DNA from: Escherichia phage AV124 | Direction: 5' to 3' (one strand) | DNA length: 64,000 nt | Sequence record: OR352954 | In this document: positions 1-64,000 of the stretch, one piece after another | Layout of the letters: the number at the start of each line of letters is the position of its first letter | How positions within the stretch are numbered: the first letter of the stretch is position 1 | Program-made: the position numbers and the translations under genes | Notes under the pieces: model-generated | Databases searched by the model: none | Told to the model about the DNA's origin: nothing | The model's input: only the letters and a program-made list of their open reading frames with translations

Positions 1-2
1 AA

Positions 3-194
3 AAAGATCTTGATCTTATCCATAACGTGGCCTTTTTGATTAGCGAGCTTGAAGAATATGTTGACGAACTAGATCTGAGCATCTATGATGACTACAGTGA
101 AATGAAATCAGCACAAAAAGAAGTGCTCAAATTATTGAAAAATCTCAGACGAAGGAGAGAACATGAAATTCAACGTAGACGATTTGGTCGCTAA
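3..194 (+). CDS. 3' end of an upstream gene (partial), unknown function
   Basis: Open frame from window edge to TAA at 192-194; acidic, helix-like translation; overlaps start of next gene. Confidence 0.3.
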   Translation, partial: KDLDLIHNVAFLISELEEYVDELDLSIYDDYSEMKSAQKEVLKLLKNLRRRREHEIQRRRFGR

Positions 195-1125
195 AAAACT
201 GGTAACCAAAAAGACTTACACCGAAGGCCCGTTCGCGGGTCTTTCTGTGCTGAAGTATAAGAACAATGTGTTCTGGGATAACCTGTGGCATACTGACCCA
301 CGACTGCTTGAGTGCCGTGGCATGGTTGTTGATGCAGAGGACAACGTTGTTATCTGGCCTTTCACGAAGATCTTCAACCGCTTCGAGAATAACACGGATG
401 TCCCTCAGGACCAGTTGGTATGCGTACCTCGTAAAATCAACGGCTTTATGGCAGCAATGAGTATTTACAATGGGGAGGTGATTGTATCTACCACAGGAAC
501 ACTTGATTCTGATTTTGCACAAATGGCAAAAGACAAAATCATTGGCTCTATGCCTGACGGAATGCTTGACTATTTCGTGAAGAACGCTGGACCTTGCACA
601 CTTATCTTTGAGATATGTGATGATAGCGACCCGCACATCGTCGCAGAAGAAGCAGGTGCTTATCTGATCGGTTGTCGTGTTCATTTAAGTGGTGGTATGC
701 TCCCAGAATGGGACCTTGATAAGGTCGCAAATCGTTATGGGTGGAAACGTGCTGGTTGGGACAACATGCTCTTCAGCGATGTTGTTAAGGCCTCTCAAAG
801 TGTTAACCATGAAGGTTTTGTTGTTCGCGATGTTGACACCAATGAGCTATTACTGAAAATCAAGTCTCCACATTACCTTGCGAAGAAATTCCTGATGCGC
901 GGGGGTGATAACAAGTGGGACATGATCTGGGATAACCCGAAAGAGGCCAAGAAGCGTATTGACGAAGAGTATTACGAGTTGCTTGACCATATCCGCGAGT
1001 ATTACTCTAAAGATGACTGGGCTGGGATGGACTCTCAAAAACGTCGTCAGGTTGTTGAAGATTATTTTGCGATTGAAGACCTCTTTGATCGCGATAGTCG
1101 TTTTTACGTTGGAGTTCAAAAATGA
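163..1125 (+). CDS. RNA ligase-like covalent nucleotidyltransferase (Rnl family)
   Basis: AGGAG RBS; motif I KINGF (KxNG), motif IV EGFVV, motif V LLKIK in correct order. Confidence 0.5.
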   Translation: MKFNVDDLVAKKLVTKKTYTEGPFAGLSVLKYKNNVFWDNLWHTDPRLLECRGMVVDAEDNVVIWPFTKIFNRFENNTDVPQDQLVCVPRKINGFMAAMSIYNGEVIVSTTGTLDSDFAQMAKDKIIGSMPDGMLDYFVKNAGPCTLIFEICDDSDPHIVAEEAGAYLIGCRVHLSGGMLPEWDLDKVANRYGWKRAGWDNMLFSDVVKASQSVNHEGFVVRDVDTNELLLKIKSPHYLAKKFLMRGGDNKWDMIWDNPKEAKKRIDEEYYELLDHIREYYSKDDWAGMDSQKRRQVVEDYFAIEDLFDRDSRFYVGVQK

Positions 1126-1466
1126 TTGTCTGGCTTGACGATTTAAGAGACCCTAAAGACTACGGTTATCCTGATGCATTGTGGTTCAAGACCTCTCAGA
1201 AATTTATGGATTTTCTTGATAATCGGTCAAAGTTCTATCGTTATGTCACAGAGTGGCATTTCGACAATGACCTCGGTGAAGATTCAGAAATGGAGGGCTA
1301 TGACTGCCTGTTAGCCTTGGAAGAGAAGCTTGTGTATGGGAAACTTCCTGTGCATGATGCTAAACTCTATGTCCACACGTCTAACCCTTCTGCTGCACAA
1401 AAGTTCATGCTTGCAAAAGAGAGCTTCTCGAAGTATCGTATTACGATCTTGAGAAACAATTACTGA
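1122..1466 (+). CDS. hypothetical protein
   Basis: ORF with ATGA start/stop overlap to upstream gene. Confidence 0.5.
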   Translation: MIVWLDDLRDPKDYGYPDALWFKTSQKFMDFLDNRSKFYRYVTEWHFDNDLGEDSEMEGYDCLLALEEKLVYGKLPVHDAKLYVHTSNPSAAQKFMLAKESFSKYRITILRNNY

Positions 1467-1475
1467 GGAGAAGAG

Positions 1476-1883
1476 ATGGAAAAGACTCTGATTATCCTGC
1501 GCGGTGTGTCTGGTGCTGGTAAATCTACAGTTGCAGATATGCTAGCAGAATGTTTGTGGCCTATCTGTGAAGCAGATAAATTTCACTACACGGAAGATGG
1601 TGTTTACGACTGGAAACCTGAAAATATCCAGGCAGCGCATAAATGGTGCCAAGATCAAGTAAAGGAAATGATGGAATGGAAATTTCGTAAAATCATCTTG
1701 TCTAATACTTCTACCAGTGAAAAAGAACTGAAACCTTATCTTGATCTCGCTGCGGAGAATGGGTATCGTGTTATCAGCCTAGTGGTCGAGAACCGCCACG
1801 GGAATGATTCTATTCACAGTGTTCCGCAGGAAACTCGTGATGCTCAAGAGCGTCGTCTGCGTAACTCATTGAAATTACAGTAG
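1476..1883 (+). CDS. small P-loop kinase (polynucleotide-kinase-like)
   Basis: Walker A GVSGAGKST near N-terminus; RBS GAGGAG. Confidence 0.4.
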   Translation: MEKTLIILRGVSGAGKSTVADMLAECLWPICEADKFHYTEDGVYDWKPENIQAAHKWCQDQVKEMMEWKFRKIILSNTSTSEKELKPYLDLAAENGYRVISLVVENRHGNDSIHSVPQETRDAQERRLRNSLKLQ

Positions 1884-1893
1884 GAGGAAATAA

Positions 1894-2670
1894 TTGAGGC
1901 GTTTAATTGTTATTAGTGGCGCTGGTTTCTCTGCCGAGAGTGGTGTCCGTACATTCCGTACAGATACTGACTCCGGTAAAGCTCTGTGGGATGAATACGA
2001 CCTTGAGGAGGTTTGTAACATACACGCCTTCCGTGGTAACTTCTACCATAAAACGCACATGTTTTATAACAAGCGTCGTGCAGAGTTACCAACGGTACAT
2101 CCGAATGCGGCGCATCTTCGCGTGGCTGAGTGGTACAAACGTTATCCTGGGCAGGTTGTTAACATGACGACTAACGTTGATGACCTTCTGGAACGTGCGG
2201 GTGTCCCTAAAGAAGATACTCTTTACATACATGGTTATCTGAAAGAGATCCTTGTTAAAGATGCTTTCACCAAGAAGATAAAGGTTGTCGATATTGGTTA
2301 CGACCAAATTGATCCTGATGATTATGATTGGTGTAAACCAAACGTAATTTTCTTTGGTGAAAATGCCCCGGCGTATGGACCTATGTATGATACCTTAGAG
2401 TCCTTGACAAACCAAGATCTTGTAATTGTTGTTGGTTGCTCAAACACGGTAATCAACTTCAACTGGGAGTTGTTCCCTGCGGTTGTGCGGGGGACTAAAG
2501 TTGTTGTTGTCAATCCTGCTATTAGGTATGATGAACAAATGATGTATGAGAATGCGGGTGTTCTTGTATATCGTACCGGAGCTGTTGATGCCTTTAATAA
2601 TCCCGGCCTTATCAAGATAGTTGAGAATCACCTTGAAGGTAAGACACCATTGCAAAGCAAGGAGAAATAA
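1894..2670 (+). CDS. Sir2-family NAD-dependent deacylase / ADP-ribosyltransferase-like protein
   Basis: GAGFSAESGVRTFR (Sir2 GAGISxxSGIPxFR), NVDDL, IHG, PNVIFFGE motifs. Confidence 0.65.
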   Translation: MRRLIVISGAGFSAESGVRTFRTDTDSGKALWDEYDLEEVCNIHAFRGNFYHKTHMFYNKRRAELPTVHPNAAHLRVAEWYKRYPGQVVNMTTNVDDLLERAGVPKEDTLYIHGYLKEILVKDAFTKKIKVVDIGYDQIDPDDYDWCKPNVIFFGENAPAYGPMYDTLESLTNQDLVIVVGCSNTVINFNWELFPAVVRGTKVVVVNPAIRYDEQMMYENAGVLVYRTGAVDAFNNPGLIKIVENHLEGKTPLQSKEK

Positions 2671-3983
2671 TGCAACAAGTAAACAGTACACTGTACGCCC
2701 TTAATAAAGATGGTTCTTTCCAGTGTTGGAAGGTGTTTATTGCTGGTAATCAGGTAGTTGTAGAGTTTGGCAAGGTTGGTGGTAAGAAGCAACAAAAGGT
2801 TACCACCTGTGAACCGAAGAACGTTGGACGTTCTAACGAAACCACCGCAGAACAGCAGGCATTGGTTGAGGCGGTTTCCAAATGGGAGAAACAGGTTCGC
2901 CTTGGATATCGTGACGATACAAGCAAGCTTGAGCAGGAAGAGAACTTCTCCCCAATGCTGGCCCATGACGCAATTAAACGTTCAAAATCAATAGTTTATC
3001 CTGCATACGTGCAGCCTAAGCTAGATGGTGTACGTGCTCTGGTTACTCTTGATGCAGATGGCTTCCCACAATTCAATAGCCGTGGTAACAAACTGTATCC
3101 TGTACCGCTTGATTCTGAGTTGTCTGAACAGGTTAAATCCCTTTCTGAGCATTCCGGGTTTGACAAATTCGATGGGGAGCTGTACATTCATGGTCTGAGT
3201 CTGCAAAAGATTGTCGCTCTTGCTAAGAAGTGGCGTACACCAGAGCAGATCGAAGAAGAGATTGAAAAGGATTATCAGTCTGACCTGAAGCGCCATCAGA
3301 AAGCTATTGACAATGGGGAAGACAGTTGGAAAGATTTCGATGGTGATGTTTACTCTGTCGCAATCGAACCAGTTAAAGATGTTGATCGTTATGGCGGCTA
3401 TTCAAGCCTTGACCTAGAGTACCATATCTTCGACATTCCGTGTTCAAATAAACCTTGGATGATTAACGATGGGATTTCAGACTATACAGATAAGGAGTGT
3501 CGATACAAAGACCTTATGGACACTGACCACTTCACCTCTGTTATTAAAGCAGATAAAATAAATGTGGTCCAAGGGAATGTCTTTGACACTGAGGATGAGG
3601 TTAAGCAATCAATCGGACATTTTATGCAGCAAGGCTTTGAGGGTGCTATCATCCGAAATTTCAAAGGTGTCTATGAATTTGGTCAGAGATCTTCTGATCT
3701 CCAGAAATGGAAACTTTTCCAAGACGGTGAGGCTAAAGTCCTTGATTCTGTGGAAGATAAGAACGGTGAGGGTGTATTACTCTGCGAAGAGAAAGATGGT
3801 ACACGTTTCAACTGTAAAATGAAGGGAACCCACGCAGAGAGATCTCAGGAACGAATGCTCCTGCTGGTGGGTAAGTTTATTAACTTCACGTTCCAGGCTA
3901 GAACTGATGATGGTGTTCCTCAGTTTGCCATAGGCCAAAGCGTTCGTGAACTCGATACATTAACATGGGAACCTACTTATTAG
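2670..3983 (+). CDS. ATP-dependent DNA ligase
   Basis: Motif I KLDGVRAL, motif III FDGELY, motif IV EGAIIRN, motif V LQKWKLF. Confidence 0.8.
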   Translation: MQQVNSTLYALNKDGSFQCWKVFIAGNQVVVEFGKVGGKKQQKVTTCEPKNVGRSNETTAEQQALVEAVSKWEKQVRLGYRDDTSKLEQEENFSPMLAHDAIKRSKSIVYPAYVQPKLDGVRALVTLDADGFPQFNSRGNKLYPVPLDSELSEQVKSLSEHSGFDKFDGELYIHGLSLQKIVALAKKWRTPEQIEEEIEKDYQSDLKRHQKAIDNGEDSWKDFDGDVYSVAIEPVKDVDRYGGYSSLDLEYHIFDIPCSNKPWMINDGISDYTDKECRYKDLMDTDHFTSVIKADKINVVQGNVFDTEDEVKQSIGHFMQQGFEGAIIRNFKGVYEFGQRSSDLQKWKLFQDGEAKVLDSVEDKNGEGVLLCEEKDGTRFNCKMKGTHAERSQERMLLLVGKFINFTFQARTDDGVPQFAIGQSVRELDTLTWEPTY

Positions 3984-4038
3984 CGTATATAATGTCGGTA
4001 TAAATGATTCTTCTACACCAGTCTACTCAAATGGAAAC

Positions 4039-4574
4039 ATGGATGTCTATTACTCAAGATGGAAAGACATCCTTAAAAGATGCTATTCTGAAAGCTTTCA
4101 TGCAAACAACCCTTCCTACATTGGATGCTCTGTTTGTGAAGAATGGAAAACATTTTCTATCTTTAAGGCTTGGTTAGTAGGTTCTGGATTTGATGGAACA
4201 CAGGTTATTGATAAAGACCTTTTGTTCAGGGGAACAAATTGTACAGTCCAGAAACTTGTGTTTTGATTGATTCAGAACTTAACTCTTTTTTAGCGATTGG
4301 CGGTAGAGGTTCTCACTTGCCCCACGGGGTTGGTTTGCAAAGCGGTAAATGTGTAAAACCTTATACAGCAAAGATTAAGGACTCTGTTAAGACAGAGTAT
4401 ATTGGAAGCTATGAGACAGCAATGGATGCTCATAAGGCTTGGCAAAATAGAAAATATCAGGCAGCATGTAATCTTTCTTTAAGGTATGATGACCCAATTA
4501 GAGCATACATTGTAAACGCAGCAAATAGGATTTTAGAAGATATAGAAAACAATAGACAGACAAAGGAGATATAA
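4039..4574 (+). pseudogene. frameshifted AP2-domain homing-endonuclease-like gene (paralog of 21765..22349)
   Basis: ORFs 4039..4266 and 4239..4574 align end-to-end with the intact paralog; single-nt frame change near 4236-4245. Confidence 0.5.
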
Positions 4575-5035
4575 TGGGATTTTATCGTAAAAAACCTGTA
4601 GAGGTTGAAGCACATAAGTTTGACGGATCGTCAACCAGCGCAGGGCAGATCCATAATTGGATGGAAACTGGTGTGTGGAAGGATTCCGAAATCCACACTC
4701 GTGATTGTGGTCGTACTGTAGAGATAAAAACCCCAGAGGGGGTGGTTGTAGCCTCTGCTGGGGATTATGTAATTAAAGGGGTGGCTGGAGAATTCTATCC
4801 TTGCAAATCAGAAATTTTCCATGCAACATATGACCCGCTGGAAGACACTGATCGGGAACCTGGGAACTACCCAGCTAAAGCAATCCGTAAGGGTGATGAG
4901 ATCATGTTTTGCGGAAAGGTTTATACCGTAACGAATACTGGTGCGATGGGGGAGGATGTTATCCTGACTCTCGGCGATGGTTCCCAAATCCCTGTGCGCC
5001 CGGATACTCAAATTATCGTAACAAAGGCACAGTAA
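4574..5035 (+). CDS. hypothetical protein
   Basis: ORF, ATGA overlap with upstream ORF, RBS AAGGAG. Confidence 0.5.
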   Translation: MGFYRKKPVEVEAHKFDGSSTSAGQIHNWMETGVWKDSEIHTRDCGRTVEIKTPEGVVVASAGDYVIKGVAGEFYPCKSEIFHATYDPLEDTDREPGNYPAKAIRKGDEIMFCGKVYTVTNTGAMGEDVILTLGDGSQIPVRPDTQIIVTKAQ

Positions 5036-5036
5036 A

Positions 5037-5387
5037 ATGATCTGGTATTGGCTGGCGCTACTAGGCGCATCATTTGTAACAGGAGGCGGCATTTATACCG
5101 CTTACAGATTCCGAAAAGATAAGCTGGATGATTTCTTTGACTGGGTTGCTGGAAAGGTTAAACGTCTGCTGATCATCTGGGTATTTGTTATGGGCCTTGT
5201 TACGCTGGCCCTTACTGTCCCATTATGGAATACTATGACTTGTCAGTTCGACGGCTGGGCCGCGAATACAGAGACCAGTTATTCATGGTACAAATCAACC
5301 TGCCTGTATAAAAGCAAGACAGGGGCATGGCTACCTTTAGGTATCAGTCGTGATCAACCGCAAGGAGATGGTGATGCATCAAATTAA
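5037..5387 (+). CDS. membrane protein
   Basis: Two hydrophobic helices in translation. Confidence 0.45.
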   Translation: MIWYWLALLGASFVTGGGIYTAYRFRKDKLDDFFDWVAGKVKRLLIIWVFVMGLVTLALTVPLWNTMTCQFDGWAANTETSYSWYKSTCLYKSKTGAWLPLGISRDQPQGDGDASN

Positions 5388-5628
5388 AGAAAATACTGTA
5401 GATTTTGAAGCGCATATCTACGATTCTGCGATGAACGACAACTACAGATGGTCAATTCGTCCAGATCCTGATCTGCCAGGTTCAGTTAACCTTTCTTACA
5501 ATGAGTTAGCTCATTATGACAACCGTTCTCGCCAAGGTTATGAACAGCGGGGTATGGTAGGTTTCGATAAAGAAACTTGGGAAAAAATTAAATACGCCAT
5601 CGATGGTGTTTTTGAAAAAACAATTTAG
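5374..5628 (+). CDS. hypothetical protein
   Basis: ORF; AAGGAG RBS before internal ATG. Confidence 0.4.
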   Translation: MHQIKENTVDFEAHIYDSAMNDNYRWSIRPDPDLPGSVNLSYNELAHYDNRSRQGYEQRGMVGFDKETWEKIKYAIDGVFEKTI

Positions 5629-5636
5629 GAGATTTA

Positions 5637-6314
5637 ATGAAAGAAGCTTATGATACTCTGAATGCTATGCTGCGCCCAACCTCTCTTGTTAAGTATGCGA
5701 AACATGTTGTAGATTGGAATTCTATCGCAGCCTCTGCAAAGGGTGAATTTACCCCATTGGAAAAGCAGTGGGAGTTTGTAGGAGAGGAGTTACAAGAAAC
5801 CGTTACAGCATTAATCGAAAATGACCGTAAGGAAGTTGTTGATGGAGCGTGTGATTTGTTTGTTGTGGCGTCGTATGCTTATTGGTTGAGTAATAACTAT
5901 TCGCTATCCTCAGATAAATATTTAACTTATAATCCTGACCTTAAGTTTTCTCCTGGTAAAGCTTTGGATGCTTTTGCGAATGATGACTATGAGGGGATGC
6001 TTAAATTGAGCACAGCTTTGTTGTTTGGTCTTGATATGCAATTGCATAAGAACATGCATAGCGTTCTGGAATCTAATGATTCTAAATATCCAACACTTAG
6101 TGAAATTCAGTCTTTGCATAAAGACCTTGACTTGGCAAAAGCCCTTGAGGCAGAATGCACCTGTATCGAACAGCGTAATGGTGGACGCTATGAAGGTGTT
6201 CATTTCTCCATTGTTGATGAGAATATGAAAGAAGAGCCACGTGTCGTATTCTTCGACAAAGGCGGTAAAATCATGAAGCCAGGGACTTTCAAAAAACCAA
6301 ACATTATTGTTTGA
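5637..6314 (+). CDS. hypothetical protein, possibly MazG-like NTP pyrophosphohydrolase
   Basis: EFVGEELQE ... DGACDLFVV resembles MazG EExxE/D motifs; weak. Confidence 0.3.
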   Translation: MKEAYDTLNAMLRPTSLVKYAKHVVDWNSIAASAKGEFTPLEKQWEFVGEELQETVTALIENDRKEVVDGACDLFVVASYAYWLSNNYSLSSDKYLTYNPDLKFSPGKALDAFANDDYEGMLKLSTALLFGLDMQLHKNMHSVLESNDSKYPTLSEIQSLHKDLDLAKALEAECTCIEQRNGGRYEGVHFSIVDENMKEEPRVVFFDKGGKIMKPGTFKKPNIIV

Positions 6315-6339
6315 CAATCGTATCGGGGTCTGTATAATG
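6312..6339 (+). promoter_or_regulatory. sigma70-type promoter (TTGACA-N16-TATAAT)
   Basis: Perfect consensus hexamers. Confidence 0.55.
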
Positions 6340-6366
6340 ACCCCATCAAGACAAAAGGAGAAAGAA

Positions 6367-6591
6367 GTGGAAGAAAATATTGATTATTCTGAAATTGTTG
6401 CCTTGGCTAAACGCCTTAAAATGACCATCATGAATCGCGGGGCATCTTCCCGTCATGTTATCCGCTTCACAATGAAGCGTCGTTGGGGCGGCGTAAAGAA
6501 ATACGCTTATGAATGCACACTCGGAACTCTGGTAGCTCATGTAAACCAGATCGAGAGAATGGGCGGAAAAATTGTCGGAATTGACAATTAA
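6367..6591 (+). CDS. hypothetical protein (GTG start)
   Basis: AAGGAG RBS then GTG downstream of consensus promoter; track ORF 6307 start lies upstream of promoter. Confidence 0.4.
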   Translation: MEENIDYSEIVALAKRLKMTIMNRGASSRHVIRFTMKRRWGGVKKYAYECTLGTLVAHVNQIERMGGKIVGIDN

Positions 6592-6594
6592 AGT

Positions 6595-6622
6595 TTGACA
6601 AATAAAACTGAACGGTTATACT
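6595..6622 (+). promoter_or_regulatory. sigma70-type promoter (TTGACA-N16-TATACT)
   Basis: Consensus -35 and near-consensus -10, followed by AAAGGAG RBS and ATG 6654. Confidence 0.5.
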
Positions 6623-6653
6623 TACCACACTAAACCAAACAAAGGAGCAATAT

Positions 6654-7013
6654 ATGCCACGTATGCCAAAAATCAAAATCGAACTGATCACCTCTCTGCC
6701 ATCTGACCCGGTTCAGCGTAAGCGCCTGAAAGATAGCGTAACTGAAGTGGTTGATCTCCAGCGTCAAATCGCTGATCTGAAAGACCAGATCAAAGATATT
6801 CGCTCTGTGGAGAAAGAAACGCATAATATCTCTCCAAAATTCTTCAATAGTCTCGTGAAGCGAGAGTATGATGTTCGTTTCGAAGCAGAAAAGAAAACCG
6901 CTGCATTAGAGGCCGAAAAAGAAGTCTTCACCGAGGCAGATATTCTTTTTGGTCGTGGAACACCCAATGTTGCACAGACTGAAGCAGATGATGGTGCTGA
7001 GGACACTGAATAA
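6654..7013 (+). CDS. hypothetical protein
   Basis: ORF with strong RBS. Confidence 0.5.
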   Translation: MPRMPKIKIELITSLPSDPVQRKRLKDSVTEVVDLQRQIADLKDQIKDIRSVEKETHNISPKFFNSLVKREYDVRFEAEKKTAALEAEKEVFTEADILFGRGTPNVAQTEADDGAEDTE

Positions 7014-7213
7014 TGAAATACTACCTAAATGGTGTTGGCCTCTTTGTCTTCATCTGTGTCGTATTCGGGTTTGGTGTTCCAACTCTGGTTTCTGCCAAAG
7101 ATACAATCAGTGTTATTGGCGGGTTTGCCTTAGTCTTCACTGCCCCGGTTGTCGTATGGTACTGGTTGCGTAAGGTCTTCATTCCGAAGACAAGCGCTGA
7201 AGGAGATCGATAA
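7013..7213 (+). CDS. small membrane protein
   Basis: Two TM-like segments; ATGA overlap. Confidence 0.4.
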   Translation: MKYYLNGVGLFVFICVVFGFGVPTLVSAKDTISVIGGFALVFTAPVVVWYWLRKVFIPKTSAEGDR

Positions 7214-7377
7214 TGTTGCTAAATCTGAAGGCGGCAACTTGGGAAAAGTTGCAGCACTTGGCAAAGTCCAAAGGTAAGTCTGCGGCATCTTATGTTGCAA
7301 AAATCGTAGATGACCACGTTGATGAAAACGTAAAGACTGAGTATAAAATCAAAGAGGAGAAACAAACTGATGCTTAA
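7213..7377 (+). CDS. small protein, possibly ribbon-helix-helix-like
   Basis: 54-aa ORF not in track; KAATWEKLQHLAKSKGKSAASYVAKIV pattern; stop overlaps SPFH gene start. Confidence 0.3.
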   Translation: MLLNLKAATWEKLQHLAKSKGKSAASYVAKIVDDHVDENVKTEYKIKEEKQTDA

Positions 7378-8260
7378 GAATATCAAACGCGTAGTATTTG
7401 CTGGACTGATCGCTCTGGGTGCAATTGGTCTGACTGGTTGTGAACGTGCAACTGTTCCGGCGGGTTATGTTGGTGTTAAGGTTGACCTGTATGGTGATGA
7501 GAAAGGCGTTCAGCAGCAAGAAGTCGGCGTTGGTAAATATTGGTTGACCTGGAACGAAGAGATCTATCAGTTCCCGACGTTTAACCAGTTGAACAACTAC
7601 GAACAACCGTTCAACTTCCAGACCAAGGATTCCATGACGGTTACTGCAAAGATCGGTGTTGAGTATTACGTTGACCGCTCCAAGGTTACCAAGATCTTCC
7701 AGACCTACCGTAAAGGCGTCCAAGAGATTACAGATGTCAACATCCGTCAGAACATCTCTGATGCGCTGATCAAAGAAGCTGGTACGATGGATATTGGTAC
7801 ACTTGCTGGTGATGGTAAATCTCAGCTTCTAGACCGAGTGACCAAGACACTGAAGCAGAAACTTGACCCGGTAGGTATCGTTATTGTAAAACTATCTTAC
7901 ACTGATGACCTTGGTTATCCTCCTCAGGTAACTGCGTCCATCAATGCTAAGATCGAAGCTACTCAGAAAGCTCTGCTGCGTGAAAACGAAATCCAGCAGA
8001 CTAAAGCTGAAGCTCAGAAACAAATTGAAGCAGCTCGCGGTGAAGCAGAATCCCAGCGACTTCAAGCTCAGGGCCAGGCCGATGCTAAAGTAGCTCTGGC
8101 AAAAGGTGAAGCAGAATCCATCCAACTGCGTGGTGATGCTCTCCGTAAGAACCCTGAAATCATGCAACTGGAAGCGATCAACAAGTGGGACGGTAAAACC
8201 CCGACCATTATGGGTGGCAACGGTGCAGTACCTTTCGTAAATCTGCCAGCAGGTAAGTAA
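7370..8260 (+). CDS. SPFH/band-7 (prohibitin/HflKC-like) lipoprotein
   Basis: Signal peptide with lipobox LTGC; SPFH core then Ala/Gln/Glu-rich coiled coil. Confidence 0.7.
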   Translation: MLKNIKRVVFAGLIALGAIGLTGCERATVPAGYVGVKVDLYGDEKGVQQQEVGVGKYWLTWNEEIYQFPTFNQLNNYEQPFNFQTKDSMTVTAKIGVEYYVDRSKVTKIFQTYRKGVQEITDVNIRQNISDALIKEAGTMDIGTLAGDGKSQLLDRVTKTLKQKLDPVGIVIVKLSYTDDLGYPPQVTASINAKIEATQKALLRENEIQQTKAEAQKQIEAARGEAESQRLQAQGQADAKVALAKGEAESIQLRGDALRKNPEIMQLEAINKWDGKTPTIMGGNGAVPFVNLPAGK

Positions 8261-8263
8261 AGG

Positions 8264-8292
8264 TTGACAAAAGGCCCGGTGATTAGTATCAT
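8264..8292 (+). promoter_or_regulatory. sigma70-type promoter (TTGACA-N17-TATCAT)
   Basis: Hexamers upstream of AAAGGAG RBS and ATG 8323. Confidence 0.45.
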
Positions 8293-8322
8293 CGGGTATC
8301 TACTTACAAAAGGAGATACACA

Positions 8323-8517
8323 ATGATCCGCACAAAAATTCTTATCGCAGCATTGCTGCTATCTTCTCCGGTATTCGCGACTGTAAACACTCTTGATTTG
8401 GTTGATGAATACACCGACGGAAGTTCTAAAGTCTGCATCTACAGCGACGGTAATCGCACAGAATCTGTTCTGAAAGAAGGTGCTGGTTCTTGTCCAAGTA
8501 AGAAAACATTTCATTGA
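8323..8517 (+). CDS. small secreted protein
   Basis: N-terminal signal peptide MIRTKILIAALLLSSPVFA. Confidence 0.45.
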   Translation: MIRTKILIAALLLSSPVFATVNTLDLVDEYTDGSSKVCIYSDGNRTESVLKEGAGSCPSKKTFH

Positions 8518-8521
8518 GGCA

Positions 8522-9031
8522 ATGATGCGAGTAACTGATAAATACGTATTCTTCTTCACATACCGGGATATGTTCAGTAATCACTACCGCCAAGTTATTC
8601 CTATTCGTTGTGGTGGTTACGAGTTTTTTACTGTAGAACATTACATGATGTTCCAGAAGGCAATGCTCTTCGATGACAAAGAAATTGCTTCCCGCATCGC
8701 TACGGTTGATAACCCGAATGAGGCCAAAGCTCTTGGTCGTCAGGTAAAAGGTTTCGACAACAGCGTCTGGGAAGAGAATAGAATGGATATTGTGACTTCA
8801 GGCCTTGTATTGAAAATGAAGGCCAACAGGTCTGTTCTGGAAGCGGCGCTTGGGCATCGGGATGCTGGTCGTAAGTTTGTGGAAGCCTCCCCTTATGATG
8901 CCATCTGGGGTGTTAAATTAAACGAATATGACACACGTATCGATGACCCAACCAACTGGCGGGGTTTGAATCTTCTCGGTGAGTGCTGGGAACGAGCTAT
9001 TGATATTGTTGTTGCTGCAACGTGGAGGTGA
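8522..9031 (+). CDS. NADAR / YbiA-family protein (predicted ADP-ribose N-glycosidase fold)
   Basis: FSNH, TVEHYMMFQKAMLF, PNEAKALGR, DAIWG motifs colinear with YbiA family. Confidence 0.6.
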   Translation: MMRVTDKYVFFFTYRDMFSNHYRQVIPIRCGGYEFFTVEHYMMFQKAMLFDDKEIASRIATVDNPNEAKALGRQVKGFDNSVWEENRMDIVTSGLVLKMKANRSVLEAALGHRDAGRKFVEASPYDAIWGVKLNEYDTRIDDPTNWRGLNLLGECWERAIDIVVAATWR

Positions 9032-9470
9032 TTTGAAATTAGAGATTGAACTAGTTCCAAAGACCGCGTGGTTTACTAATCTCCGATCTCGTCTCCCCAA
9101 AGCCCAGTGGGATGTTGTCAGAAAGAAGTGTTATGAGAAGGCCAATTATCGATGTGAAATCTGCGGGGGTAAAGGAACAAAACACCCTGTTGAATGCCAT
9201 GAGAAGTGGAATTTCGGAGACGGTAAGATAACTCTGATAGGTCTAATCGCGCTATGTCCTTCCTGTCATGAAGTCAAGCATATTGGTTTGGCAGGGATCC
9301 GTGGGCGGGGTGAAATTGCCCTTCGTCACTTTATGAGAGTGAATGAAGTGAGTCGCCATGTGGCAGAGAAATATGTTAAGGAAGGGTTTGATTTGTATCA
9401 TGAACGAAGCAAGCGCGAAAAGTGGGAATTGGATGTCCGGTATTTGGACGAGTATTTGAGTAAAGATTGA
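8979..9470 (+). CDS. HNH endonuclease
   Basis: CEICGG ... HPVECHEKWNF ... CPSCHEVKH zinc-finger HNH motif; start uncertain. Confidence 0.6.
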   Translation: MSAGNELLILLLLQRGGDLKLEIELVPKTAWFTNLRSRLPKAQWDVVRKKCYEKANYRCEICGGKGTKHPVECHEKWNFGDGKITLIGLIALCPSCHEVKHIGLAGIRGRGEIALRHFMRVNEVSRHVAEKYVKEGFDLYHERSKREKWELDVRYLDEYLSKD

Positions 9471-10012
9471 GAGGGCTAGTGGGTGATCGTGAGATTGAAG
9501 ATTTAAGGAGATGCCTTACATACGACCAATCAACCGGAATGTTAAGATGGAACAGTCGTCCAAGAGAGGATTTCAAATTCGATTGGACGTTCGAAAATTG
9601 GAATTCGAAGTGGGCTGGTAAGGAAGTAGATAGCATCGGAAATACAGGTTATTATCGCTTCTCTCTTAACTACAAGAGATATCTTGCACACAGAGCTATT
9701 ATAGCCATGACATACGGTTATTGGCCTTCTGTAGTAGATCACCTAGATGGTGACAAGTTGAACAATAGACTTAGTAATCTAAGGGCAACCACCCAGGCTG
9801 TCAACATGATGAATAAGTCAGGCTACAAAAACAATACCTCTGGTGTTACAGGAGTACACAAGAGAAAGGATAATGGTAAATATTCTGCATCGGTAGTCTT
9901 AAATGGCAAGAGAAAACATCTTGGCACTTTTGACACTATTGAAGAAGCCATTCGTGTTAGAGAAGAAGAACTTTCCAAGAGGGGGTTCTCCTCCTCTCAT
10001 GGAAGTTTCTGA
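9467..10012 (+). CDS. HNH homing endonuclease with AP2 domain
   Basis: HR...VDHLDGDKLNNRLSNLR HNH_3 motif then AP2-like GVTGVHKRKDNGKYSASV...LGTFDTIEEA. Confidence 0.65.
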   Translation: MRGLVGDREIEDLRRCLTYDQSTGMLRWNSRPREDFKFDWTFENWNSKWAGKEVDSIGNTGYYRFSLNYKRYLAHRAIIAMTYGYWPSVVDHLDGDKLNNRLSNLRATTQAVNMMNKSGYKNNTSGVTGVHKRKDNGKYSASVVLNGKRKHLGTFDTIEEAIRVREEELSKRGFSSSHGSF

Positions 10013-10026
10013 AAATAGGGGGAATA

Positions 10027-11148
10027 TTGGGTTATCCATACGATGAAAATTGGAAGAGTAAAGTCACGAAAGACTGCGTATTAGCTTTGGATCTCGACCA
10101 GACATGCTTTGTATCAGCCGCTGGTGCTGAAAAGAGGACGATAAAAGCAACACATATCAAAACAGGCAGGACTAAAATCTTCCGCAACAGAACAGAATTC
10201 TGGGGTTCCACCAAAAGGGTGGTGGGTGGGTGGTTGAAAGACCAGAACGCCAATATGGAGGTGAAGGCAAAAGCTGAAGGCAGGGAGTTTACTCCTTGGG
10301 GTCGTGATGATTTCCTCATCGAGGACATTCAAACCCCTGAGCCTGTGGAGAACTGCCTTCATATCCTGAAGACAAAGATCAATGCTATCTTTGAACACCT
10401 TGAGATGGAAAGCAATACAGGGATGGGTGTACTTGGTGGTGAGGGTAACTTCCGCCTTATGCTCCCAGCTCCAGAACGTTATAAGGGTAACCGTGAGGAT
10501 ACATTACGCCCACTCCTTCTTCAGGAAACAAGGGATTATGTTACCCGGAAGTATAACGCTAAGGTGATTAATGGTGTTGAGGCAGATGACTATCTGTCTG
10601 TTCTTGCCTATATGGGGTGGGAGAATTACCAGAAGACCGGGAAGTTCAACTACATCGTGGCATCGTTTGATAAAGACCAGAAAGGAAACCCTGGGCTTAT
10701 CTTCGACACCATGCGCGATTCAGAAGAGAAGACATGGAAGCACCCGATTCCTATGTTGATCGATGATTCGATGGGAGAAATCTGGATGGAAGGTAACAAG
10801 GTCAAGGGATGGGGACGTAAGTTCTTCGGTTACCAGATGCTTTGCGGGGACAGCTCAGATAACATCAAGCCATACCAGTGTTTTGATATTGCTGGACGTT
10901 TCGGTGATACGGCGGCATTCAACCTGATCGGACACCTTCAGGATGAGAAATCCATGTGGCAAGCGATCATTAACCAGTATAAAACCTGGTTCCCGAACGG
11001 TGTTGAGTTTACTTCGTGGGACGGCACACAACGGAAAATGAGTGCAGGCCAGTGGGCATCTATCATCTTCCAGATGGTCTACATGAAACGTTCTGCAAAT
11101 GATAAGACAACCCTTTCAACAGAGCTGCGTCGTGTGGGGGTTATATGA
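10027..11148 (+). CDS. FEN-type 5'-3' exonuclease / flap endonuclease
   Basis: VLALDLDQ, GVEADDYLSVLA, CGDSSDNIKPY motifs of 5' nuclease family. Confidence 0.55.
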   Translation: MGYPYDENWKSKVTKDCVLALDLDQTCFVSAAGAEKRTIKATHIKTGRTKIFRNRTEFWGSTKRVVGGWLKDQNANMEVKAKAEGREFTPWGRDDFLIEDIQTPEPVENCLHILKTKINAIFEHLEMESNTGMGVLGGEGNFRLMLPAPERYKGNREDTLRPLLLQETRDYVTRKYNAKVINGVEADDYLSVLAYMGWENYQKTGKFNYIVASFDKDQKGNPGLIFDTMRDSEEKTWKHPIPMLIDDSMGEIWMEGNKVKGWGRKFFGYQMLCGDSSDNIKPYQCFDIAGRFGDTAAFNLIGHLQDEKSMWQAIINQYKTWFPNGVEFTSWDGTQRKMSAGQWASIIFQMVYMKRSANDKTTLSTELRRVGVI

Positions 11149-11164
11149 TAACCGGAGGAGGGAT

Positions 11165-11488
11165 ATGATGATCGATAACTTAATCATGCAGGCAGTTATG
11201 AGGGATGCTGAGGCGCTGGCTGTTCCCAGCGTCAAGGGTAAATTCTTAGTCGCCACAGGATTGTGGCGCATGGTTGAGTCTGGTGATGATTGCTATGTGA
11301 TTTTCACGGATGACTATACGGATCCGAATGTTGCATTCACCGTGTTGCTTCTGGATGATTGCGAGCTGGTAGAAGGTGAGAAGCTGTTGATGTTAACAAG
11401 CGTTTTGCTAGACACTCAAGAATTCTCCCTGGTTGTGTTCAAGGACCAAAATGACTCGGAGGCAACCGATGAAGCTGATGTCGGTTGA
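11165..11488 (+). CDS. hypothetical protein
   Basis: GGAGGAG RBS before ATG 11165. Confidence 0.4.
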   Translation: MMIDNLIMQAVMRDAEALAVPSVKGKFLVATGLWRMVESGDDCYVIFTDDYTDPNVAFTVLLLDDCELVEGEKLLMLTSVLLDTQEFSLVVFKDQNDSEATDEADVG

Positions 11489-12083
11489 TCAGAGTCTTAG
11501 CCACTGTGCTGTTGTCATATTCGATGATGGGGTGCCTGTTTACCGGGAAATGATCAGAACAGGCTCAAACAATAGCAAGAGCAAGAAAAACAAGGATGTT
11601 ATTTATTTTGACAATGTTCATGAACAGATTAGATTCATTGTTGGAAGAATCCTTACTCTGGCTGAAGAACATCGGATTGACAAATATGTTATGGAGGCCC
11701 TTAGCCTTAGTTCTATAGGCAGCGCCACTCGGGATTTGGCTGGTCTGTTCTACTGTATTGTGTACGGGTTGTATCAGTCAGCAATTTTGGGGTATCAAGC
11801 GATTCATACTGTAGCCCCTACCTCTGTGAAGGCTTATGCCAGAGCACTTTTGCCTGAATCAGAACGCACAGTTGTTAAAGAAAAGGTTGACAAAAAGACC
11901 GGGAAAAAGGTATACTCCACAGGTCAGGTTAAAATGGAAAAATCGCACATGGTGAGAGCCGTAGATTGTGATTTCCCAGGTTGGCTTGACGGAATGACTC
12001 TTGCCGCCGGAAAGGCTGACTACGCAGATGCATATTTGATAGGGAAGAAGTTCTTGGAGGATATATCCGTAGGAAAAGAATAA
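11469..12083 (+). CDS. hypothetical protein
   Basis: ORF with GGAGG RBS; function not recognisable. Confidence 0.4.
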   Translation: MKLMSVDQSLSHCAVVIFDDGVPVYREMIRTGSNNSKSKKNKDVIYFDNVHEQIRFIVGRILTLAEEHRIDKYVMEALSLSSIGSATRDLAGLFYCIVYGLYQSAILGYQAIHTVAPTSVKAYARALLPESERTVVKEKVDKKTGKKVYSTGQVKMEKSHMVRAVDCDFPGWLDGMTLAAGKADYADAYLIGKKFLEDISVGKE

Positions 12084-12127
12084 AGAGTCGAGCATCCAAA
12101 CCAAAAGCAAGGAAGAAGCCAGTAGTT

Positions 12128-12622
12128 GTGCCATTAACACCGGAACTTTGGGTGAAAGATGCAAAGCAGATTGCTGCTTTCAGAAACAAATTGATTCTGG
12201 AGCAGCAAGGGTTAGATCCTATACTTGGCGAGCCACTTCGCAAGCCGTGCTTGGATCATGACCATTTCGAAGGTAAATGCAGAGGTGTCCTTAGTCAGTG
12301 CGTGAATACTTTTGAGGGATATGTCCTGAAGGCTTGGATGAAGTACGTTTCAGAGAATACTCAGACGTCGTTATCCACCGCTCTTAGAAATTTGGCAGAT
12401 TACTTAGAGCAAGACTTCAGTGGCTATCCGCTTCACGGCGGGTTTAAGAACGATATGTTGAAGTTTTTGAGAAGATGCACCAACGAGAAGATAATTGAAA
12501 GAGCTAAGGCTGACCTTGGCATAATTATCCCCGAAGGTACTCAGAAACAAGACAGCCTCTTGCTATACCTTACAGAGTTCGTCAAGCAGACGGAGGAAAA
12601 ACATGCCAAAGAAACCACTTAA
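12128..12622 (+). CDS. endonuclease VII-like (His-Me finger) junction-resolving nuclease
   Basis: CLDHDHFEGKCRGVLSQCVNTFEG matches T4 gp49 LDHDH...RGLLCNLCN...EG. Confidence 0.5.
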   Translation: MPLTPELWVKDAKQIAAFRNKLILEQQGLDPILGEPLRKPCLDHDHFEGKCRGVLSQCVNTFEGYVLKAWMKYVSENTQTSLSTALRNLADYLEQDFSGYPLHGGFKNDMLKFLRRCTNEKIIERAKADLGIIIPEGTQKQDSLLLYLTEFVKQTEEKHAKETT

Positions 12623-12806
12623 ATTCTTTTACAGAAATTGGCGAGGTAAGTGCGGATATCGTACTGTAGAAGAACCCGTCATGTGGTATGGGTCTACCCA
12701 GTATCACAAGAACTCTCAATGGTTTATTAGAGGTTATGATCTCGATAAACAAGACTTTAGAGATTTCGCTGTGAATGATATCATTGAATTCGTCCGAGAG
12801 GTGTAA
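12603..12806 (+). CDS. hypothetical protein
   Basis: ORF overlapping neighbours by short start/stop overlaps. Confidence 0.4.
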   Translation: MPKKPLKFFYRNWRGKCGYRTVEEPVMWYGSTQYHKNSQWFIRGYDLDKQDFRDFAVNDIIEFVREV

Positions 12807-13747
12807 TGCTACCTGTAGATAAAAAGATTATAGAACTTCATGAAAGCGGAATGAGTAACCGTGAAATTGCTCGCACATTCCTTGGAAAAGAGTCGAGAGA
12901 GTCATACATCCGTTTGGTTCTTAAGCGTCATAGCGCAGAGTCTACGCCTTTGACAAAGTCCTTAGTATCGGACTATAAGAAAGCTAAAATCCTGTTCTTA
13001 GACATCGAGACCGCACCGCTGAAGGGGCATCTCTGGAGTCTTTGGCAGAATGGAATTGGGCTGAACCAAATGGTTTCTGACTGGTACATGCTATCTTTCG
13101 TAGCCAAATGGGCTGACCAGGACGAGGTCATTTATCGCGATATCCGTGATAACTACGATAAGGAAAGTGATGCATCTATCCTTCAAGACCTGTGGGATTT
13201 GCTTGATGAAGCGGATTTTGTTGTTGGGCATAATGTCCGTAAGTTCGACATTAAGAAGATCAATGCTCGTTTCCTATTGAATGGAATGGATAAGCCATCA
13301 ACCTTCCGTATTATCGATACCATGCTTATCGCCAAAGCCCTGTTTGGATTCACCTCCAACAAGCTGGAATATCTGACCGATCGCCTGTGTACGAAATACA
13401 AGAAGTCTAAGCACACTAAGTTCCCAGGACACCTGCTGTGGGATGAGTGCTTGAAAGGTAACCCCGAGGCTTGGGATGAAATGGAAGAGTATAACAAGTT
13501 CGACGTTTTATCGAACCAAGAGTTGTACGAAATCTTCATGCCGTGGGATTCTCGCCTGCCTAACTTCGATCTTTATGTTGATGGTGTTCTTGATATGAGC
13601 GAGTGGATAGAGGATGGTTTCCATTACACCAATCTTGGCAAGTACCAACGTTACCGTCACAAGGTCACCGGGCAACAGCGCCGTGGGAGAACAAACCTCC
13701 TCTCGAAAGAGAAACGAGCGCAACTGCTGTCTAATATTTTGGTTTAA
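12806..13747 (+). CDS. DEDD-family 3'-5' exonuclease with N-terminal HTH
   Basis: Exo I FLDIET, Exo II GHNVRKFD, Exo III YNKFD; N-terminal SNREIAR HTH. Confidence 0.6.
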   Translation: MLPVDKKIIELHESGMSNREIARTFLGKESRESYIRLVLKRHSAESTPLTKSLVSDYKKAKILFLDIETAPLKGHLWSLWQNGIGLNQMVSDWYMLSFVAKWADQDEVIYRDIRDNYDKESDASILQDLWDLLDEADFVVGHNVRKFDIKKINARFLLNGMDKPSTFRIIDTMLIAKALFGFTSNKLEYLTDRLCTKYKKSKHTKFPGHLLWDECLKGNPEAWDEMEEYNKFDVLSNQELYEIFMPWDSRLPNFDLYVDGVLDMSEWIEDGFHYTNLGKYQRYRHKVTGQQRRGRTNLLSKEKRAQLLSNILV

Positions 13748-13752
13748 CTTCA

Positions 13753-13770
13753 AGGGCTTCGGCCCTTTTA
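13753..13770 (+). terminator. rho-independent terminator (GGGC-UUCG-GCCC + U tract)
   Basis: Hairpin gggcttcggccc followed by tttta. Confidence 0.5.
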
Positions 13771-13867
13771 AGGAGAGATTTTGGATATTAAGATTCCTGA
13801 ATTTGCAGATGATGATTGGTTGAGGGAGCAGTTTAATGCATTACAACAATATTCGGGGTACTGATGG

Positions 13868-14380
13868 GTGAAGATCTCTGAAAAAGACCTTTCCCTTCTG
13901 AAGAGGATATTCGAATATAACCCTGAAAATGGCACACTTGTATATAAGTGGTTACCGCGTAAAAAGGCGCTAATTGGCAAGACACTCTCTCCGAGTGTCT
14001 CAGCTTTTGGGTACAGACATGTTGTTATTGATGGTAGATGTTTTTACCACCATGTGATATGTTTTTGTATAGGGAATAATTGTACTCTTGCATCTTCTGA
14101 TGAGGTTGACCATAAAGACCTCTGCAAAGTAAATGATAAGCTTTGTAACTTACGTCTTGCAACTAAGTCTCAGAATATGAAAAACAGGCGTTGTTTTTCC
14201 AACAACAAAACTGGTCATAAGTGCATACAACTCTGCAAAAATGGCAAATACCGGGTTGTTGTTAGTTCAGATAAGAAAAAGACCCATGTTGGTTATTTTG
14301 ATGACCTTGAGAGCGCAATTTTAAGTAGAAACATAGCGTTGGGTGAACTTCACAAAGATTTTATTTTCGAGGAGGATTGA
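13868..14380 (+). CDS. HNH homing endonuclease with AP2 domain (GTG start)
   Basis: HNH_3-like DHKD...N..NLR and AP2-like GKYRVVV...HVGYFDDLESA. Confidence 0.6.
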   Translation: MKISEKDLSLLKRIFEYNPENGTLVYKWLPRKKALIGKTLSPSVSAFGYRHVVIDGRCFYHHVICFCIGNNCTLASSDEVDHKDLCKVNDKLCNLRLATKSQNMKNRRCFSNNKTGHKCIQLCKNGKYRVVVSSDKKKTHVGYFDDLESAILSRNIALGELHKDFIFEED

Positions 14381-14986
14381 TTGGACATATTGGTTTTAAA
14401 CGCCCCGCCACAGAGTGGTAAAGATGAGATCTCCGCATATCTGTGCAAAGGAAACCCAAACATCAATCACGAAGAGGTGAAGGAACTCCTTTTTGAGGTG
14501 GCTGTCCGTAGTGCCGGTATCTCTCGCGAGCTATGGGACTCTCTGTACACGCGTCGCTACAAAGAGAAACCAACACCTTACCTGATGATAGACGGCTTCT
14601 TTGTTTCTCCCCGCGAATGGATGATCCATTGCTCTGAGAAGGTAATCAAGCCGTTGTTCGGAAAGTCAGCATTCGGTAAAGCTGCTGTGGAAAAACTGAA
14701 GCAGACCTATGCCAACGATGAGGTGATTGTATTCTCTGATGGTGGTTTTGCTGAAGAAATCAAAGAGTTGTCAGATTATGCATACTCGACTGGTGGTGAA
14801 TTCTTCCTTGCACGTATCCACCGAAAAGGTTATGATTGGGGGAATGACAGTCGTAACTGGCTATACCTTGACGGTATCCGAGGTCATGAACGTGACTTCG
14901 ATAACAAAGAGGGCGGTATGATCGACTGCGCAGAAGAGATCCTTGAGTGGGCAAGAACAATTAGCTATGGAGAAGACGATGCGTAA
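14381..14986 (+). CDS. P-loop protein, possibly dNMP kinase
   Basis: NAPPQSGKDE resembles phage dNMP kinase SGKD P-loop; weak. Confidence 0.35.
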   Translation: MDILVLNAPPQSGKDEISAYLCKGNPNINHEEVKELLFEVAVRSAGISRELWDSLYTRRYKEKPTPYLMIDGFFVSPREWMIHCSEKVIKPLFGKSAFGKAAVEKLKQTYANDEVIVFSDGGFAEEIKELSDYAYSTGGEFFLARIHRKGYDWGNDSRNWLYLDGIRGHERDFDNKEGGMIDCAEEILEWARTISYGEDDA

Positions 14987-15581
14987 ACCGCTGAATATCG
15001 GTATTGATGTAGACCTGACCTTTGTGGATTCTGGTACTCCTTGGCTCCATTGGCTGGAGTTAGTATACGGCGTTAAGGCAGATGCTACCTTACCCCCGCT
15101 TAATCCACAGCGTAAGGTTTACTACAATCTTTCCAAGTATTTTCCCCCGGCTAAGGTAAATCAAGTCCCGCCGTTTGAGTTTTGGGAAGACCCGTACCTG
15201 TATGACAAGCTGAAGCCTTTACCTGGAGCTGTAGAAGCAGTTGCTACTTGGGCTAAAGCAGGCCATTTTAATCAGTTTGTATCTCACTGTAAAAAGGGCC
15301 ACTTTTCGTCTAAGGTGCGATTCTTAAAACGTGAGACAGAAGAGTTCTTCAGTCTTGAGCCAGGCTCAGGCCACGGATTCTATGCTACTAAAAACAAGGC
15401 TGGTATCAAGCTCGATGTCATCATTGATGACCGCAATGAGTTTCTGAACCAGTTCGGACCTGAAGTTATCAAGATTAAGTTTAAGACGCCATATGACCAG
15501 TCTGAAGATCTTAAGGTTTCTATCGATCTTGAAACTGATAATTGGGATGAGATTCGTGACTTTGTTATGGACATTTCCTAA
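14979..15581 (+). CDS. HAD-superfamily phosphatase (possible 5'-nucleotidase)
   Basis: HAD motif I IGIDVDLT near N-terminus. Confidence 0.45.
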   Translation: MRKPLNIGIDVDLTFVDSGTPWLHWLELVYGVKADATLPPLNPQRKVYYNLSKYFPPAKVNQVPPFEFWEDPYLYDKLKPLPGAVEAVATWAKAGHFNQFVSHCKKGHFSSKVRFLKRETEEFFSLEPGSGHGFYATKNKAGIKLDVIIDDRNEFLNQFGPEVIKIKFKTPYDQSEDLKVSIDLETDNWDEIRDFVMDIS

Positions 15582-15781
15582 TGAAAAGAAATAGATGTGA
15601 GGGCGGTGATTTCATCGCCCGTCAGGGTGAATGGTACGAAGTGTTTGATGAGAAAGATAATTTCATATACTCATTCAAAGCGACAAGTGACATGTGTAAG
15701 AATGTGCTTAATCGCTACTTGGTGTTCAAGGCAGATCTTGACCCAAATGTTAACTACAGAATTAAGAGGGTTGGAAAATGA
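15581..15781 (+). CDS. hypothetical protein
   Basis: ORF, ATGA overlap. Confidence 0.4.
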   Translation: MKRNRCEGGDFIARQGEWYEVFDEKDNFIYSFKATSDMCKNVLNRYLVFKADLDPNVNYRIKRVGK

Positions 15782-16095
15782 CAAAGAATGAAATGGCTGA
15801 ACACATCCGAACACAAGCAACGGATCGTGTCAATCGTGTGATCGAAGGTATGTTCCCAGGTACAGGCCTGACGGCAGACATCATGGGAATTGATGCTGAG
15901 TTTAATCAAGGTCTTTTTGATGACGTCTATTTGAACTTATTCTCTCTTCGCGAGTTGGAAGAGATCATTATTCCTCAGATAAAATACAAAGACCGCCTTG
16001 CTGAACTTGACCTGTTGGTTGAAACTGCGGTCGCTACCCGTATGGCTGAAAACCAAGACAAGATTATTGAGAAATTAGGAGCAATGAGTGAGTAA
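15778..16095 (+). CDS. hypothetical protein
   Basis: ORF, ATGA overlap. Confidence 0.45.
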   Translation: MTKNEMAEHIRTQATDRVNRVIEGMFPGTGLTADIMGIDAEFNQGLFDDVYLNLFSLRELEEIIIPQIKYKDRLAELDLLVETAVATRMAENQDKIIEKLGAMSE

Positions 16096-17119
16096 TTTGA
16101 TTTCCGTAAAAATTGTAGCTGATAGCATTTCCCCTTCTGGTGTTCGAATCACGACCTTCGAACTTGAATATCCACGAATAATCCATAGTGAGCTGATGAC
16201 TCACCGACTGTTGAGTCGGAATGCGATGAGCAGTCGTGCTATCCCGATCAATAAGATGATCGACCAAGTCCGTAGAAACCCGGCAATGCCTGTTAAGTTC
16301 GGTAAGAATCAGCCCGGAATGCAGGATGCTGGTGAGCACAATACCCCTATCACTGTTGTGAACATCCTGCCTGATGGAGAGAAGCACACAGAAACATACA
16401 CGGCTGAACAGTGGTGGCACAAAGCGGCTGTGAGTGCAAGCGTTTATGCTGATGGTTTTGCGGAGGCTGGTTATCATAAGCAGATCGCAAACCGTCTGTT
16501 GGAAGCATTCCAAAGAATGAAGACAATTGTCACCGCTACAGACTGGAATAACTTCTTCTGGTTGCGTGTTGACCCGGATGCTGACCCGACGATCTATGAG
16601 CTGGCTAAGGCAATGAAAGAGGCTAGCGATAACTCTATTCCAGACCCTCTTGAACCGGGACAGTGGCATACACCATACGTTGACCACGTTTATGGCTTTG
16701 AAGATATCGACGATAAAGAGTGTGCAGTATTTGAAGGTTATTGCGTTCTTGACGAAGAGAACAAACCTGTAATGCTGACTCTGGAAGAGGCTTTGGCTGT
16801 TTCCGCATCTTGTTGTGCTCAGGTGTCTTATCGTGTTCTAAATACGAGCAAAGAAAAGGCTCTGGATATCTACGGCAAGCTAGTCAGTGGTAATAAGGTT
16901 CATGCTTCTCCTTTTGAACATGTGTGTACCCCGATGGCTCATGCTGACCAGTTAAGTAGAACGGATTATGTTTTGTCTACTCAAGAGGTTAATCAAGAAA
17001 CCCACATGTGGGAAGAAGGAGTTACCCACGTTGACCGTAAAGGAAGATTCTGGAGTGGTAACCTTCGTGGGTGGGTGCAATTACGTCAATTAGTGCCTAA
17101 CAATTATGTTGAGGGTTGA
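16088..17119 (+). CDS. ThyX-like (flavin-dependent thymidylate synthase family) protein, divergent
   Basis: PRIIHSELMTHRLLSRNAMSSRA parallels ThyX RHR-X7-S signature but with THR; 343 aa, longer than typical ThyX. Confidence 0.45.
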   Translation: MSNLISVKIVADSISPSGVRITTFELEYPRIIHSELMTHRLLSRNAMSSRAIPINKMIDQVRRNPAMPVKFGKNQPGMQDAGEHNTPITVVNILPDGEKHTETYTAEQWWHKAAVSASVYADGFAEAGYHKQIANRLLEAFQRMKTIVTATDWNNFFWLRVDPDADPTIYELAKAMKEASDNSIPDPLEPGQWHTPYVDHVYGFEDIDDKECAVFEGYCVLDEENKPVMLTLEEALAVSASCCAQVSYRVLNTSKEKALDIYGKLVSGNKVHASPFEHVCTPMAHADQLSRTDYVLSTQEVNQETHMWEEGVTHVDRKGRFWSGNLRGWVQLRQLVPNNYVEG

Positions 17120-17531
17120 TGTATCTGGTTATGAGGGTATTTATCAGGTAGATACTGATGGTAATGTTTGGTCTCTTGAAAGGTGGGTTGAGAAAACCCG
17201 CCACGGAAAAAGAACAGCACCACAGCTTGTCCCTGCAAAGAAAAGAAAGTGTTCTGAGCATGGCACAGGTTATCTGACTGTTAGATTGGCAAATAAAGGT
17301 GTTATAAAGACTTTCAGAGTGCATAGGTTGATTGCTGAAGCTTTCCTACCTAACCCGCTTAACAAGCCCTTTGTGAATCATAAGGATGGCGATAAGAGGA
17401 ACAATAAGGACTCTAATCTTAAGTGGGTAACCGAGAAAGAGAATACCGAACATGCTATGGAAACAGGTCTGAAGCCTGAAAATCTGAGAGACCCCGTTAC
17501 TGGACGTTATGTAAGCGAACAACTGGAATAA
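17106..17531 (+). CDS. HNH homing endonuclease (NUMOD4 + HNH_3)
   Basis: GYEGIYQVDTDGNVWS, VHRLIAEAF, VNHKDGDKRNN..NL. Confidence 0.65.
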   Translation: MLRVDVSGYEGIYQVDTDGNVWSLERWVEKTRHGKRTAPQLVPAKKRKCSEHGTGYLTVRLANKGVIKTFRVHRLIAEAFLPNPLNKPFVNHKDGDKRNNKDSNLKWVTEKENTEHAMETGLKPENLRDPVTGRYVSEQLE

Positions 17532-17544
17532 ACGTAATTTCAGG

Positions 17545-17573
17545 TTGACAAAGATATCGTTAATTCGTATCTT
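17545..17573 (+). promoter_or_regulatory. sigma70-type promoter (TTGACA-N17-TATCTT)
   Basis: Hexamers followed by 5' UTR hairpin ggggcgcttttgcccc. Confidence 0.45.
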
Positions 17574-17628
17574 AGAAGCATATTAATTAGGGGCGCTTTT
17601 GCCCCTTGCTAGGCAGAATGGAGATTAC

Positions 17629-18108
17629 ATGAGTAAAGAAAAACGCAAGCCGCCCCAACATATTTCGGTCACCATTGACTTCCTGAGAACAGTCCCAGGG
17701 TTCGATGTCCAGAAAGATAATGACCTCCGCGCTGCCTTATACGCACTCGGTTTTCAGGTTACCGATAAAGATGGGAACCCGAAGCATGTAACAGTGCTTC
17801 AAAACAAAAATGTACGATGTGCCAATATGCCCTCAACGTATCGTAAGACAATGATTTTCGTTGGAGACATGCGCCCGGATTACAAGTATGCAAATATCTA
17901 TAATGGGGTAGAGATCCTTGACGTAGGTGTTTATTCAGGACGTGATATGGAATTCGTTCTTGATCTACCTTACGACATCCCCGTAACTGAAAAGGTTAAT
18001 ACTCGTAAGTACACCAAGCGCGGTGACCGACCAGAAGCATTTGAAATTACTTTCGACAGCGAAGCCGAAGCACGTCTGGGCAATATCTTTGGCCTGGAGG
18101 ATGAATGA
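17629..18108 (+). CDS. hypothetical protein
   Basis: GGAG RBS before ATG at 17629. Confidence 0.5.
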   Translation: MSKEKRKPPQHISVTIDFLRTVPGFDVQKDNDLRAALYALGFQVTDKDGNPKHVTVLQNKNVRCANMPSTYRKTMIFVGDMRPDYKYANIYNGVEILDVGVYSGRDMEFVLDLPYDIPVTEKVNTRKYTKRGDRPEAFEITFDSEAEARLGNIFGLEDE

Positions 18109-18335
18109 GTAAAGAAAAGACAAAGTGGAAAGACCGAGGCTTCGATGACAAACATCACTATGCTGGGTGGCTCTACTTTAATGATTTAACCGATGACAGT
18201 AAGATGTACGATGATGTTTACTATGATGAGTTTTCTGGTAAAATAGTTAACATCGTTGCGCCAGATCAAAACGAGAAAGACGATCAGGATGTTGACGAGG
18301 CAGATGATTTTTTGTCTCAATTTGAAGAAGAATAA
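18105..18335 (+). CDS. small acidic protein
   Basis: Asp/Glu-rich C-terminus; ATGA overlap. Confidence 0.45.
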   Translation: MSKEKTKWKDRGFDDKHHYAGWLYFNDLTDDSKMYDDVYYDEFSGKIVNIVAPDQNEKDDQDVDEADDFLSQFEEE

Positions 18336-18344
18336 GGGGAAAGT

Positions 18345-20657
18345 TTGATCAATACAGTTGTGAAGAGTGATGGCAGTGTGGTTCCATTTGAACCAGAACG
18401 TCTAAACAAGGCCGCTATCTTTGGTGATGACGGCAATGGTAACTGGTCGTACATCTCAATGGATGCATATAAGCGACTGTATGACGGCTGCACCACTCGT
18501 GAAGTTAACCAGGCATTGATCGACGCCTGTGTGAGTCGTAAAGACGAAGCCCATTCACGGATGGCTGGGCGCGTCCTGATTGGACAAATCTACAAGGAAG
18601 CTTTTGGTGGATTTAAGAAAATTCCAAGCCTTGCCGAGTTTTACCAGGACATGGTGACGCGTGGGTACTGGGAAGAAATGGGTTATACTGGGCCGGAGCT
18701 GTTAAGCTTTGATCAAGTCATTGACCACAGCAAGGACCTGAGTTATGGGTATGCTGTTCTGAAACAGTTCCGGGATAAGTATGGTATCAAAGATAACATC
18801 AACGATATCCTGTTCGAATCTCCTCAGATGATGTTTATGGGTATTGCTATGGCTGTTATGAAGAATATGCCATTATCCCGTAGAAAGAATGACGTCATCC
18901 GACTGTATACGTATCTCTCTGACCTTAAGATCAATGCACCAACTCCGTACCTGAATGGTCTGCGTACTGGACGTACAGGATACGCGTCCTGCTGCATCAT
19001 AAAGGCTGATGATACAGCGAAAAGTATTGGAGTTGCTCGTGAAGTAGCGTACACTATGACGGTAGCACAGGCAGGGATTGGTTATTACCTGTCCTCCCGC
19101 TCTATCGGCGATGGTGTTCGTGACAATACGATCAAACACATGGGTAAACTCCCGTATTACCGTGGAATTGATGTTGGTGTTAAGGAAAATCGTCAACAAT
19201 CCCGTGGTGGTTCTGCAACGGTGTCTTTCCTTGCGTTAGACCCGCAAGTTGAAGAACTGATGCGTCTGCGTAATCCGATGACGGTTACCTCAAAGCGTAT
19301 CAATACGATGGACTATTCGATTGGTGTCAACCACTCGTTCATGAATCGAGTAGCTAAGAATCTGGACTGGATGTTGGTGTCATATAAGGATGCTCCTCAG
19401 TTGCATGAGGGTATGTTCCGAATGACAATGCAGGAGTTTGATGCTGAGGTTGCCCGTGTAGCAGCAGATACTAAGATTCAAAAGACTTGGGTGAAGGCTC
19501 GTGATCTGGCAATGGAACTGATTACCCAACGTGCTGAAACTGGTCGTCTTTATGTTTACTGGCCTGACGAAATGAACCGTCATACGCCATTCCTTGAGAC
19601 AATTTACTCATCTAACTTGTGTCAAGAAATCTGTCTGCCAACAAAAGGGTATACAGATATGCGCAATATTTTCAACCCGACCATCGATGATGGTGAAGTT
19701 GCATTGTGCTTTATCGCCTCTCTGGTTGCTGGTCGTGTTTCCGAAGAAGAATACGAGGATGTTGCTTACTACACCGTCCTGATGATCGACAACGTTATGG
19801 ATATCATGGATTATCCGTATGAGAATATGAAGTACACAGCAGAATCTCGTCGTTCGATTGGTGTTGGCCTGACCAACCTTGCACACTACATCGCGAAACA
19901 CAAAGTCGCGTATGGTTCTCCTGAGAGCAAGCAGTTGGTTCACGATCTGGCAGAACTGCATAGCTTCAGTCTGCATAAGGCAAGTCTGCGACTGGCTAAA
20001 GAGCGTGGTGTTGCTCCGTGGATGAATAAGACTAAGTATCCGCAGGGTTGGTTGCCTATCGATACCTATAATAAGGCAGTTGATAGTGTTGTGAAGAATC
20101 CGAGCCTGAAGCAGGACTGGGAAACTTTGCGCCAGGAAATCATCGAAAATGGTGGTATCCGTAACAGTGTTCTGGAAGCTTATATGCCGAACGAAAGTTC
20201 ATCATTGGCTACCAACACAACAAATGGCCTGTATCCGGTACGTGACCATGTGATCTTCAAGAAATCCCCTCAAGGCTCTGTGCTGTTTATCGTGCCTGAG
20301 TATGAAGAGCTGAAGAAATATTACACGTCGGCTTGGGATATCGATACGAATGACTTGATTGATATCTATGCAATCATTCAGAAGTTCGCAGGGCAAGCAA
20401 TTAGTGCGGATCTTTACATCGACTATACCCAGTTGCCTGATGGTAAGATTTCCATGAAACAACAACTGGGATATCTGATCCGCGCCACGAAGATGGGGAT
20501 GAAGACATGGTATTACCTGAACTCCAAGGTTGGGGCTGGAGACTCCCTCACTGAGGAACTTCATGCTAAGGCAAAAGCTGAGGAAGAGACAAGAGCTGTT
20601 GCACCGTTTATCGCCGGGGATACTGAAGACCCTTATTGCGAAAGTTGTTCTTTATAA
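18345..20657 (+). CDS. nrdA: ribonucleotide reductase class I large subunit
   Basis: TTG start with RBS; SNLCQEICLP active-site motif; C-terminal CESC pair. Confidence 0.85.
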   Translation: MINTVVKSDGSVVPFEPERLNKAAIFGDDGNGNWSYISMDAYKRLYDGCTTREVNQALIDACVSRKDEAHSRMAGRVLIGQIYKEAFGGFKKIPSLAEFYQDMVTRGYWEEMGYTGPELLSFDQVIDHSKDLSYGYAVLKQFRDKYGIKDNINDILFESPQMMFMGIAMAVMKNMPLSRRKNDVIRLYTYLSDLKINAPTPYLNGLRTGRTGYASCCIIKADDTAKSIGVAREVAYTMTVAQAGIGYYLSSRSIGDGVRDNTIKHMGKLPYYRGIDVGVKENRQQSRGGSATVSFLALDPQVEELMRLRNPMTVTSKRINTMDYSIGVNHSFMNRVAKNLDWMLVSYKDAPQLHEGMFRMTMQEFDAEVARVAADTKIQKTWVKARDLAMELITQRAETGRLYVYWPDEMNRHTPFLETIYSSNLCQEICLPTKGYTDMRNIFNPTIDDGEVALCFIASLVAGRVSEEEYEDVAYYTVLMIDNVMDIMDYPYENMKYTAESRRSIGVGLTNLAHYIAKHKVAYGSPESKQLVHDLAELHSFSLHKASLRLAKERGVAPWMNKTKYPQGWLPIDTYNKAVDSVVKNPSLKQDWETLRQEIIENGGIRNSVLEAYMPNESSSLATNTTNGLYPVRDHVIFKKSPQGSVLFIVPEYEELKKYYTSAWDIDTNDLIDIYAIIQKFAGQAISADLYIDYTQLPDGKISMKQQLGYLIRATKMGMKTWYYLNSKVGAGDSLTEELHAKAKAEEETRAVAPFIAGDTEDPYCESCSL

Positions 20658-20664
20658 GTTGTAA

Positions 20665-20684
20665 GGGGCTTCGGCCCCGTTTTT
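20665..20684 (+). terminator. rho-independent terminator (GGGGC-UUCG-GCCCC + U tract)
   Basis: Hairpin ggggcttcggcccc followed by gttttt. Confidence 0.5.
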
Positions 20685-20695
20685 GAGGAGAGAAA

Positions 20696-21784
20696 ATGGC
20701 AGTTTTTAACGTAGAAAACACCGCACATAAGACTGGGGATTACCCACTGTTCCTTGGTCAACAGATGGGGATGTATGACTCCATCAATAAGAAGTACCCG
20801 CAACTATTTGATCTGTATAAAAAGCAGAAAGAACAGGATTGGTCAGAAGATGAAGTTGAACTGAGCCAGTCTATCACTGACTTTGCAACTTGCAGCAAAT
20901 CCACTTACGACGTCATGGTGCAGACCCTGATGTGGCAATGGGAAGCTGATAGCGTTGCAGCACAGTCTATCATCTGTCTGTTTGCACCCTTCATCACGAA
21001 TAGTGAACTGTTCGCCATGATGATGAAGCAATCAGAGATTGAAGTCTTACATGCTCTGACGTATTCTGATATTGTTCGCCAATGTCTGCCTAATTCTCGC
21101 CAGATCATTGAAGATATCCAGAACAACCAGGCAGTCCTTGAACGCTCTGGAGTCATTGTCAAATTCATGCGTGAATTAGAAATCCTCGGTGCTCGATACC
21201 GTATTGACCCGGACTCTGTTGACAAAGAAGAGATCCGTCGAGGAATTCTGAGAGCGATGTTCTCCCTGTTGGGTCTGGAAGGTATTGAATTCATCTCTAG
21301 CTTTGCCTGTACGTTCGCTCTTGCAGAACAGGGCGTCTTTGTCCAAGTAGGCCAGCTTGTGCAGAAAATTATGTTGGATGAGATGCTGCATACCAAGATG
21401 GATTTCGGGGTTATCGATATCCTTCTGAAAGACCCGGTATGGAAGGCAAGCTTTATCGCAATCAAACACGAGCTGAAAGCAATTCTGGATGAAGTTCGTA
21501 TCAATGAATATGGATGGGGCGATTATCTCTTTAGTGAAGGACGTGCGATCATCGGTTTGAACGCTCCGTTGCTGAAAGATTGGACTGACTGGAACTGTGC
21601 TCCGATCTACGATTACTACGGCATTGAAAAAGATTTCGTAGCACCAAAACGTGATCCTCTCCCGTTCATGGATGTTTGGATGAATCCTTCCAAGCAACAG
21701 AATGCGAATCAGGAAATGAGTAATACAGATTATAGGCTTAATGCTATAAACGACGACATAGGGGATGATACGTTTGATTTTTAA
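20696..21784 (+). CDS. nrdB: ribonucleotide reductase class I small subunit
   Basis: Two ExxH iron-ligand motifs (EVLH, EMLH); adjacent to nrdA. Confidence 0.8.
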   Translation: MAVFNVENTAHKTGDYPLFLGQQMGMYDSINKKYPQLFDLYKKQKEQDWSEDEVELSQSITDFATCSKSTYDVMVQTLMWQWEADSVAAQSIICLFAPFITNSELFAMMMKQSEIEVLHALTYSDIVRQCLPNSRQIIEDIQNNQAVLERSGVIVKFMRELEILGARYRIDPDSVDKEEIRRGILRAMFSLLGLEGIEFISSFACTFALAEQGVFVQVGQLVQKIMLDEMLHTKMDFGVIDILLKDPVWKASFIAIKHELKAILDEVRINEYGWGDYLFSEGRAIIGLNAPLLKDWTDWNCAPIYDYYGIEKDFVAPKRDPLPFMDVWMNPSKQQNANQEMSNTDYRLNAINDDIGDDTFDF

Positions 21785-22349
21785 TCTCGGTATTTGCGAT
21801 CTTCCCAGCAGGGACAAAGATGGTAAATTGACGCCCCACTATTCCAGATGGGTCAACATGTTAAGGAGGTGTTATGACCCTAAGTATCAGACAAGAAGAA
21901 ATTCTTATGCAGATACAACTGTTTGCCAAGAATGGTTGACATTCTCTAAATTTAAAGAGTGGATGGATCTTCAAGATTGGGAAGGAAAGGACTTAGATAA
22001 AGACCTTCTTGGGGATGGTACTATTTATTCACCATCTACGTGCGTATTCGTAACGCCATTAGTTAACCAGTTTACTAAAAGAAGCTCTGCATCTAGAGGC
22101 GACCAGCCTCTTGGTGTACATCTTAAAAGAAATGGCAGATACGGGTCTTGTATAAGGAAATATGGAAAGTTAGAGCATCTTGGATATTTCGAGAACGAGG
22201 AGGCTGCACATGTTGCTTGGCAAAGAGCCAAGATTGCTTATGGGAAGGAACTTTGTCACTTACAAACAGATGAGAGGTCTATCCTAGCGCTCACACGTTA
22301 CATTGCGAGGATAGAAGAAGACCTATTATTGAAAAGGAGAACAATTTGA
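21765..22349 (+). CDS. AP2-domain homing-endonuclease-like protein
   Basis: YSRWVNMLRRCY...CQEW N-terminal motif and AP2-like GRYGSCIRKYGKLEHLGYFENEEAAHVAW; sits between nrdB and glutaredoxin. Confidence 0.55.
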   Translation: MIRLIFNLGICDLPSRDKDGKLTPHYSRWVNMLRRCYDPKYQTRRNSYADTTVCQEWLTFSKFKEWMDLQDWEGKDLDKDLLGDGTIYSPSTCVFVTPLVNQFTKRSSASRGDQPLGVHLKRNGRYGSCIRKYGKLEHLGYFENEEAAHVAWQRAKIAYGKELCHLQTDERSILALTRYIARIEEDLLLKRRTI

Positions 22350-22609
22350 ATCTGAAGAATTCCACCTTCACCATTTATGGTAAGGATAACTGCTCACACT
22401 GCGTCCGTGCTAAGGAGTTTGCCATTGCAAACGGGATCGAGTATATCTACCTTACGCTAGGGAAGAATTATACCAAGGAAGAGCTGGTGGAGCAATGTGC
22501 CCCGGTTATTCCGCGCACCGTCCCGCAGATTTTCCGTGAGACGGACTCCTCTACGGAGTACATTGGGGGCGCTGACGAGTTCATTGCGTTTGTAAAAGCA
22601 AACAAATAA
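22346..22609 (+). CDS. glutaredoxin/NrdH-like redoxin
   Basis: CSHC CxxC motif near N-terminus; TTG start with AGGAG RBS. Confidence 0.6.
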   Translation: MNLKNSTFTIYGKDNCSHCVRAKEFAIANGIEYIYLTLGKNYTKEELVEQCAPVIPRTVPQIFRETDSSTEYIGGADEFIAFVKANK

Positions 22610-22620
22610 GAGGGTTTGTC

Positions 22621-24699
22621 GTGAAGGTTGTTAAAAGAGATGGACGTGTTGAAGATTACTCGGCTGAGAAAGTGACACGAGCGGTGAAAGCCGCTCTGTT
22701 AGCCTCGGGTCTTGACCAGGAAGTGGCTGATGAGAAGGCCCGTGGAATTGCTCAGAGAACCTTCAGCCTCTTCATGGCGACCCCTGTACGAAGTGTGGTA
22801 GATTTTCACCGGGAGGTTGAAAACCTCCTGATGGAAGACCCTGATCTTCGTGACGCTGCTCGCTGTTACATAGAATACCGTCATGACCGTGACAACGCTC
22901 GTGAAGGAAAAGGAAAACTGTATGCAGACATCACTGGATTCTTGGATCAATCGGCTGAAGAGTTTACCCGCGAGAATGCCAATAAACCAAGTTCCATCGT
23001 AAACACGCACAGGGACCTCTTAGCGGGGATTTTGAGTAAGCATGTGGCATTGACCCAGATACTTCCCAAAAACCTCTCAGAATGGCATACAAGCGGCTAT
23101 GGGCACATCCATGACCTTGATTACCTGGTAAGCCCTCTGACGAACTGTTGCCTGGTGAACTATCGGGACATGTTAGAGAACGGGTTTAAGATCGGTAATG
23201 CCCAGATTGAGAAACCAAAATCAATCGGTGTGGCTACCACGGTCTTGACCCAAATCATCCAGGCGGTTGCCTCAAGTCAGTATGGTGGGCAGACCTGCGC
23301 CCATATTGACGAGGGACTCAAGCAATACGTCGAAATGAGCTTCATGAAGAACGTGAAGCAGTACCGAAGTCACCGCAATGCATACGGCCCGACCAACAAG
23401 TTGGTGTACGATGCGATGCAGACCCTGATCTACCAGGTGAATACACTGATGAGCGTCAACGGTCAATCGCCGTTCATTACCATCAGTTTGGGGCTTGACA
23501 CCTCCATGTTTGGGCGTATGATTACTGCAAACTACTTGAAAGTCCACAAAGAAGGGCTTGGGAAGGACAAAGTAACCCCGGTATTCCCGAAGGTTGTGTT
23601 CTTCCTGCAAGAAGGTGTGAACATGAACCCGGAAGACCCGAATTACGATCTGAAACAGTTGGCTATGGAATGTTGTGTAGAGCGAATCTACCCGGACTTC
23701 ATCTCTGTCCCACTGAATAAGGAAGTCACTGGGTCAGCGGAAGGCAAGGTCACGAGTATGGGTTGCCGATCATTCTTGTCTAAATTCACCACGGAAAATG
23801 GTGAAAAGTACGACGGAAGGTTCAACCTGGGTGTTGTGTCGGTGAATCTGCCGATGATTGCTGCCGAAGCGAAGCAGAAAGGCGAGAGATTCTTCCCACT
23901 GCTCCGTTATCACATGGACATGGCCTATGAAGCGCATATGGTTCGTGTGAAACGGCTGATGGATGTGAAGGCATCTCAAAACCCGACTCTGTTCATGGAA
24001 GGAGCGCTGGCCCGGTTGAGACCTGATGAGCCGATCAGTAAGCTGTTCTTCAACGGTTATGCATCGATCAGCATCGGATATGTCGGCCTGGCGGAGGCTG
24101 TGGACATCCTCAACGGCAAAGAGGACAAGGAATATGCTATGGGAATCCTCGGGTACATGAAACTGGTGTGCGATGAGTACAAAGCCATGACGAACCTGTC
24201 TTTCAGCCTTTATGGGACGCCTGCGGAGAGCTTGTGCTACCGCTTTGCCACCAAACTGAAAGAAAAGTTCCCTAACTTCATAGAGAGGGATTACCTGACG
24301 AACTCTTTCCACCAACCTGTCTGGGTGCACAGCGATCCTTTCAGTAAGTGGGACTACGAATCGGGCTTTGCAAACATCAGTAATGGTGGAAACATTGGAT
24401 ATGTGGAAACTGCCAATTTGCGTGACAACTTGCTGGCTCTTGAATCCCTGATCGATTATGGGTACAAGAAGATTCCTTACTTCGGAATCAATCAGCCTGT
24501 GGATCAGTGTCTTAAATGCGGTCACAGTGGTGAGTTTACCGCCACGGCGAAGGGTTTTGAATGCCCGGCCTGCGGAAACCACGAAGAGGGGACGCTTTCG
24601 GTTATCCGTCGTGTATCTGGGTATTTATCTGCACCCAATTCTCGACCTTATAACAAAGGGAAGATGCAGGAAGTGGTTCAGCGGGAGAAACATCAGTGA
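22621..24699 (+). CDS. nrdD: anaerobic ribonucleoside-triphosphate reductase
   Basis: Glycyl-radical motif RVSGY and C-terminal CxxC...CxxC zinc ribbon; GTG start. Confidence 0.85.
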   Translation: MKVVKRDGRVEDYSAEKVTRAVKAALLASGLDQEVADEKARGIAQRTFSLFMATPVRSVVDFHREVENLLMEDPDLRDAARCYIEYRHDRDNAREGKGKLYADITGFLDQSAEEFTRENANKPSSIVNTHRDLLAGILSKHVALTQILPKNLSEWHTSGYGHIHDLDYLVSPLTNCCLVNYRDMLENGFKIGNAQIEKPKSIGVATTVLTQIIQAVASSQYGGQTCAHIDEGLKQYVEMSFMKNVKQYRSHRNAYGPTNKLVYDAMQTLIYQVNTLMSVNGQSPFITISLGLDTSMFGRMITANYLKVHKEGLGKDKVTPVFPKVVFFLQEGVNMNPEDPNYDLKQLAMECCVERIYPDFISVPLNKEVTGSAEGKVTSMGCRSFLSKFTTENGEKYDGRFNLGVVSVNLPMIAAEAKQKGERFFPLLRYHMDMAYEAHMVRVKRLMDVKASQNPTLFMEGALARLRPDEPISKLFFNGYASISIGYVGLAEAVDILNGKEDKEYAMGILGYMKLVCDEYKAMTNLSFSLYGTPAESLCYRFATKLKEKFPNFIERDYLTNSFHQPVWVHSDPFSKWDYESGFANISNGGNIGYVETANLRDNLLALESLIDYGYKKIPYFGINQPVDQCLKCGHSGEFTATAKGFECPACGNHEEGTLSVIRRVSGYLSAPNSRPYNKGKMQEVVQREKHQ

Positions 24700-25169
24700 A
24701 CTTCTGTGGATATGAACCCGTAGATTTAGTGAATGGAGAGGGAGTTCGCTGCTCCCTCTGGGTCAGCGGGTGTAGCCACGGTTGCCGTGGATGTTTTAAC
24801 CAGAAAGCTTGGTCATACACCTACGGTAATGAGTTTACAGCAGCACAATTGGAGAGGCTCATTGCTGATCTCGGCCGCCCCTTCGTGAAAGGGCTGTCCG
24901 TTCTGGGAGGGGAGCCGCTTGACCCGCAAAATGTTGATTCTGTTATCGAAATCCTGACTTCCGTCAGAGATTTTTACGGTGACAAGAAGGATATCATGTT
25001 GTGGACTGGTTACAAATTCAGCGAAGTTCCGGAACAAGTGAAGAATCTGGTTGACATAGTGATGGACGGCAAGTATGATGAATGCAATCCTACTACAAAA
25101 CGGTTCAGAGGATCGGACAACCAGAAAATGTGGACAAAACAAAACGGTAAGTGGATAGAGGAGAAATGA
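24696..25169 (+). CDS. nrdG: anaerobic RNR activating radical-SAM protein
   Basis: CSHGCRGC (Cx3Cx2C); ATGA overlap with nrdD. Confidence 0.8.
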   Translation: MNFCGYEPVDLVNGEGVRCSLWVSGCSHGCRGCFNQKAWSYTYGNEFTAAQLERLIADLGRPFVKGLSVLGGEPLDPQNVDSVIEILTSVRDFYGDKKDIMLWTGYKFSEVPEQVKNLVDIVMDGKYDECNPTTKRFRGSDNQKMWTKQNGKWIEEK

Positions 25170-25310
25170 ATGAGTAAGAAAGCACTGCGTAAGGCATATA
25201 CCAAGGAACTGGCTCTGGAACTGCGTGGCAAAAAGCCGAAGAATAAGCGTTATTCTGATGAAGAACTTCAGCAACTTGCAGCAGACGCTGCCGCTCGCGG
25301 GGGTCACTAA
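25170..25310 (+). CDS. small basic protein
   Basis: 46-aa ORF not in track; abuts nrdG stop; TAATG overlap with next gene. Confidence 0.3.
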   Translation: MSKKALRKAYTKELALELRGKKPKNKRYSDEELQQLAADAAARGGH

Positions 25311-25690
25311 TGCCAAAAAAGGCCGCAGTTGTAACCACGGACTTACGACCTTCTCTGGCAAAAGAGTTTGTCTCTCTGGTGTGGGACCGTCTGATCGGAG
25401 ATTTTGCTACCGGATTACAGATACAGGTTGAAAGCCTCCAGAATATGGTGAAGGGAGAGAAAGACGTTTATTTCGCCAAGGAAATCAAGGAGAAAAAAGA
25501 ACGACTTCGTAAAACTCTCTCTACAGAGGTTCAACAGAAAGTGTTTGATAAATTGGTCTGCCAACTGGCAGAGGCTTTGACAGAAGAAGAGCTGAGATAC
25601 GCGATCTTCCAAGAGAAGATTACGATCAAGATTCATGGGGTAGCCTCCCAGCTCGAAGCGGCTTTTGAAGAGGCGGTGGGAGAGGCCTAA
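25310..25690 (+). CDS. hypothetical protein
   Basis: ORF. Confidence 0.45.
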   Translation: MPKKAAVVTTDLRPSLAKEFVSLVWDRLIGDFATGLQIQVESLQNMVKGEKDVYFAKEIKEKKERLRKTLSTEVQQKVFDKLVCQLAEALTEEELRYAIFQEKITIKIHGVASQLEAAFEEAVGEA

Positions 25691-25708
25691 CCTGAAAAAG
25701 GAGGTCTT

Positions 25709-26263
25709 TTGAAACTTACGCTGGAACAACTCAACAAAATCTTTCCGAATGGCGCGAAGGCTGGTAGAAATGCCAAGTTTATCGGTCCTTTGAACGACTT
25801 GTTTGAGAAGGGCGGTATTAACACTGTCAATCGCATTGCCGGATTCCTTTCCCAAATCGGGGTGGAGTCCGCAGAGTTCCTGTATACCAGAGAGCTTGGC
25901 AACAATGCCTACTTTGATAAGTATGATACCGGACCAATTGCAAAGCGACTTGGCAATACACCAGAAAAGGATGGTGACGGAGCTAAGTACAAGGGACGTG
26001 GTCTGATCCAAGTCACCGGGCTTGCAAACTACAAAGCTTGTGGTAAAGCCTTAGGGTTGGATCTCGTCAATCACCCTGAATTACTTGAACAGCCGAAATA
26101 TGCAGTTGACAGCGCTGGTTGGTACTGGAACATGAGAAACATCAACGCCGCTTGCGATGCTGATGATATCACCAAAATCACCAAGCTGGTAAACGGCGGG
26201 ACTAACCACCTCGCAGAAAGAACTGCATACTACAAAAAGGCAAAATCTGTTCTAACCTCTTAA
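25709..26263 (+). CDS. glycoside hydrolase family 19 (chitinase-like) endolysin
   Basis: IAGFLSQIGVES and YKGRGLIQVTGLANY...AGWYWN resemble GH19 core; TTG start. Confidence 0.55.
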   Translation: MKLTLEQLNKIFPNGAKAGRNAKFIGPLNDLFEKGGINTVNRIAGFLSQIGVESAEFLYTRELGNNAYFDKYDTGPIAKRLGNTPEKDGDGAKYKGRGLIQVTGLANYKACGKALGLDLVNHPELLEQPKYAVDSAGWYWNMRNINAACDADDITKITKLVNGGTNHLAERTAYYKKAKSVLTS

Positions 26264-26273
26264 GGAGAACCAC

Positions 26274-27062
26274 ATGGGAAGAAGCAAAGAGGCTCGTGCA
26301 ACCAAACTCAGCGTTCGCCAGCAACAACGTGCTGAGAGACAAGCCAAGCACCACCCTAAATTCGATGAGGAAAGGAATAGCGCTCCACCGCTGACTCCTC
26401 TGAATGACAAGCAGCAAGATTACCTTCACAAGTTGCAAACTTGCAATATTGTTATCGCAAAAGGTATCTTCGGTACAGGTAAAACTTACCTAGCATCGGC
26501 CTACGCTGCTGATCTGCTCCGTAAGAATGAACTCGACAAGATCATTGTCGCTCGTCCTTATGTGCAGACGGGTAAAACCTCCGGCTTCAAACCGGGAACA
26601 TCGTTGGAAAAACTCTTCCCGTATGTTCGTAACATGTTAGACACCATCCGTAAACGTATGGGCGACGGTGCCTATTACAATGCGCTTAAAGATGGTCTGA
26701 ATGGGCGTATTGAAGTTCAGGAATTGGAAAGCATCCGTGGTCGTTCATTCGATGAAAGAAGCTATCTCCTGATCGACGAAGCCCAGCAGAGTACCCCAGA
26801 GGAAATGTTGAGTATCATCACACGTATCTCTGACAACTGTACACTCGTAGTTATGGGGGATGCCTCTCAGAAAGATATCCACGGCATCTCCGGTCTGGAG
26901 TGGGTGGAAGATTTCCTGAGCCGGAACGGGATCGCGGGTGTGGGTATTGTAAACTTCGACAACCCAGATGATGACATCGTCCGTGGTGGTATGGTTCGTG
27001 ACATTGCCAAGGCGTTAATCGCCGACCGTGCAGAAGGACGCTATACTCCACTGGCTTCGTAA
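26274..27062 (+). CDS. phoH: PhoH-like ATPase
   Basis: Walker A GIFGTGKTYLA; colinear PhoH-like layout. Confidence 0.8.
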   Translation: MGRSKEARATKLSVRQQQRAERQAKHHPKFDEERNSAPPLTPLNDKQQDYLHKLQTCNIVIAKGIFGTGKTYLASAYAADLLRKNELDKIIVARPYVQTGKTSGFKPGTSLEKLFPYVRNMLDTIRKRMGDGAYYNALKDGLNGRIEVQELESIRGRSFDERSYLLIDEAQQSTPEEMLSIITRISDNCTLVVMGDASQKDIHGISGLEWVEDFLSRNGIAGVGIVNFDNPDDDIVRGGMVRDIAKALIADRAEGRYTPLAS

Positions 27063-27071
27063 CGGAGGATT

Positions 27072-27710
27072 ATGGCTTATTATACAGGCGTGGGGTCAAG
27101 GGAGGCCCCTCCTGAGGTTATCAGCATCATGGAAGATGCTGGTTTCCGCCTTGCAAGGTGCGGATTCACCTTGAGAAGTGGAAAAGCAGGTGGCGCAGAT
27201 GAAGCATTCCAAGTCGGAATGCAAAAATATTACGAATCTCTTGACAATGGGAAGCAAGAAGAGTATCGTACACATTTGGCGGAGATCTATATCCCCTGGG
27301 ATGGATTTGCATCTGACAATGACAATCTCTGGGATTTCTGGGATTATCCTTTAGATTATCTTGATTATCTGATTCCCGACCAAAAGGTTGTACGTGAGGC
27401 ACTGGTTGAGGAGATTCATCCTAATTTTGAAGCTCTTAAAAGAAAAAGAGGAGCTTTTGCGCTCCATTCTCGTAATGTGCATCAAGTCTTGGGGGCCAAT
27501 ATCCTCGATCCACGTCCCTCTGCATTTTGTTTGTACTATGCCAAAGAAGATAGGAACGGAAATCCTAAGGGAGGTACTGCAACCGCAGTTAATTTAGCCA
27601 GAAAGTACGGAGTTCGGGTTCTTAACCTGAACACACCCGATAAACTAGCCTTGTTGGAGAGGTTCTTAAGGTCCTTGGAGGAAAAACGTGGCATCCAGAT
27701 TTCGCGATAA
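27072..27710 (+). CDS. DprA/Smf-like Rossmann-fold protein
   Basis: TGVGSR...SGKAGGADEAF...HSRNVHQVLG...GGTATAVNLARKYGVRV parallels DprA motifs. Confidence 0.45.
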   Translation: MAYYTGVGSREAPPEVISIMEDAGFRLARCGFTLRSGKAGGADEAFQVGMQKYYESLDNGKQEEYRTHLAEIYIPWDGFASDNDNLWDFWDYPLDYLDYLIPDQKVVREALVEEIHPNFEALKRKRGAFALHSRNVHQVLGANILDPRPSAFCLYYAKEDRNGNPKGGTATAVNLARKYGVRVLNLNTPDKLALLERFLRSLEEKRGIQISR

Positions 27711-27999
27711 GCTTAATAATTCTTATTGTCTCGTTAAAGTGGATGGACAGGGCTGGTCAGTTGGTAAAATCGGTAACAAAGTGATTTTCATTACTTACAA
27801 GGATGGTGGGATGAGAAACATTTGTAATACGGATGATACTGATTTATTCAGATACTTCCTGGAATCCATTGAGTACCAAAGTAAGCGAGAGTTATTCGTT
27901 GGTGACAAGGTGAACATTGACAAGTTCGGGCCGTACTATGTGGTAGATATTGGTCACCGTGAGAAAGACGGAAGTATTAAGTACCTTATAGCTCGATAG
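27688..27999 (+). CDS. hypothetical protein
   Basis: ORF. Confidence 0.4.
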   Translation: MASRFRDKLNNSYCLVKVDGQGWSVGKIGNKVIFITYKDGGMRNICNTDDTDLFRYFLESIEYQSKRELFVGDKVNIDKFGPYYVVDIGHREKDGSIKYLIAR

Positions 28000-28006
28000 G
28001 AGGAGT

Positions 28007-28501
28007 ATGACAGTTAGTATTCATGGGATTCTTTCCCATCGGAGACTGATGGAACTGAAGAATTGTAGAGTCGTCGAGCCTGAATTTTTCGAGTCCGAGG
28101 TGACAAAGTATTACAATCTCTATCTGAAGGTTGTGGCTGAGTCACTTTATAAAATGAATGACGGGTTCTTCACCCGAATGATTTATAGCCGTCCCGCTGC
28201 CGAGCGGGATGCCTCTTGGATGTTCCCGGATCGTCGTGACCTGCTGGAGCATTTGATTTACCTGGATGGGAAATCTCAGTACGTGAGTTTGACCAAAGAA
28301 GAGCTTAACCACTTTACGCTGTTGCATCAGGCAGCAGTAGCCTCAGAACGCGCCAAAAGGGTTCTTCTGTGCTTTAAGTACAGCGATCAAGTCCTTGTGG
28401 ATGATGATTCAGGGTTCAATATAGACTGGTTGTTACGGAATGCATACACATTACGACAACTGATTGTAGACGCGAATGGGGAGACACAAGATGCAGAATA
28501 A
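28007..28501 (+). CDS. hypothetical protein
   Basis: ORF with GGAGGAG RBS. Confidence 0.45.
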   Translation: MTVSIHGILSHRRLMELKNCRVVEPEFFESEVTKYYNLYLKVVAESLYKMNDGFFTRMIYSRPAAERDASWMFPDRRDLLEHLIYLDGKSQYVSLTKEELNHFTLLHQAAVASERAKRVLLCFKYSDQVLVDDDSGFNIDWLLRNAYTLRQLIVDANGETQDAE

Positions 28502-29408
28502 CGACAAAAAGAATTACTTTGGTTTCGGTGGGGGTTTTGGTGGGGAAGGTTCTTTCTGTTACCCAATGCCATCCCATGAGCATGTAATCTACATCCACGA
28601 TTTGGATTATATGGAAGATCACTTTAATAAATTACAACAAATTCGCCAAGCCAATCCCGACGATATGGTGCGTGTGATCATCAATACCTATGGTGGTCGT
28701 GTTGATATTGCAATGGCTTATGTGAGCGCGATGCGTGAGAGTCAAGCAACCGTGGTGACCCATGCAGAGGGGCAGGTGTGTTCTGCTGGGACAATCTTGT
28801 GGTTGGCTTGCAAAGAACGCACTGTAGCCCCGATGACGGAATTCATGTTCCACAACTATCAGGGAGGGGCATATGGAGACGGGGCCAATATCTATACCCA
28901 GGTGCTGTTCTACAAACAGCATTTCGATCGTTTAATCGATTATTTCTACAAGGGTGTTTTGACTGATGGGGAGATCAATACAATCAAGGGTGGTGGGCAG
29001 GTATGGCTGGATGAAGTGGAGATTACTAAAAGAACCCGTGCAGTAATCCTGGATGATAAAAATATCGAAAGGATGAAGTCAGGTAAAAATCCTATCGTAA
29101 ACCCCACTGGAAAACAGGCGGAGAAGGTTGCGGAGGAGAGTGTTGTTGGGACTGACGCTGAGAAATCAATTTGCTTGAAAGTGCATGTTGATGGGGAGGT
29201 TTTCTCTTTTGATGTAAGGACTCTAAAAGCCTCGGATTTCGATTCCTTTAATATTGACGAGATACAGAGTATTCTGTCACAGGTTGGTGCCTTGGCCCAA
29301 GGTGAGGAAGAACCTTTGGAGATTACCTCTCGTGATCGTAAGGCACTTATCGAAGCTATGCTTACAGCAGCTCAAGTAATAGTTGATACATACGGAGAAG
29401 ACGCATAA
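28491..29408 (+). CDS. ClpP-like (S14/S49) serine peptidase
   Basis: INTYGGRVDIAMA, GQVCSAG (Ser), MFHNY (His) in ClpP-like order. Confidence 0.5.
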   Translation: MQNNDKKNYFGFGGGFGGEGSFCYPMPSHEHVIYIHDLDYMEDHFNKLQQIRQANPDDMVRVIINTYGGRVDIAMAYVSAMRESQATVVTHAEGQVCSAGTILWLACKERTVAPMTEFMFHNYQGGAYGDGANIYTQVLFYKQHFDRLIDYFYKGVLTDGEINTIKGGGQVWLDEVEITKRTRAVILDDKNIERMKSGKNPIVNPTGKQAEKVAEESVVGTDAEKSICLKVHVDGEVFSFDVRTLKASDFDSFNIDEIQSILSQVGALAQGEEEPLEITSRDRKALIEAMLTAAQVIVDTYGEDA

Positions 29409-30091
29409 TGAGTGCTCCCCTGAAGAAAAAGGGGGAGCGTAGGGATTATGACGTCTATGAGACTCCTGAATGGGCCGTACAGGCCCTTTTGGATGTTATC
29501 CCTATCAACCCATCATGGACATACCTAGAGCCTTGTAGAGCGTCTGGGAGGTTCTATAATCACATGCCTCTCGGTTCAGCTTGGGGTGAAATTCGTGAAG
29601 GTGTAGATTATCTCAGTACCGATTATCCAAATCATGTTGATTGCATCATCACTAATCCTCCATATTCGTTGGCCCAAGAGTTTGTGACAAAAGCTCTTGA
29701 CGATGCCGATGTTGTGATTATGCTTTTGCGGTTAGGATTCCTTGAGAGCATGAAACGCTGGGAATGGTGGCAAGAGAATCCTATCACCAGTTTGATGGTG
29801 TTGTCTCAAAGACCATCGTTTACTGAAGATGGTAAAACAGATGGAAGTGGCTACGCTTACTTTGTTTGGGATAGAAAGAACAGGCTGAATCTTAAGCCAT
29901 TTTATTTTTTGGAGGGACAAGACGATGAGTGCCGCAAGCAAGATGCGAGGGATCGCAGAAATCGCAAACGCAGCAATCCCGCCCGAGATGAACCAGTTGT
30001 ACGACAACATGGTGGAGGGGATTCACCAATGTGCCAAGAAGGGACTTTTGGGGATGGGGATGGTGATAGATCTGCCGGATCACCTGCTTGA
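29408..30091 (+). CDS. N6-adenine DNA methyltransferase (C-terminal boundary uncertain)
   Basis: Motif I LEPCRASGRF, motif IV IITNPPYS; low-complexity Arg/Asp/Gly tail overlaps next ORF. Confidence 0.55.
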   Translation: MSAPLKKKGERRDYDVYETPEWAVQALLDVIPINPSWTYLEPCRASGRFYNHMPLGSAWGEIREGVDYLSTDYPNHVDCIITNPPYSLAQEFVTKALDDADVVIMLLRLGFLESMKRWEWWQENPITSLMVLSQRPSFTEDGKTDGSGYAYFVWDRKNRLNLKPFYFLEGQDDECRKQDARDRRNRKRSNPARDEPVVRQHGGGDSPMCQEGTFGDGDGDRSAGSPA

Positions 30092-30203
30092 TTATTTGCC
30101 TCATATTATTGCTGATCTTCGTGGTGGAGGTTTCGAGGTTGATGTCGTAGAAGTTGAACCCTCTATGCAAGGCATTAGAGCACGATTGTATATTACATGG
30201 TAA
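29925..30203 (+). CDS. hypothetical protein
   Basis: ORF ends immediately before strong terminator; overlaps MTase frame by ~167 nt. Confidence 0.45.
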   Translation: MSAASKMRGIAEIANAAIPPEMNQLYDNMVEGIHQCAKKGLLGMGMVIDLPDHLLDYLPHIIADLRGGGFEVDVVEVEPSMQGIRARLYITW

Positions 30204-30230
30204 ACCTGCTTCGGCAGGTTTTTTTTTTTC
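30203..30230 (+). terminator. rho-independent terminator
   Basis: aacctgc-ttcg-gcaggtt hairpin followed by T10. Confidence 0.7.
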
Positions 30231-30240
30231 GTTTTTTCAC

Positions 30241-30269
30241 TTGACTCCCTGCAAAGCTTCAATTATGCT
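30241..30269 (+). promoter_or_regulatory. sigma70-type promoter (TTGACT-N17-TATGCT)
   Basis: Hexamers directly after terminator, upstream of GAGGAG RBS. Confidence 0.45.
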
Positions 30270-30291
30270 TCTCGTATTAGAGGAGATTGCT

Positions 30292-30570
30292 ATGAAATTC
30301 TACATTTATCACCGTCCTATGCACACCATCAAATTCAAAGAGTACATGGGCGACCTGATCCATGTTTCTTGTGAAGATAAAGATTTCAGCCCGGATGGGG
30401 AGCGATGGAAAATTAAACGTTGCAATCGTCCTGAGGCTGTGTATAATCGATTGAACAAAATGCTAGCTTCTGGTGGCGTCCCTTCAGATGGTATTTATCC
30501 ACTATCAGACAAACGATCACTTAAGGATCTGGTTTCTTATATGAATACTTGGGAGAAACATAATGACTAA
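30292..30570 (+). CDS. hypothetical protein
   Basis: GAGGAG RBS before ATG; track ORF start 30154 lies within terminator. Confidence 0.45.
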   Translation: MKFYIYHRPMHTIKFKEYMGDLIHVSCEDKDFSPDGERWKIKRCNRPEAVYNRLNKMLASGGVPSDGIYPLSDKRSLKDLVSYMNTWEKHND

Positions 30571-30880
30571 TAAAACTTATACCGTTGTTAAAGACCTGTG
30601 CAATGAAAATATGGGAACACCATCAACTGTCGGACAAAGTGTAACAACAGTCGTGGCAGTTCCTGCTGACACCACTGTGGTTGTGTTCGATCAGGAAGGT
30701 CAGTTTTGTTTCACCTCTACAGTTCGTAGCGATGTATTTCTTACCAAGGGTGGGAAATCTAGGAGCAAAGATGGGTTTGGTGGTGCAATCCTAGACCGAA
30801 TTTTTGCTTTCCGTATCAACGGTGTTTGGTATGAGGGCAACGATGTGTATACGGCAGAAGAGCTGGGGATTAATGAATGA
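30563..30880 (+). CDS. hypothetical protein
   Basis: ORF. Confidence 0.45.
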   Translation: MTNKTYTVVKDLCNENMGTPSTVGQSVTTVVAVPADTTVVVFDQEGQFCFTSTVRSDVFLTKGGKSRSKDGFGGAILDRIFAFRINGVWYEGNDVYTAEELGINE

Positions 30881-31161
30881 ATCTTTATGCAAAGCTTACC
30901 AATCCGAATGCGGGTTGGCCTTATGATGGAAAACGAGCAAAAGAGTTTTTGAAAACTCACGAGGAGGAAGAAATTCTCTCTGTGCTTGAGGTCGCTATTG
31001 GTCGTAGCAGCACAGACATAACTCTGGAGGGGTATGGAAAAAACTGGAACAGTGTTCAGTTTACATTTTTCGTTGAAGGTGAAAATGGTCTTGAAGAGTA
31101 CGATATCTTCATGAATAAAAACAACCTGCCCCAAATTTATAAAACTTACGTGATGTGGTGA
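30877..31161 (+). CDS. hypothetical protein
   Basis: ORF, ATGA overlap. Confidence 0.45.
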   Translation: MNLYAKLTNPNAGWPYDGKRAKEFLKTHEEEEILSVLEVAIGRSSTDITLEGYGKNWNSVQFTFFVEGENGLEEYDIFMNKNNLPQIYKTYVMW

Positions 31162-31165
31162 TGGT

Positions 31166-31432
31166 ATGAAAGTAACTGCATTTGTGAAATATGATTTGTA
31201 TCCGTATTACGTTGTTCTTGAGGGCGACCTGCAAGATAATTTCGATGTGAAAACATCATGCGGTACATATAACCGTGGAAAGGTGATATGTGTCAGACCA
31301 ATTGATGAGTTTGGTAAACACCAAGAGGCTCGCAATACTATTACAAAAGAATATGATCGACTTCATCGTCAATTAAAGGTTGACGTGTTGAGGCATAACG
31401 GTGTAAACTTCATCAACACAGAAAATTTCTAA
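31166..31432 (+). CDS. hypothetical protein
   Basis: ORF. Confidence 0.45.
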   Translation: MKVTAFVKYDLYPYYVVLEGDLQDNFDVKTSCGTYNRGKVICVRPIDEFGKHQEARNTITKEYDRLHRQLKVDVLRHNGVNFINTENF

Positions 31433-31442
31433 GGAGAAAAGA

Positions 31443-31944
31443 ATGAGATCCATTGTTCCGGTTAAGGGCTTGGAGGGATTATACTCTGTTAACTTTTTCG
31501 GAGCTGTGTATTCTCATCGGTCTGAAAAATTTCTGAAACCAGAAAGAATGCCAGACGGATACCTACGTTATACACTAATTGATGAGAGGGGCAGAAAAAT
31601 ACGTAGGCAGGCCCATATCTTTACCTTGGAGTCCTACCCTGGAGGTATTTATCAAGAAGAGGTCAACCATAAGGACCACGTCAGGGATAACAATTGGATT
31701 GGAAACTTAGAGTGGGTGTAATGTAGAGCACGGGAAATCAAGAAGCTTCATAATTACATTTCCCGATGGCAGAAAAGAGAAGGTATTCAACCTCAGTAAG
31801 TTTTGCAGGGACAATGATTTACACTTGGGGGCAATGCATGAAATGGCAACGGGAAGGATTAGAGAAGGAAGATCCCTAAGAACTCACCACAAAGGTTATT
31901 TCTGTGAATATGACCAGGACTATACAGAATCAGGAGAATGGTAA
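31443..31944 (+). pseudogene. disrupted HNH homing endonuclease (NUMOD4/HNH N-terminal ORF plus out-of-frame C-terminal segment)
   Basis: 31443..31721 encodes GLEGLYSVN...VNHKDHVRDNNWIGNLEWV then stop; a +1 frame stays open ~73 codons to 31944. Confidence 0.45.
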
Positions 31945-33200
31945 TGCAAGATAAGAAGATCTATTTGGTTGGTGGAGCCGTAAGGGACTCCTTGCTCGGT
32001 AGGCCCGTGCATGACAAGGACTATGTTTGTGTCGGGTACACACACGAAGAGATGATCGCCGCCGGATTTACACAGGTTGGTGCAAATTTTGCAGTATACC
32101 TTCATCCTGAAACCAAAGAAGAATACGCACTGGCCCGTACTGAGCGCAAAACGGGTGAGGGCCATACTGGCTTTGAGACCTTCTTCAGCCCGGATGTAAC
32201 TCTGGAAGAGGATTTATCGCGTCGTGACCTGACGATCAATGCGATGGCTAAAGACATGGAAACAGGATTTATCATTGATCCGTTCAACGGTATGCATGAC
32301 CTGTGCAACAGGACTCTTCGTCATACCACTTCGGCATTCATGGATGACCCATTACGTATCCTGCGACTTTTCCGATTCAAGGCCCAGCTGGGTGATGGTT
32401 GGACTGTCGATCATGAGACATATAGTCTCGCTTACAACAACCGTTACCGCCTGGCAGAAATTAGCCCAGAACGCAAATGGAAGGAGATGGAGAAAGCTCT
32501 TAATTCCAACAACTTTATGAGTTATGCTTACGAAATGGCCGTGCTTGGTGAACTCCCAGAGCTAGATGCCCTTCATGGTGTAGAGCAACCACCTGAGCAT
32601 CATCCAGAGGGTGATGCCTTCATCCACACCCTGATGTGCCTGGAGCAGGCAGACAAAACCTTTTGCTCTCCTCAGGTGAAATTTGCGGTGCTGTGCCATG
32701 ACTTTGGAAAGGCGATCACTTTCCGTAAGTACGGTAATCTCCTCGGTCATGAAGAAGCTGGTCTTGATCCTGTGCGGACGCTGTGCAGTCGAATTCGAGT
32801 TCCTAACGAATTCAGGGATATTGCACTGTACGTGACAGAGCACCATACTCGTGTGCATTGCATTTTGGGCCGTGGGAATAATAAAGGAATCAAGCCACGT
32901 TCCATGATGAAGCTTTTCGAAGCCGCAGGTAACGTGGCTAGTCAGAAGACACAGGACAAGGTGTTTGCCTTAGCAGACGCTTGTTTCTGCGATGCCCGTG
33001 GTCGTGGTGCCACGCACGCAGATAAGGAATACCCGCAAGGAAAAATTCTCCTTGATGCTTTCGATGCGGTTGTAAATACGGACAGCAAGGCGGTATCTTC
33101 AGCAATGCTGGAGAAAGGAAAAAGCGGCAAGGAGATCGGTGAGGCGATCCGTGTTGCACGTATTGATGCAATTCGTAATGTCCTTAAGGAGAGATCATGA
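31938..33200 (+). CDS. CCA tRNA nucleotidyltransferase (Pol-beta head + HD domain)
   Basis: N-terminal GGAVRDSLLGRPVHDKDYV motif; C-terminal HD-type region. Confidence 0.75.
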   Translation: MVMQDKKIYLVGGAVRDSLLGRPVHDKDYVCVGYTHEEMIAAGFTQVGANFAVYLHPETKEEYALARTERKTGEGHTGFETFFSPDVTLEEDLSRRDLTINAMAKDMETGFIIDPFNGMHDLCNRTLRHTTSAFMDDPLRILRLFRFKAQLGDGWTVDHETYSLAYNNRYRLAEISPERKWKEMEKALNSNNFMSYAYEMAVLGELPELDALHGVEQPPEHHPEGDAFIHTLMCLEQADKTFCSPQVKFAVLCHDFGKAITFRKYGNLLGHEEAGLDPVRTLCSRIRVPNEFRDIALYVTEHHTRVHCILGRGNNKGIKPRSMMKLFEAAGNVASQKTQDKVFALADACFCDARGRGATHADKEYPQGKILLDAFDAVVNTDSKAVSSAMLEKGKSGKEIGEAIRVARIDAIRNVLKERS

Positions 33201-33655
33201 AACTTGTAAGTCACGAAGATTTTAACTTGTGGTGGATAAGACGTTCTCCAAAGAATATTATAGACGCGAAGGCAGAGTATGCTCGACTTGTGGCGAGATG
33301 TGATTACCCGGCTTGGGAATTCCTTAAGTTCTTGGAAAAAGAGGCGAACAACTTTAGGACTGCAAATGAAGGGAAAAGGAAATTTCTTGTGTGGAAAAAT
33401 GGAGAGCTTCCTTTCCGCATAGAGAAGGTGGAAATCTTCGATATAACTGAGTATGGGGCTGATCACGCAATCAGTTTTAAAGGAATTTCTTGGGCGACTC
33501 TGTTTGAGAGAACGCTGCTCAACCATGCGTTAGCAAGACTTTTCAACCTGGCAGACAGCCACACGGAAAAAGATGAGAAACTGCTTGAACTTGAATCTTT
33601 CCAACAGACCAGAAATGAACTTGGGAATTGGCTGGAGGAGCAGAATAATGCCTAA
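33197..33655 (+). CDS. hypothetical protein
   Basis: ORF, ATGA overlap. Confidence 0.45.
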   Translation: MKLVSHEDFNLWWIRRSPKNIIDAKAEYARLVARCDYPAWEFLKFLEKEANNFRTANEGKRKFLVWKNGELPFRIEKVEIFDITEYGADHAISFKGISWATLFERTLLNHALARLFNLADSHTEKDEKLLELESFQQTRNELGNWLEEQNNA

Positions 33656-33857
33656 GGACAAAGAGGAGTACACTTACGAGAAACACCATTTCTTTCTGGA
33701 CAAACACGCAGGGAAACAAGTTTGTGCTTGGTGCGGCTTAGTCGCCCTGCGTAACAAGGCCACAGACTGGTGTATCGAAAAAGGTTGTAATTATCGCTTG
33801 CATCCAAGCTACAAGGGTGCTATGTTTAAATACACAGAGTTCTTTAAAAAAGGATAG
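33648..33857 (+). CDS. small Cys-containing protein
   Basis: ORF with RBS; CAWCG..C motif. Confidence 0.4.
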   Translation: MPKDKEEYTYEKHHFFLDKHAGKQVCAWCGLVALRNKATDWCIEKGCNYRLHPSYKGAMFKYTEFFKKG

Positions 33858-33861
33858 AAAA

Positions 33862-34173
33862 ATGAATTATCTTGATGACGTTGTACTCCCTGTATGGAGA
33901 TTTATTTTTGATAACGCAGCCTTGTTGGTTATCGTTCTAAGCATCTTGGCTGGATTGTGTGTTGGTATCGTTTATCGTGCAGAGGATGATACAATCTGGG
34001 ATAAGTATGGAATACCGGCTTTTATAGCTGCTATGTGCGGTTTATTCCTTCCGGTGATTATAGGCTTGGGTATTCTACTTCTTCCTGCATTTATATTCCT
34101 CGCCATAACTGCGGCTATCAGTTTGGGGGTGTTCCTTCTGGTTAAGTTTGTGAAGGAAAGGAAAGAAAAATGA
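33862..34173 (+). CDS. membrane protein
   Basis: Multiple TM-like helices. Confidence 0.45.
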   Translation: MNYLDDVVLPVWRFIFDNAALLVIVLSILAGLCVGIVYRAEDDTIWDKYGIPAFIAAMCGLFLPVIIGLGILLLPAFIFLAITAAISLGVFLLVKFVKERKEK

Positions 34174-34385
34174 TTTTTGCCATTATCTATATTATTCTCA
34201 GTATTATCACAGCGGGAGCTGTAATTTATTACACCCTTCGTGAACAAGATTTGCTGAGGGTAGAAGATATTTTAACTTCCCTGATCTGCGGTGTTTTTTG
34301 GTGGTTAACTATTTTATGCGGCGCCCGTGCTTGGATAGGAAAGCATCTTAATAGCAGGACAGTTGTGTATAGGAGAAAGAAATAA
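34170..34385 (+). CDS. small membrane protein
   Basis: Two TM-like helices; ATGA overlap. Confidence 0.4.
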   Translation: MIFAIIYIILSIITAGAVIYYTLREQDLLRVEDILTSLICGVFWWLTILCGARAWIGKHLNSRTVVYRRKK

Positions 34386-34876
34386 TGAAGACACGCATGT
34401 ATTGCGTAGTAAATCAGTATATTGCAGGTATCCATGCCGGAATTCAGTCTGCTCATGCCATGACTGAAGTGTTCTTAGACTACCCACAGCGTAGGAACAA
34501 GGCCAGCAACCTGTTGTGGGACTGGGCGGATAGCGATAAGACGATGATCGTCCTTAATGGTGGCTACCAGTCAAACTTACAGGACCTTTGTTCAAAATTG
34601 CGGTTTCTCAGTGGCACTTACCCGTGGGCATTTTTCTGTGAAGAACACGATGCTCTAAACGGGGCAATGACAGCAGTTGCTGTTGTACTGCCGGAGTATA
34701 TGTACAACCCACAATACATGGAAGTTACGGATCTCGTATATCGACCAGGCCAACTCGTAGGGCCGCAGATTGCTAACCAGTACCGGGACGAGCTGGGCAA
34801 TGTGGTCCACAACTACACCCAAACAGAGAAAGACTTGATCACCATGATCAAATCCTTCCGCCTGAAAGGCGAATAA
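34385..34876 (+). CDS. hypothetical protein
   Basis: ORF. Confidence 0.45.
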   Translation: MKTRMYCVVNQYIAGIHAGIQSAHAMTEVFLDYPQRRNKASNLLWDWADSDKTMIVLNGGYQSNLQDLCSKLRFLSGTYPWAFFCEEHDALNGAMTAVAVVLPEYMYNPQYMEVTDLVYRPGQLVGPQIANQYRDELGNVVHNYTQTEKDLITMIKSFRLKGE

Positions 34877-34877
34877 T

Positions 34878-35252
34878 ATGAATGATGTTCGTGGTGATAC
34901 TCTCAAGGTCGGCGACTCAGTTTATATTTATTTCGGGTACAATGAACTAAAACCTGGTATTGTAAAGCAGATCCGTGGTAAGCTGGCTAAGGTGCTGGTT
35001 GATGCATACCCTAACCGGGAAGACGACGAGAGTCGTTATTCCCTATCTAAGTGGAAACCTGGTGTCTGCATGATCAAGGCTGATGAGCCTACAGGTTGGT
35101 ATCCCGACGAGGTTATCCTACTCTTAGAAGAGATCCGCAGGTTGCGGGATGAGGCCCCTAGTAACAAAGAAGGTTTACCGACTAAACAACTATGCCAATA
35201 CCTCTTGAATTATTGGGATAGAAAACGACCATGTAACCTAGTCTGTTCATAA
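34878..35252 (+). CDS. hypothetical protein
   Basis: ORF. Confidence 0.45.
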   Translation: MNDVRGDTLKVGDSVYIYFGYNELKPGIVKQIRGKLAKVLVDAYPNREDDESRYSLSKWKPGVCMIKADEPTGWYPDEVILLLEEIRRLRDEAPSNKEGLPTKQLCQYLLNYWDRKRPCNLVCS

Positions 35253-35261
35253 GGAGAGATA

Positions 35262-36332
35262 ATGGAAAAGTTTGAAGTGATGCGATGCTATTCCGGTAGC
35301 CTCGCTTATGGCACAAATCTTCCAACTAGTGATGTGGATATTCGGGGTCTGTTCTGCGCCCCACCTAAATTCATCCGCACGCCGTTCTTTAACATCAAAG
35401 AGCAAACCTTGGAAGATGAAGAGGATGGGAAGATTTATGAGTTGACAAACTTCATGAGATTGTTTTCAGAGATGAACCCCAACATCATTGAACTGATGTT
35501 TGTCGATGACAAAGACATTTTACAAACCTCTGAAGTTTATGAATATCTTCGCACAATGGCCCCGGCACTGCTGACCAGTAAGGTAGCGTTCTCCTTCTCT
35601 GGGTATGCGATGGCACAGCTTAAACGTATTCGCGGTCATGATAAGTGGATCAGCAATCCGCAGCCTGAAGAAAAGCCTACGCAAAAAGAGTTCTTCCGAT
35701 TAGTTCACAACTATAGTGAGAACGAATTCCTTGCCGGGGCAATTAAGCACGATCGCTTCATGGAAGCAATGAACAATCTCAACGATATGTGTATCCTTGT
35801 ACCTTATGGGAACGATATCTATGGGGTGATGGAAAACTTCAGTAGCTCAGGGATGTTCAATGCTAACGGTTCAATTCGCCATGTTGACTATCAGCAACTT
35901 TCTGACTCTGACAAGCGGAGAAAACCTGTCTTTATTGTCAAATATTTGGCAGAGGAACACAAACAGGCCAAAGAGAAGCATCGTAACTATTGGACATGGA
36001 AACAGAACCGAAATGAAGTTCGTCACCAGCTCGAAGTTGATTTTGGTTATGACACGAAACATGCGATGCACCTTGTGCGCCTGATGCGTATGGCAGAAGA
36101 GATTCTTTCTGATGGGAAGGTCCTAGTGAAGCGTCCTGATGCTCAGGAACTTCTCGACATCCGGGCAGGTAAGTGGACTCTTGACGAACTGCTCTCTTGG
36201 GCTGATGAGAAGGACCGTTATATTCGTGAGGATCTGTACAAAAAGACACAGCTTCCTAAAATGGCGGATCTTGACCTGTTTGCTAGGGTTCTCATGACGG
36301 CTCAGGATATGTGTTGGAGTAAACTGGTATGA
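35262..36332 (+). CDS. Pol-beta-superfamily nucleotidyltransferase (RlaP-like)
   Basis: N-terminal YSGSLAYGTNLPTSDVDIRGLF (GS...D.D motif). Confidence 0.45.
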   Translation: MEKFEVMRCYSGSLAYGTNLPTSDVDIRGLFCAPPKFIRTPFFNIKEQTLEDEEDGKIYELTNFMRLFSEMNPNIIELMFVDDKDILQTSEVYEYLRTMAPALLTSKVAFSFSGYAMAQLKRIRGHDKWISNPQPEEKPTQKEFFRLVHNYSENEFLAGAIKHDRFMEAMNNLNDMCILVPYGNDIYGVMENFSSSGMFNANGSIRHVDYQQLSDSDKRRKPVFIVKYLAEEHKQAKEKHRNYWTWKQNRNEVRHQLEVDFGYDTKHAMHLVRLMRMAEEILSDGKVLVKRPDAQELLDIRAGKWTLDELLSWADEKDRYIREDLYKKTQLPKMADLDLFARVLMTAQDMCWSKLV

Positions 36333-36541
36333 TTGAAGCACTGGTAGGAATATTTGGTGTTGCATATTCAATCATTGGCGTGATATACTCAATCAGGATG
36401 GAAAAGGACACAGTCCTTAAGCAAATCTATAAAGCCAAGACGGACCGGGACTGGTCTGAAATTTGTTTCACCATCGGTTTTGCATGGCCCTTCGGGGCCT
36501 TAATCCACTATGTTATGAGGAGAAGAAATGCGACAGCTTGA
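36329..36541 (+). CDS. small membrane protein
   Basis: TM-like helices. Confidence 0.4.
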   Translation: MIEALVGIFGVAYSIIGVIYSIRMEKDTVLKQIYKAKTDRDWSEICFTIGFAWPFGALIHYVMRRRNATA

Positions 36542-36700
36542 GTTTATGGGGAGAATGGTAGAACTGGTTTCCGAATGGCAATCAGAATATAAGATGCACA
36601 GGAATCTCTCCGAAGAGCCTGAGAACTGGCCCGACACCAGAGATCAGGAAGATTGGTTGGGTGATTTCTTTGTTTGGCTACAATGTAAGGGGTATACAGT

Positions 36701-36937
36701 ATGAGCTATGGGCCACTGACCGCAGAGCAGGCTAAGATCCTGCAAGACCGTTATTATGAGCAGCAAGGTATCAAGAAAGTTGTCTGGCCTTCTCCCGGTG
36801 ATGGTGATACCGGAACTGTGAAATGCATGCACGACGCTTGTCCTAATTGTGGTGGCACGGGTGTCAGAAAAGATGGCACTGGTTTATGCGTTCACGGCAT
36901 CTCTTGCCCTTGCCCTAAATGCAGCTTTAAGTGCTGA
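36701..36937 (+). CDS. Cys-rich zinc-binding-like protein
   Basis: CMHDACPNCGGTG...CVHGISCPCPKC. Confidence 0.4.
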   Translation: MSYGPLTAEQAKILQDRYYEQQGIKKVVWPSPGDGDTGTVKCMHDACPNCGGTGVRKDGTGLCVHGISCPCPKCSFKC

Positions 36938-37009
36938 ATCGTCCCTATCTTATATGATAACCCTGTTTTTCATGATAAAATGGATCTATCATTAAGATAG
37001 GAGGCTAGT

Positions 37010-37489
37010 ATGTTTCAAAAGATTGTACGTGAACACCCTATCCTTCGAGAGCACTGGCATACTCTGCTGGAAAAGGGTTTTATAGAAAACTCAAAAGGTT
37101 GCATCGCTCTCGTAAGGGAGCCTGTGACAGAAGAACGAGTTCTCGTCATAAGGGATGCCAAAAACGGCATCCTTTTTTCTATCAAAGTTGGTCGTCTGGA
37201 CGTCACTAGGGGTTCAAATACCATAAGACCAACAACTTACACTTTTCGTGTTGGAGACATGGGGAAGCTCTATCCAGAACATCTGGAAGAGGCCTTTGAT
37301 AGTTATGAAGGGTTCGAAGCCTCTATTCGTGATCTCTATAGATCGTTGGATAGGATTATCAGTGAACACAAGAAAACGCTAGGTGTAAAATACCGAGTAA
37401 AAGACTGGTTCAGAAATTCCAATAACCGCTGGTTTCTCCTAGCGGCAGTTCTCTACGGCCTGTTGACGGTATTTCTGACCTTGCACTAA
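37010..37489 (+). CDS. hypothetical protein with C-terminal TM helix
   Basis: AGGAGG RBS; hydrophobic C-terminus. Confidence 0.45.
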   Translation: MFQKIVREHPILREHWHTLLEKGFIENSKGCIALVREPVTEERVLVIRDAKNGILFSIKVGRLDVTRGSNTIRPTTYTFRVGDMGKLYPEHLEEAFDSYEGFEASIRDLYRSLDRIISEHKKTLGVKYRVKDWFRNSNNRWFLLAAVLYGLLTVFLTLH

Positions 37490-37501
37490 GAGGAGATTCT
37501 T

Positions 37502-37876
37502 ATGAGAGATCGTCAGGAGTATTATCGTCAGTATGCCGCCCGTCGTCGTGAGATTGATCGTCAGCGGCGTTCTACACCAGAAGGTAAAGCAGAACAACTT
37601 CGTATCCGTCTTGCCCGTATTGAAGCAGAGAAACGCGCTACCCTTCATAGTGAGTGGGATGAGTTTGTCAGGGATGAGGCTGATCACTTGTGTTCTGTTC
37701 GTTGTGAAGATACTGGTATCAAGTGGGAACCAGACCACATGCTACCACTAAGGGCAACCAAAGTATCCGGCCTTAACTGTGGTGATAATATACAGGTGAT
37801 ACCTGCAACTCTCAACAGGAAGAAGAAAAACCGTATGATTTATACCGAAATGAATGAATGGTTGAAAGATGTATAG
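37502..37876 (+). CDS. HNH endonuclease
   Basis: C..C...WEPDHMLPL...GDNIQVIPATLNRKK HNH-like motif. Confidence 0.5.
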   Translation: MRDRQEYYRQYAARRREIDRQRRSTPEGKAEQLRIRLARIEAEKRATLHSEWDEFVRDEADHLCSVRCEDTGIKWEPDHMLPLRATKVSGLNCGDNIQVIPATLNRKKKNRMIYTEMNEWLKDV

Positions 37877-37909
37877 AAAAAACCCGGCGATTGCCGGTTT
37901 TTTTTTTAT
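37877..37909. terminator. bidirectional rho-independent terminator
   Basis: A6-cccggc-gatt-gccgg-T10; plus-strand genes end to the left, minus-strand genes to the right. Confidence 0.65.
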
Positions 37910-38202
37910 TGACCTTTGGATAGCTTTTCTATCACGAGATGGTCTGAATCATCCAGGTGCATCAGGTGATCAACTCGGATATCATGCAGGTATGGGAGTC
38001 CATCAACGTGGCAAAGAAACCATGATTCGTGACGAGGATAATATCCATTTACACCGAGAACGGTCTTCTCCAGCACAAGACAACGTTTACCGTTAAGGAT
38101 ATTATTCTCCGAGAATCCATACAACAGGCAGATTGAATCAACACAAACCTTATGGTCTGGCTCATTACGATCAGGCATACCACTATCTTCTAATTTCAGC
38201 AT
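37906..38202 (-). CDS. hypothetical protein (opposite-strand cassette, gene 2)
   Basis: ATGCTGA start/stop overlap with upstream minus-strand ORF. Confidence 0.4.
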   Translation of the reverse strand: MLKLEDSGMPDRNEPDHKVCVDSICLLYGFSENNILNGKRCLVLEKTVLGVNGYYPRHESWFLCHVDGLPYLHDIRVDHLMHLDDSDHLVIEKLSKGQ

Positions 38203-38435
38203 TTTTTATCTCCAAAGTTAAGTTCGCCATTCAACTTTTGTACACGGTGCGGGAGAATTTCCTGCCACCACCAATCCTTCTCATGAAGACGATAAGACAC
38301 ATAGACCTCTACGGTATCCTCGTCCTTACGGACAGTCCTGGTATAGATATCCCGAATGGTTGCTTCGAATTGACCGTCAACAAGGACGACCTCGTAAATT
38401 TTGTACTTGTCTTGTTCAAGAATTTGTTCTGACAT
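38196..38435 (-). CDS. hypothetical protein (opposite-strand cassette, gene 1)
   Basis: AGGAGAT RBS before ATG on minus strand. Confidence 0.4.
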   Translation of the reverse strand: MSEQILEQDKYKIYEVVLVDGQFEATIRDIYTRTVRKDEDTVEVYVSYRLHEKDWWWQEILPHRVQKLNGELNFGDKKC

Positions 38436-38642
38436 TTTATCTCCTATTTGATTCTTTTTCCACCATGTTTTTCATAGATGGAGATGACTTTTTCTAAGTC
38501 TAGCACAGAAACGGTCTCGACAAACTCCACTCATCCTGTTCAAGCTCTTCTGCACAAGTAACACCGAAATCACTATAGTTCAAAATCAACCTCCTCTAAA
38601 GTCTGTACGGGGAGTATACCAACAAATTTGGTATCAATCAAC

Positions 38643-38672
38643 TGTTGACACGACCTCTTTTTCTGTCATAAT
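38643..38672 (+). promoter_or_regulatory. sigma70-type promoter (TTGACA + ATAAT-like -10)
   Basis: Consensus -35; resumes rightward transcription. Confidence 0.4.
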
Positions 38673-38842
38673 GCCAAGAAAAACAATTTCAGAGGAGAAA
38701 TCCTTGAGCATATTGTCAAAGCTGTCACCAACAACCAGAAAAAGAGAGACCAGTTTGAGAGAGGCTCATTAAATCGGGCAGTGATGACAGTGGCTATCGA
38801 TGAGCTTTTGTATGTTGGAGATTTCATAATGAAGAGGGGCGC

Positions 38843-38995
38843 ATGAAAAAATTCTGCGTCTATGGGTGGGTGAGCGTTGACAACGGCTGGTATTTGTGCA
38901 AATCTAGTGTCAGTGAAGACGAGCTTGCCAAGTTGCTGGACTACTACCGTAAAACTTGGCGTTATGTTAAGGGGATTTCTTACAATGAATAAATT
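38843..38995 (+). CDS. small protein
   Basis: 50-aa ORF not in track; ATGAATAA overlap with next gene. Confidence 0.3.
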
Positions 38996-39281
38996 TAGGC
39001 TAAAATGTCAGGGTGGGCGATGGTGGGTTCAGGAAAAGTTCTTTGGATTCATGTGGCTAACCATTTGGAATTCCTCTTTGACGAAAGAAAGTGCAATGGC
39101 AAAGATTGCAGAGCACGTTCAGGAAAAGGAGGATGAGTGCATTTACTATCCAACACAGGAAGAGATTATCTCCGCAGTCTCTGCTAAAATGGTGCGACCA
39201 AGTACACCTCCCTCTCCACCAGCAGACTACTCTTTAAAAAGGAGACAGATATGTTCGAATGGTTTAAGCGAAGAAAGCTAA
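38985..39281 (+). CDS. hypothetical protein
   Basis: Internal ATG of track ORF 38877..39281. Confidence 0.4.
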   Translation: MNKFRLKCQGGRWWVQEKFFGFMWLTIWNSSLTKESAMAKIAEHVQEKEDECIYYPTQEEIISAVSAKMVRPSTPPSPPADYSLKRRQICSNGLSEES

Positions 39282-39520
39282 ACCTGATAGGTACATCAAA
39301 GTGGCAAATCAACTGGACAGATACAGGGTGTCAAGAGAAAGGGGTGTGGCTATATTACCAGTCAGAAAGTGGTAGACGGGAGATCGAATCATCTGCCATT
39401 CCCTGGGTCTATAAAGGTATGGGTGGTGAAACTCGCCTCCCAGGATATCCTGAGGCCCTGACGTGGTTGCGAGGAGGCACCCTACCAAAAAGCTTTGTTG
39501 GTGTTAAGGAGACGTTATGA
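39251..39520 (+). CDS. hypothetical protein
   Basis: ORF. Confidence 0.4.
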   Translation: MFEWFKRRKLNLIGTSKWQINWTDTGCQEKGVWLYYQSESGRREIESSAIPWVYKGMGGETRLPGYPEALTWLRGGTLPKSFVGVKETL

Positions 39521-39762
39521 TTCAAGACGATTTTGAGTTGATAAAAAGAAACCTTCAGGAGTCTAGGAGCAATGGGATTTATTTCCGTGACCCGGCATGG
39601 CTGAAAGGAATTTACATCTATCTTTCCCAAAAAGGTAGTTTGTACATGGTCTACAACTTGGAGGACATGTTTGGAGGTGAGGGTTATCGATACACCCAGA
39701 TCAACGAGTACGATCTCCCTAACCTCGGTTGTAACTTTGAGATTTGGGAAGGTTCTGTATGA
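39517..39762 (+). CDS. hypothetical protein
   Basis: ORF, ATGA overlap. Confidence 0.4.
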   Translation: MIQDDFELIKRNLQESRSNGIYFRDPAWLKGIYIYLSQKGSLYMVYNLEDMFGGEGYRYTQINEYDLPNLGCNFEIWEGSV

Positions 39763-39935
39763 TTGAAATCTGGAAAACCTTGGGGTGTGTCATCATGACC
39801 ATTATTATGGGGACTGGCTTGGTGCTGACAACAGAATTCCGTGAATTCTTAGGGATGTTGTTGTTTGGAATGGCATTCGCATTCTGGGCTAACCTTTTCC
39901 TTGTCCGTTTTTGGCGGCTATTAGAAAATTATTAG
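39744..39935 (+). CDS. small membrane protein
   Basis: Two TM-like helices. Confidence 0.35.
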   Translation: MGRFCMIEIWKTLGCVIMTIIMGTGLVLTTEFREFLGMLLFGMAFAFWANLFLVRFWRLLENY

Positions 39936-39943
39936 GAGACCAC

Positions 39944-40102
39944 ATGGGAAGCACTTTTACTGTTCAATACTGGACAAACGCCTACGAAGGCGAGTATAAA
40001 TACTACGTGTTCTGGCAGGGCGAGAGCTTTGACGAGGCCATTCGGCAGATGGTAAAATGTAAGGACAAAGGCTACGGTTGCGTGAAGCTGGAATGGCGTT
40101 AA
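39944..40102 (+). CDS. small protein
   Basis: AGGAGA RBS before ATG 39944. Confidence 0.4.
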   Translation: MGSTFTVQYWTNAYEGEYKYYVFWQGESFDEAIRQMVKCKDKGYGCVKLEWR

Positions 40103-40300
40103 CATATGGGCGCGAAGCGCCGCGCCGCCTCAATCCAGTACCCCCGCTACGCCGGGGCCTGGATTTTGCCGTCGATCTTTTTGTGAAGGAGTTTTCGTGG
40201 AAAATGTTAAAAAGGCATTAGAGCATCTTGATACAACGCGTCCCGGTATTCGATGGGCGGAAGGAGTTTCTAAGTTAATACCGACACCGGGAGTTATGAA

Positions 40301-40495
40301 ATGACCACAGAAGAATACCTGAAAGAACTCTCTGATGAGCGACTGATTGAGTATGCCGAGACGGCAGAGAGTTACCTGGTAGAACACCCAGAACCTGAAA
40401 TTCTAAAAGGTCGTAGCCAAGTCCGTAAATGGGCCAGCTTTGCTCGTGAAGAGCTGGAACGTCGTAGATTAACGAAGGTGGGGAATGGAAAATAA
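40301..40495 (+). CDS. hypothetical protein
   Basis: ORF. Confidence 0.4.
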   Translation: MTTEEYLKELSDERLIEYAETAESYLVEHPEPEILKGRSQVRKWASFAREELERRRLTKVGNGK

Positions 40496-40805
40496 CATAA
40501 CCAGTCTTATTAGAAAGATAAGAGATATTTTCCCGCCTCAAGTAGACGTCAGTTGGGTAGGAAAAAACGGAAAATGTTATCAAGTAGCCTTGGTGCTCAG
40601 ACACATTTTCCCGGATTCAGAAATATGTTACTCCCCAAGTGAAGGCCATGTTTATACCAAAATAGGGAAGGTGTTCTACGATATAGAGGGGGCACATTTA
40701 TCCGTCCCTCCCGATACCACCAGATTGGATCATAACCGTGGGCACAAGCCGCACAGATGGCATAAAAGCTTTGGTGACATACCTATCGATAAATGGATAA
40801 TATGA
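40485..40805 (+). CDS. hypothetical protein
   Basis: ORF. Confidence 0.4.
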   Translation: MENNITSLIRKIRDIFPPQVDVSWVGKNGKCYQVALVLRHIFPDSEICYSPSEGHVYTKIGKVFYDIEGAHLSVPPDTTRLDHNRGHKPHRWHKSFGDIPIDKWII

Positions 40806-40806
40806 G

Positions 40807-41043
40807 ATGAACACCCTAAACACCTACACGAAAGTCTTTCACTTCTGGTGGCAAAATCTGGGAAGGCTCGATGTCGGCTCAAAAGATGAGGCACTCAGAG
40901 GTTGGCGAGACTGTATGCTTAAGCAGCACGAAATCAATGACAAAGGGAGTATCCTTCGGGGAACAGATGCTTATTGCTTGGGGTGGAACGCCGCTGTCGA
41001 GTTTATTCTTGGGGAGAATTACTATGGCTTACAGAACATTTGA
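40807..41043 (+). CDS. hypothetical protein
   Basis: ORF. Confidence 0.4.
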   Translation: MNTLNTYTKVFHFWWQNLGRLDVGSKDEALRGWRDCMLKQHEINDKGSILRGTDAYCLGWNAAVEFILGENYYGLQNI

Positions 41044-41227
41044 TGAATGGAACGCCCGTGGGAGGATCGTCAAAAAGGGCGAGAAAGCTATGGGTCACCT
41101 TCTTGACGGAACTGCTCTTTTTGGGAAGGAACAGACCAAAGGGAAAAAGAGTCGTGACTGGGGAGAGACTGACCTGGGTGATGCGCCAGACTCCTGGTAC
41201 ATGGGTGGGCCTGAGGATTATTATTAA
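41024..41227 (+). CDS. hypothetical protein
   Basis: Internal ATG of track ORF 40871..41227. Confidence 0.35.
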   Translation: MAYRTFDEWNARGRIVKKGEKAMGHLLDGTALFGKEQTKGKKSRDWGETDLGDAPDSWYMGGPEDYY

Positions 41228-41511
41228 TGAAACATATCCTACTGAAGAAGTGCAAACCTATAACCTACTGCAAATTCTGCAAAGCCATTGGTATACGCAG
41301 GCGTTGCACAGTTATGACGAAATACCAACCGCCGTGGGGACTGCGTGACTGGTACAAGCATTACGCCTGTGATGAACACAAACACCTGATTGAAGACCCC
41401 GACCCACGGGGAATCATGGAAGCTGCTGCAAAGAACCCTGCCCCACCACAAAAAGTTGCACGTGATGAGCACCACACAGAAGCTGACTATCAAACCTGGA
41501 TGAGGCTATAA
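41227..41511 (+). CDS. Cys-rich protein
   Basis: CKPITYCKFC...C...CDEHKH. Confidence 0.4.
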   Translation: MKHILLKKCKPITYCKFCKAIGIRRRCTVMTKYQPPWGLRDWYKHYACDEHKHLIEDPDPRGIMEAAAKNPAPPQKVARDEHHTEADYQTWMRL

Positions 41512-41940
41512 ATGATAAAACATTGCCATAATTGCAGTGCCTGTTGTGAAGTTATCGCCATAGATAACATCACGCACGAAGAATTTCACGAAAAGGTCAG
41601 GACCGGAAGAGTATCGGCTATCCACGGGGAGATGATGAAACCAATCTCCAGGGATGAGGCCTACAAACGGAATCCTCTTGTTGTTACAGGTCGTGAAGAG
41701 GTTGGTAAAGGAACAAAACACTTCACCAGCTACTTTACCTGCACAAAGCTGAAAGACAACAAGTGCTCAATATACGGGGATCGCCCGTACATGTGCAGCG
41801 GATATCCGTTCTATGACCGAGTGCCTGTGGACACACAATCACATGCTTCTCTGTGCAAGACACAGCTTCGCAGGAAGGACACCCCGTACTCCTCAACATG
41901 CACGTATGTCCCAAACCTGATCGCAGTCAAGAATATCTGA
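41512..41940 (+). CDS. CxxCxxCC-motif (YkgJ-like) metal-chelating protein
   Basis: HCHNCSACC N-terminal motif plus further conserved Cys. Confidence 0.4.
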   Translation: MIKHCHNCSACCEVIAIDNITHEEFHEKVRTGRVSAIHGEMMKPISRDEAYKRNPLVVTGREEVGKGTKHFTSYFTCTKLKDNKCSIYGDRPYMCSGYPFYDRVPVDTQSHASLCKTQLRRKDTPYSSTCTYVPNLIAVKNI

Positions 41941-41953
41941 CCCACACAACAAG

Positions 41954-41980
41954 GGAGCCTGAAGAGGCTCCTTTTCTTTT
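41954..41980 (+). terminator. rho-independent terminator
   Basis: ggagcc-tgaaga-ggctcc hairpin + ttttctttt; ends rightward block. Confidence 0.65.
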
Positions 41981-41994
41981 ATCTAAATTTTCCT

Positions 41995-42022
41995 TGACGT
42001 AAACAGTCAGCCCTGATATAGT
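41995..42022 (+). promoter_or_regulatory. sigma70-type promoter (TTGACG-N16-TATAGT)
   Basis: Hexamers just after terminator, reading into the non-coding region. Confidence 0.4.
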
Positions 42023-42029
42023 CATTATA

Positions 42030-43855
42030 CGCCAAATCTCCTGAAGCGGGAGGATACAATCACCACCCCTGCGTGAAAGGTTGCACATCCCATTAACACA
42101 CATAATATGAAGGGTCTCCCCGATATGTCGATAAAACACCATTTCATAAACACATTGCCGTAACGTGTCGATGCCATAAACATTACGGTGCGAAGCACTT
42201 TGCCAAAGGCAAAAACCTCCGGTGCTATAAATATATCGCCTTGGGCGATTAGCCAGAGGCTAACCCGTACACGGGTAAATATATCGCGTAAACAGGCCCC
42301 TGTTTTCCCCGTATAACCACCCCTTCCCCCCGTGGGGAAATCAAAACATACCCCCTGCCGAAAATATCACTTGCCGAAAAATATCATGGCTTGGTCCTTG
42401 GGTAAAAAATATTGTATTCGCACCATCTGCGGTGTTAGACGGACAGCTCCGGGCGTCAACTATCTTTACGGATCTTTACAAAATATCATGGGCAAGGTCG
42501 ATCCGGTTCCCGGTTCCTCGGGGCCTCTTCAGGCATGATAGTTACTTGCCGAAACTAATAATAATTGGGTGTGTCAGATAGCAAGCTTATGGTTTGCCAG
42601 CTTAGAGCACGATTTGCTATTGACTTGTTTATATTTATATGAATTACACCATTTAACATAAAACACGTTATACGCACTGACCAACAACGCATAGCAGACT
42701 AATAATGCCCCAATGTTACCAGTGTGACGCATAGGACAGCCGCTTCAGGTCATTACATGGTGTGACTGTTACTGTGGTGATAGTTTCATATGTGATTATT
42801 CATGTTTTAGGGTTGTTTTGTGAATGAGACGACGAATGAGAATCATTATTATTTCGATTTCGAATTCAATTTCGAAATGAGAATCATTCCGCAAATATAA
42901 ATATTTTGTAAATTTATAAATAAAAGCTTGACGAGGGAAGAGAATCGTGTTTAGCAATACATACTCTTTGAGCATCATTATCATTTGCGACTAATTCCCA
43001 TAAACCCTTGCTACGCAAGGGATTGATAGATATTTTCGATAATAAAAACACTTGACACTTCAGATAAAATCATGCTCAAAAACAAGCCTTTTCTCATAAG
43101 ATACGATCATCATTCTAATGGTTTGTCAACCATTAAACACGAATTAATTTGATTAAACTGCTAATTGTTTACAGGGTTTACTATCATCAGCGACACAATA
43201 ACACAATGCCCTTCGGGTTGTTTTCGCCACGGAAAACAATGTCCAGATTGACCAAAGGGGTTTTGTGAATCCCCTTTATCTGGACACAATAACACTAGGG
43301 CGATCAACGATAGTTGATCGGTGTTATCGTGGCGATGTGATAAAGTTTCATTGCTAATCATTACAGATGTAATGATAATATACTGTGATAATTTCGTCCT
43401 TGATCGTAGCGTCTACGAGCCACGATAACGCGAACGAGAATGCGATTTGTTCGCATTTGAGTTACCCTAGTGTTATTGTGTCGCTCGCTCCGCTCGCGCC
43501 ACTCCCCACGATTCGCGAACGAGAAATTTTATTGACAGAAAATGATTTCTATGCTCATAAAAAGCCAGTTCACACAATGAGTTAGATGAGGAAAGTTATC
43601 ATTATAGTGATTTATGCTCATATTCACTTCCAGTGCATAGAAATTCATGATTTATTCAGTTAATAACATGCGTTATTAATTAGGTGGGGTTGTGGGGTGA
43701 AAAGCCAGGACCGACACACAATTAAACGCAATATAAAGCGTTTTGAGCGTGGTTATCGGTTACCCTCATCATGGTATGTCTTGTGTTAGATCTCAATTAT
43801 GCACTTTTTTGCATAGCGGCGGGGCCGTGGTGTGGGTTGTTTATGGTGTGGATCT
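42030..43855. other. ~1.9-kb non-coding, palindrome- and repeat-rich region (candidate origin / regulatory region)
   Basis: No convincing ORF; numerous direct repeats, palindromes and nested inverted repeats. Confidence 0.5.
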
Positions 43856-43857
43856 GC

Positions 43858-43885
43858 AAAGAGAAAAGCCAGGTAAAAACCTGGC
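43858..43885 (-). terminator. rho-independent terminator for leftward block
   Basis: gccagg-taaaaa-cctggc hairpin; U tract on minus strand. Confidence 0.55.
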
Positions 43886-44142
43886 CTTTGTGTGATTGTC
43901 TTATGACTGGCTAGCCATATTGTTTTAGATAGTTTACAGCGGAAATTATTGCTTGTGCTCGGCTGTACTCTTCGCCGTTCACACGATAGCGCCGCGCGCC
44001 TTTATGGCACTGGGTGATCATAACCTGGATTATTCCATCCATAACATAGAATGCTTTACTTACGAATAAAATCATCTGATACTTTGCAACCGTGATCCGT
44101 GGCGTATGTTATCGCGTCATCAATTTTTAACATGTCACAACC

Positions 44143-44355
44143 TCATTCATTGATTAGTTTAAATTCCGCTTCAGGGTGATAAAGATCAGCCATATAGCGC
44201 ATTTTGTAATAGAAAGATACTTCCACAATGTGAGGCGCTTCGATTTCTATTTGTGTGATGAGAACGCTACCCGGCTTAAATCCTGGGGCGATGTCCGGTA
44301 ATTCGATAATCATTCCGCCTTTTAAATCTTTCGCTTTTACAGTTCCCATGATCAT
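44143..44355 (-). CDS. hypothetical protein
   Basis: ORF. Confidence 0.45.
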   Translation of the reverse strand: MIMGTVKAKDLKGGMIIELPDIAPGFKPGSVLITQIEIEAPHIVEVSFYYKMRYMADLYHPEAEFKLINE

Positions 44356-44585
44356 TAGCCTTTTTTACGTTTCATTACTTTGATCGCTTTTATGCCTTTT
44401 TGTTCGAAAAATTCCGGGCTTCGCAATTGTGCGGCACTGCTACGGCTTTTTACCTTAGTAGACAATACACCATAATAGCGCCCGTCATCATACTGACCAA
44501 TAAAATAAAAATCGTTTACGCCATATTTTTCATCCCCTGCTTTCTGGATGATTTCGGATAACTTGTCAATACTAATATTAATCAT
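44355..44585 (-). CDS. hypothetical protein
   Basis: ORF. Confidence 0.45.
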   Translation of the reverse strand: MINISIDKLSEIIQKAGDEKYGVNDFYFIGQYDDGRYYGVLSTKVKSRSSAAQLRSPEFFEQKGIKAIKVMKRKKG

Positions 44586-44633
44586 AATTGCTTTACCTCA
44601 AAGGATAGCGGGGCGGCTAGCGCCCCGGTTTGA

Positions 44634-44963
44634 TTATTTGTTAAGCTCTTTATATTCAGCGATCCAGCGGGTAAAAATCTCATACTGTTTTTGTGCTGCT
44701 TTCGCTGTTTTGTGAGAGATAACAGTTATATACCAGCAATTTCCTAAAACATAACCGGATGAATGATAAACCCACGGATATTTCGGATCGATCTCTTTCA
44801 GTTCTTTTTGACGTTCTGGGGACTCGCTCCAGACGTGAGAGACAAAATCAACGGCAGTATAACGGGGAACTTCAAGCGGGACACGCTGACCGAAAGCGTC
44901 AAACTTAAAATTGTGCGACTCTAAATGCTTGTCTAAAAAGGTGAAAAATTCTGATTTTGTCAT
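44634..44963 (-). CDS. hypothetical protein
   Basis: ORF. Confidence 0.45.
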   Translation of the reverse strand: MTKSEFFTFLDKHLESHNFKFDAFGQRVPLEVPRYTAVDFVSHVWSESPERQKELKEIDPKYPWVYHSSGYVLGNCWYITVISHKTAKAAQKQYEIFTRWIAEYKELNK

Positions 44964-45210
44964 TTCCGTTTACCTCGTCAAGTTGTTTTCGTTTGTTTGC
45001 CCTACGAGATAAATAATAATATAAGCGGGGATCGCTGTAAATAGCTCTTTACGTATCTTTACATTACTGTCGTTGTTGAGAGTAATTCTCATTACCGGAA
45101 TAGCGGGCACCTCCGGTGGCTTTCCTCCGGTATCCATCGTTGCCGCTTCAAAAAAGAATAGCAAAAACCAGGACCGAAAGCAAGCCCTAGAATTGTAAAG
45201 ATTTTGCCTA

Positions 45211-45678
45211 TCATACCAGGCCGGATCGCTTCGCCTTTGCAATGTCTGAATATAATTTCCTGAAGTATGCCGGGCCTCGCTCGTTTACTCTCACATATTC
45301 ATCACGCGCCGCCAACTGGTGATCGTCGGGTAATAACCCATGATAACCACTGCTAACAACGGCAATCCGCTTTTTGTTGCAGTCATAGTAAACATATGAA
45401 CCATCGGCTAGATAAATTGTGCAGTTCTGCCGGATGTAGGGTATCAAATACGCGTTGCCCTGGTGCCGGATTTTGTAAAGCGCCATTTGTCCATTGTAGA
45501 TCCGGCGGACGTGATAAGGGTCATTGATTGCCTGGTGAATGTTTTCCTTCCAGGCCTGGCGAGCGTTGCCAACATTACGGATCAGCGCTTCCACCTCTGG
45601 GATCACGACGTTAGCACGGGCGGCGGCTTTTGCCTGGTCTGATAATTCATCGTAATAAAACATTCGTACACTAATCAT
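45211..45678 (-). CDS. hypothetical protein
   Basis: ORF. Confidence 0.45.
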   Translation of the reverse strand: MISVRMFYYDELSDQAKAAARANVVIPEVEALIRNVGNARQAWKENIHQAINDPYHVRRIYNGQMALYKIRHQGNAYLIPYIRQNCTIYLADGSYVYYDCNKKRIAVVSSGYHGLLPDDHQLAARDEYVRVNERGPAYFRKLYSDIAKAKRSGLV

Positions 45679-45824
45679 TTTTTAATCCCCATGAAAGGAA
45701 AGCAAGCCAGATCGGCGGGGCGCAAGTGGTTAACACGTCGCCAGCCTTTTGGCGTTTCAACAAAAACGCGGTTTTCAATCCAGTGATAAATTTTACCAGA
45801 TCGCATATTGAGAAAACGTATCAT
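45675..45824 (-). CDS. small protein
   Basis: 49-aa ORF not in track; ATGA overlap with downstream gene. Confidence 0.3.
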   Translation of the reverse strand: MIRFLNMRSGKIYHWIENRVFVETPKGWRRVNHLRPADLACFPFMGIKK

Positions 45825-45873
45825 TTGCGTTTATCCGTAAAAGTTGCCCCGGATCGCCGGGGCCTGGTGTACA

Positions 45874-46644
45874 TTATGCCACAATGGCGGGACGGTTTAC
45901 AACGGTTGTTTTTACGTCCTGATAGGTATCGTGTTTTTTAACGGTAGCCTTAAACTTAACAACCGCGCCAACCGGGCCGAACTCTTTTGATCCGATGTAT
46001 GTTACTAGGTCATCGCCCTGGCGGACTTTGATAATATAGTATGATGATTGATTCCATTCATCAATTTTGAGATAAGAGAAAACGATCTCACCCTCAAAAA
46101 CCAGGCGATCGCCAATGTTACCGATCCAATTGCTTTTTAAATCCTCGGCTTTACGCTCGGCGCGTTTCTGGTCACGGGCTGCAATGTAACCATGATCAAG
46201 AGCATAACCCAAACACGCCGCGCTTAGTGCTTCCATTACCGGGCCGTTATCTGGCTTGTTTGCCATATCAGCAAAAAATAAAACATAGGATTCTTTAACA
46301 TCGGCAAACGTTTTACCGCAATGCTTGCCAAAAGGAAAGCGCCCCGCTTCGATTTCTTCGATCCGGGCGGTATCGACGATCGACAATTTACCGCGACGTT
46401 GCCCCAGCTCAAAATCTGCGTAGCCTGCAAAAACTTGTTCAAAGTTTTCTGTGTTGGCGATCCGCGCGGTTACTCGATCAAAATATTCCTTTGCTTTAGT
46501 TTCTGCTTTTTGGGGATCGGTTGAAAGATTGCAGATGTAAGAATCTGCAAAAACGCCACCGCCAAAGTTACGGCGGCGCAATGTATACATTGCATTCAGC
46601 TTGCCGGAGTCGATGTAATAGGTAACGGTGATTTTAGTAGTCAT
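45874..46644 (-). CDS. hypothetical protein
   Basis: 256-aa ORF. Confidence 0.5.
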   Translation of the reverse strand: MTTKITVTYYIDSGKLNAMYTLRRRNFGGGVFADSYICNLSTDPQKAETKAKEYFDRVTARIANTENFEQVFAGYADFELGQRRGKLSIVDTARIEEIEAGRFPFGKHCGKTFADVKESYVLFFADMANKPDNGPVMEALSAACLGYALDHGYIAARDQKRAERKAEDLKSNWIGNIGDRLVFEGEIVFSYLKIDEWNQSSYYIIKVRQGDDLVTYIGSKEFGPVGAVVKFKATVKKHDTYQDVKTTVVNRPAIVA

Positions 46645-46751
46645 TCTGTTTTACCTCGATTTGTGGGCCGTCGCATCATTGCCGCCCTATACATTAAATA
46701 TAATAAAAGTCGCTCACGTTTGCAAGCGACTTTTTAGATTAATTTTCTCAA

Positions 46752-47075
46752 TTAGTTAGCACGGAAAACATCGTTTACAATAGCAGTTGTAAACATCCAG
46801 ACCAGATCCGGGGTGGTTATCGGCAGGCTGTCAGCCTGTTTTATTGTTACTCCGCTTCTTTCAAGAGTGTAGGCGATAAAATGACGGTTTTCAAGTTTTC
46901 CACTATGTGATTGAATAGATTTTTCAGTACGGATCAGGACGGTTAAACGGTCCGCTTGTTCGCTGTCATTCTCATGACAAAACACTAACATGGTTTTTTC
47001 TCCCTGGCGATTAAAGTCACAATTAACATTATCGTTAACATTTTCCAGAAAGAAAAATTTGTTTGCCTTTTCCAT
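46752..47075 (-). CDS. hypothetical protein
   Basis: ORF. Confidence 0.45.
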   Translation of the reverse strand: MEKANKFFFLENVNDNVNCDFNRQGEKTMLVFCHENDSEQADRLTVLIRTEKSIQSHSGKLENRHFIAYTLERSGVTIKQADSLPITTPDLVWMFTTAIVNDVFRAN

Positions 47076-47146
47076 ACTATTTTACCTTTTTGTTAGTGGG
47101 CCAATCTTGCCCGGTCCAAGTAATATAGCCTAACCGGGCCGGGTGA

Positions 47147-47443
47147 TCAATGATTATTTTCTTTTTCGGCGTACATCTGGATCAAGCTGGCTGCGTCGAT
47201 ATTGTCAACAAAAAACGAGGATACCGCCACCGCCGGATCACCGTCTACTGGTTCACCATCCGGCATAGGTTCGACTTCTGGCGATGGTATGCACGCCGGA
47301 TTAATCCAGCGCCCATAGCGCTGATAGTCAACGGCGACGATCTCGCAAGTCAATTGATCATCATAGCTTTCTACTACATAATCGCCACACTGTTTTAAGG
47401 CTAGCGCACTATAAAAACACACACCCGCGAATACTTCGAACAT
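47147..47443 (-). CDS. hypothetical protein
   Basis: ORF. Confidence 0.45.
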   Translation of the reverse strand: MFEVFAGVCFYSALALKQCGDYVVESYDDQLTCEIVAVDYQRYGRWINPACIPSPEVEPMPDGEPVDGDPAVAVSSFFVDNIDAASLIQMYAEKENNH

Positions 47444-47453
47444 GTTAACCGCC

Positions 47454-47696
47454 TTATTTTTTCAGAGTAATGATCGGGCGCTTGTCGCCCTCTTTGACGC
47501 CAGGATCTAACGTATCGCAGATCCCCACTTGCTCACCCTTTTTCAAAGTGTAGCTGTTTTCGTACACCTCGCAAGCTTGTTCGTCATCAAAAACTTTCTT
47601 TACAGTCCAATCACATTGTAATGACATTGAACTAACAGAAATGTGACAAGCTAATAAAATAAATCCGAACATGGTAGCCGCCTTAATGGGGCGCAA
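47454..47696 (-). CDS. small lipoprotein-like protein
   Basis: Signal peptide with lipobox-like LLAC. Confidence 0.45.
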   Translation of the reverse strand: MRPIKAATMFGFILLACHISVSSMSLQCDWTVKKVFDDEQACEVYENSYTLKKGEQVGICDTLDPGVKEGDKRPIITLKK

Positions 47697-47710
47697 GGCC
47701 CCGCTATTGA

Positions 47711-48034
47711 TTATTTGTTGATCTGGTTTGTCTGATTATAGATCCCATATTGAACACGGGACACGGTAACAGATTGAGGGAGTAAGCAACGAACACGATC
47801 CGCGCGGTTGTCATATTTTTTAATATGCGCCGGAGTATTGTTGCGGGTAAACTTAACACGCAAACGTAATTTATTTGGATCGCGGTCATCGATGCCGGTT
47901 ACCACACCGAAAGCGATTTGGCCATAGTTATGATAAACCATTTTACCCAGAAATTTTGATTCAAGATCGGCGATGTTAGATTTTACGTTTTGCATGTTGT
48001 TTACCTTTTTCAGAGTGGCGGTGAATTCCGCCAC
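47711..48034 (-). CDS. hypothetical protein
   Basis: ORF. Confidence 0.45.
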   Translation of the reverse strand: MAEFTATLKKVNNMQNVKSNIADLESKFLGKMVYHNYGQIAFGVVTGIDDRDPNKLRLRVKFTRNNTPAHIKKYDNRADRVRCLLPQSVTVSRVQYGIYNQTNQINK

Positions 48035-48295
48035 TGATTAAAGGATAGCATAACGCCGACAGGATGCAACAAATATTTTTAGAATTGTTGAGAACTGTTC
48101 TCATATGCAGTGATATGCATAGAAAATCGCTGTTATGCAATTAGTTTCAACTGGTTACTAAATTTGTGGCGTTTTGAGCGTGGCGCGGCTATCCGATACC
48201 CTCTAAAACGCCCTCAAATCGATTCTAAGCGCTTCAATCTGTAGCCCTGGTAAGTGCATTGCTACGCTGAGATCTCGCTAAATTCACTTTTTTGC

Positions 48296-48323
48296 ATAAA
48301 AAAGCCGGGGATAATTCCCCGGC
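48296..48323 (-). terminator. rho-independent terminator / intergenic hairpin
   Basis: gccgggg-ataatt-ccccggc hairpin, U tract on minus strand; near-identical hairpin at ~49299. Confidence 0.5.
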
Positions 48324-48327
48324 CTGG

Positions 48328-48543
48328 TTACTCACCTGTTACGGCGTATCGCTGCAAATTACGTTTACGATCGGCAAGGCGTTTATTTAACTTCGGGTCG
48401 TACTGGTCCGGCGACCATTGAACCGCGATCCGTTCCGGCTTATGCCGTTTATTGTTACGCTCTCGCCGCTCGTTAGTCTCACCAAAAGCAAGGCGATCGC
48501 GCTGGCTTGTCATCTTCTCAAAGTTGCGGCTTTTTGCTGTCAT
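48328..48543 (-). CDS. small basic protein
   Basis: Arg/Lys-rich ORF. Confidence 0.45.
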   Translation of the reverse strand: MTAKSRNFEKMTSQRDRLAFGETNERRERNNKRHKPERIAVQWSPDQYDPKLNKRLADRKRNLQRYAVTGE

Positions 48544-48880
48544 GTTTTGATCCTCTGTGGTTGTATGTTTCCGCTCGCCATTCCGCGATCTGTTTTTTGC
48601 GATACTCGATCAGCTCTTCGATGTAGTCGAAAGATCCCTCTTTATGTACCAGGACCACGCCGCCCCGGTGTTTAATCTCACAAATCAGGCCGCTACCCTC
48701 CAAATCATTTAACGGCCCGGATCGCCTGGTGTGGTACTCCTCCCCCTGGAAGCAATATTCTATATAATGAAACATTGTTTTAACCCTGTACCAGTAGTAA
48801 AACCACTTCAGAACACGCCAGATCCTGACGTGAATTTTTGCATAATAACAAAATATGAGTAGAATCAAAAATTCTTTCAT
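48518..48880 (-). CDS. hypothetical protein with hydrophobic N-terminus
   Basis: Start at internal Met (MKEFLI) 1 nt after upstream stop; track start 48952 overlaps upstream gene. Confidence 0.4.
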   Translation of the reverse strand: MKEFLILLIFCYYAKIHVRIWRVLKWFYYWYRVKTMFHYIEYCFQGEEYHTRRSGPLNDLEGSGLICEIKHRGGVVLVHKEGSFDYIEELIEYRKKQIAEWRAETYNHRGSKHDSKKPQL

Positions 48881-48881
48881 A

Positions 48882-49277
48882 TTACGCCGCGCTGTTTTTA
48901 AATGGCTTATCCCATGATCCGAACTGTAGATCGATATAGTGACCAACATCAAAATAATCTGTCATCACGTCGCTATTGTTATAATTATCAGTGTCTAGCG
49001 CTTCAATGATTTTTTCAAGCGTTGCGGTAAACTCTTTATCACTCGAATAAGTATGAGCGTTATAATGGTTAACACTGATATATGTAAAGCCGTCCGGGTA
49101 TCCTTCTTTAACTGATTTATGATCCATTTTAGACACAAGATCAAACGGCGCGGATCGGATAGTGCAAACAATAGTTGAATAGTGACGGATCGCAAATGTT
49201 GCTTTCCAACCTTTGGGCAATACAGCTTTTACCGCTTCGACAATTTTCGCTTTCTTCTCTTTATTCATGTAGGCCAT
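48882..49277 (-). CDS. hypothetical protein
   Basis: ORF. Confidence 0.45.
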   Translation of the reverse strand: MAYMNKEKKAKIVEAVKAVLPKGWKATFAIRHYSTIVCTIRSAPFDLVSKMDHKSVKEGYPDGFTYISVNHYNAHTYSSDKEFTATLEKIIEALDTDNYNNSDVMTDYFDVGHYIDLQFGSWDKPFKNSAA

Positions 49278-49336
49278 TTTGTTTACCTTTTAGGTTATGC
49301 CGGGGACAATTCCCCGGCTTTAATCAGTATAGCGGT

Positions 49337-49849
49337 TTAAAGAATCTTTGCAACGTCTTTATAAGACCATGCAAAAAGAGAATTTTGCTTACCTGGTGCA
49401 ACGTCCGCCAGACGTCCAGCAAATCGGGCGCGGTTATGGGGGAACTCAAAGACTACCACGCGCCCGGATATCATTTCCACGCGATCACCGTTTTTCAGAA
49501 GTTTAATCCGGTCAATCAGTGCTTTATGCTCTTTTTTGTGTTTAACATGTTGACGACAAGCGGCGCGCCAATTAACGGAGAATTCATCTTGTTGCGTGGA
49601 TCGCTTAAGGAATTTTTCAGGACAATTGTAATAACACGGGCCGCAGGATTCATCCATATCTTTATAAAAAACCATACCATCTTTGCGGGAAAGGATTGTA
49701 ACACGAATGTAAAGACTTTCATCTCTCGCCCTTGCAAGCTGATAAACTTCATTGCCTACAATAGACGTTTCGATCACGCGGTTATCAGTCAGATAATTTT
49801 CAACAAATTTTTTGTTATTAAGATTAGAATAAATGCTAGTCCAGCCCAT
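49337..49849 (-). CDS. hypothetical protein
   Basis: ORF. Confidence 0.5.
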   Translation of the reverse strand: MGWTSIYSNLNNKKFVENYLTDNRVIETSIVGNEVYQLARARDESLYIRVTILSRKDGMVFYKDMDESCGPCYYNCPEKFLKRSTQQDEFSVNWRAACRQHVKHKKEHKALIDRIKLLKNGDRVEMISGRVVVFEFPHNRARFAGRLADVAPGKQNSLFAWSYKDVAKIL

Positions 49850-49917
49850 TTTATTTACCTCGTTTAGTGTTTAATTTGTTGGTGCCTGGTAATTATAGGC
49901 CCTTTCCGGGCCTGGTG

Positions 49918-50703
49918 TCAAATGATACGTTCGAATTTATCGAATCTTTTTGCGGATCTGCCGTGAACGTCGATCACGACGTTGGCGCGTTTACCATCGC
50001 ATAAGCCGCAATCTAAGCAGCTAATGTTGTGAGTGGTATTAACGCAAGTGATCTCGCCCTCCAGGCGGCGCATATTGTGAGTTTTCACGCGGAAAGTTTT
50101 ATAACCCTTGCGCCATGCTGTGATCGCTTGTTTTTCCGTATCGGCTGAGATCTGGCAAATGGTAGCGATACGATGATCAAAATTCTTATGGTGGATCTGG
50201 TGAGTGTACCCCGTATTGCCTTGCGTATGGTTGACCATGTTTTGCCATACCTCAAAAGGGACCGCCGCCGGATCGCCGTAGGAACCTAAACGGATATAAC
50301 GCCCCGCAAAATGTACCAGATCGCGAGAATCAAGATCTTTATAATTGCCTTTTTTGTAAGACTTCCAGACTGACAGCGGGGCCTGGTGTAATGTCACATA
50401 ACAAGCGCCGTTTAAGCTGGTACGATGGGGACACATACCGCAAACAGATGAATCAAGTTTTTTAGCGCTCGCTTCCAGTGGGCTAACATCCTCACGCATG
50501 ATCCAGGTTTGAACCATATCGCCAGTCTTATCGTTAGCGGTTGACATTGTAGCAATGACCACGATCGGGGCCTTATCCAGGACTGACGGGCCTTTATATA
50601 ATACATAACCCTTTTTTGCTGTGGATTTTTTACCCGGTACACTATGCACGATCTCGGATTCAGAGTTGACAACCAGACCATTATTAAGTTTAAACGTAGA
50701 CAT
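49918..50703 (-). CDS. hypothetical Cys-containing protein
   Basis: 261-aa ORF with CGMCPH and CLDCGLCDG motifs. Confidence 0.5.
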   Translation of the reverse strand: MSTFKLNNGLVVNSESEIVHSVPGKKSTAKKGYVLYKGPSVLDKAPIVVIATMSTANDKTGDMVQTWIMREDVSPLEASAKKLDSSVCGMCPHRTSLNGACYVTLHQAPLSVWKSYKKGNYKDLDSRDLVHFAGRYIRLGSYGDPAAVPFEVWQNMVNHTQGNTGYTHQIHHKNFDHRIATICQISADTEKQAITAWRKGYKTFRVKTHNMRRLEGEITCVNTTHNISCLDCGLCDGKRANVVIDVHGRSAKRFDKFERII

Positions 50704-50806
50704 TGCTTTTTACCTCGATTTATCGCGGCCCTTGCCGCCTGAGAAAACACTTTAGCAAGGGCGCTAACTGAAAGCAAGCGCCCAGGGTAAAATATTTTAT
50801 TTAGCT

Positions 50807-50964
50807 AGTGATAAGGTTTTTCCGTGGTTGATCCCAGGGATAACCCATTGCCCGGCGCCATCTTTAACAGGCTGACGTAAACGCGCCGCCGTGGTTACCT
50901 TGCTGTTAACATTACGGGCAAAAGCGCGGGCCTGGTCACGGGTAGTAAAAGAAATATTTTTCAT
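50807..50964 (-). CDS. small protein (first gene of leftward block)
   Basis: 52-aa ORF not in track; GAGG RBS; promoter-like TTGACG-N17-TAATAT upstream on minus strand. Confidence 0.3.
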
Positions 50965-51193
50965 GTTGTAGCCTCTTCAGTAGATGTAATTTTGTTTTGC
51001 CCTGGATTTTGGAGATCCTCACCTTTCCGGGCCAGATTGAATCCTCATCGCTTGCGCTTTACTCCACGCCCCACTATTTCAACCGGGGGCCTTGGATTCA
51101 CCCCGCCCCGGTGAGATGAATATTAAGTGATAGCGATCCCCGCGTCAATCCCCTGGATGAAAATAAATTAAAAATATTTTTGTTCGTGTGGGC

Positions 51194-51224
51194 TTGCGCC
51201 CCGGCCTGGTTAGTGTACTATATA
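51194..51224 (+). promoter_or_regulatory. promoter A (TTGCGC-N16-TACTAT) with GC hairpin in spacer
   Basis: First of three similar promoters; precedes small ORF 51253. Confidence 0.45.
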
Positions 51225-51252
51225 AGGACTCCCACAAATAAAGGTAAACGAA

Positions 51253-51438
51253 ATGGAAAACGCAAAAGTGATAACGAGTGAAACAATGGTTACCCTTTCC
51301 ACCTGGGAGACGGAAAGCGCAGCGCCCCAGGTTAGGATCGTGCCTTTACCCTTCGCGTTGAAAATGTATAATGCAGGATTTACCAGGGTGAGAATTGTTG
51401 CGGAAAATGGGGAAGTGATCGCGGACTCCTGGGAGTAA
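51253..51438 (+). CDS. small protein
   Basis: 61-aa ORF between promoters A and B. Confidence 0.4.
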   Translation: MENAKVITSETMVTLSTWETESAAPQVRIVPLPFALKMYNAGFTRVRIVAENGEVIADSWE

Positions 51439-51458
51439 AAAATATTTTATCACGGGGC

Positions 51459-51487
51459 TTGCAAACGGCCCCGACCTGGGTTATATT
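51459..51487 (+). promoter_or_regulatory. promoter B (TTGCAA-N17-TATATT)
   Basis: Same architecture as A; downstream ~120 nt lack an ORF. Confidence 0.45.
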
Positions 51488-51619
51488 TATCAGACAGGAG
51501 AAGAGACGCCACCCCCACGGCGGAAAGGCGGGGCTAACATACCAGGCGCGGCGATCTGGTTGGAAGGTGGATCGCCGGTAGCTCGCCTTAAGCCTGTTTG
51601 TAAAGAATTGTAAAGACGA

Positions 51620-51649
51620 TTGCAACCGGGGGTAGGATATACTATATTA
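51620..51649 (+). promoter_or_regulatory. promoter C (TTGCAA-N18-TATATT)
   Basis: Third member of the tandem set. Confidence 0.4.
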
Positions 51650-51818
51650 TACACATAGCGGGAACATTGAAACCGGAGTACAAAACACCGGGGGTGCCTA
51701 TCATTCAGCAAATGAGAATGATTACCATTCAAATAACTAAATAAGAATGCTTCTCATTCAACAAAAAATTTAAATATTGACTTCTGATTTTTCGTGTGAG
51801 ATACTGAGCGATACCCCT

Positions 51819-52030
51819 AAAAAATTTTTTCGCGTAAGAAAACAAATACGATCTGGAAATTGAGATCTCGATCGAGAACCGGGCCGAAAAATTTTTTCTA
51901 GAGAGAAAACAATTACGATCTCGATTTTGAAAAACCGATCGAGAACCCGGTTGATACAGAGAAAAATTTTTTGATAGTGAGAGCAAATACGTTTTTGAAA
52001 ACGAAAAGTCGATCGAGAACCCAGAGTTTG
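51819..52030. repeat. three tandem ~70-bp direct repeats (candidate iterons / regulatory array)
   Basis: Each unit has AAAAATTTTTT, AGAAAACAA(A/T)TACG and palindromic TCGATCGAGAACC core; unit starts ~51819, 51887, 51963. Confidence 0.6.
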
Positions 52031-52257
52031 CTACCTGAAAATTTGAGTTATCTTTTTCGCTTATTTGAGATAAATGTCCAATCTTGATGCCAAGATACCT
52101 ATAGCAATCATACACTTGTGCATCATTTTTCGACATAGCTCCCACAAAGGTTTGAGATAATCTACTCCCAAAACTCTTGATTTAAAAATTTGCAGGGAAG
52201 ATGAAATCCGTTTCAAAAACGATTTTGAAAACCATTTCGAATTTTAAAATATCTTTG

Positions 52258-52290
52258 GGATATTAAATATCATACAAATATCCCACAGTT
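52258..52290 (-). terminator. hairpin downstream of leftward gene 52298..53134
   Basis: gggatatt-N15-aatatccc inverted repeat in AT-rich context. Confidence 0.35.
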
Positions 52291-52297
52291 TTGAATC

Positions 52298-53134
52298 TTA
52301 TCTGGGATTGAAAATATCCTTCCATTTAATAATATCATAGGTTGTGCCTGTAGAAATTTCATACATTTTAATCTCATCTGGGGTCGGATTACAAATGTCA
52401 ATGAAAAATGTGCTCAATACAGAAATCAGGAACCGTTCTGTCTTTCCTGGGACTGTGTAAACAATACGCATATCACCGGGAATAGGAGAAATGGCCAAGG
52501 AGGTAGGGCCATTCATAAGTGTAACGGTATTATCAGCAATCTTGATACGACCATCGACACCATACACCAAATCATGGACAGAAGAATAATGTGCAAGCAC
52601 CTCTACTACCGGGTTACCGACAAGGTTCACGAGGTAATCAAGATACAGGTCTCGCCATCCACGATTCTGCATCATGTACCGTATATGGGAACCTCCATCA
52701 AACATCTCGCCCAGTTGCTCTGCGATCCAGGCAACACCATTTGCAATGTCTTCTCTGTTCCAAGTGTTGTCGATATCTAAAATATCCTTGCTGAACTTGT
52801 TCAAACGGCGCATAGCATTGAGTACATACTCACCTCTTTCAACGAAGGCACGTTCAGTGTCTTTTGCATAATCGAGAAGCCCTTCAACCTCTGATCCTGT
52901 GGCGTATTGCTTAAGGTCATCAAGCACACTTTCCACACTGGCCTTGGCCTGATTGAAAGTATACTCATCAGTCTCGTCAGTAGAGAATTCTACACCACCA
53001 AGGGCGTATGTAGCATCATCATAGAGCTTTTTGAGATCATGACGCATATCCGGGAAGTCATAACCAACCTTGTTATGAGGGATAAGTTCAAGAGTGTTTA
53101 AAATAGTAGTCATCGTATATCGTCCTGTAATCAA
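52298..53134 (-). CDS. hypothetical protein
   Basis: 278-aa ORF. Confidence 0.5.
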   Translation of the reverse strand: MITGRYTMTTILNTLELIPHNKVGYDFPDMRHDLKKLYDDATYALGGVEFSTDETDEYTFNQAKASVESVLDDLKQYATGSEVEGLLDYAKDTERAFVERGEYVLNAMRRLNKFSKDILDIDNTWNREDIANGVAWIAEQLGEMFDGGSHIRYMMQNRGWRDLYLDYLVNLVGNPVVEVLAHYSSVHDLVYGVDGRIKIADNTVTLMNGPTSLAISPIPGDMRIVYTVPGKTERFLISVLSTFFIDICNPTPDEIKMYEISTGTTYDIIKWKDIFNPR

Positions 53135-53394
53135 TCCTGAGGCGTTTTATTAAAAGGCAGTACGTTTGCCTATCTTACATGCTAAAAACCCCGCTACGGC
53201 GTTCCTACGCATCATACGGGGTATTCTAGCATCTGTTTTTCAGTCACGTTTCATTTGGTAGCGCATATACGCCATATTCATTCTGTGTTTGACGTTGTAA
53301 GTTACCGGAAGATGACCAAATACAAAGTAACAGACATCATACAGGATCTCCCAGAACTTAAAAACCAAATATTTAGACCGTTTTTCTAAGCTCA

Positions 53395-53805
53395 TCATCT
53401 CACCTCCACAGGTTCAATAAAATAGTTCTGGCCTTGTTTTGTTTGACAAAATGAACCAATGTACCAGACACCGCCGCCGCCATGCTGGGTGATACGGAGA
53501 ATATCATACCCACCAAGCTTTTCTGGTCTTTTGACACTTGCTGGTGCATCGACTATCTTCATCAACAAATCAAACCCAGACATTGACATCAGGAACTTGT
53601 TCCCGTCTTGATCGACCATTTCAATATTCGCAGCAGAACGACCACGACTGAATCCAGTATACTGGAGTTTCAGCTCTCGAATTTCATGACGATCGGAAAC
53701 ATCCACCTTATCTTCCATCTTCCAGTCATGGGCGTACCCGGTATACCAAGCATTACTGCCCTTCAGGTATAGTGCGGGGTATCCGCGCTTTCCTAACTTA
53801 GCCAT
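53395..53805 (-). CDS. hypothetical protein
   Basis: Internal Met start chosen to limit overlap. Confidence 0.4.
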   Translation of the reverse strand: MAKLGKRGYPALYLKGSNAWYTGYAHDWKMEDKVDVSDRHEIRELKLQYTGFSRGRSAANIEMVDQDGNKFLMSMSGFDLLMKIVDAPASVKRPEKLGGYDILRITQHGGGGVWYIGSFCQTKQGQNYFIEPVEVR

Positions 53806-54148
53806 GCTTACCCTCGTTCTTTTCAATACCAAGGATCATACCCTGGAGTTGCTGTTTCATTGGAATCAGGATTGGCATATCGTCAATCCAGACATCTGGT
53901 GTCCAGCGATTTTCTGCACACACCTGTGCCTTTTGTACACCACTACAGTAGATTATCTTGATATCCAGCTCATTAGCCCAGAACTCAATGTCCGAGTTAT
54001 TATCAGTCGGATATCGGAAGGTAACGAAACGAACATCAAAGTCACCCTCGATGACCATCAAATCAACAATGTGATGCCACATGGTTGGATTTAACGTGAA
54101 AGTATCATCGAAGTCAAGTGCTATTTTCTTTTTCTCGAATGGTTTCAC
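53798..54148 (-). CDS. small HAD-like phosphatase
   Basis: ALDFDDTFT HAD motif I. Confidence 0.4.
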   Translation of the reverse strand: MKPFEKKKIALDFDDTFTLNPTMWHHIVDLMVIEGDFDVRFVTFRYPTDNNSDIEFWANELDIKIIYCSGVQKAQVCAENRWTPDVWIDDMPILIPMKQQLQGMILGIEKNEGKHG

Positions 54149-54531
54149 TCAGCCTCCCACTTGACTACAATCCCATGTGCTGACAAATACTTTTCAACAC
54201 TGACCTTGCATTCCAGCCGACACGCATTATGTATTGCTGCCAAATCATCATTGCCGAATTCACCATCAACGTAATCAGATGGTAATCGGCGGGATGCTAG
54301 ATTCACGGTGACGGTGCGGGACTCCAACTGAGAAATCCGCTGCTGCACCTTCTCCAGCGCCTCTACCAGCGCGAGAACGTTGACAGGGTTAGCAAGACTA
54401 ATAAGATTTATCTTTGACTTATGAACGGTACAAATCTGATGGCCTTCCTCAAACCATTCACTGTCGTAATTTTTAATAACGCGCACTGCTGCCGCTTTCA
54501 GGCTCTGCGCCAGTTCGTTGATATCAATCAT
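54145..54531 (-). CDS. hypothetical protein
   Basis: Internal Met start after upstream stop. Confidence 0.4.
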   Translation of the reverse strand: MIDINELAQSLKAAAVRVIKNYDSEWFEEGHQICTVHKSKINLISLANPVNVLALVEALEKVQQRISQLESRTVTVNLASRRLPSDYVDGEFGNDDLAAIHNACRLECKVSVEKYLSAHGIVVKWEAE

Positions 54532-55174
54532 GCTGAGAATCCTTTTTATCTTCTTTTGTTTTGGCGGCTGCATCCAACTCTTCAGTATATTTCTTGATTT
54601 GAGCATCAAGATACTTAATGGTGCTATCAGCCAGTTGTTGTGTACGTGGTGACTCAACCACATTCTGACCTACATACGCTGCCAGCATCTTATAGGCCGT
54701 CTCTTTCTGCGGCATAAAGTTAGCGTACAGGATACCTAGGAAACATATAACCATGCCAAAGACTGCGATCTTACGTGGACCTTTGGTAACATCCTTTACC
54801 ACAACAGGTGTTGTTGATTGGCCTTCCTTCCGGGTTACTTTGTAGATTGTGGACTGCTTAATATCGTTGCTGGAGACCCTTCCATTCGGCAAGCGAACTC
54901 GAAGCGTATTATCACTGTTCCATACCGTAACGATTTCAATCGTATCCCCGGCCTTACATCCATTCCAGTCTTGATTAAGAATCAGGTTTTCACCTTCGAA
55001 GAACTGATACCCTAAGGCTGTACCATTCTTCTCAAGATCTTCATAAATCTTCTGACCGAAATAGCAACCGGCGTATGCGAGAGCAGAGATAAGCATCAGA
55101 GCAACCCAACCACCATAATTACCGTCTGTAGTCAGAACATCAATTACATAAATCAGAAAAGGCCATGAACCCAT
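54524..55174 (-). CDS. membrane protein
   Basis: N-terminal and central TM-like helices. Confidence 0.45.
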   Translation of the reverse strand: MGSWPFLIYVIDVLTTDGNYGGWVALMLISALAYAGCYFGQKIYEDLEKNGTALGYQFFEGENLILNQDWNGCKAGDTIEIVTVWNSDNTLRVRLPNGRVSSNDIKQSTIYKVTRKEGQSTTPVVVKDVTKGPRKIAVFGMVICFLGILYANFMPQKETAYKMLAAYVGQNVVESPRTQQLADSTIKYLDAQIKKYTEELDAAAKTKEDKKDSQHD

Positions 55175-55199
55175 TTTGTAATCTCCTCTTAGGATAACT

Positions 55200-55460
55200 T
55201 TAATTAAGTGTTAAATTTCCAACAGTTTCAATGAAGCCGAAGGGCATAGAGAATACCTTCACCATATAAATCTTGTCCTTACCATCTTCATAGTAAGGCA
55301 CAACTACAACATCATCAGCTCCCAGAGGAAGCATAGTCATAATCATACCAGAATCTACAACGTATTCAAGCACAGCTTCTTTGGTGGCAGGAATTTCTTT
55401 CTCTGTTTGTTTGCTTTCCAACAGGCCACCACGGTGTTGACGAATACGGATCGTTTTCAT
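55200..55460 (-). CDS. hypothetical protein
   Basis: ORF. Confidence 0.45.
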   Translation of the reverse strand: MKTIRIRQHRGGLLESKQTEKEIPATKEAVLEYVVDSGMIMTMLPLGADDVVVVPYYEDGKDKIYMVKVFSMPFGFIETVGNLTLN

Positions 55461-55668
55461 TTGTTGTCGGCCTCGCGCCGCCCCCAGTTAAGTCGTTCAT
55501 AAGATTCACTGTCGCCCATGCCTCCATCACATAAGCGAACAAGTTCGCACTTCCACACACATCTAACACCCGTAAACGGGTTAGCTCATGGCTAATCCAC
55601 TTGTGGATGACTGAAGTGATGAATCACTTCCTCTTGAAACTAACTATACACTAACTAAACCATAGATC

Positions 55669-55780
55669 AAGATCTTTTTATAAAGATCTATGTTTTATGT
55701 TTTTAAGATCTTATGTGTATTATTTTATATATGTATTCATGTGCAAAATTTGCATGACACGAGACGCAAAATTTGCATCA
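55669..55780. promoter_or_regulatory. operator-like palindromes (AGATCTTT-N4-AAAGATCT; two copies of TGCAAAATTTGCA)
   Basis: Palindromes between leftward genes, adjacent to wHTH protein gene. Confidence 0.4.
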
Positions 55781-56056
55781 CAAGACGGTGTACTCATACG
55801 TACTCATCCCTCTGCGTTCTGTAGATAGATACCCTAGTGCCACGAGGTTTTTTATGGATGTACTGATTGACCTTTCAGACACACCCGTAGCTTCACTAAT
55901 CGTTTTATAACTAGCAAAGTATTTCTTCCCTTTTGTCTCTAAGTATCCTGCCTTGTACTTTATGTGGAGCAGGACACGAAGATCTGTGCATGACAGGTTC
56001 TTATCATGCAGCTCTTTTTCGTCACAAGCTACCCACTTCTCACTCTTTTTTGGCAT
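55778..56056 (-). CDS. winged-helix DNA-binding protein
   Basis: ASYKTISEATGVSERSISTSIKNLVALGYL HTH signature. Confidence 0.45.
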   Translation of the reverse strand: MPKKSEKWVACDEKELHDKNLSCTDLRVLLHIKYKAGYLETKGKKYFASYKTISEATGVSERSISTSIKNLVALGYLSTERRGMSTYEYTVL

Positions 56057-56450
56057 CCAAGTATTTCTCCAAATGAGTGAGTACAACCCCTTGGGCATAC
56101 TCTTGAGATGCATCATTGTGGTGAAGAACAGCCAGATCACATCCAAGTTTGTGCAAACTCCTCTCGAATGGAGACAAGTGTGTCATCATAACTTCGACCA
56201 GACTAAGCTCTTCTTCTGTGATGTGGAGGGGATCATCCGTGAAATCCCTGGAGATGAGAATCTCTCTCTCACCTCCTTCTCCGTGACCATAGACCTCGAC
56301 AATCCTCCTGTTACAGAAAATTTCGTACTGATAGCCGTTCCAATCTTGACCGTCTTGGGCTTCAAAGTTCACAATGAGGCAACAACCAAGCCCCAACAAG
56401 AGTACCTGGAAATCCAAATTGTGAACAATTTTTTTATTTAAAGTGTTCAT
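56040..56450 (-). CDS. hypothetical protein
   Basis: ORF; co-oriented with neighbours. Confidence 0.4.
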   Translation of the reverse strand: MNTLNKKIVHNLDFQVLLLGLGCCLIVNFEAQDGQDWNGYQYEIFCNRRIVEVYGHGEGGEREILISRDFTDDPLHITEEELSLVEVMMTHLSPFERSLHKLGCDLAVLHHNDASQEYAQGVVLTHLEKYLDAKKE

Positions 56451-57873
56451 CTAAGTCCACAGCTTTTCCAAATGGTGGAATCCAACCCTTGCGCCCACCG
56501 CAGATAACCCAGAGAGTGTTGTACTTACGCCCCCAGCTTGAGCCACGATGTCTCAGGTCCTCTATGTAACCATCTGTGAAGATTATAACCTCTTTTGCCT
56601 TAGGAATAAACTCATCGATGTACTCAAAAGCACATGCAGCAGTTGTCCCACCAGTCGATGTAACTCTGTAATCCAGAATTTCCTTTATGTTATCCTGTGT
56701 GTACACGTTGACGTTGCCAACTTGGGTTGACCAACAGAACAATGTGATACGGAAACATTGGTACAGGGTGCTCAAAGCGATTATCTCATTGAAGATACGT
56801 GTCATTGTTTGACGAGAGATAGAACCTGAAACGTCAAAACCGATTACAATATCAACAGTCTCTGTTCTTTTTCTGCCAGGCATAACCATGAACTGTTTCT
56901 TAGTTAGAGCGCCGTGATCACGAAGGACTTTTGTCATTCCTCCTGATCGACGACCTAAGACCCGATAAGTACGGTCTGATTTAACACGAGAAATCATTCG
57001 CTGCTTAATGATTTGCAGGTAATTAATCTTCGGTTTACCTTTTTGTGCGATTAATTCTCTGGCTTCTTTTGGCCCTTCACCACCTGCGGCTTTCATAGCA
57101 GCGTCAATCATGTCCTCAGACCAAGACATATCCTCATCTTCCTGATCAGCAGACTTCTGTGGGTGTGGGTCCGTATACCCCAGGATGTCAAGGTCTTTAT
57201 CATAATCCCCTATGTGCGCTCCCAGCGGCTTACCTTCACCGTCACCAATCTCTTCCGGTAGTAGAGCATAAATCTCTTCAGCCGTTTTTCCCTCATATTG
57301 GTAATCGCAATAACAGTAAGCAAGGAAACCAAATTCTTTTGACTTATCAAACACTTGTCGATGAGTGAACCATTTCAAACTCTCGGCTTTCTGGCCCAAC
57401 TCCTTGACTAGGTCAGTATTGATATAGTGATCAGCGGCGATGTTGAAACGTTTGCGATCAAATGTTTTCCCACGAGACATGTGGTCGTTGGTGACATGGC
57501 GGACCTCATGCATCATGATGAATACAATTTCTTTCATGGTCTTTTGACGATAAAATACATTGATGTACTCTTTGTAATCATCTTTTTGCTGTTGTGTCAT
57601 CATCGGATGCTTGTCAATACGAGCAAAGACTTTTTTCTTGCGATCAGCAGGCATACCCATAATGAACTCTGGGTTAAAGTATAGATTGCGATGATCAGTT
57701 GCTGCGGTTGGAAGCCATGCACAGTCAACTATCAGCGGCATACCGCTTAATAATGTCCCATAGAATGGTCGATTAGTAAGTAAAGCGATGCGGGCAGACT
57801 GAACTCTCTTCAGTGCTTCATCAGCCAGTTCCATAATGCTTTCTTTTTCATCAGTATACATTCTTATCTCCAA
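56434..57873 (-). CDS. HExxH metallopeptidase-like + von Willebrand factor A domain protein
   Basis: HEVRH motif in N-terminal half; vWA MIDAS VIGFDVSGSIS in C-terminal half. Confidence 0.55.
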   Translation of the reverse strand: MEIRMYTDEKESIMELADEALKRVQSARIALLTNRPFYGTLLSGMPLIVDCAWLPTAATDHRNLYFNPEFIMGMPADRKKKVFARIDKHPMMTQQQKDDYKEYINVFYRQKTMKEIVFIMMHEVRHVTNDHMSRGKTFDRKRFNIAADHYINTDLVKELGQKAESLKWFTHRQVFDKSKEFGFLAYCYCDYQYEGKTAEEIYALLPEEIGDGEGKPLGAHIGDYDKDLDILGYTDPHPQKSADQEDEDMSWSEDMIDAAMKAAGGEGPKEARELIAQKGKPKINYLQIIKQRMISRVKSDRTYRVLGRRSGGMTKVLRDHGALTKKQFMVMPGRKRTETVDIVIGFDVSGSISRQTMTRIFNEIIALSTLYQCFRITLFCWSTQVGNVNVYTQDNIKEILDYRVTSTGGTTAACAFEYIDEFIPKAKEVIIFTDGYIEDLRHRGSSWGRKYNTLWVICGGRKGWIPPFGKAVDLDEHFK

Positions 57874-57910
57874 GAAAAAAGGCCATCAGTTACGATGGCC
57901 TTATTATAGG

Positions 57911-58171
57911 TTAATTCATCACCCTTTGCAATGCAATTTGGGGTAAAAATTCATCTATCCCCTCAACCCTGAAACCCCACGCTAATTGTGGACCAGGCGC
58001 TCCCGGAAGGTGAGGAACAGCAAACAAGACGATCCCATCAATAGCTCCGCGAATCGCGTTCTCTGTGAAAGTCTCTACCAGATCCCCGAAATTAAGACCC
58101 GGCCTGAAGCCAGCATTCAGCATTTTTTGCTCTGGCGCGGATGCAGGCCTGCCCAAGATATCTTCGTACAT
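57911..58171 (-). CDS. hypothetical protein
   Basis: ORF. Confidence 0.4.
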   Translation of the reverse strand: MYEDILGRPASAPEQKMLNAGFRPGLNFGDLVETFTENAIRGAIDGIVLFAVPHLPGAPGPQLAWGFRVEGIDEFLPQIALQRVMN

Positions 58172-59037
58172 TACACCACCTTGTTGAGCATTGCTGCAAC
58201 TTTTGGCAGGCTCAGGCCCGTCTGGATCATCAGTTGGGTCATCGCAGTTTCCATTTTCTTGGAGACAATGATGAAATTATCTTTGGCAAAGCCAATGTTC
58301 AGATCCAGAATCAGAATAGATTTCGGTTCTTCAGTTAATTTTTCACCAGATAAGGCACAGGTGTTGCGAATGTATCGTGCCTTAAATTGCGAATAGGTGA
58401 CCGATACAGACATTCCAGCCTCGTGGAAGGTGTTGCAGTAACGGGCATACGCCAATGCAACAGAGACGTCCTCAGGCAACTTCTGGGCCTCTTTCTGAGC
58501 ACTTGTCTCTTCCGCCGCAGGTTTTTGGTTGTGAACATGTTCTTCGGCATTATCCATAGCGTTCTGCATTGTCTCTTCAGTATTCATTTCGTTCTCCTGT
58601 TGTGGGATATATTTGGTTTTCAGTTTTTCAAGGTGGTCTTTGGACATGTTCAACATCATGGCCTTTACTATTTCGCGATCTAAAGGATCTTGAATCAGTA
58701 TAGATGTTGTCTTGTCAACTAAACGGTCCTTAAGTTGGTTTGCGCGAAGCATAACCACACAGACGTTTCCCCGGACATACCCTTTCGAGTCATCGATTCT
58801 CTCTATAGACGGATACCTTGGGTTAGCTTCCTCACCATCATTCGCGATGTTGGTACTGAAAGGTAGCCCCGTGTAATCACAAGAGCCGTGGCCCAAAAGC
58901 TTGAATCCGAGCATACGCATATCTTGCATTGTTAAATCACAGTCAAGGCCCCGTTTTCGAGCATTCAACTTCTTATGCTTCAAACGATTCCTCAACTTTT
59001 CCACTTCTTCAGGTGTAAACTCTTGTAATACAGACAT
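58171..59037 (-). CDS. HNH-like endonuclease-related protein
   Basis: CDYTGLPF...PSIERID...GYVRGNVCVV..ANQLK with a second degenerate copy. Confidence 0.4.
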   Translation of the reverse strand: MSVLQEFTPEEVEKLRNRLKHKKLNARKRGLDCDLTMQDMRMLGFKLLGHGSCDYTGLPFSTNIANDGEEANPRYPSIERIDDSKGYVRGNVCVVMLRANQLKDRLVDKTTSILIQDPLDREIVKAMMLNMSKDHLEKLKTKYIPQQENEMNTEETMQNAMDNAEEHVHNQKPAAEETSAQKEAQKLPEDVSVALAYARYCNTFHEAGMSVSVTYSQFKARYIRNTCALSGEKLTEEPKSILILDLNIGFAKDNFIIVSKKMETAMTQLMIQTGLSLPKVAAMLNKVV

Positions 59038-59072
59038 TTCTAACTCCTTGGGTCTTGCCCGTTCTTAGTAAG

Positions 59073-59140
59073 GTGATTATCACCATTCGGAAAAGGGTTG
59101 TCAACCCTTGATTTCTAAAAAGTGGCGGTGTATCTTTGTC
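59073..59140. promoter_or_regulatory. divergent promoter region with palindromes GGTGAT-T-ATCACC and AAGGGTTG-T-CAACCCTT
   Basis: Two perfect palindromes plus TTGATT-N17-TATCTT between divergent blocks. Confidence 0.4.
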
Positions 59141-59170
59141 CATTATTCGTATAAGAGGGTAAGTGAGATT

Positions 59171-60178
59171 ATGAGCAAAGTAGATATTAATGTAAAACCA
59201 AACGAGGCTTGGAATGAGGAGCGAGATTTCATAGATAAGTTGTTACAAGGGAAGCAGGCTGCTCAAGAGAGATTTCTTTCAACTTTTGAGAGGGACAGAC
59301 ATGTTGACAATCCCATCACCCGCTTTATCGAGTATCTTCGTGGGGTGGGGGATCAGAATCCTGTGTTGGAAATTGTTTTGTCTTGCCTTCATAAACTTCC
59401 CACACATGGCGGACCTTTTTATTGGGAATGGTTTGATGGTAATGATGAGGATGTGATGGATTTCGCTTTTGATATGAATCGGAAGACTACCTCTCATTCC
59501 CTATCCAGTATGGTGGCAGAGCATAGAACACATCGCACAGGCGGAAATCATCCTTGGTCAGATCGTTTAACAGAGACAGTGGAACTTTGTTTTCATGGTC
59601 ATGGGAATAGTGAGGCGTTTAAATGCTCGTTCTGGGATTTTTCACACCGTACCCGCAATTTTCTTTATCATTTGAAGCCTCTTCTTGAGGATATGTCGAA
59701 TGGGGATGACCTTCGTTTAGTTGTAGAGTATGCGAGTCATCAAAGAAATGCCTCGATATCGTGGAAGAATCTCCCTGCTGGTCGATTTGAACTTCTGCAT
59801 GTGAGGCTGGTTTGTGGTGACTTGGTTCTTTACTCTGACTATCTTGAGCCTTCGGCGTTCGATCGTGTTTGTAGCCAACTGAACCATTCTGTTATCAACA
59901 TCATGAACAGAAAGATCGCTAATAAGGCACGTAAAGCAATGTTCGTTTGTTCTCCGAAAGAAACGATGTTCCACTTGGAATATGACCCCAAGCTACAGAG
60001 CATGATGGAGGGGGACTCCCCGACAGAAGAAGAACTCATGATGATGTCTATTGCAGGATATGAAGATGAGTTTTGGCTTGACAACGTAAAATCTTTCGAT
60101 AGACTGAACATAAAACCCTTTAACCTAGAGGAAGCTGTCAAATGGTATCAACAGACAAGAGTTGTATTCAAGCTTTAA
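59171..60178 (+). CDS. hypothetical protein
   Basis: 336-aa ORF from internal ATG of track ORF 59108. Confidence 0.5.
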   Translation: MSKVDINVKPNEAWNEERDFIDKLLQGKQAAQERFLSTFERDRHVDNPITRFIEYLRGVGDQNPVLEIVLSCLHKLPTHGGPFYWEWFDGNDEDVMDFAFDMNRKTTSHSLSSMVAEHRTHRTGGNHPWSDRLTETVELCFHGHGNSEAFKCSFWDFSHRTRNFLYHLKPLLEDMSNGDDLRLVVEYASHQRNASISWKNLPAGRFELLHVRLVCGDLVLYSDYLEPSAFDRVCSQLNHSVINIMNRKIANKARKAMFVCSPKETMFHLEYDPKLQSMMEGDSPTEEELMMMSIAGYEDEFWLDNVKSFDRLNIKPFNLEEAVKWYQQTRVVFKL

Positions 60179-60651
60179 GTCCAGCACAAGAACTTGCTTT
60201 GGCAATTAAAATTGCAGCAGAAGGCCACCTGAATCAGAAAGATAAGGGTGGTAACCCGTACATCCTTCATCCACTGAAGGTAATGCACTACCTGAAGACT
60301 GATGATTTTCAGCTCATGGCTATCGCTGCCCTACATGATGTTATCGAAGATACTGACGTTATGGCGGCTGATCTCGTGATGATGGGATTCTCCAACCGTG
60401 TTGTCTGTGCAGTGGTCCTACTGACGAAGACACCAAACCAGTCACCAGAAGAATATTTTCAGGGTATTGCAAGCAACTACGACGCGGTTCGTGTGAAGCT
60501 TGCAGACCTGCGTCACAACTCTGACGTTCGTCGCCTGAAAGGTCTGACAGATAAGGATTTGTTGCGTGTTCGTAAGTATCACGACATGTATCTTCGTTTG
60601 ACAAAGATGAAAGAACACCACGAAGCGATCAACGTCTTATCTAAACTATAA
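60142..60651 (+). CDS. HD-domain (p)ppGpp/alarmone hydrolase (small alarmone hydrolase-like)
   Basis: HPLKV...IAALHDVIEDT...KLADLRHN motifs of RelA/SpoT hydrolase domain. Confidence 0.65.
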   Translation: MVSTDKSCIQALSPAQELALAIKIAAEGHLNQKDKGGNPYILHPLKVMHYLKTDDFQLMAIAALHDVIEDTDVMAADLVMMGFSNRVVCAVVLLTKTPNQSPEEYFQGIASNYDAVRVKLADLRHNSDVRRLKGLTDKDLLRVRKYHDMYLRLTKMKEHHEAINVLSKL

Positions 60652-60710
60652 AGGAGTGCCACTGATGACAATTAAATCAAGTGATGAATTTGAACTGAGG
60701 GGGATAAAAA

Positions 60711-61088
60711 ATGCCTGACTGGAAAACTACTCTTGACATAAGTGATATATGGTCTAAAAGAAATGGTGAATGCGGCAGAGAAGACTGGACAGACAAGACG
60801 GTGCATGAGCTTGCTAAGGAGATAGCTCGTCGTCTTGAACGGAAATTCCCTCGCGAGTCAAACTATGACAACTGGGATAATGGCTGCGATTATGAGCTGT
60901 GTGATATAATTGGCTATTTCCGGGATGTTTCAACATACCCAGATTGGTTAGCCTCTATTGCGGAATGTGAGAATGAGGGGTATGATGCCGACCCAATTCG
61001 CCATTATACACCCTTGCGGGAATTCAACGACATCATGAAAGATTTTTATGATTGGTGTGATGAAAATCGTGTTTGGGTGGATAAATAA
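60711..61088 (+). CDS. hypothetical protein
   Basis: ORF. Confidence 0.45.
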   Translation: MPDWKTTLDISDIWSKRNGECGREDWTDKTVHELAKEIARRLERKFPRESNYDNWDNGCDYELCDIIGYFRDVSTYPDWLASIAECENEGYDADPIRHYTPLREFNDIMKDFYDWCDENRVWVDK

Positions 61089-61151
61089 TCATTGCAATGG
61101 GGGAGGATCAAATGTATCCTGCTCCCGAATTTCATTTACAGGAGACAAATA

Positions 61152-62348
61152 ATGTCAAGTCGCAACATCTTTTCTGGTAACTGGATCACTTTGCGTGATC
61201 TCCCGCCGCTCGTACAATTTTGCCAGCGTCACAAACGTTCACTGATGATCTTCGGCGGGGCAGGTATTGGTAAAAGTCAGGCTGTGAAGCAAATTGCGGA
61301 TTCTCTTTTCGGGCCTGGTGATAACTTGGTAGACTTCCGCTTGGCTGATAAAGATAACACCGACCTCACCGGGGTGCAGATTCCATACACCGATGACAAT
61401 GGTGTTACTCGCACAGTGTACGCCTTGCCGGATTTCTGGCCTCGTGATCCTAACTGGAAAGGTATTGTGTTCCTTGACGAGCTTCTCCACGCCGAGCCTT
61501 ACCTTCAGAAACTGGCATTCCAAATCATGCTGGACCGTCGAATCGGGACCTACCAGTTCCCTGAAGGGGCTGTACTGGTTGCTGCTGGTAACCGTGCTGG
61601 GGATGGTACTGCCGTGACTGCACTGGAAGCTCCTTTGGCTAACCGTATGATGCTGGTAGAGCTTACCTATAGCGCATCGGTGTTCATCGAAGACTATGCC
61701 ATGCAGAACGGTATTCATTCGTCAATCATTGGTTTTCTGTCTCGTAAGAACAGTGCTATTGAAAACTATGAAGAAATGCTGGATATCGGGTGTCCTTCTT
61801 TCGCCACACCGCGTACTTTAACTTACGCCAGTGATGTATTGTACGATTACGATGCTAATTTGCTGCCTGCCAACCTAGCTAAGGTTGCTCTTCAGGGCTT
61901 CATTGGCACACCTTTAATGGCTGAACTGTGGGCATACCACACTAAGATTCGTAATATGGTCCCGATCGAAGACGTTATGAACGGTACTGCCCAAGACCCC
62001 GGAGACCTTCCATCCGATAGTTTGTGGATTTTAGGTTCCGAAGGTGCTATTTGGTTGCGTAAGGCTATTGCAGATACCAACTACACCGATGATCAGATTA
62101 TTGAATTCTCTGGTAACTTCCTACAGTATCTTTATGATCACTTTATGGACCAGAACCGAGACTTCGTAAGCTCTATTTTCCTGTCGTTCATTAAGGAAAA
62201 TGCATTCGGTAAGGCGCTGTTGACCACTGCAAGCAACCGTGACAAGCTTCCTGCACGTTTGTTGAAGGCAAAGCCCATCATAATGAAAATTATGGCAGAC
62301 TTCCAGGTCAACTACGCTGAAGATATTAAGCTTATCGAAGGAAAATAA
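61152..62348 (+). CDS. MoxR-like AAA+ ATPase
   Basis: Walker A GGAGIGKS, Walker B VFLDELLHAEP, sensor VAAGNRA; AGGAGA RBS. Confidence 0.55.
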   Translation: MSSRNIFSGNWITLRDLPPLVQFCQRHKRSLMIFGGAGIGKSQAVKQIADSLFGPGDNLVDFRLADKDNTDLTGVQIPYTDDNGVTRTVYALPDFWPRDPNWKGIVFLDELLHAEPYLQKLAFQIMLDRRIGTYQFPEGAVLVAAGNRAGDGTAVTALEAPLANRMMLVELTYSASVFIEDYAMQNGIHSSIIGFLSRKNSAIENYEEMLDIGCPSFATPRTLTYASDVLYDYDANLLPANLAKVALQGFIGTPLMAELWAYHTKIRNMVPIEDVMNGTAQDPGDLPSDSLWILGSEGAIWLRKAIADTNYTDDQIIEFSGNFLQYLYDHFMDQNRDFVSSIFLSFIKENAFGKALLTTASNRDKLPARLLKAKPIIMKIMADFQVNYAEDIKLIEGK

Positions 62349-62411
62349 TATTGACAGCCCCTCTTGGGGCTGTTATGCTTCATGTATCAAACAAAACGAG
62401 GATAGACTCAA

Positions 62412-62750
62412 ATGCAAATTACTGAAACTCTGAATGATCAACAACGTCTTATGTCTTTGGGACACAAAGAAGCTCTCCAACAGACATTCCCTATTTTCAA
62501 CGAGCTGACTGCTGACGGCTATGAAGTTGAGTTCTATTATGTGGATGGTTTTGGTGGCCTGACCATCGTTCCAAGCGTGAAGCGTATCCGCGTTAAGGCA
62601 AACCAAGAAGCGTTAGCGGATGCTGATTATTGTTCTAGCTTCGCGCACAAAGTACGCCAGTCTTTTGAATCGCGTCTGACTAATCCTAAATTCTTGGCAG
62701 GCCAGAAAATTTCTACCAGACTCAAACACAAGGGTCATTACAGTGTCTAA
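62412..62750 (+). CDS. hypothetical protein
   Basis: ORF. Confidence 0.45.
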   Translation: MQITETLNDQQRLMSLGHKEALQQTFPIFNELTADGYEVEFYYVDGFGGLTIVPSVKRIRVKANQEALADADYCSSFAHKVRQSFESRLTNPKFLAGQKISTRLKHKGHYSV

Positions 62751-62907
62751 TTCTGTGATCTACAAAAACCAGTTTCGTAACATCTGGCGCAAGTTTGTTA
62801 ACGGTAAAGGCTATGTGTCTGGTGACCAAGGCCTCACTTGGACAGAAAACGGTGCCTCTGAGGACTTGATAAAGCGATTACCTTATTACGTGGAGGTTAA
62901 AGTATGA
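62743..62907 (+). CDS. small protein (GTG start)
   Basis: 54-aa ORF not in track; ATGA overlap with next gene. Confidence 0.3.
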   Translation: MSNSVIYKNQFRNIWRKFVNGKGYVSGDQGLTWTENGASEDLIKRLPYYVEVKV

Positions 62908-63203
62908 TCCGTTCACCCGGTTTTGGTTATATCTACATCCCAGATTTCACTGGGGAAGATCGTCTTGTTAGGATCAGTGATCTTGACATCAGTGATATTG
63001 AAAATCAGGCACGATATGGACAGGCTGAAAAAGAGTGTTATATTCGTACAGATAATGGCTTCTGTCAGACAAGCTGGACATCGGGCATAACTGCAATGGA
63101 AGTTCTTGAGAAGATTGCTAAACACGATAAAGATAATCTTGGAGCCTTCCGTGATTATGCACATCGTAACCGGATTGTCTTAATGAAGGGGGAATTATGG
63201 TAA
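62904..63203 (+). CDS. hypothetical protein
   Basis: ORF. Confidence 0.45.
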   Translation: MIRSPGFGYIYIPDFTGEDRLVRISDLDISDIENQARYGQAEKECYIRTDNGFCQTSWTSGITAMEVLEKIAKHDKDNLGAFRDYAHRNRIVLMKGELW

Positions 63204-63523
63204 AAAACTTTTCGAATTCTGACGATATCCCTTCTTCTGTACCAATTACGGAAGAGCATTTCCAGATTGTTGGTAATGCGTGGGAGTTGGTTATGTCATA
63301 CAAACCAATTTGGTATGATGTTGAAGCACTTTCCTACTTCTTCGTGTTCTGCTCTAATCGAGACAGCATGTATAAGCCTGCTTGCGATGCTGTTGATCGA
63401 CTCTATGGTGAGATCAAGAATGAAGGTTGGAACGATAATCGAATTCAGCGTTTCAAGAACTTAGATGCTCTGTCGCGTGAAATTCATGATACGACCCCTG
63501 ATATGTTCGTTCAGGACATGTGA
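63197..63523 (+). CDS. hypothetical protein
   Basis: ORF. Confidence 0.45.
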   Translation: MVKNFSNSDDIPSSVPITEEHFQIVGNAWELVMSYKPIWYDVEALSYFFVFCSNRDSMYKPACDAVDRLYGEIKNEGWNDNRIQRFKNLDALSREIHDTTPDMFVQDM

Positions 63524-63795
63524 TGAGAGACATACCTGAGAGCAAGTATCAATGCTTCTGGAAGTGCCGCCGCTGTGGAACATTCCTACGCCTAGGTGTT
63601 AGGTATTGTGATTGCGGCTGTCAGGAGATCGTTGCAGAGCTTATAGGTCTCGATGTGCTGGCAAGTTATGGCTACCTTCCCGACCGAAAGGTAGAGGTTG
63701 AATTGAAAGGCCAAAAACCTAAAAGGTTAGAAGATTTGCGAAAAGCACAAGCGTATCTGAATGAACTTATCAAACTGGTGGAAGAAGATGGCTAA
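63520..63795 (+). CDS. zinc-ribbon protein
   Basis: CFWKCRRCG...CDCGC. Confidence 0.45.
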   Translation: MMRDIPESKYQCFWKCRRCGTFLRLGVRYCDCGCQEIVAELIGLDVLASYGYLPDRKVEVELKGQKPKRLEDLRKAQAYLNELIKLVEEDG

Positions 63796-63964
63796 GTTTA
63801 AATTCCAGAAATCTGAGCTAAACGAGTGTTGGTGGCTTGACACCGCCGACTGTGTTATGGCAGGATACACCTATCGACGGCATCGGGTTTTTGTTGTCTG
63901 TGCGAAAAATCGTGCGGATGCTATTGAATCCATGAAAGAGTTTAAAGAGAGGAGTTGCAAATGA
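63788..63964 (+). CDS. small protein
   Basis: Internal ATG with GGAAGAAG RBS. Confidence 0.4.
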   Translation: MAKFKFQKSELNECWWLDTADCVMAGYTYRRHRVFVVCAKNRADAIESMKEFKERSCK

Positions 63965-64000
63965 AGGAGAGCGAAGAGGCATTGCAGGCACTTAAATCTT
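63961..64000 (+). CDS. 5' end of a gene continuing past the window
   Basis: ATGA overlap, open to window end. Confidence 0.3.
   Translation, partial: MKESEEALQALKS

Follow-up and report, generated by a model that had tools for sequence, protein, structure and literature searches.

Positions 163..2670 of the DNA of Escherichia phage AV124 analysed here (a stretch of 64,000 nucleotides, hereafter the window) are probably the central part of a phage cassette for heal-and-seal RNA repair. Profile searches identify four genes in it, which encode an RNA ligase resembling that of T4, a putative cyclic-phosphate enzyme with a receiver-like domain (cREC), a polynucleotide kinase-like protein and a sirtuin. 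The cassette corresponds to a gene cluster already known, as a prediction, from rV5/Mydo-type enterobacterial phages, and its presumed function is drawn from homology and synteny. The window comes from a Mydovirus (Vequintavirinae): its identity is 92% to phage Mydo and 96% to Mydovirus VLCpiM5b. An initial annotation had likened the ligase and the kinase to tRNA-repair cassettes. That observation is real and its interpretation is supported in outline by the Rnl1-type ligase and the Pnk-like kinase, but the intervening cREC gene and the downstream sirtuin gene had been missed. Since the neighbourhood has been published and its genes are annotated in GenBank relatives, the cassette is not new; what it still offers is a small and well-conserved system in which the predicted activities of cREC and the phage sirtuin could be studied.

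The first gene (163..1125, plus strand) encodes an Rnl1-type ATP-dependent RNA ligase of 320 amino acids. The protein matches PF09511 (RNA_lig_T4_1) over the full profile (1-227 of 227; E 1.3e-12; 48.5 bits versus a cutoff of 28.3) and phrog_562 (4e-66); PHROG lists it as 'RNA ligase and tail fiber protein attachment catalyst'. The nucleophile K91 and the rest of motif I (K91-I-N93-G94, nucleotides 433-444) are invariant in 25 homologues, as are the motif residues of motifs III (F149-E150), IV (E217-G218) and V (K232-I-K234); motifs I, IV and V are those by which the protein had originally been recognized. Of the Rnl1-type residues in the N-terminal part, R52 and K69 do not vary among the same 25 homologues, and F71 is at least 90% conserved. 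Residues R52, K69, F71, K91, G94, E217, G218, K232 and K234 align with R54, K75, F77, K99, G102, E227, G228, K240 and K242 of T4 Rnl1, respectively. Of these T4 residues, R54 and K75 are essential ones that make contact with ATP (PMC6379707).

The initial annotation regarded this ligase as distinct from the DNA ligase at 2670..3983, and had named a grouping with DNA ligases as the outcome that would speak against its reading. In the PDB, the ligase family profile matches T4 RNA ligase 1 only (2c5u, 9do4; E 2e-10), and no DNA ligase occurs among these matches. Together with the PF09511 match, this rules out a DNA ligase-like identity for 163..1125, whereas 2670..3983 matches PF01068 and PF14743. 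The family profile was required for this comparison, as a single-sequence phmmer search of the ligase against the PDB gave no matches.

The ligase departs from T4 Rnl1 in two respects. First, T111 occupies the position of T4 K119 and is invariant in the clade (25 homologues); we take K119 to be an essential residue of T4 Rnl1. Second, the profile alignment stops at T4 residue 269, and 86 residues follow motif V compared to ∼132 in T4 Rnl1, so that the C-terminal module of the T4 enzyme is ∼45 amino acids longer. The profile search produced no alignment between the ligase and the C-terminal tRNA-specificity domain of T4 Rnl1, and a tRNA specificity of the ligase is therefore unsupported. It is the C-domain that defines a clade of RNA ligases (PMC6379707).

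The second gene downstream of the ligase (1476..1883, plus strand) encodes a small P-loop kinase, as had been noted from the sequence. The protein (135 amino acids) is a stand-alone polynucleotide 5'-kinase-like P-loop protein with a Walker A motif spanning G10-S17 (G10-VSGAG-K16-S17), and it matches PF13671 (AAA_33; 2.3e-9), phrog_2071 (3e-56) and phrog_505 'polynucleotide kinase' (8e-8). Its profile matches Pnkp1 best in the PDB (4xrp; 3e-6), followed by T4 Pnk (1ly1; 2e-4) and CthPnk (4gp7; 4.5e-4). The AlphaFold model (pLDDT 89.3) gives its best Foldseek TM scores (0.72-0.75) to T4 Pnk and CthPnk, compared to 0.48-0.64 to gluconokinase, APS kinase and PFK-2, with modest margins. Profile and predicted fold thus both point to RNA-repair polynucleotide kinases as the nearest solved relatives, by modest margins, and not to a different NTPase family, which was the other outcome named beforehand as adverse. 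A weak gluconokinase P-loop match, from a single-sequence phmmer search against the PDB, is superseded by these profile and fold searches.

Residues G13, G15, K16 and D34 of the kinase are invariant in 28 homologues, and D34, the putative catalytic base, corresponds in the alignment to the catalytic residue D35 of T4 Pnk (D38 in the Cth counterpart). The position of the polynucleotide-binding arginine R38 of T4 Pnk is taken by H37, which is at least 90% conserved. The lid region contains a conserved R107-H108 pair that aligns with T4 R122 rather than with the lid arginine R126. The kinase consists of a single domain, and no HAD domain of the DxDxT phosphatase type was found in the cassette.

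The gene between the ligase and the kinase (1122..1466, plus strand) encodes a cREC protein of 114 amino acids, which has a Pfam match above the gathering score to PF20274 (cyclic-phosphate processing receiver-like) and a confident receiver fold with conserved aspartates. D6, D7, D48 and N88 are invariant, and T86 and R111 are at least 90% conserved. Because the receiver-type acidic quintet (D6, D7, D48, T86 and R111) is kept, phospho-aspartate or HAD-like chemistry is plausible, and cREC is a candidate RNA 2',3'-cyclic-phosphate or 3'-end-healing enzyme. Its predicted activity is hydrolysis of either 2',3'-cyclic phosphate or 1''-2'' cyclic ADPr phosphate (PMC7824862, PMC9503650). When the literature was searched for experiments on cREC or on RNA repair by phage sirtuins, only comparative-genomics predictions were retrieved.

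Specialised ligase and kinase HMMs had no matches in 32 more distant cREC loci, relaxed thresholds included. Among ten ORFs from eight distant loci scanned against Pfam, one is cREC itself, one is an RNA ligase, one is a helicase and the remaining seven have no match. The RNA ligase belongs to a different family (PF09414) and lies 0.65 kb from a 33%-identical cREC (locus L019), which is the only one of the eight sampled loci with a recognizable RNA-repair neighbour. Given such sparse neighbours, the association between cREC and RNA repair is weakly supported by this sampling and rests mainly on the published survey.

Downstream of the kinase lies a gene of the Sir2 family (1894..2670, plus strand; 258 amino acids; PF02146, 3.3e-22; phrog_2162, 2e-110). 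Its sequence contains a GAGxS motif for NAD and an I-H-G-Y stretch with the catalytic HG, and among solved structures E. coli CobB is the closest relative (1s5p; 5e-19). The protein has three cysteines in total and therefore lacks a CxxC...CxxC zinc module. A sirtuin in this setting has been proposed to remove RNA 2'-phosphates in an NAD-dependent manner (PMC9503650, section 3.7.3). We tentatively consider a joint reading in which (i) cREC would represent a new class of RNA 3'-end-healing enzyme that opens or removes 2',3'-cyclic phosphate via a phospho-aspartate intermediate at D48 and replaces the HAD phosphatase of T4 Pnkp, and (ii) the zinc-less sirtuin would be an NAD+-dependent RNA 2'-phosphotransferase analogous to Tpt1. 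If this is true, the two proteins would carry out previously undemonstrated RNA-repair chemistry, an idea that the Aravind group has put forward in silico.

The neighbourhood extends beyond these four genes. The ATP-dependent DNA ligase (2670..3983, plus strand; phrog_114, 3e-80) is syntenic in loci L005-L011 of related phages, and a role for it in the RNA function of the cassette is unproven. The DNA ligase gene is followed in the window by a frameshifted HNH-like insert. A MazG-like all-alpha NTP pyrophosphohydrolase (5637..6314, plus strand; PF01503 PRA-PH, 4.6e-5, above the cutoff; phrog_671, 2e-23) is syntenic in loci L005-L011 and L013-L016, and MazG is listed as a component of the published neighbourhood (PMC9503650). 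On a contig that is 99.6% identical (L049), a Metallophos (calcineurin-like phosphoesterase) gene lies ∼350 bp upstream of position 1 and thus outside the window. The metallophosphoesterase of CthPnkp is a proven end-healer with 2',3'-cyclic phosphodiesterase and 3'-phosphatase activities (PMC2190708).

The genes are tightly packed: the ligase and cREC genes overlap by 4 nt, gaps of 9 nt and 10 nt separate cREC from the kinase and the kinase from the sirtuin, respectively, and the sirtuin and DNA ligase genes overlap by 1 nt. The 4-nt overlap suggests coupled expression of the ligase and cREC. A scan of 1..7000 for promoters and terminators gave counts that did not exceed those from shuffled sequence, and 163..6300 showed no clear internal break; this is compatible with a single transcription unit but proves nothing. 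The order ligase-cREC-kinase-Sir2-DNA ligase-MazG is kept in loci L005-L010, while in L011 the gene order is rearranged, with the kinase inverted upstream, and linkage is retained. The four genes thus co-occur in related phages even where their order differs. In L014 and L015, cREC lies 1 kb upstream of an adjoining ligase-kinase pair, and no sirtuin was detected nearby.

We then compared the cassette with known systems. The closest is the type 2 sirtuin-centred phage RNA-repair neighbourhood, with Escherichia phage V5 and Proteus phage Mydo as prototypes, described by Iyer, Burroughs, Anantharaman and Aravind in 2022 (PMC9503650, section 3.7.3). [quoted passage not shown] The gene content is the same, with all components in the window or on contig L049, and nothing substantive differs except that the window cuts off the phosphoesterase gene and has the HNH-like insert.

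The tRNA-repair pathway of T4 Pnkp and Rnl1, which counters the anticodon nuclease PrrC, shares two features with the cassette: a ligase with motifs I, III, IV and V and the residues that contact ATP near the N-terminus, and a P-loop 5'-kinase with a catalytic Asp. By contrast, T4 Pnkp carries a fused DxDxT HAD 3'-phosphatase, the place of which is taken in the cassette by the cREC gene and the upstream metallophosphoesterase. The presence of cREC and the sirtuin therefore sets the cassette apart from that of T4, as do the replacements of K119 by Thr in the ligase and of R38 by His in the kinase and the shorter C-terminal module of the ligase, which did not align with that of T4 Rnl1. Bacterial Pnkp/Hen1 systems (i.e. 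Clostridium thermocellum Pnkp and Capnocytophaga Pnkp1-Rnl-Hen1) provide the best PDB profile match of the kinase (Pnkp1), but they combine in one polypeptide what the phage encodes in separate genes, and their Hen1 2'-O-methyltransferase was not seen in the cassette, which has cREC and the sirtuin instead. Fungal and plant Trl1/AtRNL with Tpt1/KptA share the heal-and-seal logic, an Rnl1-related adenylyltransferase, a P-loop kinase, a cyclic-phosphate opener and an NAD-consuming partner (PMC6379707, PMC9503650). However, Trl1/AtRNL uses a 2H cyclic phosphodiesterase, whereas the putative counterpart in the cassette is a receiver-fold protein; likewise, Tpt1/KptA is an NAD-dependent 2'-phosphotransferase (ADP-ribosyltransferase) and its putative counterpart is a sirtuin.

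Relying on these comparisons, we infer substrates, order of steps, the activities of cREC and the sirtuin, and the biological target as follows: (i) a host ribotoxin (e.g. an anticodon nuclease) would cut tRNA or other RNA and leave 2',3'-cyclic-phosphate and 5'-OH ends; (ii) the 135-amino-acid kinase would phosphorylate the 5'-OH via its P-loop, with D34 as general base; (iii) cREC and/or the upstream metallophosphoesterase would open and remove the cyclic phosphate; (iv) the Rnl1-type ligase, adenylylated at K91, would transfer AMP to the 5'-phosphate and seal the break; and (v) the sirtuin might remove the residual 2'-phosphate at the expense of NAD+, as Tpt1 does. The likely targets would be host tRNAs and the ∼22 tRNAs of the phage itself.

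A different reading sees in the cluster mainly a counter-defence module for NAD+/ADP-ribose. Host NADase defences would produce small-molecule ADPr, cyclic-ADPr or NAD derivatives, on which cREC, the kinase, the sirtuin, MazG and NADAR would act, with the RNA ligase as no more than a neighbour. The genome is rich in NAD and ADP-ribose enzymes: besides the sirtuin, the window contains NADAR (8525..9031; PF08719, 9e-35), NAMPT and PRPP synthetase genes lie directly upstream of it, and NMNAT, PnuC and a Macro domain occur elsewhere in the genome of a relative. The substrates of cREC, the sirtuin and the kinase could therefore be small molecules, in line with the published proposal that cREC acts on 1''-2'' cyclic ADPr phosphate (PMC9503650) and with a weak match of the kinase profile to nicotinamide riboside kinase (2qg6; E 0.0075). 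However, both the profile matches (3e-6 to 5e-4) and the fold comparison place the kinase nearer to polynucleotide kinases, the ligase and kinase genes are still neighbours in L014 and L015 although no sirtuin was detected close to them there, and the ligase/cREC overlap suggests coupled expression. We consider this reading unlikely, and RNA repair by the four-gene cassette remains our preferred explanation.

Besides the cassette, the initial annotation reported a CCA-adding enzyme in a window without tRNA genes. The enzyme (31938..33200, plus strand; 420 amino acids) is confirmed as a CCA-adding/tRNA 3'-end repair nucleotidyltransferase with a C-terminal HD domain (PF01743, 1.4e-20, and PF01966; phrog_2244, 4e-147); it scores 419.8 bits to NF008137 'multifunctional CCA addition/repair protein', slightly below the 451-bit cutoff. 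The absence of tRNA genes holds for the 64-kb window, where ARAGORN and Rfam at the gathering threshold found none and the T-loop pattern GGTTCRANTCC has 0 matches versus 0.27 expected, but not for the genome. The 99.6%-identical contig carries tRNA-Met and tRNA-Lys 6.7 to 7.4 kb upstream of position 1, and the closest annotated relative has 22-23 tRNA genes 6.6-13.8 kb upstream of the window start. The apparent paradox is thus a window-edge artefact, and a phage without tRNAs is ruled out by the cluster in these close relatives. An RlaP-family pol-beta nucleotidyltransferase of the 'RNA repair pathway' family (35262..36332, plus strand; PF10127, 8.7e-15; phrog_388, 4.5e-79) follows 2 kb downstream of the CCA gene, and the window also contains a weak PTH2-like match.

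The large tRNA cluster, together with the CCA-adding/HD enzyme, RlaP and the PTH2-like protein, could indicate that the cassette is used for the routine maturation or quality control of the ∼22 phage tRNAs rather than for repair of defence damage. We regard this as less likely still, because bacterial tRNA maturation normally proceeds without 2',3'-cyclic-phosphate/5'-OH breaks that require a ligase, and because the precedent of Rnl1 and Pnk in T4 is counter-defence (PMC6379707). Under the repair reading, rV5/Mydo-type phages, which are common phage-therapy candidates for Klebsiella, E. coli and Salmonella, would carry a full RNA-damage toolkit (i.e. ligase, kinase, phosphoesterases and the CCA/HD enzyme) beside a large tRNA set, and this toolkit probably aids evasion of tRNA-cleaving defences.

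T4 Pnk accepts DNA and RNA alike as substrates for phosphorylation. The least probable reading, namely that the genes act separately, with the kinase and the DNA ligase of the same tightly packed gene string healing 5'-OH nicks in DNA and the Rnl1-like protein being chiefly a gp63-like tail-fibre attachment factor as its PHROG and GenBank name implies, is disfavoured because that name is inherited from T4 gp63, the cassette lies among early, nucleotide-metabolism genes ∼35 kb from the tail-fibre genes in a relative, the ligase catalytic residues are all invariant, and cREC is inserted between the ligase and the kinase.

The RNA ligase gene (163..1125) and the genes that follow it probably form a heal-and-seal RNA repair cassette, which is the best-supported reading of this region. 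The 320-aa ligase matches the whole Pfam RNA_lig_T4_1 profile (E = 1.3e-12) and phrog_562 (4e-66). A single-sequence PDB search gave no match; a profile of 25 homologues (50–79% identity) run against the PDB finds T4 RNA ligase 1 alone (2c5u and 9do4, E = 2e-10). The absence of any DNA ligase from these matches bears out the initial annotation of an Rnl-like enzyme distinct from DNA ligase. All 25 homologues share R52, K69, K91, G94, E217, G218, K232 and K234, and F71 is kept in at least 90% of the family sequences. Of these, (i) R52, K69, F71, K91 and G94 align with T4 R54, K75, F77, K99 (the nucleophile) and G102; and (ii) E217, G218, K232 and K234 align with T4 E227, G228, K240 and K242. 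T4 R54 and K75 are essential and touch the ATP gamma-phosphate (PMC6379707). Because the profile matches T4 Rnl1 only and nine conserved residues align with it, the protein is securely predicted to be an Rnl1-type adenylyltransferase. It differs from T4 Rnl1 in having an invariant threonine (T111) at the T4 K119 position and 86 rather than ∼132 residues after motif V, and the T4 C-terminal domain does not align with it. C-terminal domains define RNA ligase clades, and that of T4 confers tRNA specificity (PMC6379707).

The P-loop protein at 1476..1883 (135 aa; AAA_33 family, E = 2.3e-9) has invariant residues that include G13, G15, K16 and D34 (28 homologues). Against the PDB, its profile scores best with Pnkp1 (3e-6), a component of the Pnkp1/Rnl/Hen1 repair complex; T4 polynucleotide kinase (2e-4, 5e-4) and the Pnk of C. 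thermocellum (4.5e-4) follow. The structures that fit its AlphaFold model (pLDDT 89.3) most closely on superposition are T4 Pnk and CthPnk (TM 0.72–0.75), with lower scores for gluconokinase, APS kinase and PFK-2 (0.48–0.64). Since both profile matches and superposition favour polynucleotide kinases, the earlier kinase reading holds against a different NTPase family. D34 aligns with the catalytic D35 of T4, whereas T4 R38 is replaced by H37, and the phosphatase domain fused in T4 Pnkp is absent.

Between ligase and kinase lies a gene missing from the initial annotation, which overlaps the end of the ligase gene, stop codon included, by 4 nt and encodes a cREC_REC protein (1122..1466; PF20274, 'cyclic-phosphate processing receiver domain', E = 1.7e-17). 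Its predicted model is very confident (pLDDT 94.9), and a Foldseek search with it against the PDB found no match. D6 and D7 close strand 1, D48 closes strand 3, and these three residues and N88 are invariant; T86, which closes strand 4, and R111, in strand 5, show at least 90% conservation. This is the receiver-type phosphoryl-transfer constellation. The HAD-type 3'-phosphatase of T4 Pnkp is described as using a phospho-Asp intermediate (PMC3592404), and by analogy cREC may share its active-site logic with such HAD phosphatases. Both the domain's name and the prediction of its activity come from PMC7824862.

Directly downstream of the kinase is a sirtuin gene (1894..2670; PF02146, 3e-22), likewise overlooked initially. 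Among solved structures, the protein is closest to E. coli CobB (5e-19); it has the NAD motif and the catalytic His and lacks the four-cysteine zinc module. An ATP-dependent DNA ligase, separate from the RNA ligase, comes next (2670..3983), and a MazG-like pyrophosphohydrolase lies at 5637..6314. The near-identical Logan contig L049 (99.59% identity to window 1..11882) reaches 8.5 kb further upstream than the window. About 350 bp before window position 1, excluded by the window boundary, it carries a calcineurin-like metallophosphoesterase (L049 7587..8180; PF00149, 28 bits, cutoff 21.5), which heads the RNA ligase gene string and is a plausible candidate for the cassette's 3'-end-healing enzyme.

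Exactly this gene neighbourhood was described by Iyer, Burroughs, Anantharaman and Aravind (Viruses 2022, PMC9503650, section 3.7.3), who proposed clean-up of 2',3'-cyclic-phosphate RNA ends with the sirtuin acting in a KptA/Tpt1-like manner; for exactly this group of phages, the cassette is already in print as a prediction. We found no experimental follow-up of the predicted cREC/sirtuin RNA repair in the literature, and the remaining value lies in the chemistry of cREC and the phage sirtuin, both predicted activities. In such a pathway, (i) the kinase would supply the 5'-phosphate; (ii) cREC and/or the metallophosphoesterase would heal the 3' end; (iii) the Rnl1-type ligase would seal the break; and (iv) the sirtuin might remove a 2'-phosphate. 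The analysis establishes the protein families, the conservation of catalytic residues and the gene linkage; we infer the substrates, step order and biological trigger. The initial tRNA-repair-like reading is essentially right, the function itself being predicted from homology and synteny.

Three rival readings are less well supported than RNA repair: a small-molecule role in NAD/ADPr processing, unlinked roles in DNA repair or at the tail fibre, and the routine maturation of phage tRNAs. The window has an NAD/ADP-ribose theme, in which a NADAR domain protein (8525..9031 (+); PF08719, E = 9e-35) joins the sirtuin and MazG; genes for NAMPT and PRPP synthetase sit immediately upstream of the window, and the relative has NMNAT and PnuC elsewhere.

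ARAGORN, Rfam (gathering thresholds) and the T-loop pattern of the initial annotation all found no tRNA in the 64-kb window, because it begins downstream of the tRNA genes: in L049, tRNA-Met(CAU) and tRNA-Lys(CUU) precede window position 1 by ∼6.7 kb and by 7.3 to 7.4 kb, respectively, and Klebsiella phage VLCpiM5b has 22 annotated tRNA genes (23 by ARAGORN; record positions 76985–84169) 6.6–13.8 kb upstream of the position equivalent to window base 1. The CCA-adding enzyme (31938..33200) has an HD domain and scores 419.8 bits against the NCBIfam 'multifunctional CCA addition/repair protein', slightly below the 451-bit cutoff. All observed elements of the initial annotation (ORFs, both ligases, kinase, CCA enzyme and tRNA absence) were thus recovered.

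Among 44 viral contigs encoding cREC relatives, L005–L010 keep the order ligase–cREC–kinase–Sir2–DNA ligase–MazG; L011 has an inverted kinase gene placed before ligase–cREC–Sir2–MazG; and L014 and L015, where no sirtuin was detected at the locus, have neighbouring ligase and kinase genes with cREC 1 kb upstream of the pair. Linkage that outlasts such rearrangement argues for functional coupling. At distant cREC loci, a narrow HMM search gave no matches, and when ten ORFs from eight of these loci were scanned with Pfam, one proved to be an RNA ligase from a different family (PF09414, L019), with little else found. Window 1..4000 matches 199 phage records, led by VLCpiM5b (Vequintavirinae, Mydovirus; 95.9% identity) and followed at ∼90–92% by Proteus phage Mydo, Raoultella phage Ro1 and Klebsiella phage KB57. 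At the protein level, the kinase has a 100% identical counterpart in Escherichia phage AV124.

Several further genes were observed. An HNH/homing-endonuclease-like gene after the DNA ligase gene is in two fragments (4039..4266 and 4239..4574 (+); phrog_953 profile positions 224–286 and 287–400). It is intact in L049 (178 aa). The window copy, divided by a single 1-nt indel, is a pseudogene if the indel is not a sequencing error; the gene looks like a mobile insertion because it is wholly missing from this site in VLCpiM5b. Immediately after the MazG-like gene is a perfect 12/12 sigma-70-like promoter site (TTGACA-16-TATAAT; 6311..6338 (+)), with an 11/12 site at 6595..6622 (+); both may mark where the next transcription units start, and overall promoter-like counts across 1..7000 are not above those of shuffled sequence. 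An SPFH/Band 7 protein (7370..8260 (+); PF01145, 1.5e-21), labelled 'lipoprotein' in the relative, is unusual cargo amid early phage genes.

A second RNA/tRNA-related cluster (34385..36332 (+)), 1–3 kb downstream of the CCA enzyme, encodes a pol-beta nucleotidyltransferase of the RlaP family ('RNA repair pathway'; PF10127, 8.7e-15). It also encodes a DUF7205 protein and a 'hydrolase' of 163 aa, which matches PTH2 peptidyl-tRNA hydrolase below threshold (E = 0.007). An HD-domain metal-dependent phosphohydrolase (60142..60651 (+); phrog_990, 1.5e-67; HD_4 under cutoff) follows a divergent gene annotated 'thymidylate kinase', which lacks a Pfam match and shares only 73% identity with the copy in the relative. 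Just past the window's 3' end, VLCpiM5b (L002 12686..14747) encodes a Macro-domain protein (PF01661, annotated 'phosphatase') adjoining a further RNA ligase, which belongs to a different family (PF09414, motif KLHGTNG); this phage lineage therefore has two RNA ligases, as does T4.

Follow-up and report, generated by a model that had tools for sequence, protein, structure and literature searches.

A zinc-less Sir2-family protein encoded beside RNA-repair genes in Escherichia phage AV124

A distinct clade of phage sirtuins, implicated in RNA repair, was described by Iyer, Burroughs, Anantharaman and Aravind (2022, Viruses 14:1977, PMC9503650). In their type 2 neighbourhood, for which phage V5 and Proteus phage Mydo serve as prototypes, the sirtuin gene is accompanied by genes for a T4-like RNA ligase, a cREC (cyclic-phosphate processing receiver domain) protein, a nucleotide kinase and MazG, to which a calcineurin-like phosphoesterase may be added. 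The sirtuin was predicted to strip 2'-phosphates from RNA using NAD+, in the manner of KptA/Tpt1, and a mechanism for this removal was proposed in the same study (PMC9503650). In a literature search we came across no experimental study of a phage sirtuin.

The gene considered here lies in a window of 64,000 nucleotides from Escherichia phage AV124 (sequence record OR352954), a Mydovirus-like phage of the Klebsiella/Raoultella type. Homologues of its product occur in 995 phage records. The product is 98% identical to the proteins of Raoultella phage Ro1 (gp137) and of NDO71, 62% to T5p100 of phage T5, 54% to gp038 of phi92 and 42% to the KVP40-type 'Sir2/CobB' proteins. The same protein has been annotated in phages Ro1, BIS47, KB57, T5, rV5, phi92 and KVP40-like phages, and the novelty that an initial annotation of this DNA had suggested is thereby lost. 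The gene must be considered as already known, given that 98%-identical proteins are annotated 'Sir2 (NAD-dependent deacetylase)' and that homologues are so numerous; the family and the neighbourhood are likewise present in databases and in the literature. No substantive difference separates the AV124 protein from the phage family PHROG 2162, with which it shares both a zinc-less ribbon and the motif TTNVDD. Its linkage to RNA repair is the most informative feature of the locus; the initial annotation drew nothing from it and Iyer et al. (2022) had already interpreted it. Beyond their account, we find repeated placement of NADAR or NADAR-like genes next to the sirtuin gene, and also that the repair cassette occurs elsewhere without a sirtuin, and that the active site has barely been remodelled.

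Sirtuin identity, active site and zinc ribbon

The gene extends over positions 1894..2670 (+ strand) and, from a TTG start, specifies a protein of 258 amino acids. Its sole Pfam match is to SIR2 (PF02146), at 79.8 bits (cut-off 24; E=3.3e-22) and covering profile positions 1-178 of 180, while residues 1-254 match positions 10-276 of 277 of PHROG 2162, 'Sir2 (NAD-dependent deacetylase)', with E=1.8e-110, and the protein matches the E. coli CobB structure 1s5p with E=5e-19. The strength of these three matches excludes a chance resemblance. An AF2 model (pLDDT 87.9) yielded only sirtuins among its top 50 Foldseek matches, with E-values down to 8e-18, and the best structural matches were to CobB, Sir2Af1 and SIRT5 (TM 0.75-0.84). 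The product is thus a genuine sirtuin: it has a Rossmann fold that binds NAD+, and its class III features resemble those of CobB and SIRT5. This bears out the Sir2-family assignment of the initial annotation; nothing pointed to a different Rossmann family and the catalytic residues are in place. The gene is under purifying selection: in comparisons with relatives at 73-77% nucleotide identity, 93-96 codon differences are synonymous and 45-57 non-synonymous.

The NAD-binding motif GAGFSAESGVRTFR (1918..1959, +; residues 9-22) fits the pattern GAGxSxxSGIxxFR. Further along the + strand, Y58-N-K-R61-R62 (2065..2079) carries the class III anion-binding pair, equivalent to Y92/R95 of CobB and Y102/R105 of SIRT5, and TTNVDD (2167..2184; residues 92-97, extending to TTNVDDL at 92-98) is the counterpart of TQNxD, with N94 and D96 retained and the Gln replaced by Thr93. 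The catalytic His113-Gly114 (2230..2235), equivalent to CobB H147, falls within IHG at residues 112-114, and KPNVIFFGE (2335..2361; residues 148-156) forms the substrate-channel or FGE loop. All of the motifs that had been quoted earlier (GAGFSAESGVRTFR, NVDDL, IHG and PNVIFFGE) are present, and the catalytic His and Asn are intact as H113 and N94, both aligned to CobB. Among 29 diverse phage homologues G9-A-G11, F21-R22, R61-R62, N94 and H113-G114 are invariant and S16, Y58 and D96 nearly so; the Rossmann GxS...N residues, here G181-C-S183 and N207, are invariant or nearly so in the same set. For a broader comparison, the Sir2 protein of the window was grouped with those of 81 phage loci at 70% identity into 23 clusters, many of which are related by descent; F57-Y58-N-K-R61-R62, which aligns with FYNARR of CobB, is conserved in at least 87% of them.

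The only systematic active-site changes in the phage clade are Gln to Thr93 and GTS to GCS, both of which co-vary with loss of the zinc site, and conserved basic residues specific to the clade were not seen. Clade-specific remodelling was considered as a clue to the substrate and set aside, since these two changes are too little for a new substrate to be assigned from the active site. As judged from sequence, the phage active site appears indistinguishable from that of the lysine deacylase type, having kept its FGE loop, its hydrophobic channel and its Tyr/Arg pair. The enzyme is probably active.

The former zinc-ribbon module (2236..2334, +; residues 115-147) has lost its four Cys ligands and has kept a beta-hairpin with a conserved D-I-G-Y, predicted at pLDDT 93-96. 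At the position of the CobB zinc ligand C155 the phage protein carries V121, and its three cysteines (C41, C147 and C182) form no CxxC. The initial annotation had described the four-Cys ribbon as incomplete, correctly so, and the loss is in fact total. Other phages are similar: the module has two Cys or fewer in 19 of the 23 clusters and a CxxC pair in none, whereas close relatives show CxxC...CxxC. The phage-dominated sirtuin clade has lost the structural zinc site, and the missing ribbon is a variant inside the Sir2 family which leaves membership unaffected. In its fold, in the GAGxS, FR and NxD motifs, and in its catalytic His, FGE loop and Tyr/Arg pair the protein agrees with E. coli CobB and human SIRT5; it differs from them in the absence of zinc ligands, the Gln to Thr change in TQNxD, a C-terminal extension of about 50 amino acids and its phage RNA-repair context.

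These features would suit an ordinary lysine deacylase of the CobB/SIRT5 type, an NAD+-dependent deacetylase or desuccinylase of host or phage proteins which, for example, reactivates acylated metabolic, translation or ligase enzymes, with the NAD-salvage and ADP-ribose-processing neighbours merely feeding it and cleaning up; on balance we consider this rather doubtful. The nearest relatives in sequence and structure are all lysine deacylases, conservation covers all residues of catalysis and of the acyl-lysine pocket, among them Tyr58/Arg61, the succinyl/malonyl binder in SIRT5 and CobB, and the nearest zinc-containing relatives occur in ordinary bacterial chromosomal contexts. However, the protein misses the cut-offs of all curated NCBIfam CobB models (best scores 110.9 against 243 and 91.6 against 320), the zinc module needed by canonical deacylases is gone, as is the active-site Gln, and the hosts have a CobB of their own.

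The SIR2 effectors of bacterial defence (ThsA, DSR1/2, SIR2-HerA, SIR2-pAgo/SPARSA) and SirTM have the NAD+-binding fold of the Sir2 superfamily in common with the phage protein, and some of them are also zinc-less. Unlike the defence effectors, the phage protein has a single domain and no sensor domain, and it matched none of the defence families profiled in PADLOC-DB; unlike SirTM it has no Macro partner in its operon and is flanked by a kinase and a DNA ligase. It groups with the canonical CobB/SIRT5-like sirtuins and not with the defence-type effectors, and a decoy or defence-type Sir2 was rejected because PADLOC gave no match. More broadly, a role as an NADase, decoy or other factor countering Sir2-, TIR- or NAD-depletion immunity is very improbable. 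Phages do counter NAD+-depleting defences, and the AV124 lineage carries Nampt and Prs, but destruction of NAD+ would oppose these salvage genes of the phage itself, and conservation within the substrate pocket speaks for a true second substrate. Among the functions listed in the initial annotation a protein-modifying enzyme is a possibility and the counter-defence decoy finds no support. Domain fusions in ten longer Sir2 relatives were uninformative as to function, consisting of SIR2 alone or of unrelated WG/RHS repeats.

Gene order and expression signals in the window

The sirtuin gene lies in a series of + strand genes which begins with an Rnl1-type RNA ligase (163..1125; Pfam RNA_lig_T4_1, PHROG 562). 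The start of the cREC gene (1122..1466) overlaps the end of the ligase gene and is followed by a P-loop kinase gene (1476..1883), whose product matches AAA_33 and, weakly, a polynucleotide-kinase PHROG and is devoid of a phosphatase domain. A Shine-Dalgarno sequence AGGAGG (1882..1887, +) overlaps the kinase stop codon and precedes the sirtuin TTG at 1894 with a spacer of 6 nt. Directly downstream, the TAA stop of the sirtuin gene shares bases, as TAATG, with the ATG of an ATP-dependent DNA ligase gene (2670..3983). The placement of the gene between RNA-repair genes and the DNA ligase, given in the initial annotation, holds, except that the upstream genes form a trio of RNA ligase, cREC and kinase rather than a pair. 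The sirtuin gene is co-transcribed and translationally coupled with these three genes and the DNA ligase gene in an early gene block. The boundaries of the operon are merely suggested, since a promoter scan returned 19 sites against 17.4 in shuffled sequence.

Further downstream on the same strand are genes for a MazG-like nucleotide pyrophosphohydrolase (5637..6314), which belongs to the published sirtuin neighbourhood, and for a NADAR-domain protein of the ADP-ribose glycohydrolase family (8480..9031), at 5.8 kb from the sirtuin gene. The type 2 neighbourhood of Iyer et al. (2022) is complete at 163-6314, with T4-like RNA ligase, cREC, nucleotide kinase, sirtuin and MazG, and in Ro1 a calcineurin-like phosphoesterase gene lies just upstream of the region corresponding to the window. 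The lineage of AV124 also carries Nampt and Prs, and within such an RNA-repair and NAD-recycling operon the presence of a Sir2 gene is ordinary. No tRNA genes were detected within the 64-kb window, and the tRNA cluster of this phage type is located upstream of it. A Macro domain was found neither among the scanned neighbours nor in the Ro1 annotation within 12 kb on each side.

Sir2 gene neighbourhoods across phage lineages

In five of the 23 clusters an RNA ligase (Rnl), a kinase, a phosphoesterase and MazG are all encoded within 8 kb of Sir2, together with cREC in three of these five. The RNA-repair phosphatase HAD_SAK_2 occurs within the same distance in five clusters and, in addition, in one marine phage, and a HAD or calcineurin-type phosphoesterase is found near Sir2 in 17 of the 23. 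Recurring architectures include RlaP-Sir2-NADAR, Sir2 coupled to the peptidyl-tRNA hydrolase PTH2, and Nampt or a NadR-like NMNAT adjoining Sir2. Moreover, the slot beside Sir2 is occupied by cREC in Mydo/rV5-like phages and by a divergent NADAR-fold protein in Hena1-like phages, and both families are predicted or known to process ADP-ribose derivatives. This context supports a link of Sir2, in several lineages, with the repair of RNA ends and the processing of ADP-ribose. Repeated linkage, in varied architectures, to such rare RNA-end-repair families as cREC, HAD_SAK_2, RlaP, Rnl and PTH2 is left unexplained by a protein deacylase, while the adjacency of Nampt or NMNAT would suit any NAD+ consumer, a deacylase included.

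The linkage is not strict. A cassette of phosphoesterase, Rnl and kinase, accompanied by DNA ligase, Prs and Nampt, lacks both Sir2 and cREC in Pseudomonas phage Amme-3 and Vibrio phage F88, and Sir2 must therefore be dispensable for healing and sealing. The T5-like phages, which constitute the largest group of carriers, have no RNA ligase of the AV124 type, and Salmonella-phage records contain Rnl in 14 cases and Sir2 in 289. Both observations favour a deacylase. In Proteus phage Privateer cREC is found with RtcB and no adjacent Sir2. Strict co-occurrence of Sir2 with either Rnl or cREC was accordingly rejected. No recognisable RNA-repair genes adjoin Sir2 in phi92-like phages, KVP40-like phages and several jumbo phages, and a Pfam search with the immediate Sir2 neighbours in these clusters gave mostly no matches. 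Evidence from gene neighbourhoods is also weaker in phages than in bacteria because early genes cluster.

The recurrence of NADAR and NADAR-like genes beside Sir2, in three architectures, raises the question of ADP-ribosylation. The sirtuin could transfer ADP-ribose to RNA or DNA ends, to bases or to protein, with NADAR, cREC or a phosphoesterase reversing or processing the adduct, as a writer/eraser pair comparable to SirTM-Macro or DarT-NADAR. Hydrolysis of guanine ADP-ribosylation by NADARs is proven (PMC11543638, PMC11833690) and some sirtuins of the SirTM class transfer ADP-ribose (discussed in PMC9503650). We nevertheless regard such a transferase as improbable: the catalytic His and a deacylase-type pocket are kept, the Macro partner is absent and the window NADAR is remote, phage NADARs have an independent, demonstrated role against DarT1, and it is not obvious why a lytic phage would need a toxin-like writer within an operon of early repair genes. 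The window NADAR itself may be a partner of Sir2 or an independent anti-DarT counter-defence protein.

The PTH2 architecture, in which one relative is translationally coupled to the hydrolase, together with the tRNA-repair context, could also be accommodated by deacylation of RNA-linked amides, such as the N-acetyl-aminoacyl-tRNA generated by the GNAT toxins TacT and AtaT. This is speculation and extremely unlikely to be correct, as it draws on a single context, has no precedent as an activity and has no pointer in the sequence.

A possible KptA-like step in RNA repair

The neighbourhoods make it quite conceivable, if still short of probable, that the phage sirtuin supplies an NAD+-consuming step in RNA or tRNA end repair, similar to that of KptA/Tpt1 though unrelated to it. 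Sirtuins and Tpt1 are alike in that a substrate oxygen attacks C1'' of NAD+, after which the ribose 2''-OH attacks. In a more specific and more tentative form, the zinc-less phage protein would be the first sirtuin to act on nucleic acid, an NAD+-dependent RNA 2'-phosphotransferase (or a remover of terminal 2'/3'-phosphates) which replaces KptA/Tpt1 in phage tRNA repair, with the interchangeable cREC or NADAR-like neighbours clearing ADP-ribose cyclic phosphate and Nampt and Prs regenerating NAD+. Cleavage of tRNA or mRNA by metal-independent RNases of the host would leave a 5'-OH, which the kinase would phosphorylate, and a 2',3'-cyclic phosphate, which cREC or the calcineurin-like phosphoesterase would open, and the RNA ligase would seal the break. 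An oxygen of the leftover 2'-phosphate could then attack NAD+ C1'' in the sirtuin active site with release of nicotinamide, and His113 would activate the ADP-ribose 2''-OH such that the phosphate leaves as ADP-ribose 1'',2''-cyclic phosphate. Removal of this by-product might fall to cREC, NADAR, MazG or phosphoesterases, and that of nicotinamide, by recycling, to the phage Nampt and Prs.

The proposed reaction, NAD+-dependent removal of RNA 2'-phosphate, would be the same as that of KptA/Tpt1, and the partners are alike in kind, namely an RNA ligase together with enzymes that process cyclic phosphates and ADP-ribose. In contrast, KptA/Tpt1 (PF01885) belongs to the ART superfamily and is unrelated in fold and family to the phage protein, whose structural neighbours are all sirtuins. 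KptA is basic (pI 9.4), whereas the phage sirtuin is acidic (pI 5.7), as are all 23 clusters (pI 4.7-6.5). We dropped the argument that net charge speaks against binding of RNA, because the RNA and DNA ligases of the phage itself are equally acidic. KptA is encoded in 98 phage records, from jumbo Erwinia, Dickeya and Klebsiella phages and from Clostridioides phages, and none of those listed carries Sir2, a separation compatible with KptA and Sir2 being alternative solutions to one problem. Profiles for Rnl, cREC, kinase, HAD, phosphoesterase and MazG gave no matches at the KptA loci of phages RAY, FBKp24 and phiCD211, and a parallel architecture around phage KptA genes is unconfirmed. Against a KptA-like role stand the deacylase-type pocket, the Sir2-free cassettes, the ligase-less T5-like phages and the presence of kptA in the host.

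As a sequence feature, the Sir2 gene of AV124 adds nothing new. A strongly conserved sirtuin that about a thousand sequenced phages carry, the model phage T5 among them, nevertheless presents a testable question. Were it a plain deacylase, phages would be resetting host protein acylation. If the published prediction is true, sirtuin chemistry extends from proteins to RNA and an NAD+-dependent branch joins phage tRNA repair, which would bear on phage survival in the face of anticodon nucleases and of immunity that targets NAD+.

Family assignment and loss of the zinc site

The open reading frame at 1894..2670 (+ strand, 258 codons) belongs, on its sequence, without doubt to the Sir2 family. All of the motifs quoted in the initial annotation are present, and the classification made there was right: profile searches gave a Pfam SIR2 match of 79.8 bits (cut-off 24) and a full-length match to PHROG 2162 "Sir2 (NAD-dependent deacetylase)" (E=1.8e-110), and the best solved relative is E. 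coli CobB (E=5e-19). The AlphaFold2 model (pLDDT 87.9, pTM 0.86) has CobB, Sir2Af1 and SIRT5 as its top PDB matches (TM 0.75-0.84). Residues that are invariant or near-invariant among 29 aligned, diverse phage homologues are G9-A-G11, S16 and F21-R22, followed by Y58, R61-R62, N94, D96, H113-G114, V151, F153-F154, E156, G181, S183 and N207. In HMMER and joint alignments Y58 and R61 correspond to CobB Y92 and R95, H113 to H147, and V121 to the zinc ligand C155; an index offset of 39 yields the published CobB numbering. The protein is an intact sirtuin. It should bind NAD+, release nicotinamide and pass ADP-ribose to an oxygen nucleophile, and its pocket should recognise an anionic group.

The zinc ribbon, initially described as incomplete, proves to have lost its zinc site: the Cys pair is missing from the ribbon region of the window protein and likewise in 19 of the 23 phage clusters surveyed. 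The nearest relatives, at 35-45% identity, carry CxxC...IGY...CxxC. The D-I/V-G-Y hairpin is retained in the zinc-less proteins and modelled at pLDDT 93-96, and therefore the scaffold has survived and the metal ligands alone were lost. Beyond the zinc site, the one systematic substitution is Thr for Gln in TQNxD, accompanied by GCS for GTS. Among representatives, this residue co-varies with zinc (68 with zinc and Gln, 31 with neither zinc nor Gln but Thr, 12 zinc-less with Gln and 7 with zinc and Thr), the counts not being phylogenetically independent. In silico work has now and then recorded zinc-less canonical-type sirtuins in bacteria, and one such gene on a bacterial chromosome was found here.

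Cassette layout and distribution

The Sir2 gene follows genes for the RNA ligase Rnl (163-1125), cREC (1122-1466) and a kinase (1476-1883). Its TTG start is credible because a Shine-Dalgarno AGGAGG (1882-1887) lies 6 bases ahead of it and the homologues all begin MRRLI(V/F)(I/V)SGAG. Its TAA stop shares bases with the ATG of the following gene (TAATG) and, given this overlap and the tight packing, the five genes look like one translationally coupled unit. The Sir2 gene is expressed together with RNA-end-repair enzymes. Codon differences from relatives are mostly synonymous (e.g. 94 versus 45 at 77% nucleotide identity), and the gene is therefore maintained by selection; antisense ORFs within its interval are short and lack support. 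Downstream of the cassette, sigma-70-like promoter matches occur on the + strand at 6311-6338, 6595-6622 and 8264-8292, one perfect (12/12) and two 11/12, and promoter-like sites in the window overall are no more numerous than in shuffled sequence.

Over its first 6 kb the window shows 92-97% nucleotide identity to Mydovirus phages, including Raoultella phage Ro1 and Klebsiella phages BIS47, KB57 and VLCpiM5b, all of which have this gene annotated as either Sir2 or NAD-dependent deacetylase. The window protein shares 98% identity with its Ro1 and NDO71 counterparts. Homologues were detected by tblastn in 995 phage records, with identities of 78% for PVP-SE1, 62% for T5, 55% for rV5-like phages, 54% for phi92 and 42% for KVP40-like vibriophages. 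Among 1.84 billion cluster representatives, 3273 relatives occur at E<=1e-3 and 39 at E<=1e-30. It is thus a known and widespread phage gene, with its neighbourhood and a functional hypothesis already published, and as a feature it is ordinary. Public records labelled "Campylobacter phage" (128-137 kb) and "Listeria phage" (2.7 kb) hold rV5-like or T5-like Sir2, cREC and Rnl at 55-63% identity and are apparently sequences of enterobacterial phages that were mislabelled or are contaminants.

Two further observations concern the window. The HNH homing-endonuclease gene (4039-4574) is split into overlapping ORFs 4039..4266 and 4239..4574; its Ro1 counterpart is one intact 178-aa protein, residues 1-65 and 62-178 of which fall in different window frames (tblastn), implying a frameshift near 4233, and the gene is either a pseudogene or the product of a sequencing error. 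The sign of the GC skew switches at about 42 kb, where it becomes negative, and again at about 58 kb, where it becomes positive once more; the interval (about 42000-58000) is probably a block of opposite-strand genes.

Gene neighbourhoods of phage sirtuins

Iyer et al. 2022 (PMC9503650) described a type 2 neighbourhood, in phage V5 and Proteus phage Mydo, where the sirtuin lies beside a T4-like tRNA ligase, cREC, a nucleotide kinase, MazG and sometimes a calcineurin-like phosphoesterase, and this is exactly the gene set seen around the Sir2 gene of the window. Their type 1 combines the sirtuin with 2H, Nudix-cREC and PIN in jumbo phages, and their type 3 with a HAD "Swiss-army-knife" phosphatase in T5-like phages.

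This pattern was reproduced in our survey of 76 viral loci, annotated records and metagenomic contigs, in which the Sir2 proteins of the window and 81 phage loci formed 23 clusters at 70% identity, and 8 kb on each side was searched with profiles built from the window and T5. In five related myovirus clusters Sir2 has Rnl, kinase, phosphoesterase and MazG as neighbours, and cREC is present as well in three of these, the cluster of the window among them. HAD_SAK_2 lies near Sir2 in T5-like clusters, three others and one marine phage (T5p103 is HAD_SAK_2, Pfam E=4e-20), and a HAD or calcineurin-type phosphoesterase in 17 of the 23 clusters, although independent associations are fewer than these raw counts because early regions cluster nucleic-acid enzymes by timing and most myovirus clusters share ancestry. 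The Sir2/HAD_SAK_2 pair of T5-like phages is always followed (32 loci) by two DUF7415 proteins in tandem (T5p104 and T5p105 in T5, L001 7651-8481), which two clusters still have although the HAD gene is absent.

Contexts beyond the published types include RlaP ("RNA repair pathway" nucleotidyltransferase)-Sir2-NADAR with Band_7 nearby (phage contig L082), Sir2 overlapping the start of peptidyl-tRNA hydrolase PTH2, Nampt immediately 5' or a NadR-like NMN adenylyltransferase immediately 3' of Sir2, and a Metallophos gene adjoining a bacterial homologue. Ro1 carries Nampt and Prs just upstream of the region matching the window. The recurring partners thus form two groups: one serves RNA/tRNA end repair, the other the processing of ADP-ribose derivatives together with regeneration of NAD+. 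In Ro1 (L005 300-11200) the region just before the window's first base holds a tRNA cluster, Nampt, ribose-phosphate pyrophosphokinase and a calcineurin-like phosphoesterase, which in this phage type sit immediately upstream of the RNA ligase; no tRNA genes were found within the window.

A canonical NADAR gene (8480-9031; E=1.1e-34) lies 5.8 kb downstream of Sir2 and a Band_7/SPFH gene at 7370-8260 (E=1.5e-21), a trio also present in the unrelated contig L082. According to PMC11257639, phage NADARs neutralise the defence system DarTG1. In Erwinia phage Hena1-like loci the cREC slot is filled by a 162-aa ORF lacking a Pfam hit, between kinase and Sir2 (L037 7302-7790; L054 7079-7564). The ORF is a member of a phage family that comprises 67 clusters, has no annotation and also occurs in Proteus phage Myduc; the family profile matches NADAR structure 8bau (E=6.6e-5). 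All structures matched by the AlphaFold2 model of the ORF product (pLDDT 96.6) are YbiA or NADAR (2b3w, 8bau, 8bat), and the product is probably a divergent NADAR-fold enzyme. That the sirtuin is an ADP-ribosyl "writer", paired with NADAR or cREC "erasers", ranks lower among the explanations and seems improbable.

Candidate substrates

Iyer et al. 2022 proposed that the sirtuin strips 2'-phosphates from repaired RNA, like KptA (PMC9503650); literature searches yielded no experimental study of any phage sirtuin. We tentatively favour this KptA-like activity, at somewhat less than an even chance and with the substrate inferred, because sirtuin and KptA chemistry map well on to one another and because it alone explains the recurrence, in varied arrangements, of rare RNA-repair and cyclic-phosphate/ADP-ribose-processing neighbours. 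Both reactions begin with attack of a substrate oxygen on C1'', after which a His-activated 2''-OH takes off the acyl or the phosphoryl group in the form of a 1'',2''-cyclic species.

An ordinary lysine deacylase of the CobB type, itself rather unlikely, is nearly as probable as the KptA-like activity. The protein shows almost no sign of an altered substrate, and the linked NAD-salvage and ADP-ribose-clearing genes would suit any NAD+ consumer. No phage-clade-specific conserved basic residues were found in the alignment of 29 homologues or the joint alignment. The pI of the Sir2 proteins (4.7-6.5 versus 9.4 for KptA) was considered as an argument on function and set aside as uninformative, the phage's own ligases also being acidic.

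Several observations count against a link to RNA repair. The repair cassette itself has no need of a sirtuin. Pseudomonas phage Amme-3 (L098) and Vibrio phage F88 (L099) carry phosphoesterase, Rnl and AAA_33 kinase without Sir2 and cREC, again with DNA ligase, Prs and Nampt and, in Amme-3, HD_4 phosphohydrolase; they constitute natural "minus-sirtuin" comparators. Of the 663 phage records with a member of the Rnl family, 175 come from Pseudomonas phages; Pseudomonas is not among the ten commonest genera for Sir2 carriers. Conversely, T5-like phages carry Sir2 and lack this ligase, and 14 Salmonella-phage records have Rnl versus 289 with Sir2. In phi92-like phages Sir2 lies far from cREC and Rnl, in KVP40-like phages no recognisable RNA-repair partner occurs within 6 kb of it, and in Proteus phage Privateer cREC occurs with RtcB and no adjacent Sir2. 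Phage KptA was found in 98 records, none overlapping Sir2 carriers among the matches listed; at its loci the profiles used matched no partner families of Sir2, and the host genome has its own kptA.

Of the lower-ranked roles, that of a NADase or decoy is very improbable, and acyl-aminoacyl-tRNA as a substrate, our own speculation, is less probable still. The interest of the gene rests on its encoding a very widespread phage sirtuin, present also in T5, the substrate of which could be settled by simple assays.

Follow-up and report, generated by a model that had tools for sequence, protein, structure and literature searches.

An SPFH lipoprotein gene of Escherichia phage AV124 and its conserved neighbour encoding a small hairpin membrane protein

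Introduction

Why would a phage encode an exported SPFH protein, and which neighbouring gene works with it? SPFH cages (HflK/C, prohibitin, stomatin and flotillin) are a current structural topic, and their contents and purpose are still debated. A 2026 paper still called the reason for the presence of SPFH proteins in phages unclear (PMC13239085). In the literature that we searched, only speculation was found on the function of phage SPFH proteins, and no function was reported for either of the phage N4 proteins gp19 and gp20, which are considered below. Neither an SPFH gene nor a lipoprotein gene is mentioned in the CRISPRi-ART paper; the phage of that study, SUSP1, is not closely related to the one considered here. 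These questions were raised by a locus in a 64,000-nucleotide stretch of DNA from Escherichia phage AV124 (sequence record OR352954), hereafter the window. An initial annotation of positions 7213–8260 described an SPFH lipoprotein of 296 aa together with an overlapping 54-aa ribbon-helix-helix (RHH)-like ORF, regarded phage SPFH proteins as uncommon, and proposed a role at the host membrane or in superinfection exclusion. Here, we analysed the locus and its relatives computationally.

Results and Discussion

Organisation of the locus

The window is of the KB57-like Klebsiella myovirus type (Mydovirus, Vequintavirinae). Both ORFs of the initial annotation were present, and they belong to the following set of features in the window.

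6595..6622, + strand: predicted σ70-type promoter, TTGACA-N16-TATACT, matching the consensus at 11/12 positions
6654..7013, + strand: predicted transcriptional regulator of 119 aa, DsbA-like (T4 Dsb type), encoded by the gene that opens the unit
7013..7213, + strand: 66-aa two-TM hairpin membrane protein (phrog_1130, E 1.4e-26)
7213..7377, + strand: 54-aa RHH-like protein, Vequintavirinae-specific, between the hairpin and SPFH genes (phrog_13358, E 2e-38)
7370..8260, + strand: 296-aa SPFH/Band-7 lipoprotein (Pfam Band_7, E 1.5e-21; phrog_200 'lipoprotein', E 4e-91)
8264..8292, + strand: second predicted σ70-type promoter, TTGACA-N17-TATCAT, matching the consensus at 11/12 positions
8323..8517, + strand: predicted secreted protein of 64 aa that contains two Cys and a signal that appears cleavable (MIRTKILIAALLLSSPVFA; phrog_4641, E 1.3e-31)

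Both hexamers of the promoter at 6595 were conserved in position in all Vequintavirinae loci, including the Hena1-like ones, with a divergent spacer. This promoter would drive four translationally coupled genes (6654–8260). The first of these, the 119-aa gene, matched phrog_639 ('transcriptional regulator', E 4.9e-24) and, below the cut-off, Pfam Phage_DsbA (E 4e-4), and its dN/dS was 0.02–0.18. Its stop codon overlaps the start of the hairpin gene (TAATG), and a TAATG overlap also joins the hairpin gene to the 54-aa ORF. The 54-aa gene is in turn translationally coupled to the SPFH gene, with which it shares 8 nt (ATGCTTAA). The overlap with the SPFH start had been described correctly, but the small ORF does not end inside the start codon, as its TAA (7375–7377) begins 3 nt past the ATG (7370–7372). 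The core feature of the locus is a two-gene cassette consisting of the hairpin gene (7013–7213) and the gene for the exported SPFH protein (7370–8260), located here inside a four-gene, putatively early operon whose neighbours in the window are replication and nucleotide-metabolism genes.

The second predicted promoter follows the SPFH gene, ahead of the next one, and an inverted repeat (8288–8327) extends to the SD and ATG of this downstream gene. The 64-aa product of that gene is Vequintavirinae-specific and, among 80 viral loci, was confined to the same 10 loci as the RHH-like ORF; its counterpart in Hena1 is annotated 'with signal peptide'. A search for operators of the RHH-like protein near three promoters revealed nothing convincing, only a tandem TTGACAA(T/A)TAAA and the inverted repeat over the SD of the next gene.

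A two-TM hairpin is the conserved partner

Topology prediction for the 66-aa protein indicated an N-in/C-in hairpin with a short periplasmic loop (P-T-L-V-S-A-K-D). Word-indexed searches with the 54-aa and 66-aa proteins returned close relatives only; distant hairpins were therefore located by genomic position and with an iterated HMM. The HMM identified a hairpin homolog immediately 5′ of the SPFH gene in 54 of the 80 viral loci and, in six frames, no match away from that position. A further 25 loci encoded a two-TM ORF of the same design at the same position, giving a hairpin ORF directly upstream of the SPFH gene in 79/80 loci, which fell into 23 clusters at the 90% identity level and 10 clusters at the 70% level. 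The RHH-like ORF, which the initial annotation had presented alongside the SPFH gene, was found in only 10 of the 80, all Vequintavirinae. On this pattern of linkage, the conserved partner of the SPFH protein is the 66-aa hairpin and not the RHH-like ORF. The hairpin gene lies just outside the span of the initial annotation.

The Pro residue closing TM1 was nearly invariant, and the dN/dS of the hairpin gene was 0.12–0.23. Across 18 diverse members, Lys and Arg residues numbered 22 in the N-termini, 5 in the loops and 53 in the C-termini, a distribution that places the conserved loop in the periplasm. None of these 18 members matched NfeD or any other Pfam family, and an NfeD identity was excluded on this basis. 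More distant SPFH homologs have other small partners: a single TM is present in those of Pseudomonas phage TL and phage RODI, and three are present in that of Magneto.

SPFH homologs were detected in 673 of 50,697 phage records (1.3%), including N4, SSU5 and Stx2 phages, and relatives of the Stx-phage copy occurred in approximately 10% of complete E. coli genomes. Contrary to the initial view of their rarity, SPFH proteins are thus a common feature of phages and are spread widely across phage taxa. The hairpin–SPFH pair was also found as N4 gp19–gp20, SSU5_061–062 and phiE125 gp44–gp43, as well as in a Salmonella prophage and an Acinetobacter plasmid. The N4 pair (phrog_1130 and phrog_200) is an orthologous membrane protein and lipoprotein pair with an 8-nt overlap, in which gp20 shares 47% identity with the SPFH protein of the window; N4, unlike the window, lacks an intervening RHH ORF. 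The hairpin ORF is uncalled in some records, such as Stx2_95, where the pair is present with the hairpin as an unannotated ORF, and it should be annotated jointly with the SPFH gene.

Cage-forming elements of the SPFH protein

The Pfam Band_7 (PF01145) match reached 77.7 bits against a cut-off of 23.6 and covered profile positions 2–176 of 176 (residues 28–215), confirming the SPFH core. The protein comprises a signal peptide with a lipobox (residues 1–24; 7370–7441), SPFH1 and SPFH2 domains (approximately 26–180), a long helix (185–260) and a C-terminal KWDGKTP. In the AF2 model (pLDDT 84), residues 185–260 formed a single 76-residue helix, in agreement with the coiled-coil tail noted initially. 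The family shares the C-terminal motif KW[DN]G.LP, in which W273, G275 and P278 were invariant across 37 diverse homologs. Within the coiled-coil region, a 66-nt tandem duplication (8039..8170, + strand), read from the sequence as GGTGAAGCAGAATCC at 8039–8053 and again at 8105–8119, adds 22 residues where most homologs in the alignment have a gap.

The best Foldseek match of the model was HflC (7vhq_G, 1e-14), followed by prohibitin, HflK, stomatin, erlin and QmcA; flotillin was also matched. The matches to HflC/K, PHB1/2, stomatin, erlin and QmcA were full-length (E 1e-14 to 4e-10). The modelled protein was thus shown to have all elements of cage-forming SPFH proteins, namely SPFH1 and SPFH2, the long helix and the C-terminal segment. 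A scan against the anti-phage defence models of PADLOC-DB returned only a chance-level SspF match (E 0.024), and membership of a known defence system was rejected on this result.

SPFH–NfeD operons (QmcA–YbbJ, PDB 8z5g; YqiK–YqiJ; B. subtilis FloT–YuaF) resemble the cassette in that an SPFH gene shares a transcript with a gene for a small membrane protein, and QmcA matched the phage protein in both sequence and fold. The bulk of QmcA is cytoplasmic, unlike the exported phage protein, and the SPFH–NfeD partner has an NfeD OB-fold domain, whereas the phage partner consists of the two-TM hairpin only. The solved complex of QmcA and YbbJ forms a cage within which a patch of membrane is confined (PMC12478178).

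Our preferred reading, taken as a whole, is one that we regard as evenly balanced between right and wrong: an early cassette in which a periplasmic SPFH cage surrounds the hairpin and protects the envelope, with the RHH-like protein as a separate regulator. Host σ70 RNA polymerase would transcribe the operon early, and the SPFH protein would be exported and lipid-anchored. It would then oligomerise via the long helix and the C-terminal KWDG.LP segment and form, on the periplasmic side of the membrane, a ring or cage resembling that of HflK/C. By analogy with cellular SPFH assemblies, we infer that this cage forms and that it encloses the hairpin, corralling the membrane patch that holds the hairpin protein, whose conserved loop would face the periplasm. 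In the least supported step of the reading, this microdomain would most likely serve to protect or insulate the envelope of the infected cell, for example in superinfection exclusion or resistance to membrane damage. The initially proposed host-membrane action or role in superinfection exclusion is plausible.

Resemblance to HflK/HflC

An alternative reading is that the SPFH protein, alone or together with the hairpin, forms an assembly around host FtsH, or a mixed one with HflK/C, in the periplasm and so alters the proteolysis of phage or host proteins by FtsH, in a way comparable to the action of λ CIII and HflKC on CII. HflK and HflC form the FtsH-modulating cage of E. coli (PDB 7vhq, 7wi3). 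The phage protein is similar to them in its full-length fold and in the arrangement of an N-terminal anchor, SPFH domains, a long helix and a C-terminus outside the cytoplasm; the bulk of HflK and HflC is periplasmic, the orientation also predicted for the phage protein. HflK (TIGR01933, E 3.7e-12) and HflC were moreover its best cellular sequence relatives. hflK and hflC were defined through their effect on λ lysogeny via FtsH. In a Stx2 lambdoid phage, the SPFH gene lies in the early-left region adjoining int/xis, and it also occurs in phage-plasmids. Nevertheless, the scores were far below the NCBIfam equivalog cut-offs (TIGR01933, 46.2 vs 159.4 bits; TIGR01932, 26.2 vs 134.4 bits), identity was approximately 18%, and the fold was equally similar to those of prohibitin, stomatin and erlin. 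HflK/HflC is a heteropair with a TM helix, whereas the phage has one protein with a predicted lipid anchor, its own KW[DN]G.LP motif and an obligatory 60-aa hairpin partner that has no HflK/C counterpart. The cassette is also retained by strictly virulent phages (N4, Vequintavirinae and Kayviruses), and a contact with FtsH was not identifiable in the sequence. Mimicry of HflK/C is therefore considered unlikely.

Early location of the cassette

The conserved σ70 promoter and the location of the cassette in replication or early modules suggest early expression. In KB57, the Salmonella prophage and SSU5, it lies within these modules and not in lysis cassettes, and in N4, it is flanked by virion-decoration/exclusion genes and early-region genes. 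This arrangement bears on the possibility that the hairpin is holin- or antiholin-like and that the SPFH scaffold restrains or organises it, thereby setting the time of permeabilisation. Class II holins are small proteins with two TMs, an N-in/C-in topology and a charged tail, a design that the size, predicted topology and charged basic tail of the hairpin fit. In a crAss-like phage, the pair is located two genes from a peptidoglycan hydrolase. Kayvirus MbpV–MbpS of Staphylococcus phages, in which the SPFH protein likewise comes after a small membrane protein, have been paired in the literature, lie between the endolysin and transglycosylase genes, and have been noted for a resemblance to holins (PMC7150955). 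However, the Kayvirus pair differs in its identity of approximately 25%, in the single TM and charged tail of MbpV, and in belonging to the lysis region of a phage with a Gram-positive host. The pair in the window, the Salmonella prophage and SSU5 is away from lysis genes, and in the window, it is preceded by the predicted early promoter. No Pfam holin family and no holin-annotated PHROG was matched among the 18 diverse hairpin members, and a holin identity was rejected on these searches. A role in lysis timing is thus quite improbable.

Export and membrane side of the SPFH protein

Read directly from the sequence, the signal peptide of the SPFH protein (MLKNIKRVVFAGLIALGAIGLTG|C) has a basic n-region (K3, K6 and R7) and an uncharged hydrophobic core; the hydrophobic region (VVFAGLIALGAIG) is followed by the lipobox L21-T22-G23-C24, as the initial annotation had recognised. 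By our own reading, the predicted signal satisfies a PROSITE PS51257-type rule, taken here as a basic n-region, a hydrophobic h-region and [LVI][ASTVI][GAS]C with the Cys at residues 15–35. Among 79 related loci, 44 had a lipobox and 35 had a TM-type or non-canonical anchor, at least 19 of which lacked any Cys; many homologs have an uncleaved N-terminal TM helix in place of the lipid anchor. The occurrence of one anchor or the other across these loci indicates that the SPFH domain works outside the cytoplasm, and the Cys-free anchors place it at the inner membrane in at least 19 loci.

The lipid anchor itself raises the possibility of a lipoprotein that acts alone, delivered by Lol to the outer membrane on its inner leaflet, where it would block other phages at a receptor or at an entry step, much as T5 Llp and the Cor proteins do; the hairpin would then be unrelated or an export helper. 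In Enterobacterales, a lipoprotein whose lipidated Cys is followed by Asp (position +2) is retained at the inner membrane (Lol avoidance). The +2 residue after Cys24 was Glu and not Asp, and in the 44 lipobox homologs, it was E (18), S (10), D (9), G (4) or Y (3). Given that 35/44 had a residue other than Asp, the E. coli rule would sort many homologs to the outer membrane, away from the inner-membrane hairpin. N4 gp18, which adjoins the pair, is annotated as superinfection exclusion. In addition, an HflK/C-like protein of a Pasteurella prophage, which may not belong to this SPFH family, was located in outer-membrane vesicles and activated TLR1/2 in the fashion of a lipoprotein (PMC9872710). 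On the other hand, homologs with a Cys-free anchor (at least 19/79) and those without a canonical lipobox (35/79) cannot reach the outer membrane, yet the non-lipobox forms were 55%–60% identical to the lipoprotein forms and retained the hairpin. That the SPFH gene is almost always linked to one for an inner-membrane hairpin argues for a common site of action. An independent outer-membrane role accordingly appears decidedly unlikely.

The 54-aa RHH-like ORF

With pN of approximately 0.10 against pS of 0.6–0.7 and dN/dS of 0.035–0.08, the 54-aa ORF is, on its substitution pattern, a real gene under purifying selection. It is annotated in relatives (KB57_116 and Hena1 gp067); its homologs numbered only approximately 14, all from contigs of Vequintavirinae size. 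An exhaustive phmmer search with the protein returned only five representatives; one of these, a repeat protein of 5185 aa, most likely reflects chance or low sequence complexity. The ORF separates two genes that are elsewhere adjacent and usually overlapping.

The RHH-like N-terminus described initially received several convergent signals, although all scores remained below thresholds. These included Pfam RHH_4 (E 0.04, 14.4 bits) and RHH_5 (E 0.12, 12.6 bits), both under the cut-off; an NCBIfam RelB-like antitoxin (E 8.9e-5), which at 22.6 bits did not reach the 50-bit cut-off; and three PDB profile matches (E 0.18–0.39), all resembling RHH-type DNA-binding proteins, namely the known RHH proteins AvtR and HP0222 and an anti-CRISPR chain aligned likewise. 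Foldseek returned mostly RHH proteins at approximately 1 Å rmsd, but all at E ≥ 0.7, and hhalign matches to Arc and CopG were in register. The sequence (LLNLK...GKSAAS...) shows the pattern of strand, helix, G-x-S turn and helix known from the Arc/Mnt/CopG repressors and RHH antitoxins; unlike Arc/Mnt/CopG, it has a conserved C-terminal tail (V..V.T.Y..KEE) with no known counterpart. RHH proteins fold as dimers. The AF2 monomer (pLDDT 67) contained helices only, with the N-terminal strand absent. These convergent weak signals suggest a protein that is RHH-type and probably DNA-binding, at this position only in Vequintavirinae, and most likely a transcriptional regulator as opposed to a component of the membrane machine.

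A functional couple of this protein with the SPFH protein, either antitoxin–toxin-like or an autoregulator with its target, would account for the gene overlap and would suit the gene order, the 8-nt overlap reminiscent of type II toxin–antitoxin operons, and the antitoxins among the sequence and structural neighbours, but is very unlikely given that the ORF is missing in 70/80 loci, where the hairpin gene abuts the SPFH gene, that its position is occupied by different small ORFs in another lineage (vEam_PM_21), that the SPFH protein is exported whereas the RHH-like protein has no signal peptide, and that no known toxin family was matched in Pfam or PADLOC. A type II toxin–antitoxin system composed of the two was rejected on the distribution of the ORF and the sub-threshold scores.

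Implications

Overall, the initial annotation was upheld in identifying the larger product as an SPFH protein that is exported and lipid-anchored and the smaller gene as RHH-like, whereas its framing of the partner and of rarity was not. The cassette represents a minimal viral version of an SPFH system, with a single SPFH subunit and one client or partner of approximately 60 residues. Its linkage is strict across at least 10 divergent SPFH lineages (70% identity clusters), including that of the genetically tractable N4, and it could serve as a simple model for SPFH–client biology. Working out its role would also explain a frequent 'lipoprotein' annotation in phage genomes. A broader and doubtful extension is that many unrelated phages, phage-plasmids and plasmids build, soon after entry, a periplasm-facing SPFH cage around a dedicated hairpin to seal or insulate the inner membrane. 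If true, the insulation would be directed against DNA injection by competing phages or membrane-disrupting effectors of abortive infection, and this virus-encoded membrane microcompartment would constitute a new class of device that acts at the envelope in exclusion or counter-defence.

Organisation and expression of the locus

Over 2 kb, the SPFH locus was 94%–96.5% identical to those of Mydovirus (Vequintavirinae) Klebsiella myoviruses (e.g., KB57, KpS8 and KNP2). Overlapping stops and starts chained four plus-strand ORFs (6654–8260), and a Shine–Dalgarno sequence of its own could be read before each. These ORFs, with one gene located downstream, are:

6654–7013, +, DsbA-like regulator, 119 aa; first ORF of the four-gene chain
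7013–7213, +, two-TM membrane protein (hairpin), 66 aa; TAATG overlap with the regulator gene
7213–7377, +, 54-aa ribbon-helix-helix (RHH)-like ORF; TAATG overlap with the hairpin gene
7370–8260, +, SPFH ORF, 296 aa; 8-nt overlap with the 54-aa ORF (ATGCTTAA)
8323–8517, +, 64-aa protein carrying two Cys and an apparently cleavable signal peptide (phrog_4641); accompanies the RHH ORF, in Vequintavirinae loci only

KB57 and related records annotate all four chained ORFs, the 54-aa ORF as a ‘hypothetical protein’ and the 296-aa ORF as a ‘lipoprotein’. The initial annotation placed the end of the 54-aa ORF inside the SPFH start codon; the overlap was confirmed, but the ORF ends 3 nt past that codon.

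The four-gene unit is preceded by a σ70-type promoter (TTGACA-N16-TATACT, 6595–6622). Both hexamers recur at this site in every Vequintavirinae locus, separated by a divergent spacer, which is good comparative evidence for a putative early promoter used by the host polymerase. Another σ70 promoter, with a perfect 12/12 consensus, was found at 6311–6338 upstream of a small gene ending at 6591, and tandem TTGACAATTAAA / TTGACAAATAAA was observed at the operon promoter (6581–6606). A second σ70-like promoter (8264–8292) lies upstream of an 18-nt inverted repeat (8288–8305/8310–8327, 83% complementary) that spans the Shine–Dalgarno sequence and ATG of the 64-aa gene and may thus exert translational control. 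Further downstream are two consecutive ORFs (8979–9470 and 9467–10012); the corresponding site holds a single annotated HNH endonuclease in KB57 and two in K54_rec1. Their position suggests that both are HNH genes; if so, homing-endonuclease content varies beside the cassette.

Structure and membrane anchor of the SPFH protein

The 296-aa protein belongs to the SPFH superfamily. The SPFH core proposed initially was recovered in a profile search (Pfam Band_7, E = 1.5e-21, well over threshold), and the protein also matched phrog_200 ‘lipoprotein’ (E = 4e-91). The proposed signal peptide and lipobox are likewise present, the N-terminus (MLKNIKRVVFAGLIALGAIGLTG followed by C) reading as a basic segment, a hydrophobic stretch and a lipobox, as in SPase II substrates. 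Orthology to HflK or HflC was ruled out, as scores were far under the equivalog cut-offs.

The exported, anchored protein has every structural element of cage-forming SPFH proteins. An AlphaFold2 model generated from 37 diverse homologs was confident (pLDDT 84) and comprised, in order, an anchor helix, β-rich SPFH1, α/β SPFH2, a 76-residue helix (185–260) corresponding to the long coiled-coil tail claimed earlier, a short helix and a low-confidence C-terminus. Full-length Foldseek matches in the PDB were subunits of solved cages, namely HflC and HflK (7vhq, 7wi3), prohibitin, stomatin, erlin, QmcA and flotillin. Across the family, a C-terminal W-x-G-x-x-P motif (KW[DN]G.LP) is invariant and the stretch directly after the anchor is highly conserved. 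A 66-nt tandem duplication was observed within the coiled coil (8039–8170; GGTGAAGCAGAATCC at 8039–8053 and 8105–8119). The 22 extra residues are absent from most homologs; thus, helix length varies between lineages and, presumably, so does the predicted cage height.

Among 79 loci, the anchor is a lipobox in 44 and TM-type or non-canonical in 35. At least 19 of these 35 lack any Cys and must therefore have an uncleaved hydrophobic helix. Judging from these sequences, the anchor of the family is interchangeable, either lipid or TM.

A conserved hairpin partner

Linkage of the SPFH protein to a small inner-membrane hairpin is nearly absolute, and the conserved loop of this hairpin is predicted to lie in the same compartment as the SPFH protein. 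A hairpin homolog abuts or overlaps the SPFH start in N4 (gp19), SSU5 (SSU5_061) and phiE125 (gp44), and is likewise found there in a Salmonella prophage, an Acinetobacter plasmid and an Stx2 phage. A hairpin HMM, seeded with seven hairpins and then iterated, was used to search, in six frames, 80 IMG/VR loci encoding relatives 47%–99% identical to the SPFH protein in the window (23 clusters at 90% identity, 10 at 70%). Matches were obtained in 54 loci, each directly upstream of the SPFH gene on the same strand, and at no other position. A further 25 loci carry a 55–65-aa two-TM ORF in the hairpin position, with TM1 ending in Pro followed by an x-h-h-S-S loop; in the sole exception, which has no upstream hairpin ORF, the SPFH gene is truncated. 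The Pro that closes TM1 hardly varies among 18 diverse hairpins, and their Lys and Arg residues total 22 and 53 at the two termini and 5 in the loop, predicting an N-in/C-in topology with a periplasmic loop.

The initial annotation had instead implied a pairing of the SPFH gene with the RHH ORF. This pairing was not upheld, since the RHH ORF, as well as the downstream 64-aa secreted protein, is restricted to 10 of the 80 loci (contigs of Vequintavirinae size). In Erwinia phage vEam_PM_21 (L014, 875–1498), a 68-aa two-TM hairpin (gp054) is followed by two small soluble ORFs and then the SPFH gene; as this insert is unlike the RHH ORF, more than one lineage has additional small genes at the junction.

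In Stx2a phage Stx2_95 (L010, LC567838.1), an unannotated 62-aa hairpin ORF (~1816–2004, MRLYFTIVILL...KDKK) runs up to the start of the SPFH gene, which that record labels ‘serine protease’. Members of the family are repeatedly mislabelled in this way or as ‘transposase fusion protein’.

The 54-aa RHH-like ORF

Substitution patterns against divergent relatives (pS 0.6–0.7, near saturation; pN ~0.1; dN/dS 0.035–0.08) indicate that the 54-aa ORF is a real gene under purifying selection. Weak signals from Pfam, NCBIfam, PDB profiles, hhalign and Foldseek are all consistent with its predicted RHH-like character. The sequence LLNLK-ATWEKLQHLAKSKG-KS-AASYVAKIVDDHV follows the RHH pattern of strand, helix, G-x-S turn and helix. 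Pfam matches to RHH_4 and RHH_5 were weak, an NCBIfam match to a RelB-like antitoxin model was under the cut-off, and three weak PDB profile matches (AvtR, HP0222 and an anti-CRISPR chain aligned likewise) pointed in the RHH direction. The ORF aligned in register with Arc and CopG in hhalign, and Foldseek matches were almost all RHH proteins at ~1 Å rmsd, none with E below 0.7. An AlphaFold2 monomer model of the 54-aa protein had low confidence (pLDDT 67) and showed helices only. A search for an operator of the 54-aa protein found none. The protein is best read as a putative lineage-specific RHH regulator within the operon. Sixteen stretches of P0146, a 5185-aa metagenomic repeat protein, matched residues 12–37 with a motif like FLQHLARSKKGSALSFVAG, probably through chance or low complexity.

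Distribution and possible role of the cassette

Phage SPFH proteins are not as uncommon as initially supposed: tblastn detected homologs in 673 of 50,697 phage records, including N4-like phages, SSU5-like phage-plasmids, Stx2 phages, phiE125, Bruynogheviruses, Ounavirinae, phiCbK-like and crAss-like phages, Kayviruses, Bacillus phages and haloviruses. A relative of the Stx-phage copy occurs in 536 of 5,426 complete E. coli genomes, both chromosomal and plasmid-borne. The literature searched offered only speculation on their role: the reason for SPFH in phages ‘remains unclear’, with adsorption or DNA entry put forward as a hypothesis (PMC13239085), and a possible aid to Sec-dependent transglycosylase export was proposed in Kayviruses (PMC7150955). 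An HflK/C-like virulence factor encoded by a prophage and detected in OMVs (PMC9872710) is only a possible relative of this family.

By analogy with HflK/C–FtsH and QmcA–YbbJ (summarised in PMC12478178), we infer that the SPFH protein would assemble into a ring or cage at the periplasmic side of the membrane, around a patch containing the hairpin protein. The cassette would work like other SPFH–partner operons, with a partner other than the NfeD protein of SPFH–NfeD operons. Envelope protection or exclusion is the favoured role because of predicted early expression and the retention of the cassette by virulent phages, temperate phages, phage-plasmids and plasmids. Modulation of FtsH is a rival reading. 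Alternatively, the SPFH protein could be an outer-membrane lipoprotein masking a receptor. Most lipoprotein forms carry E, S or G at +2, only 9 of the 44 have D there, and the window protein has Glu, a pattern compatible with either inner- or outer-membrane sorting; members with a predicted uncleaved helix have to remain in the inner membrane, their domain lying outside, in the HflK/C orientation. Control of lysis timing is a further rival; the pair of hairpin and SPFH genes looks like a self-contained cassette and not part of a lysis module. The pair is placed among replication genes in the Salmonella prophage and SSU5, and terminator-like GC hairpins with T-runs directly upstream of the hairpin gene in N4 (L008, 2170–2250), SSU5 (L009, 1650–1745) and the Salmonella prophage (L003, 5765–5815) suggest an autonomous transcription unit. 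No defence-system, TA-system or holin-family matches were found for the cassette.

The genes of the cassette are already catalogued (phrog_200, phrog_1130 and phrog_13358). What is new is the strict hairpin–SPFH linkage across phage families, the interchangeability of lipid and TM anchors predicted from sequence, and the confinement of the RHH ORF at the junction to one lineage. The cassette is thus ordinary as annotation, yet common and experimentally accessible.
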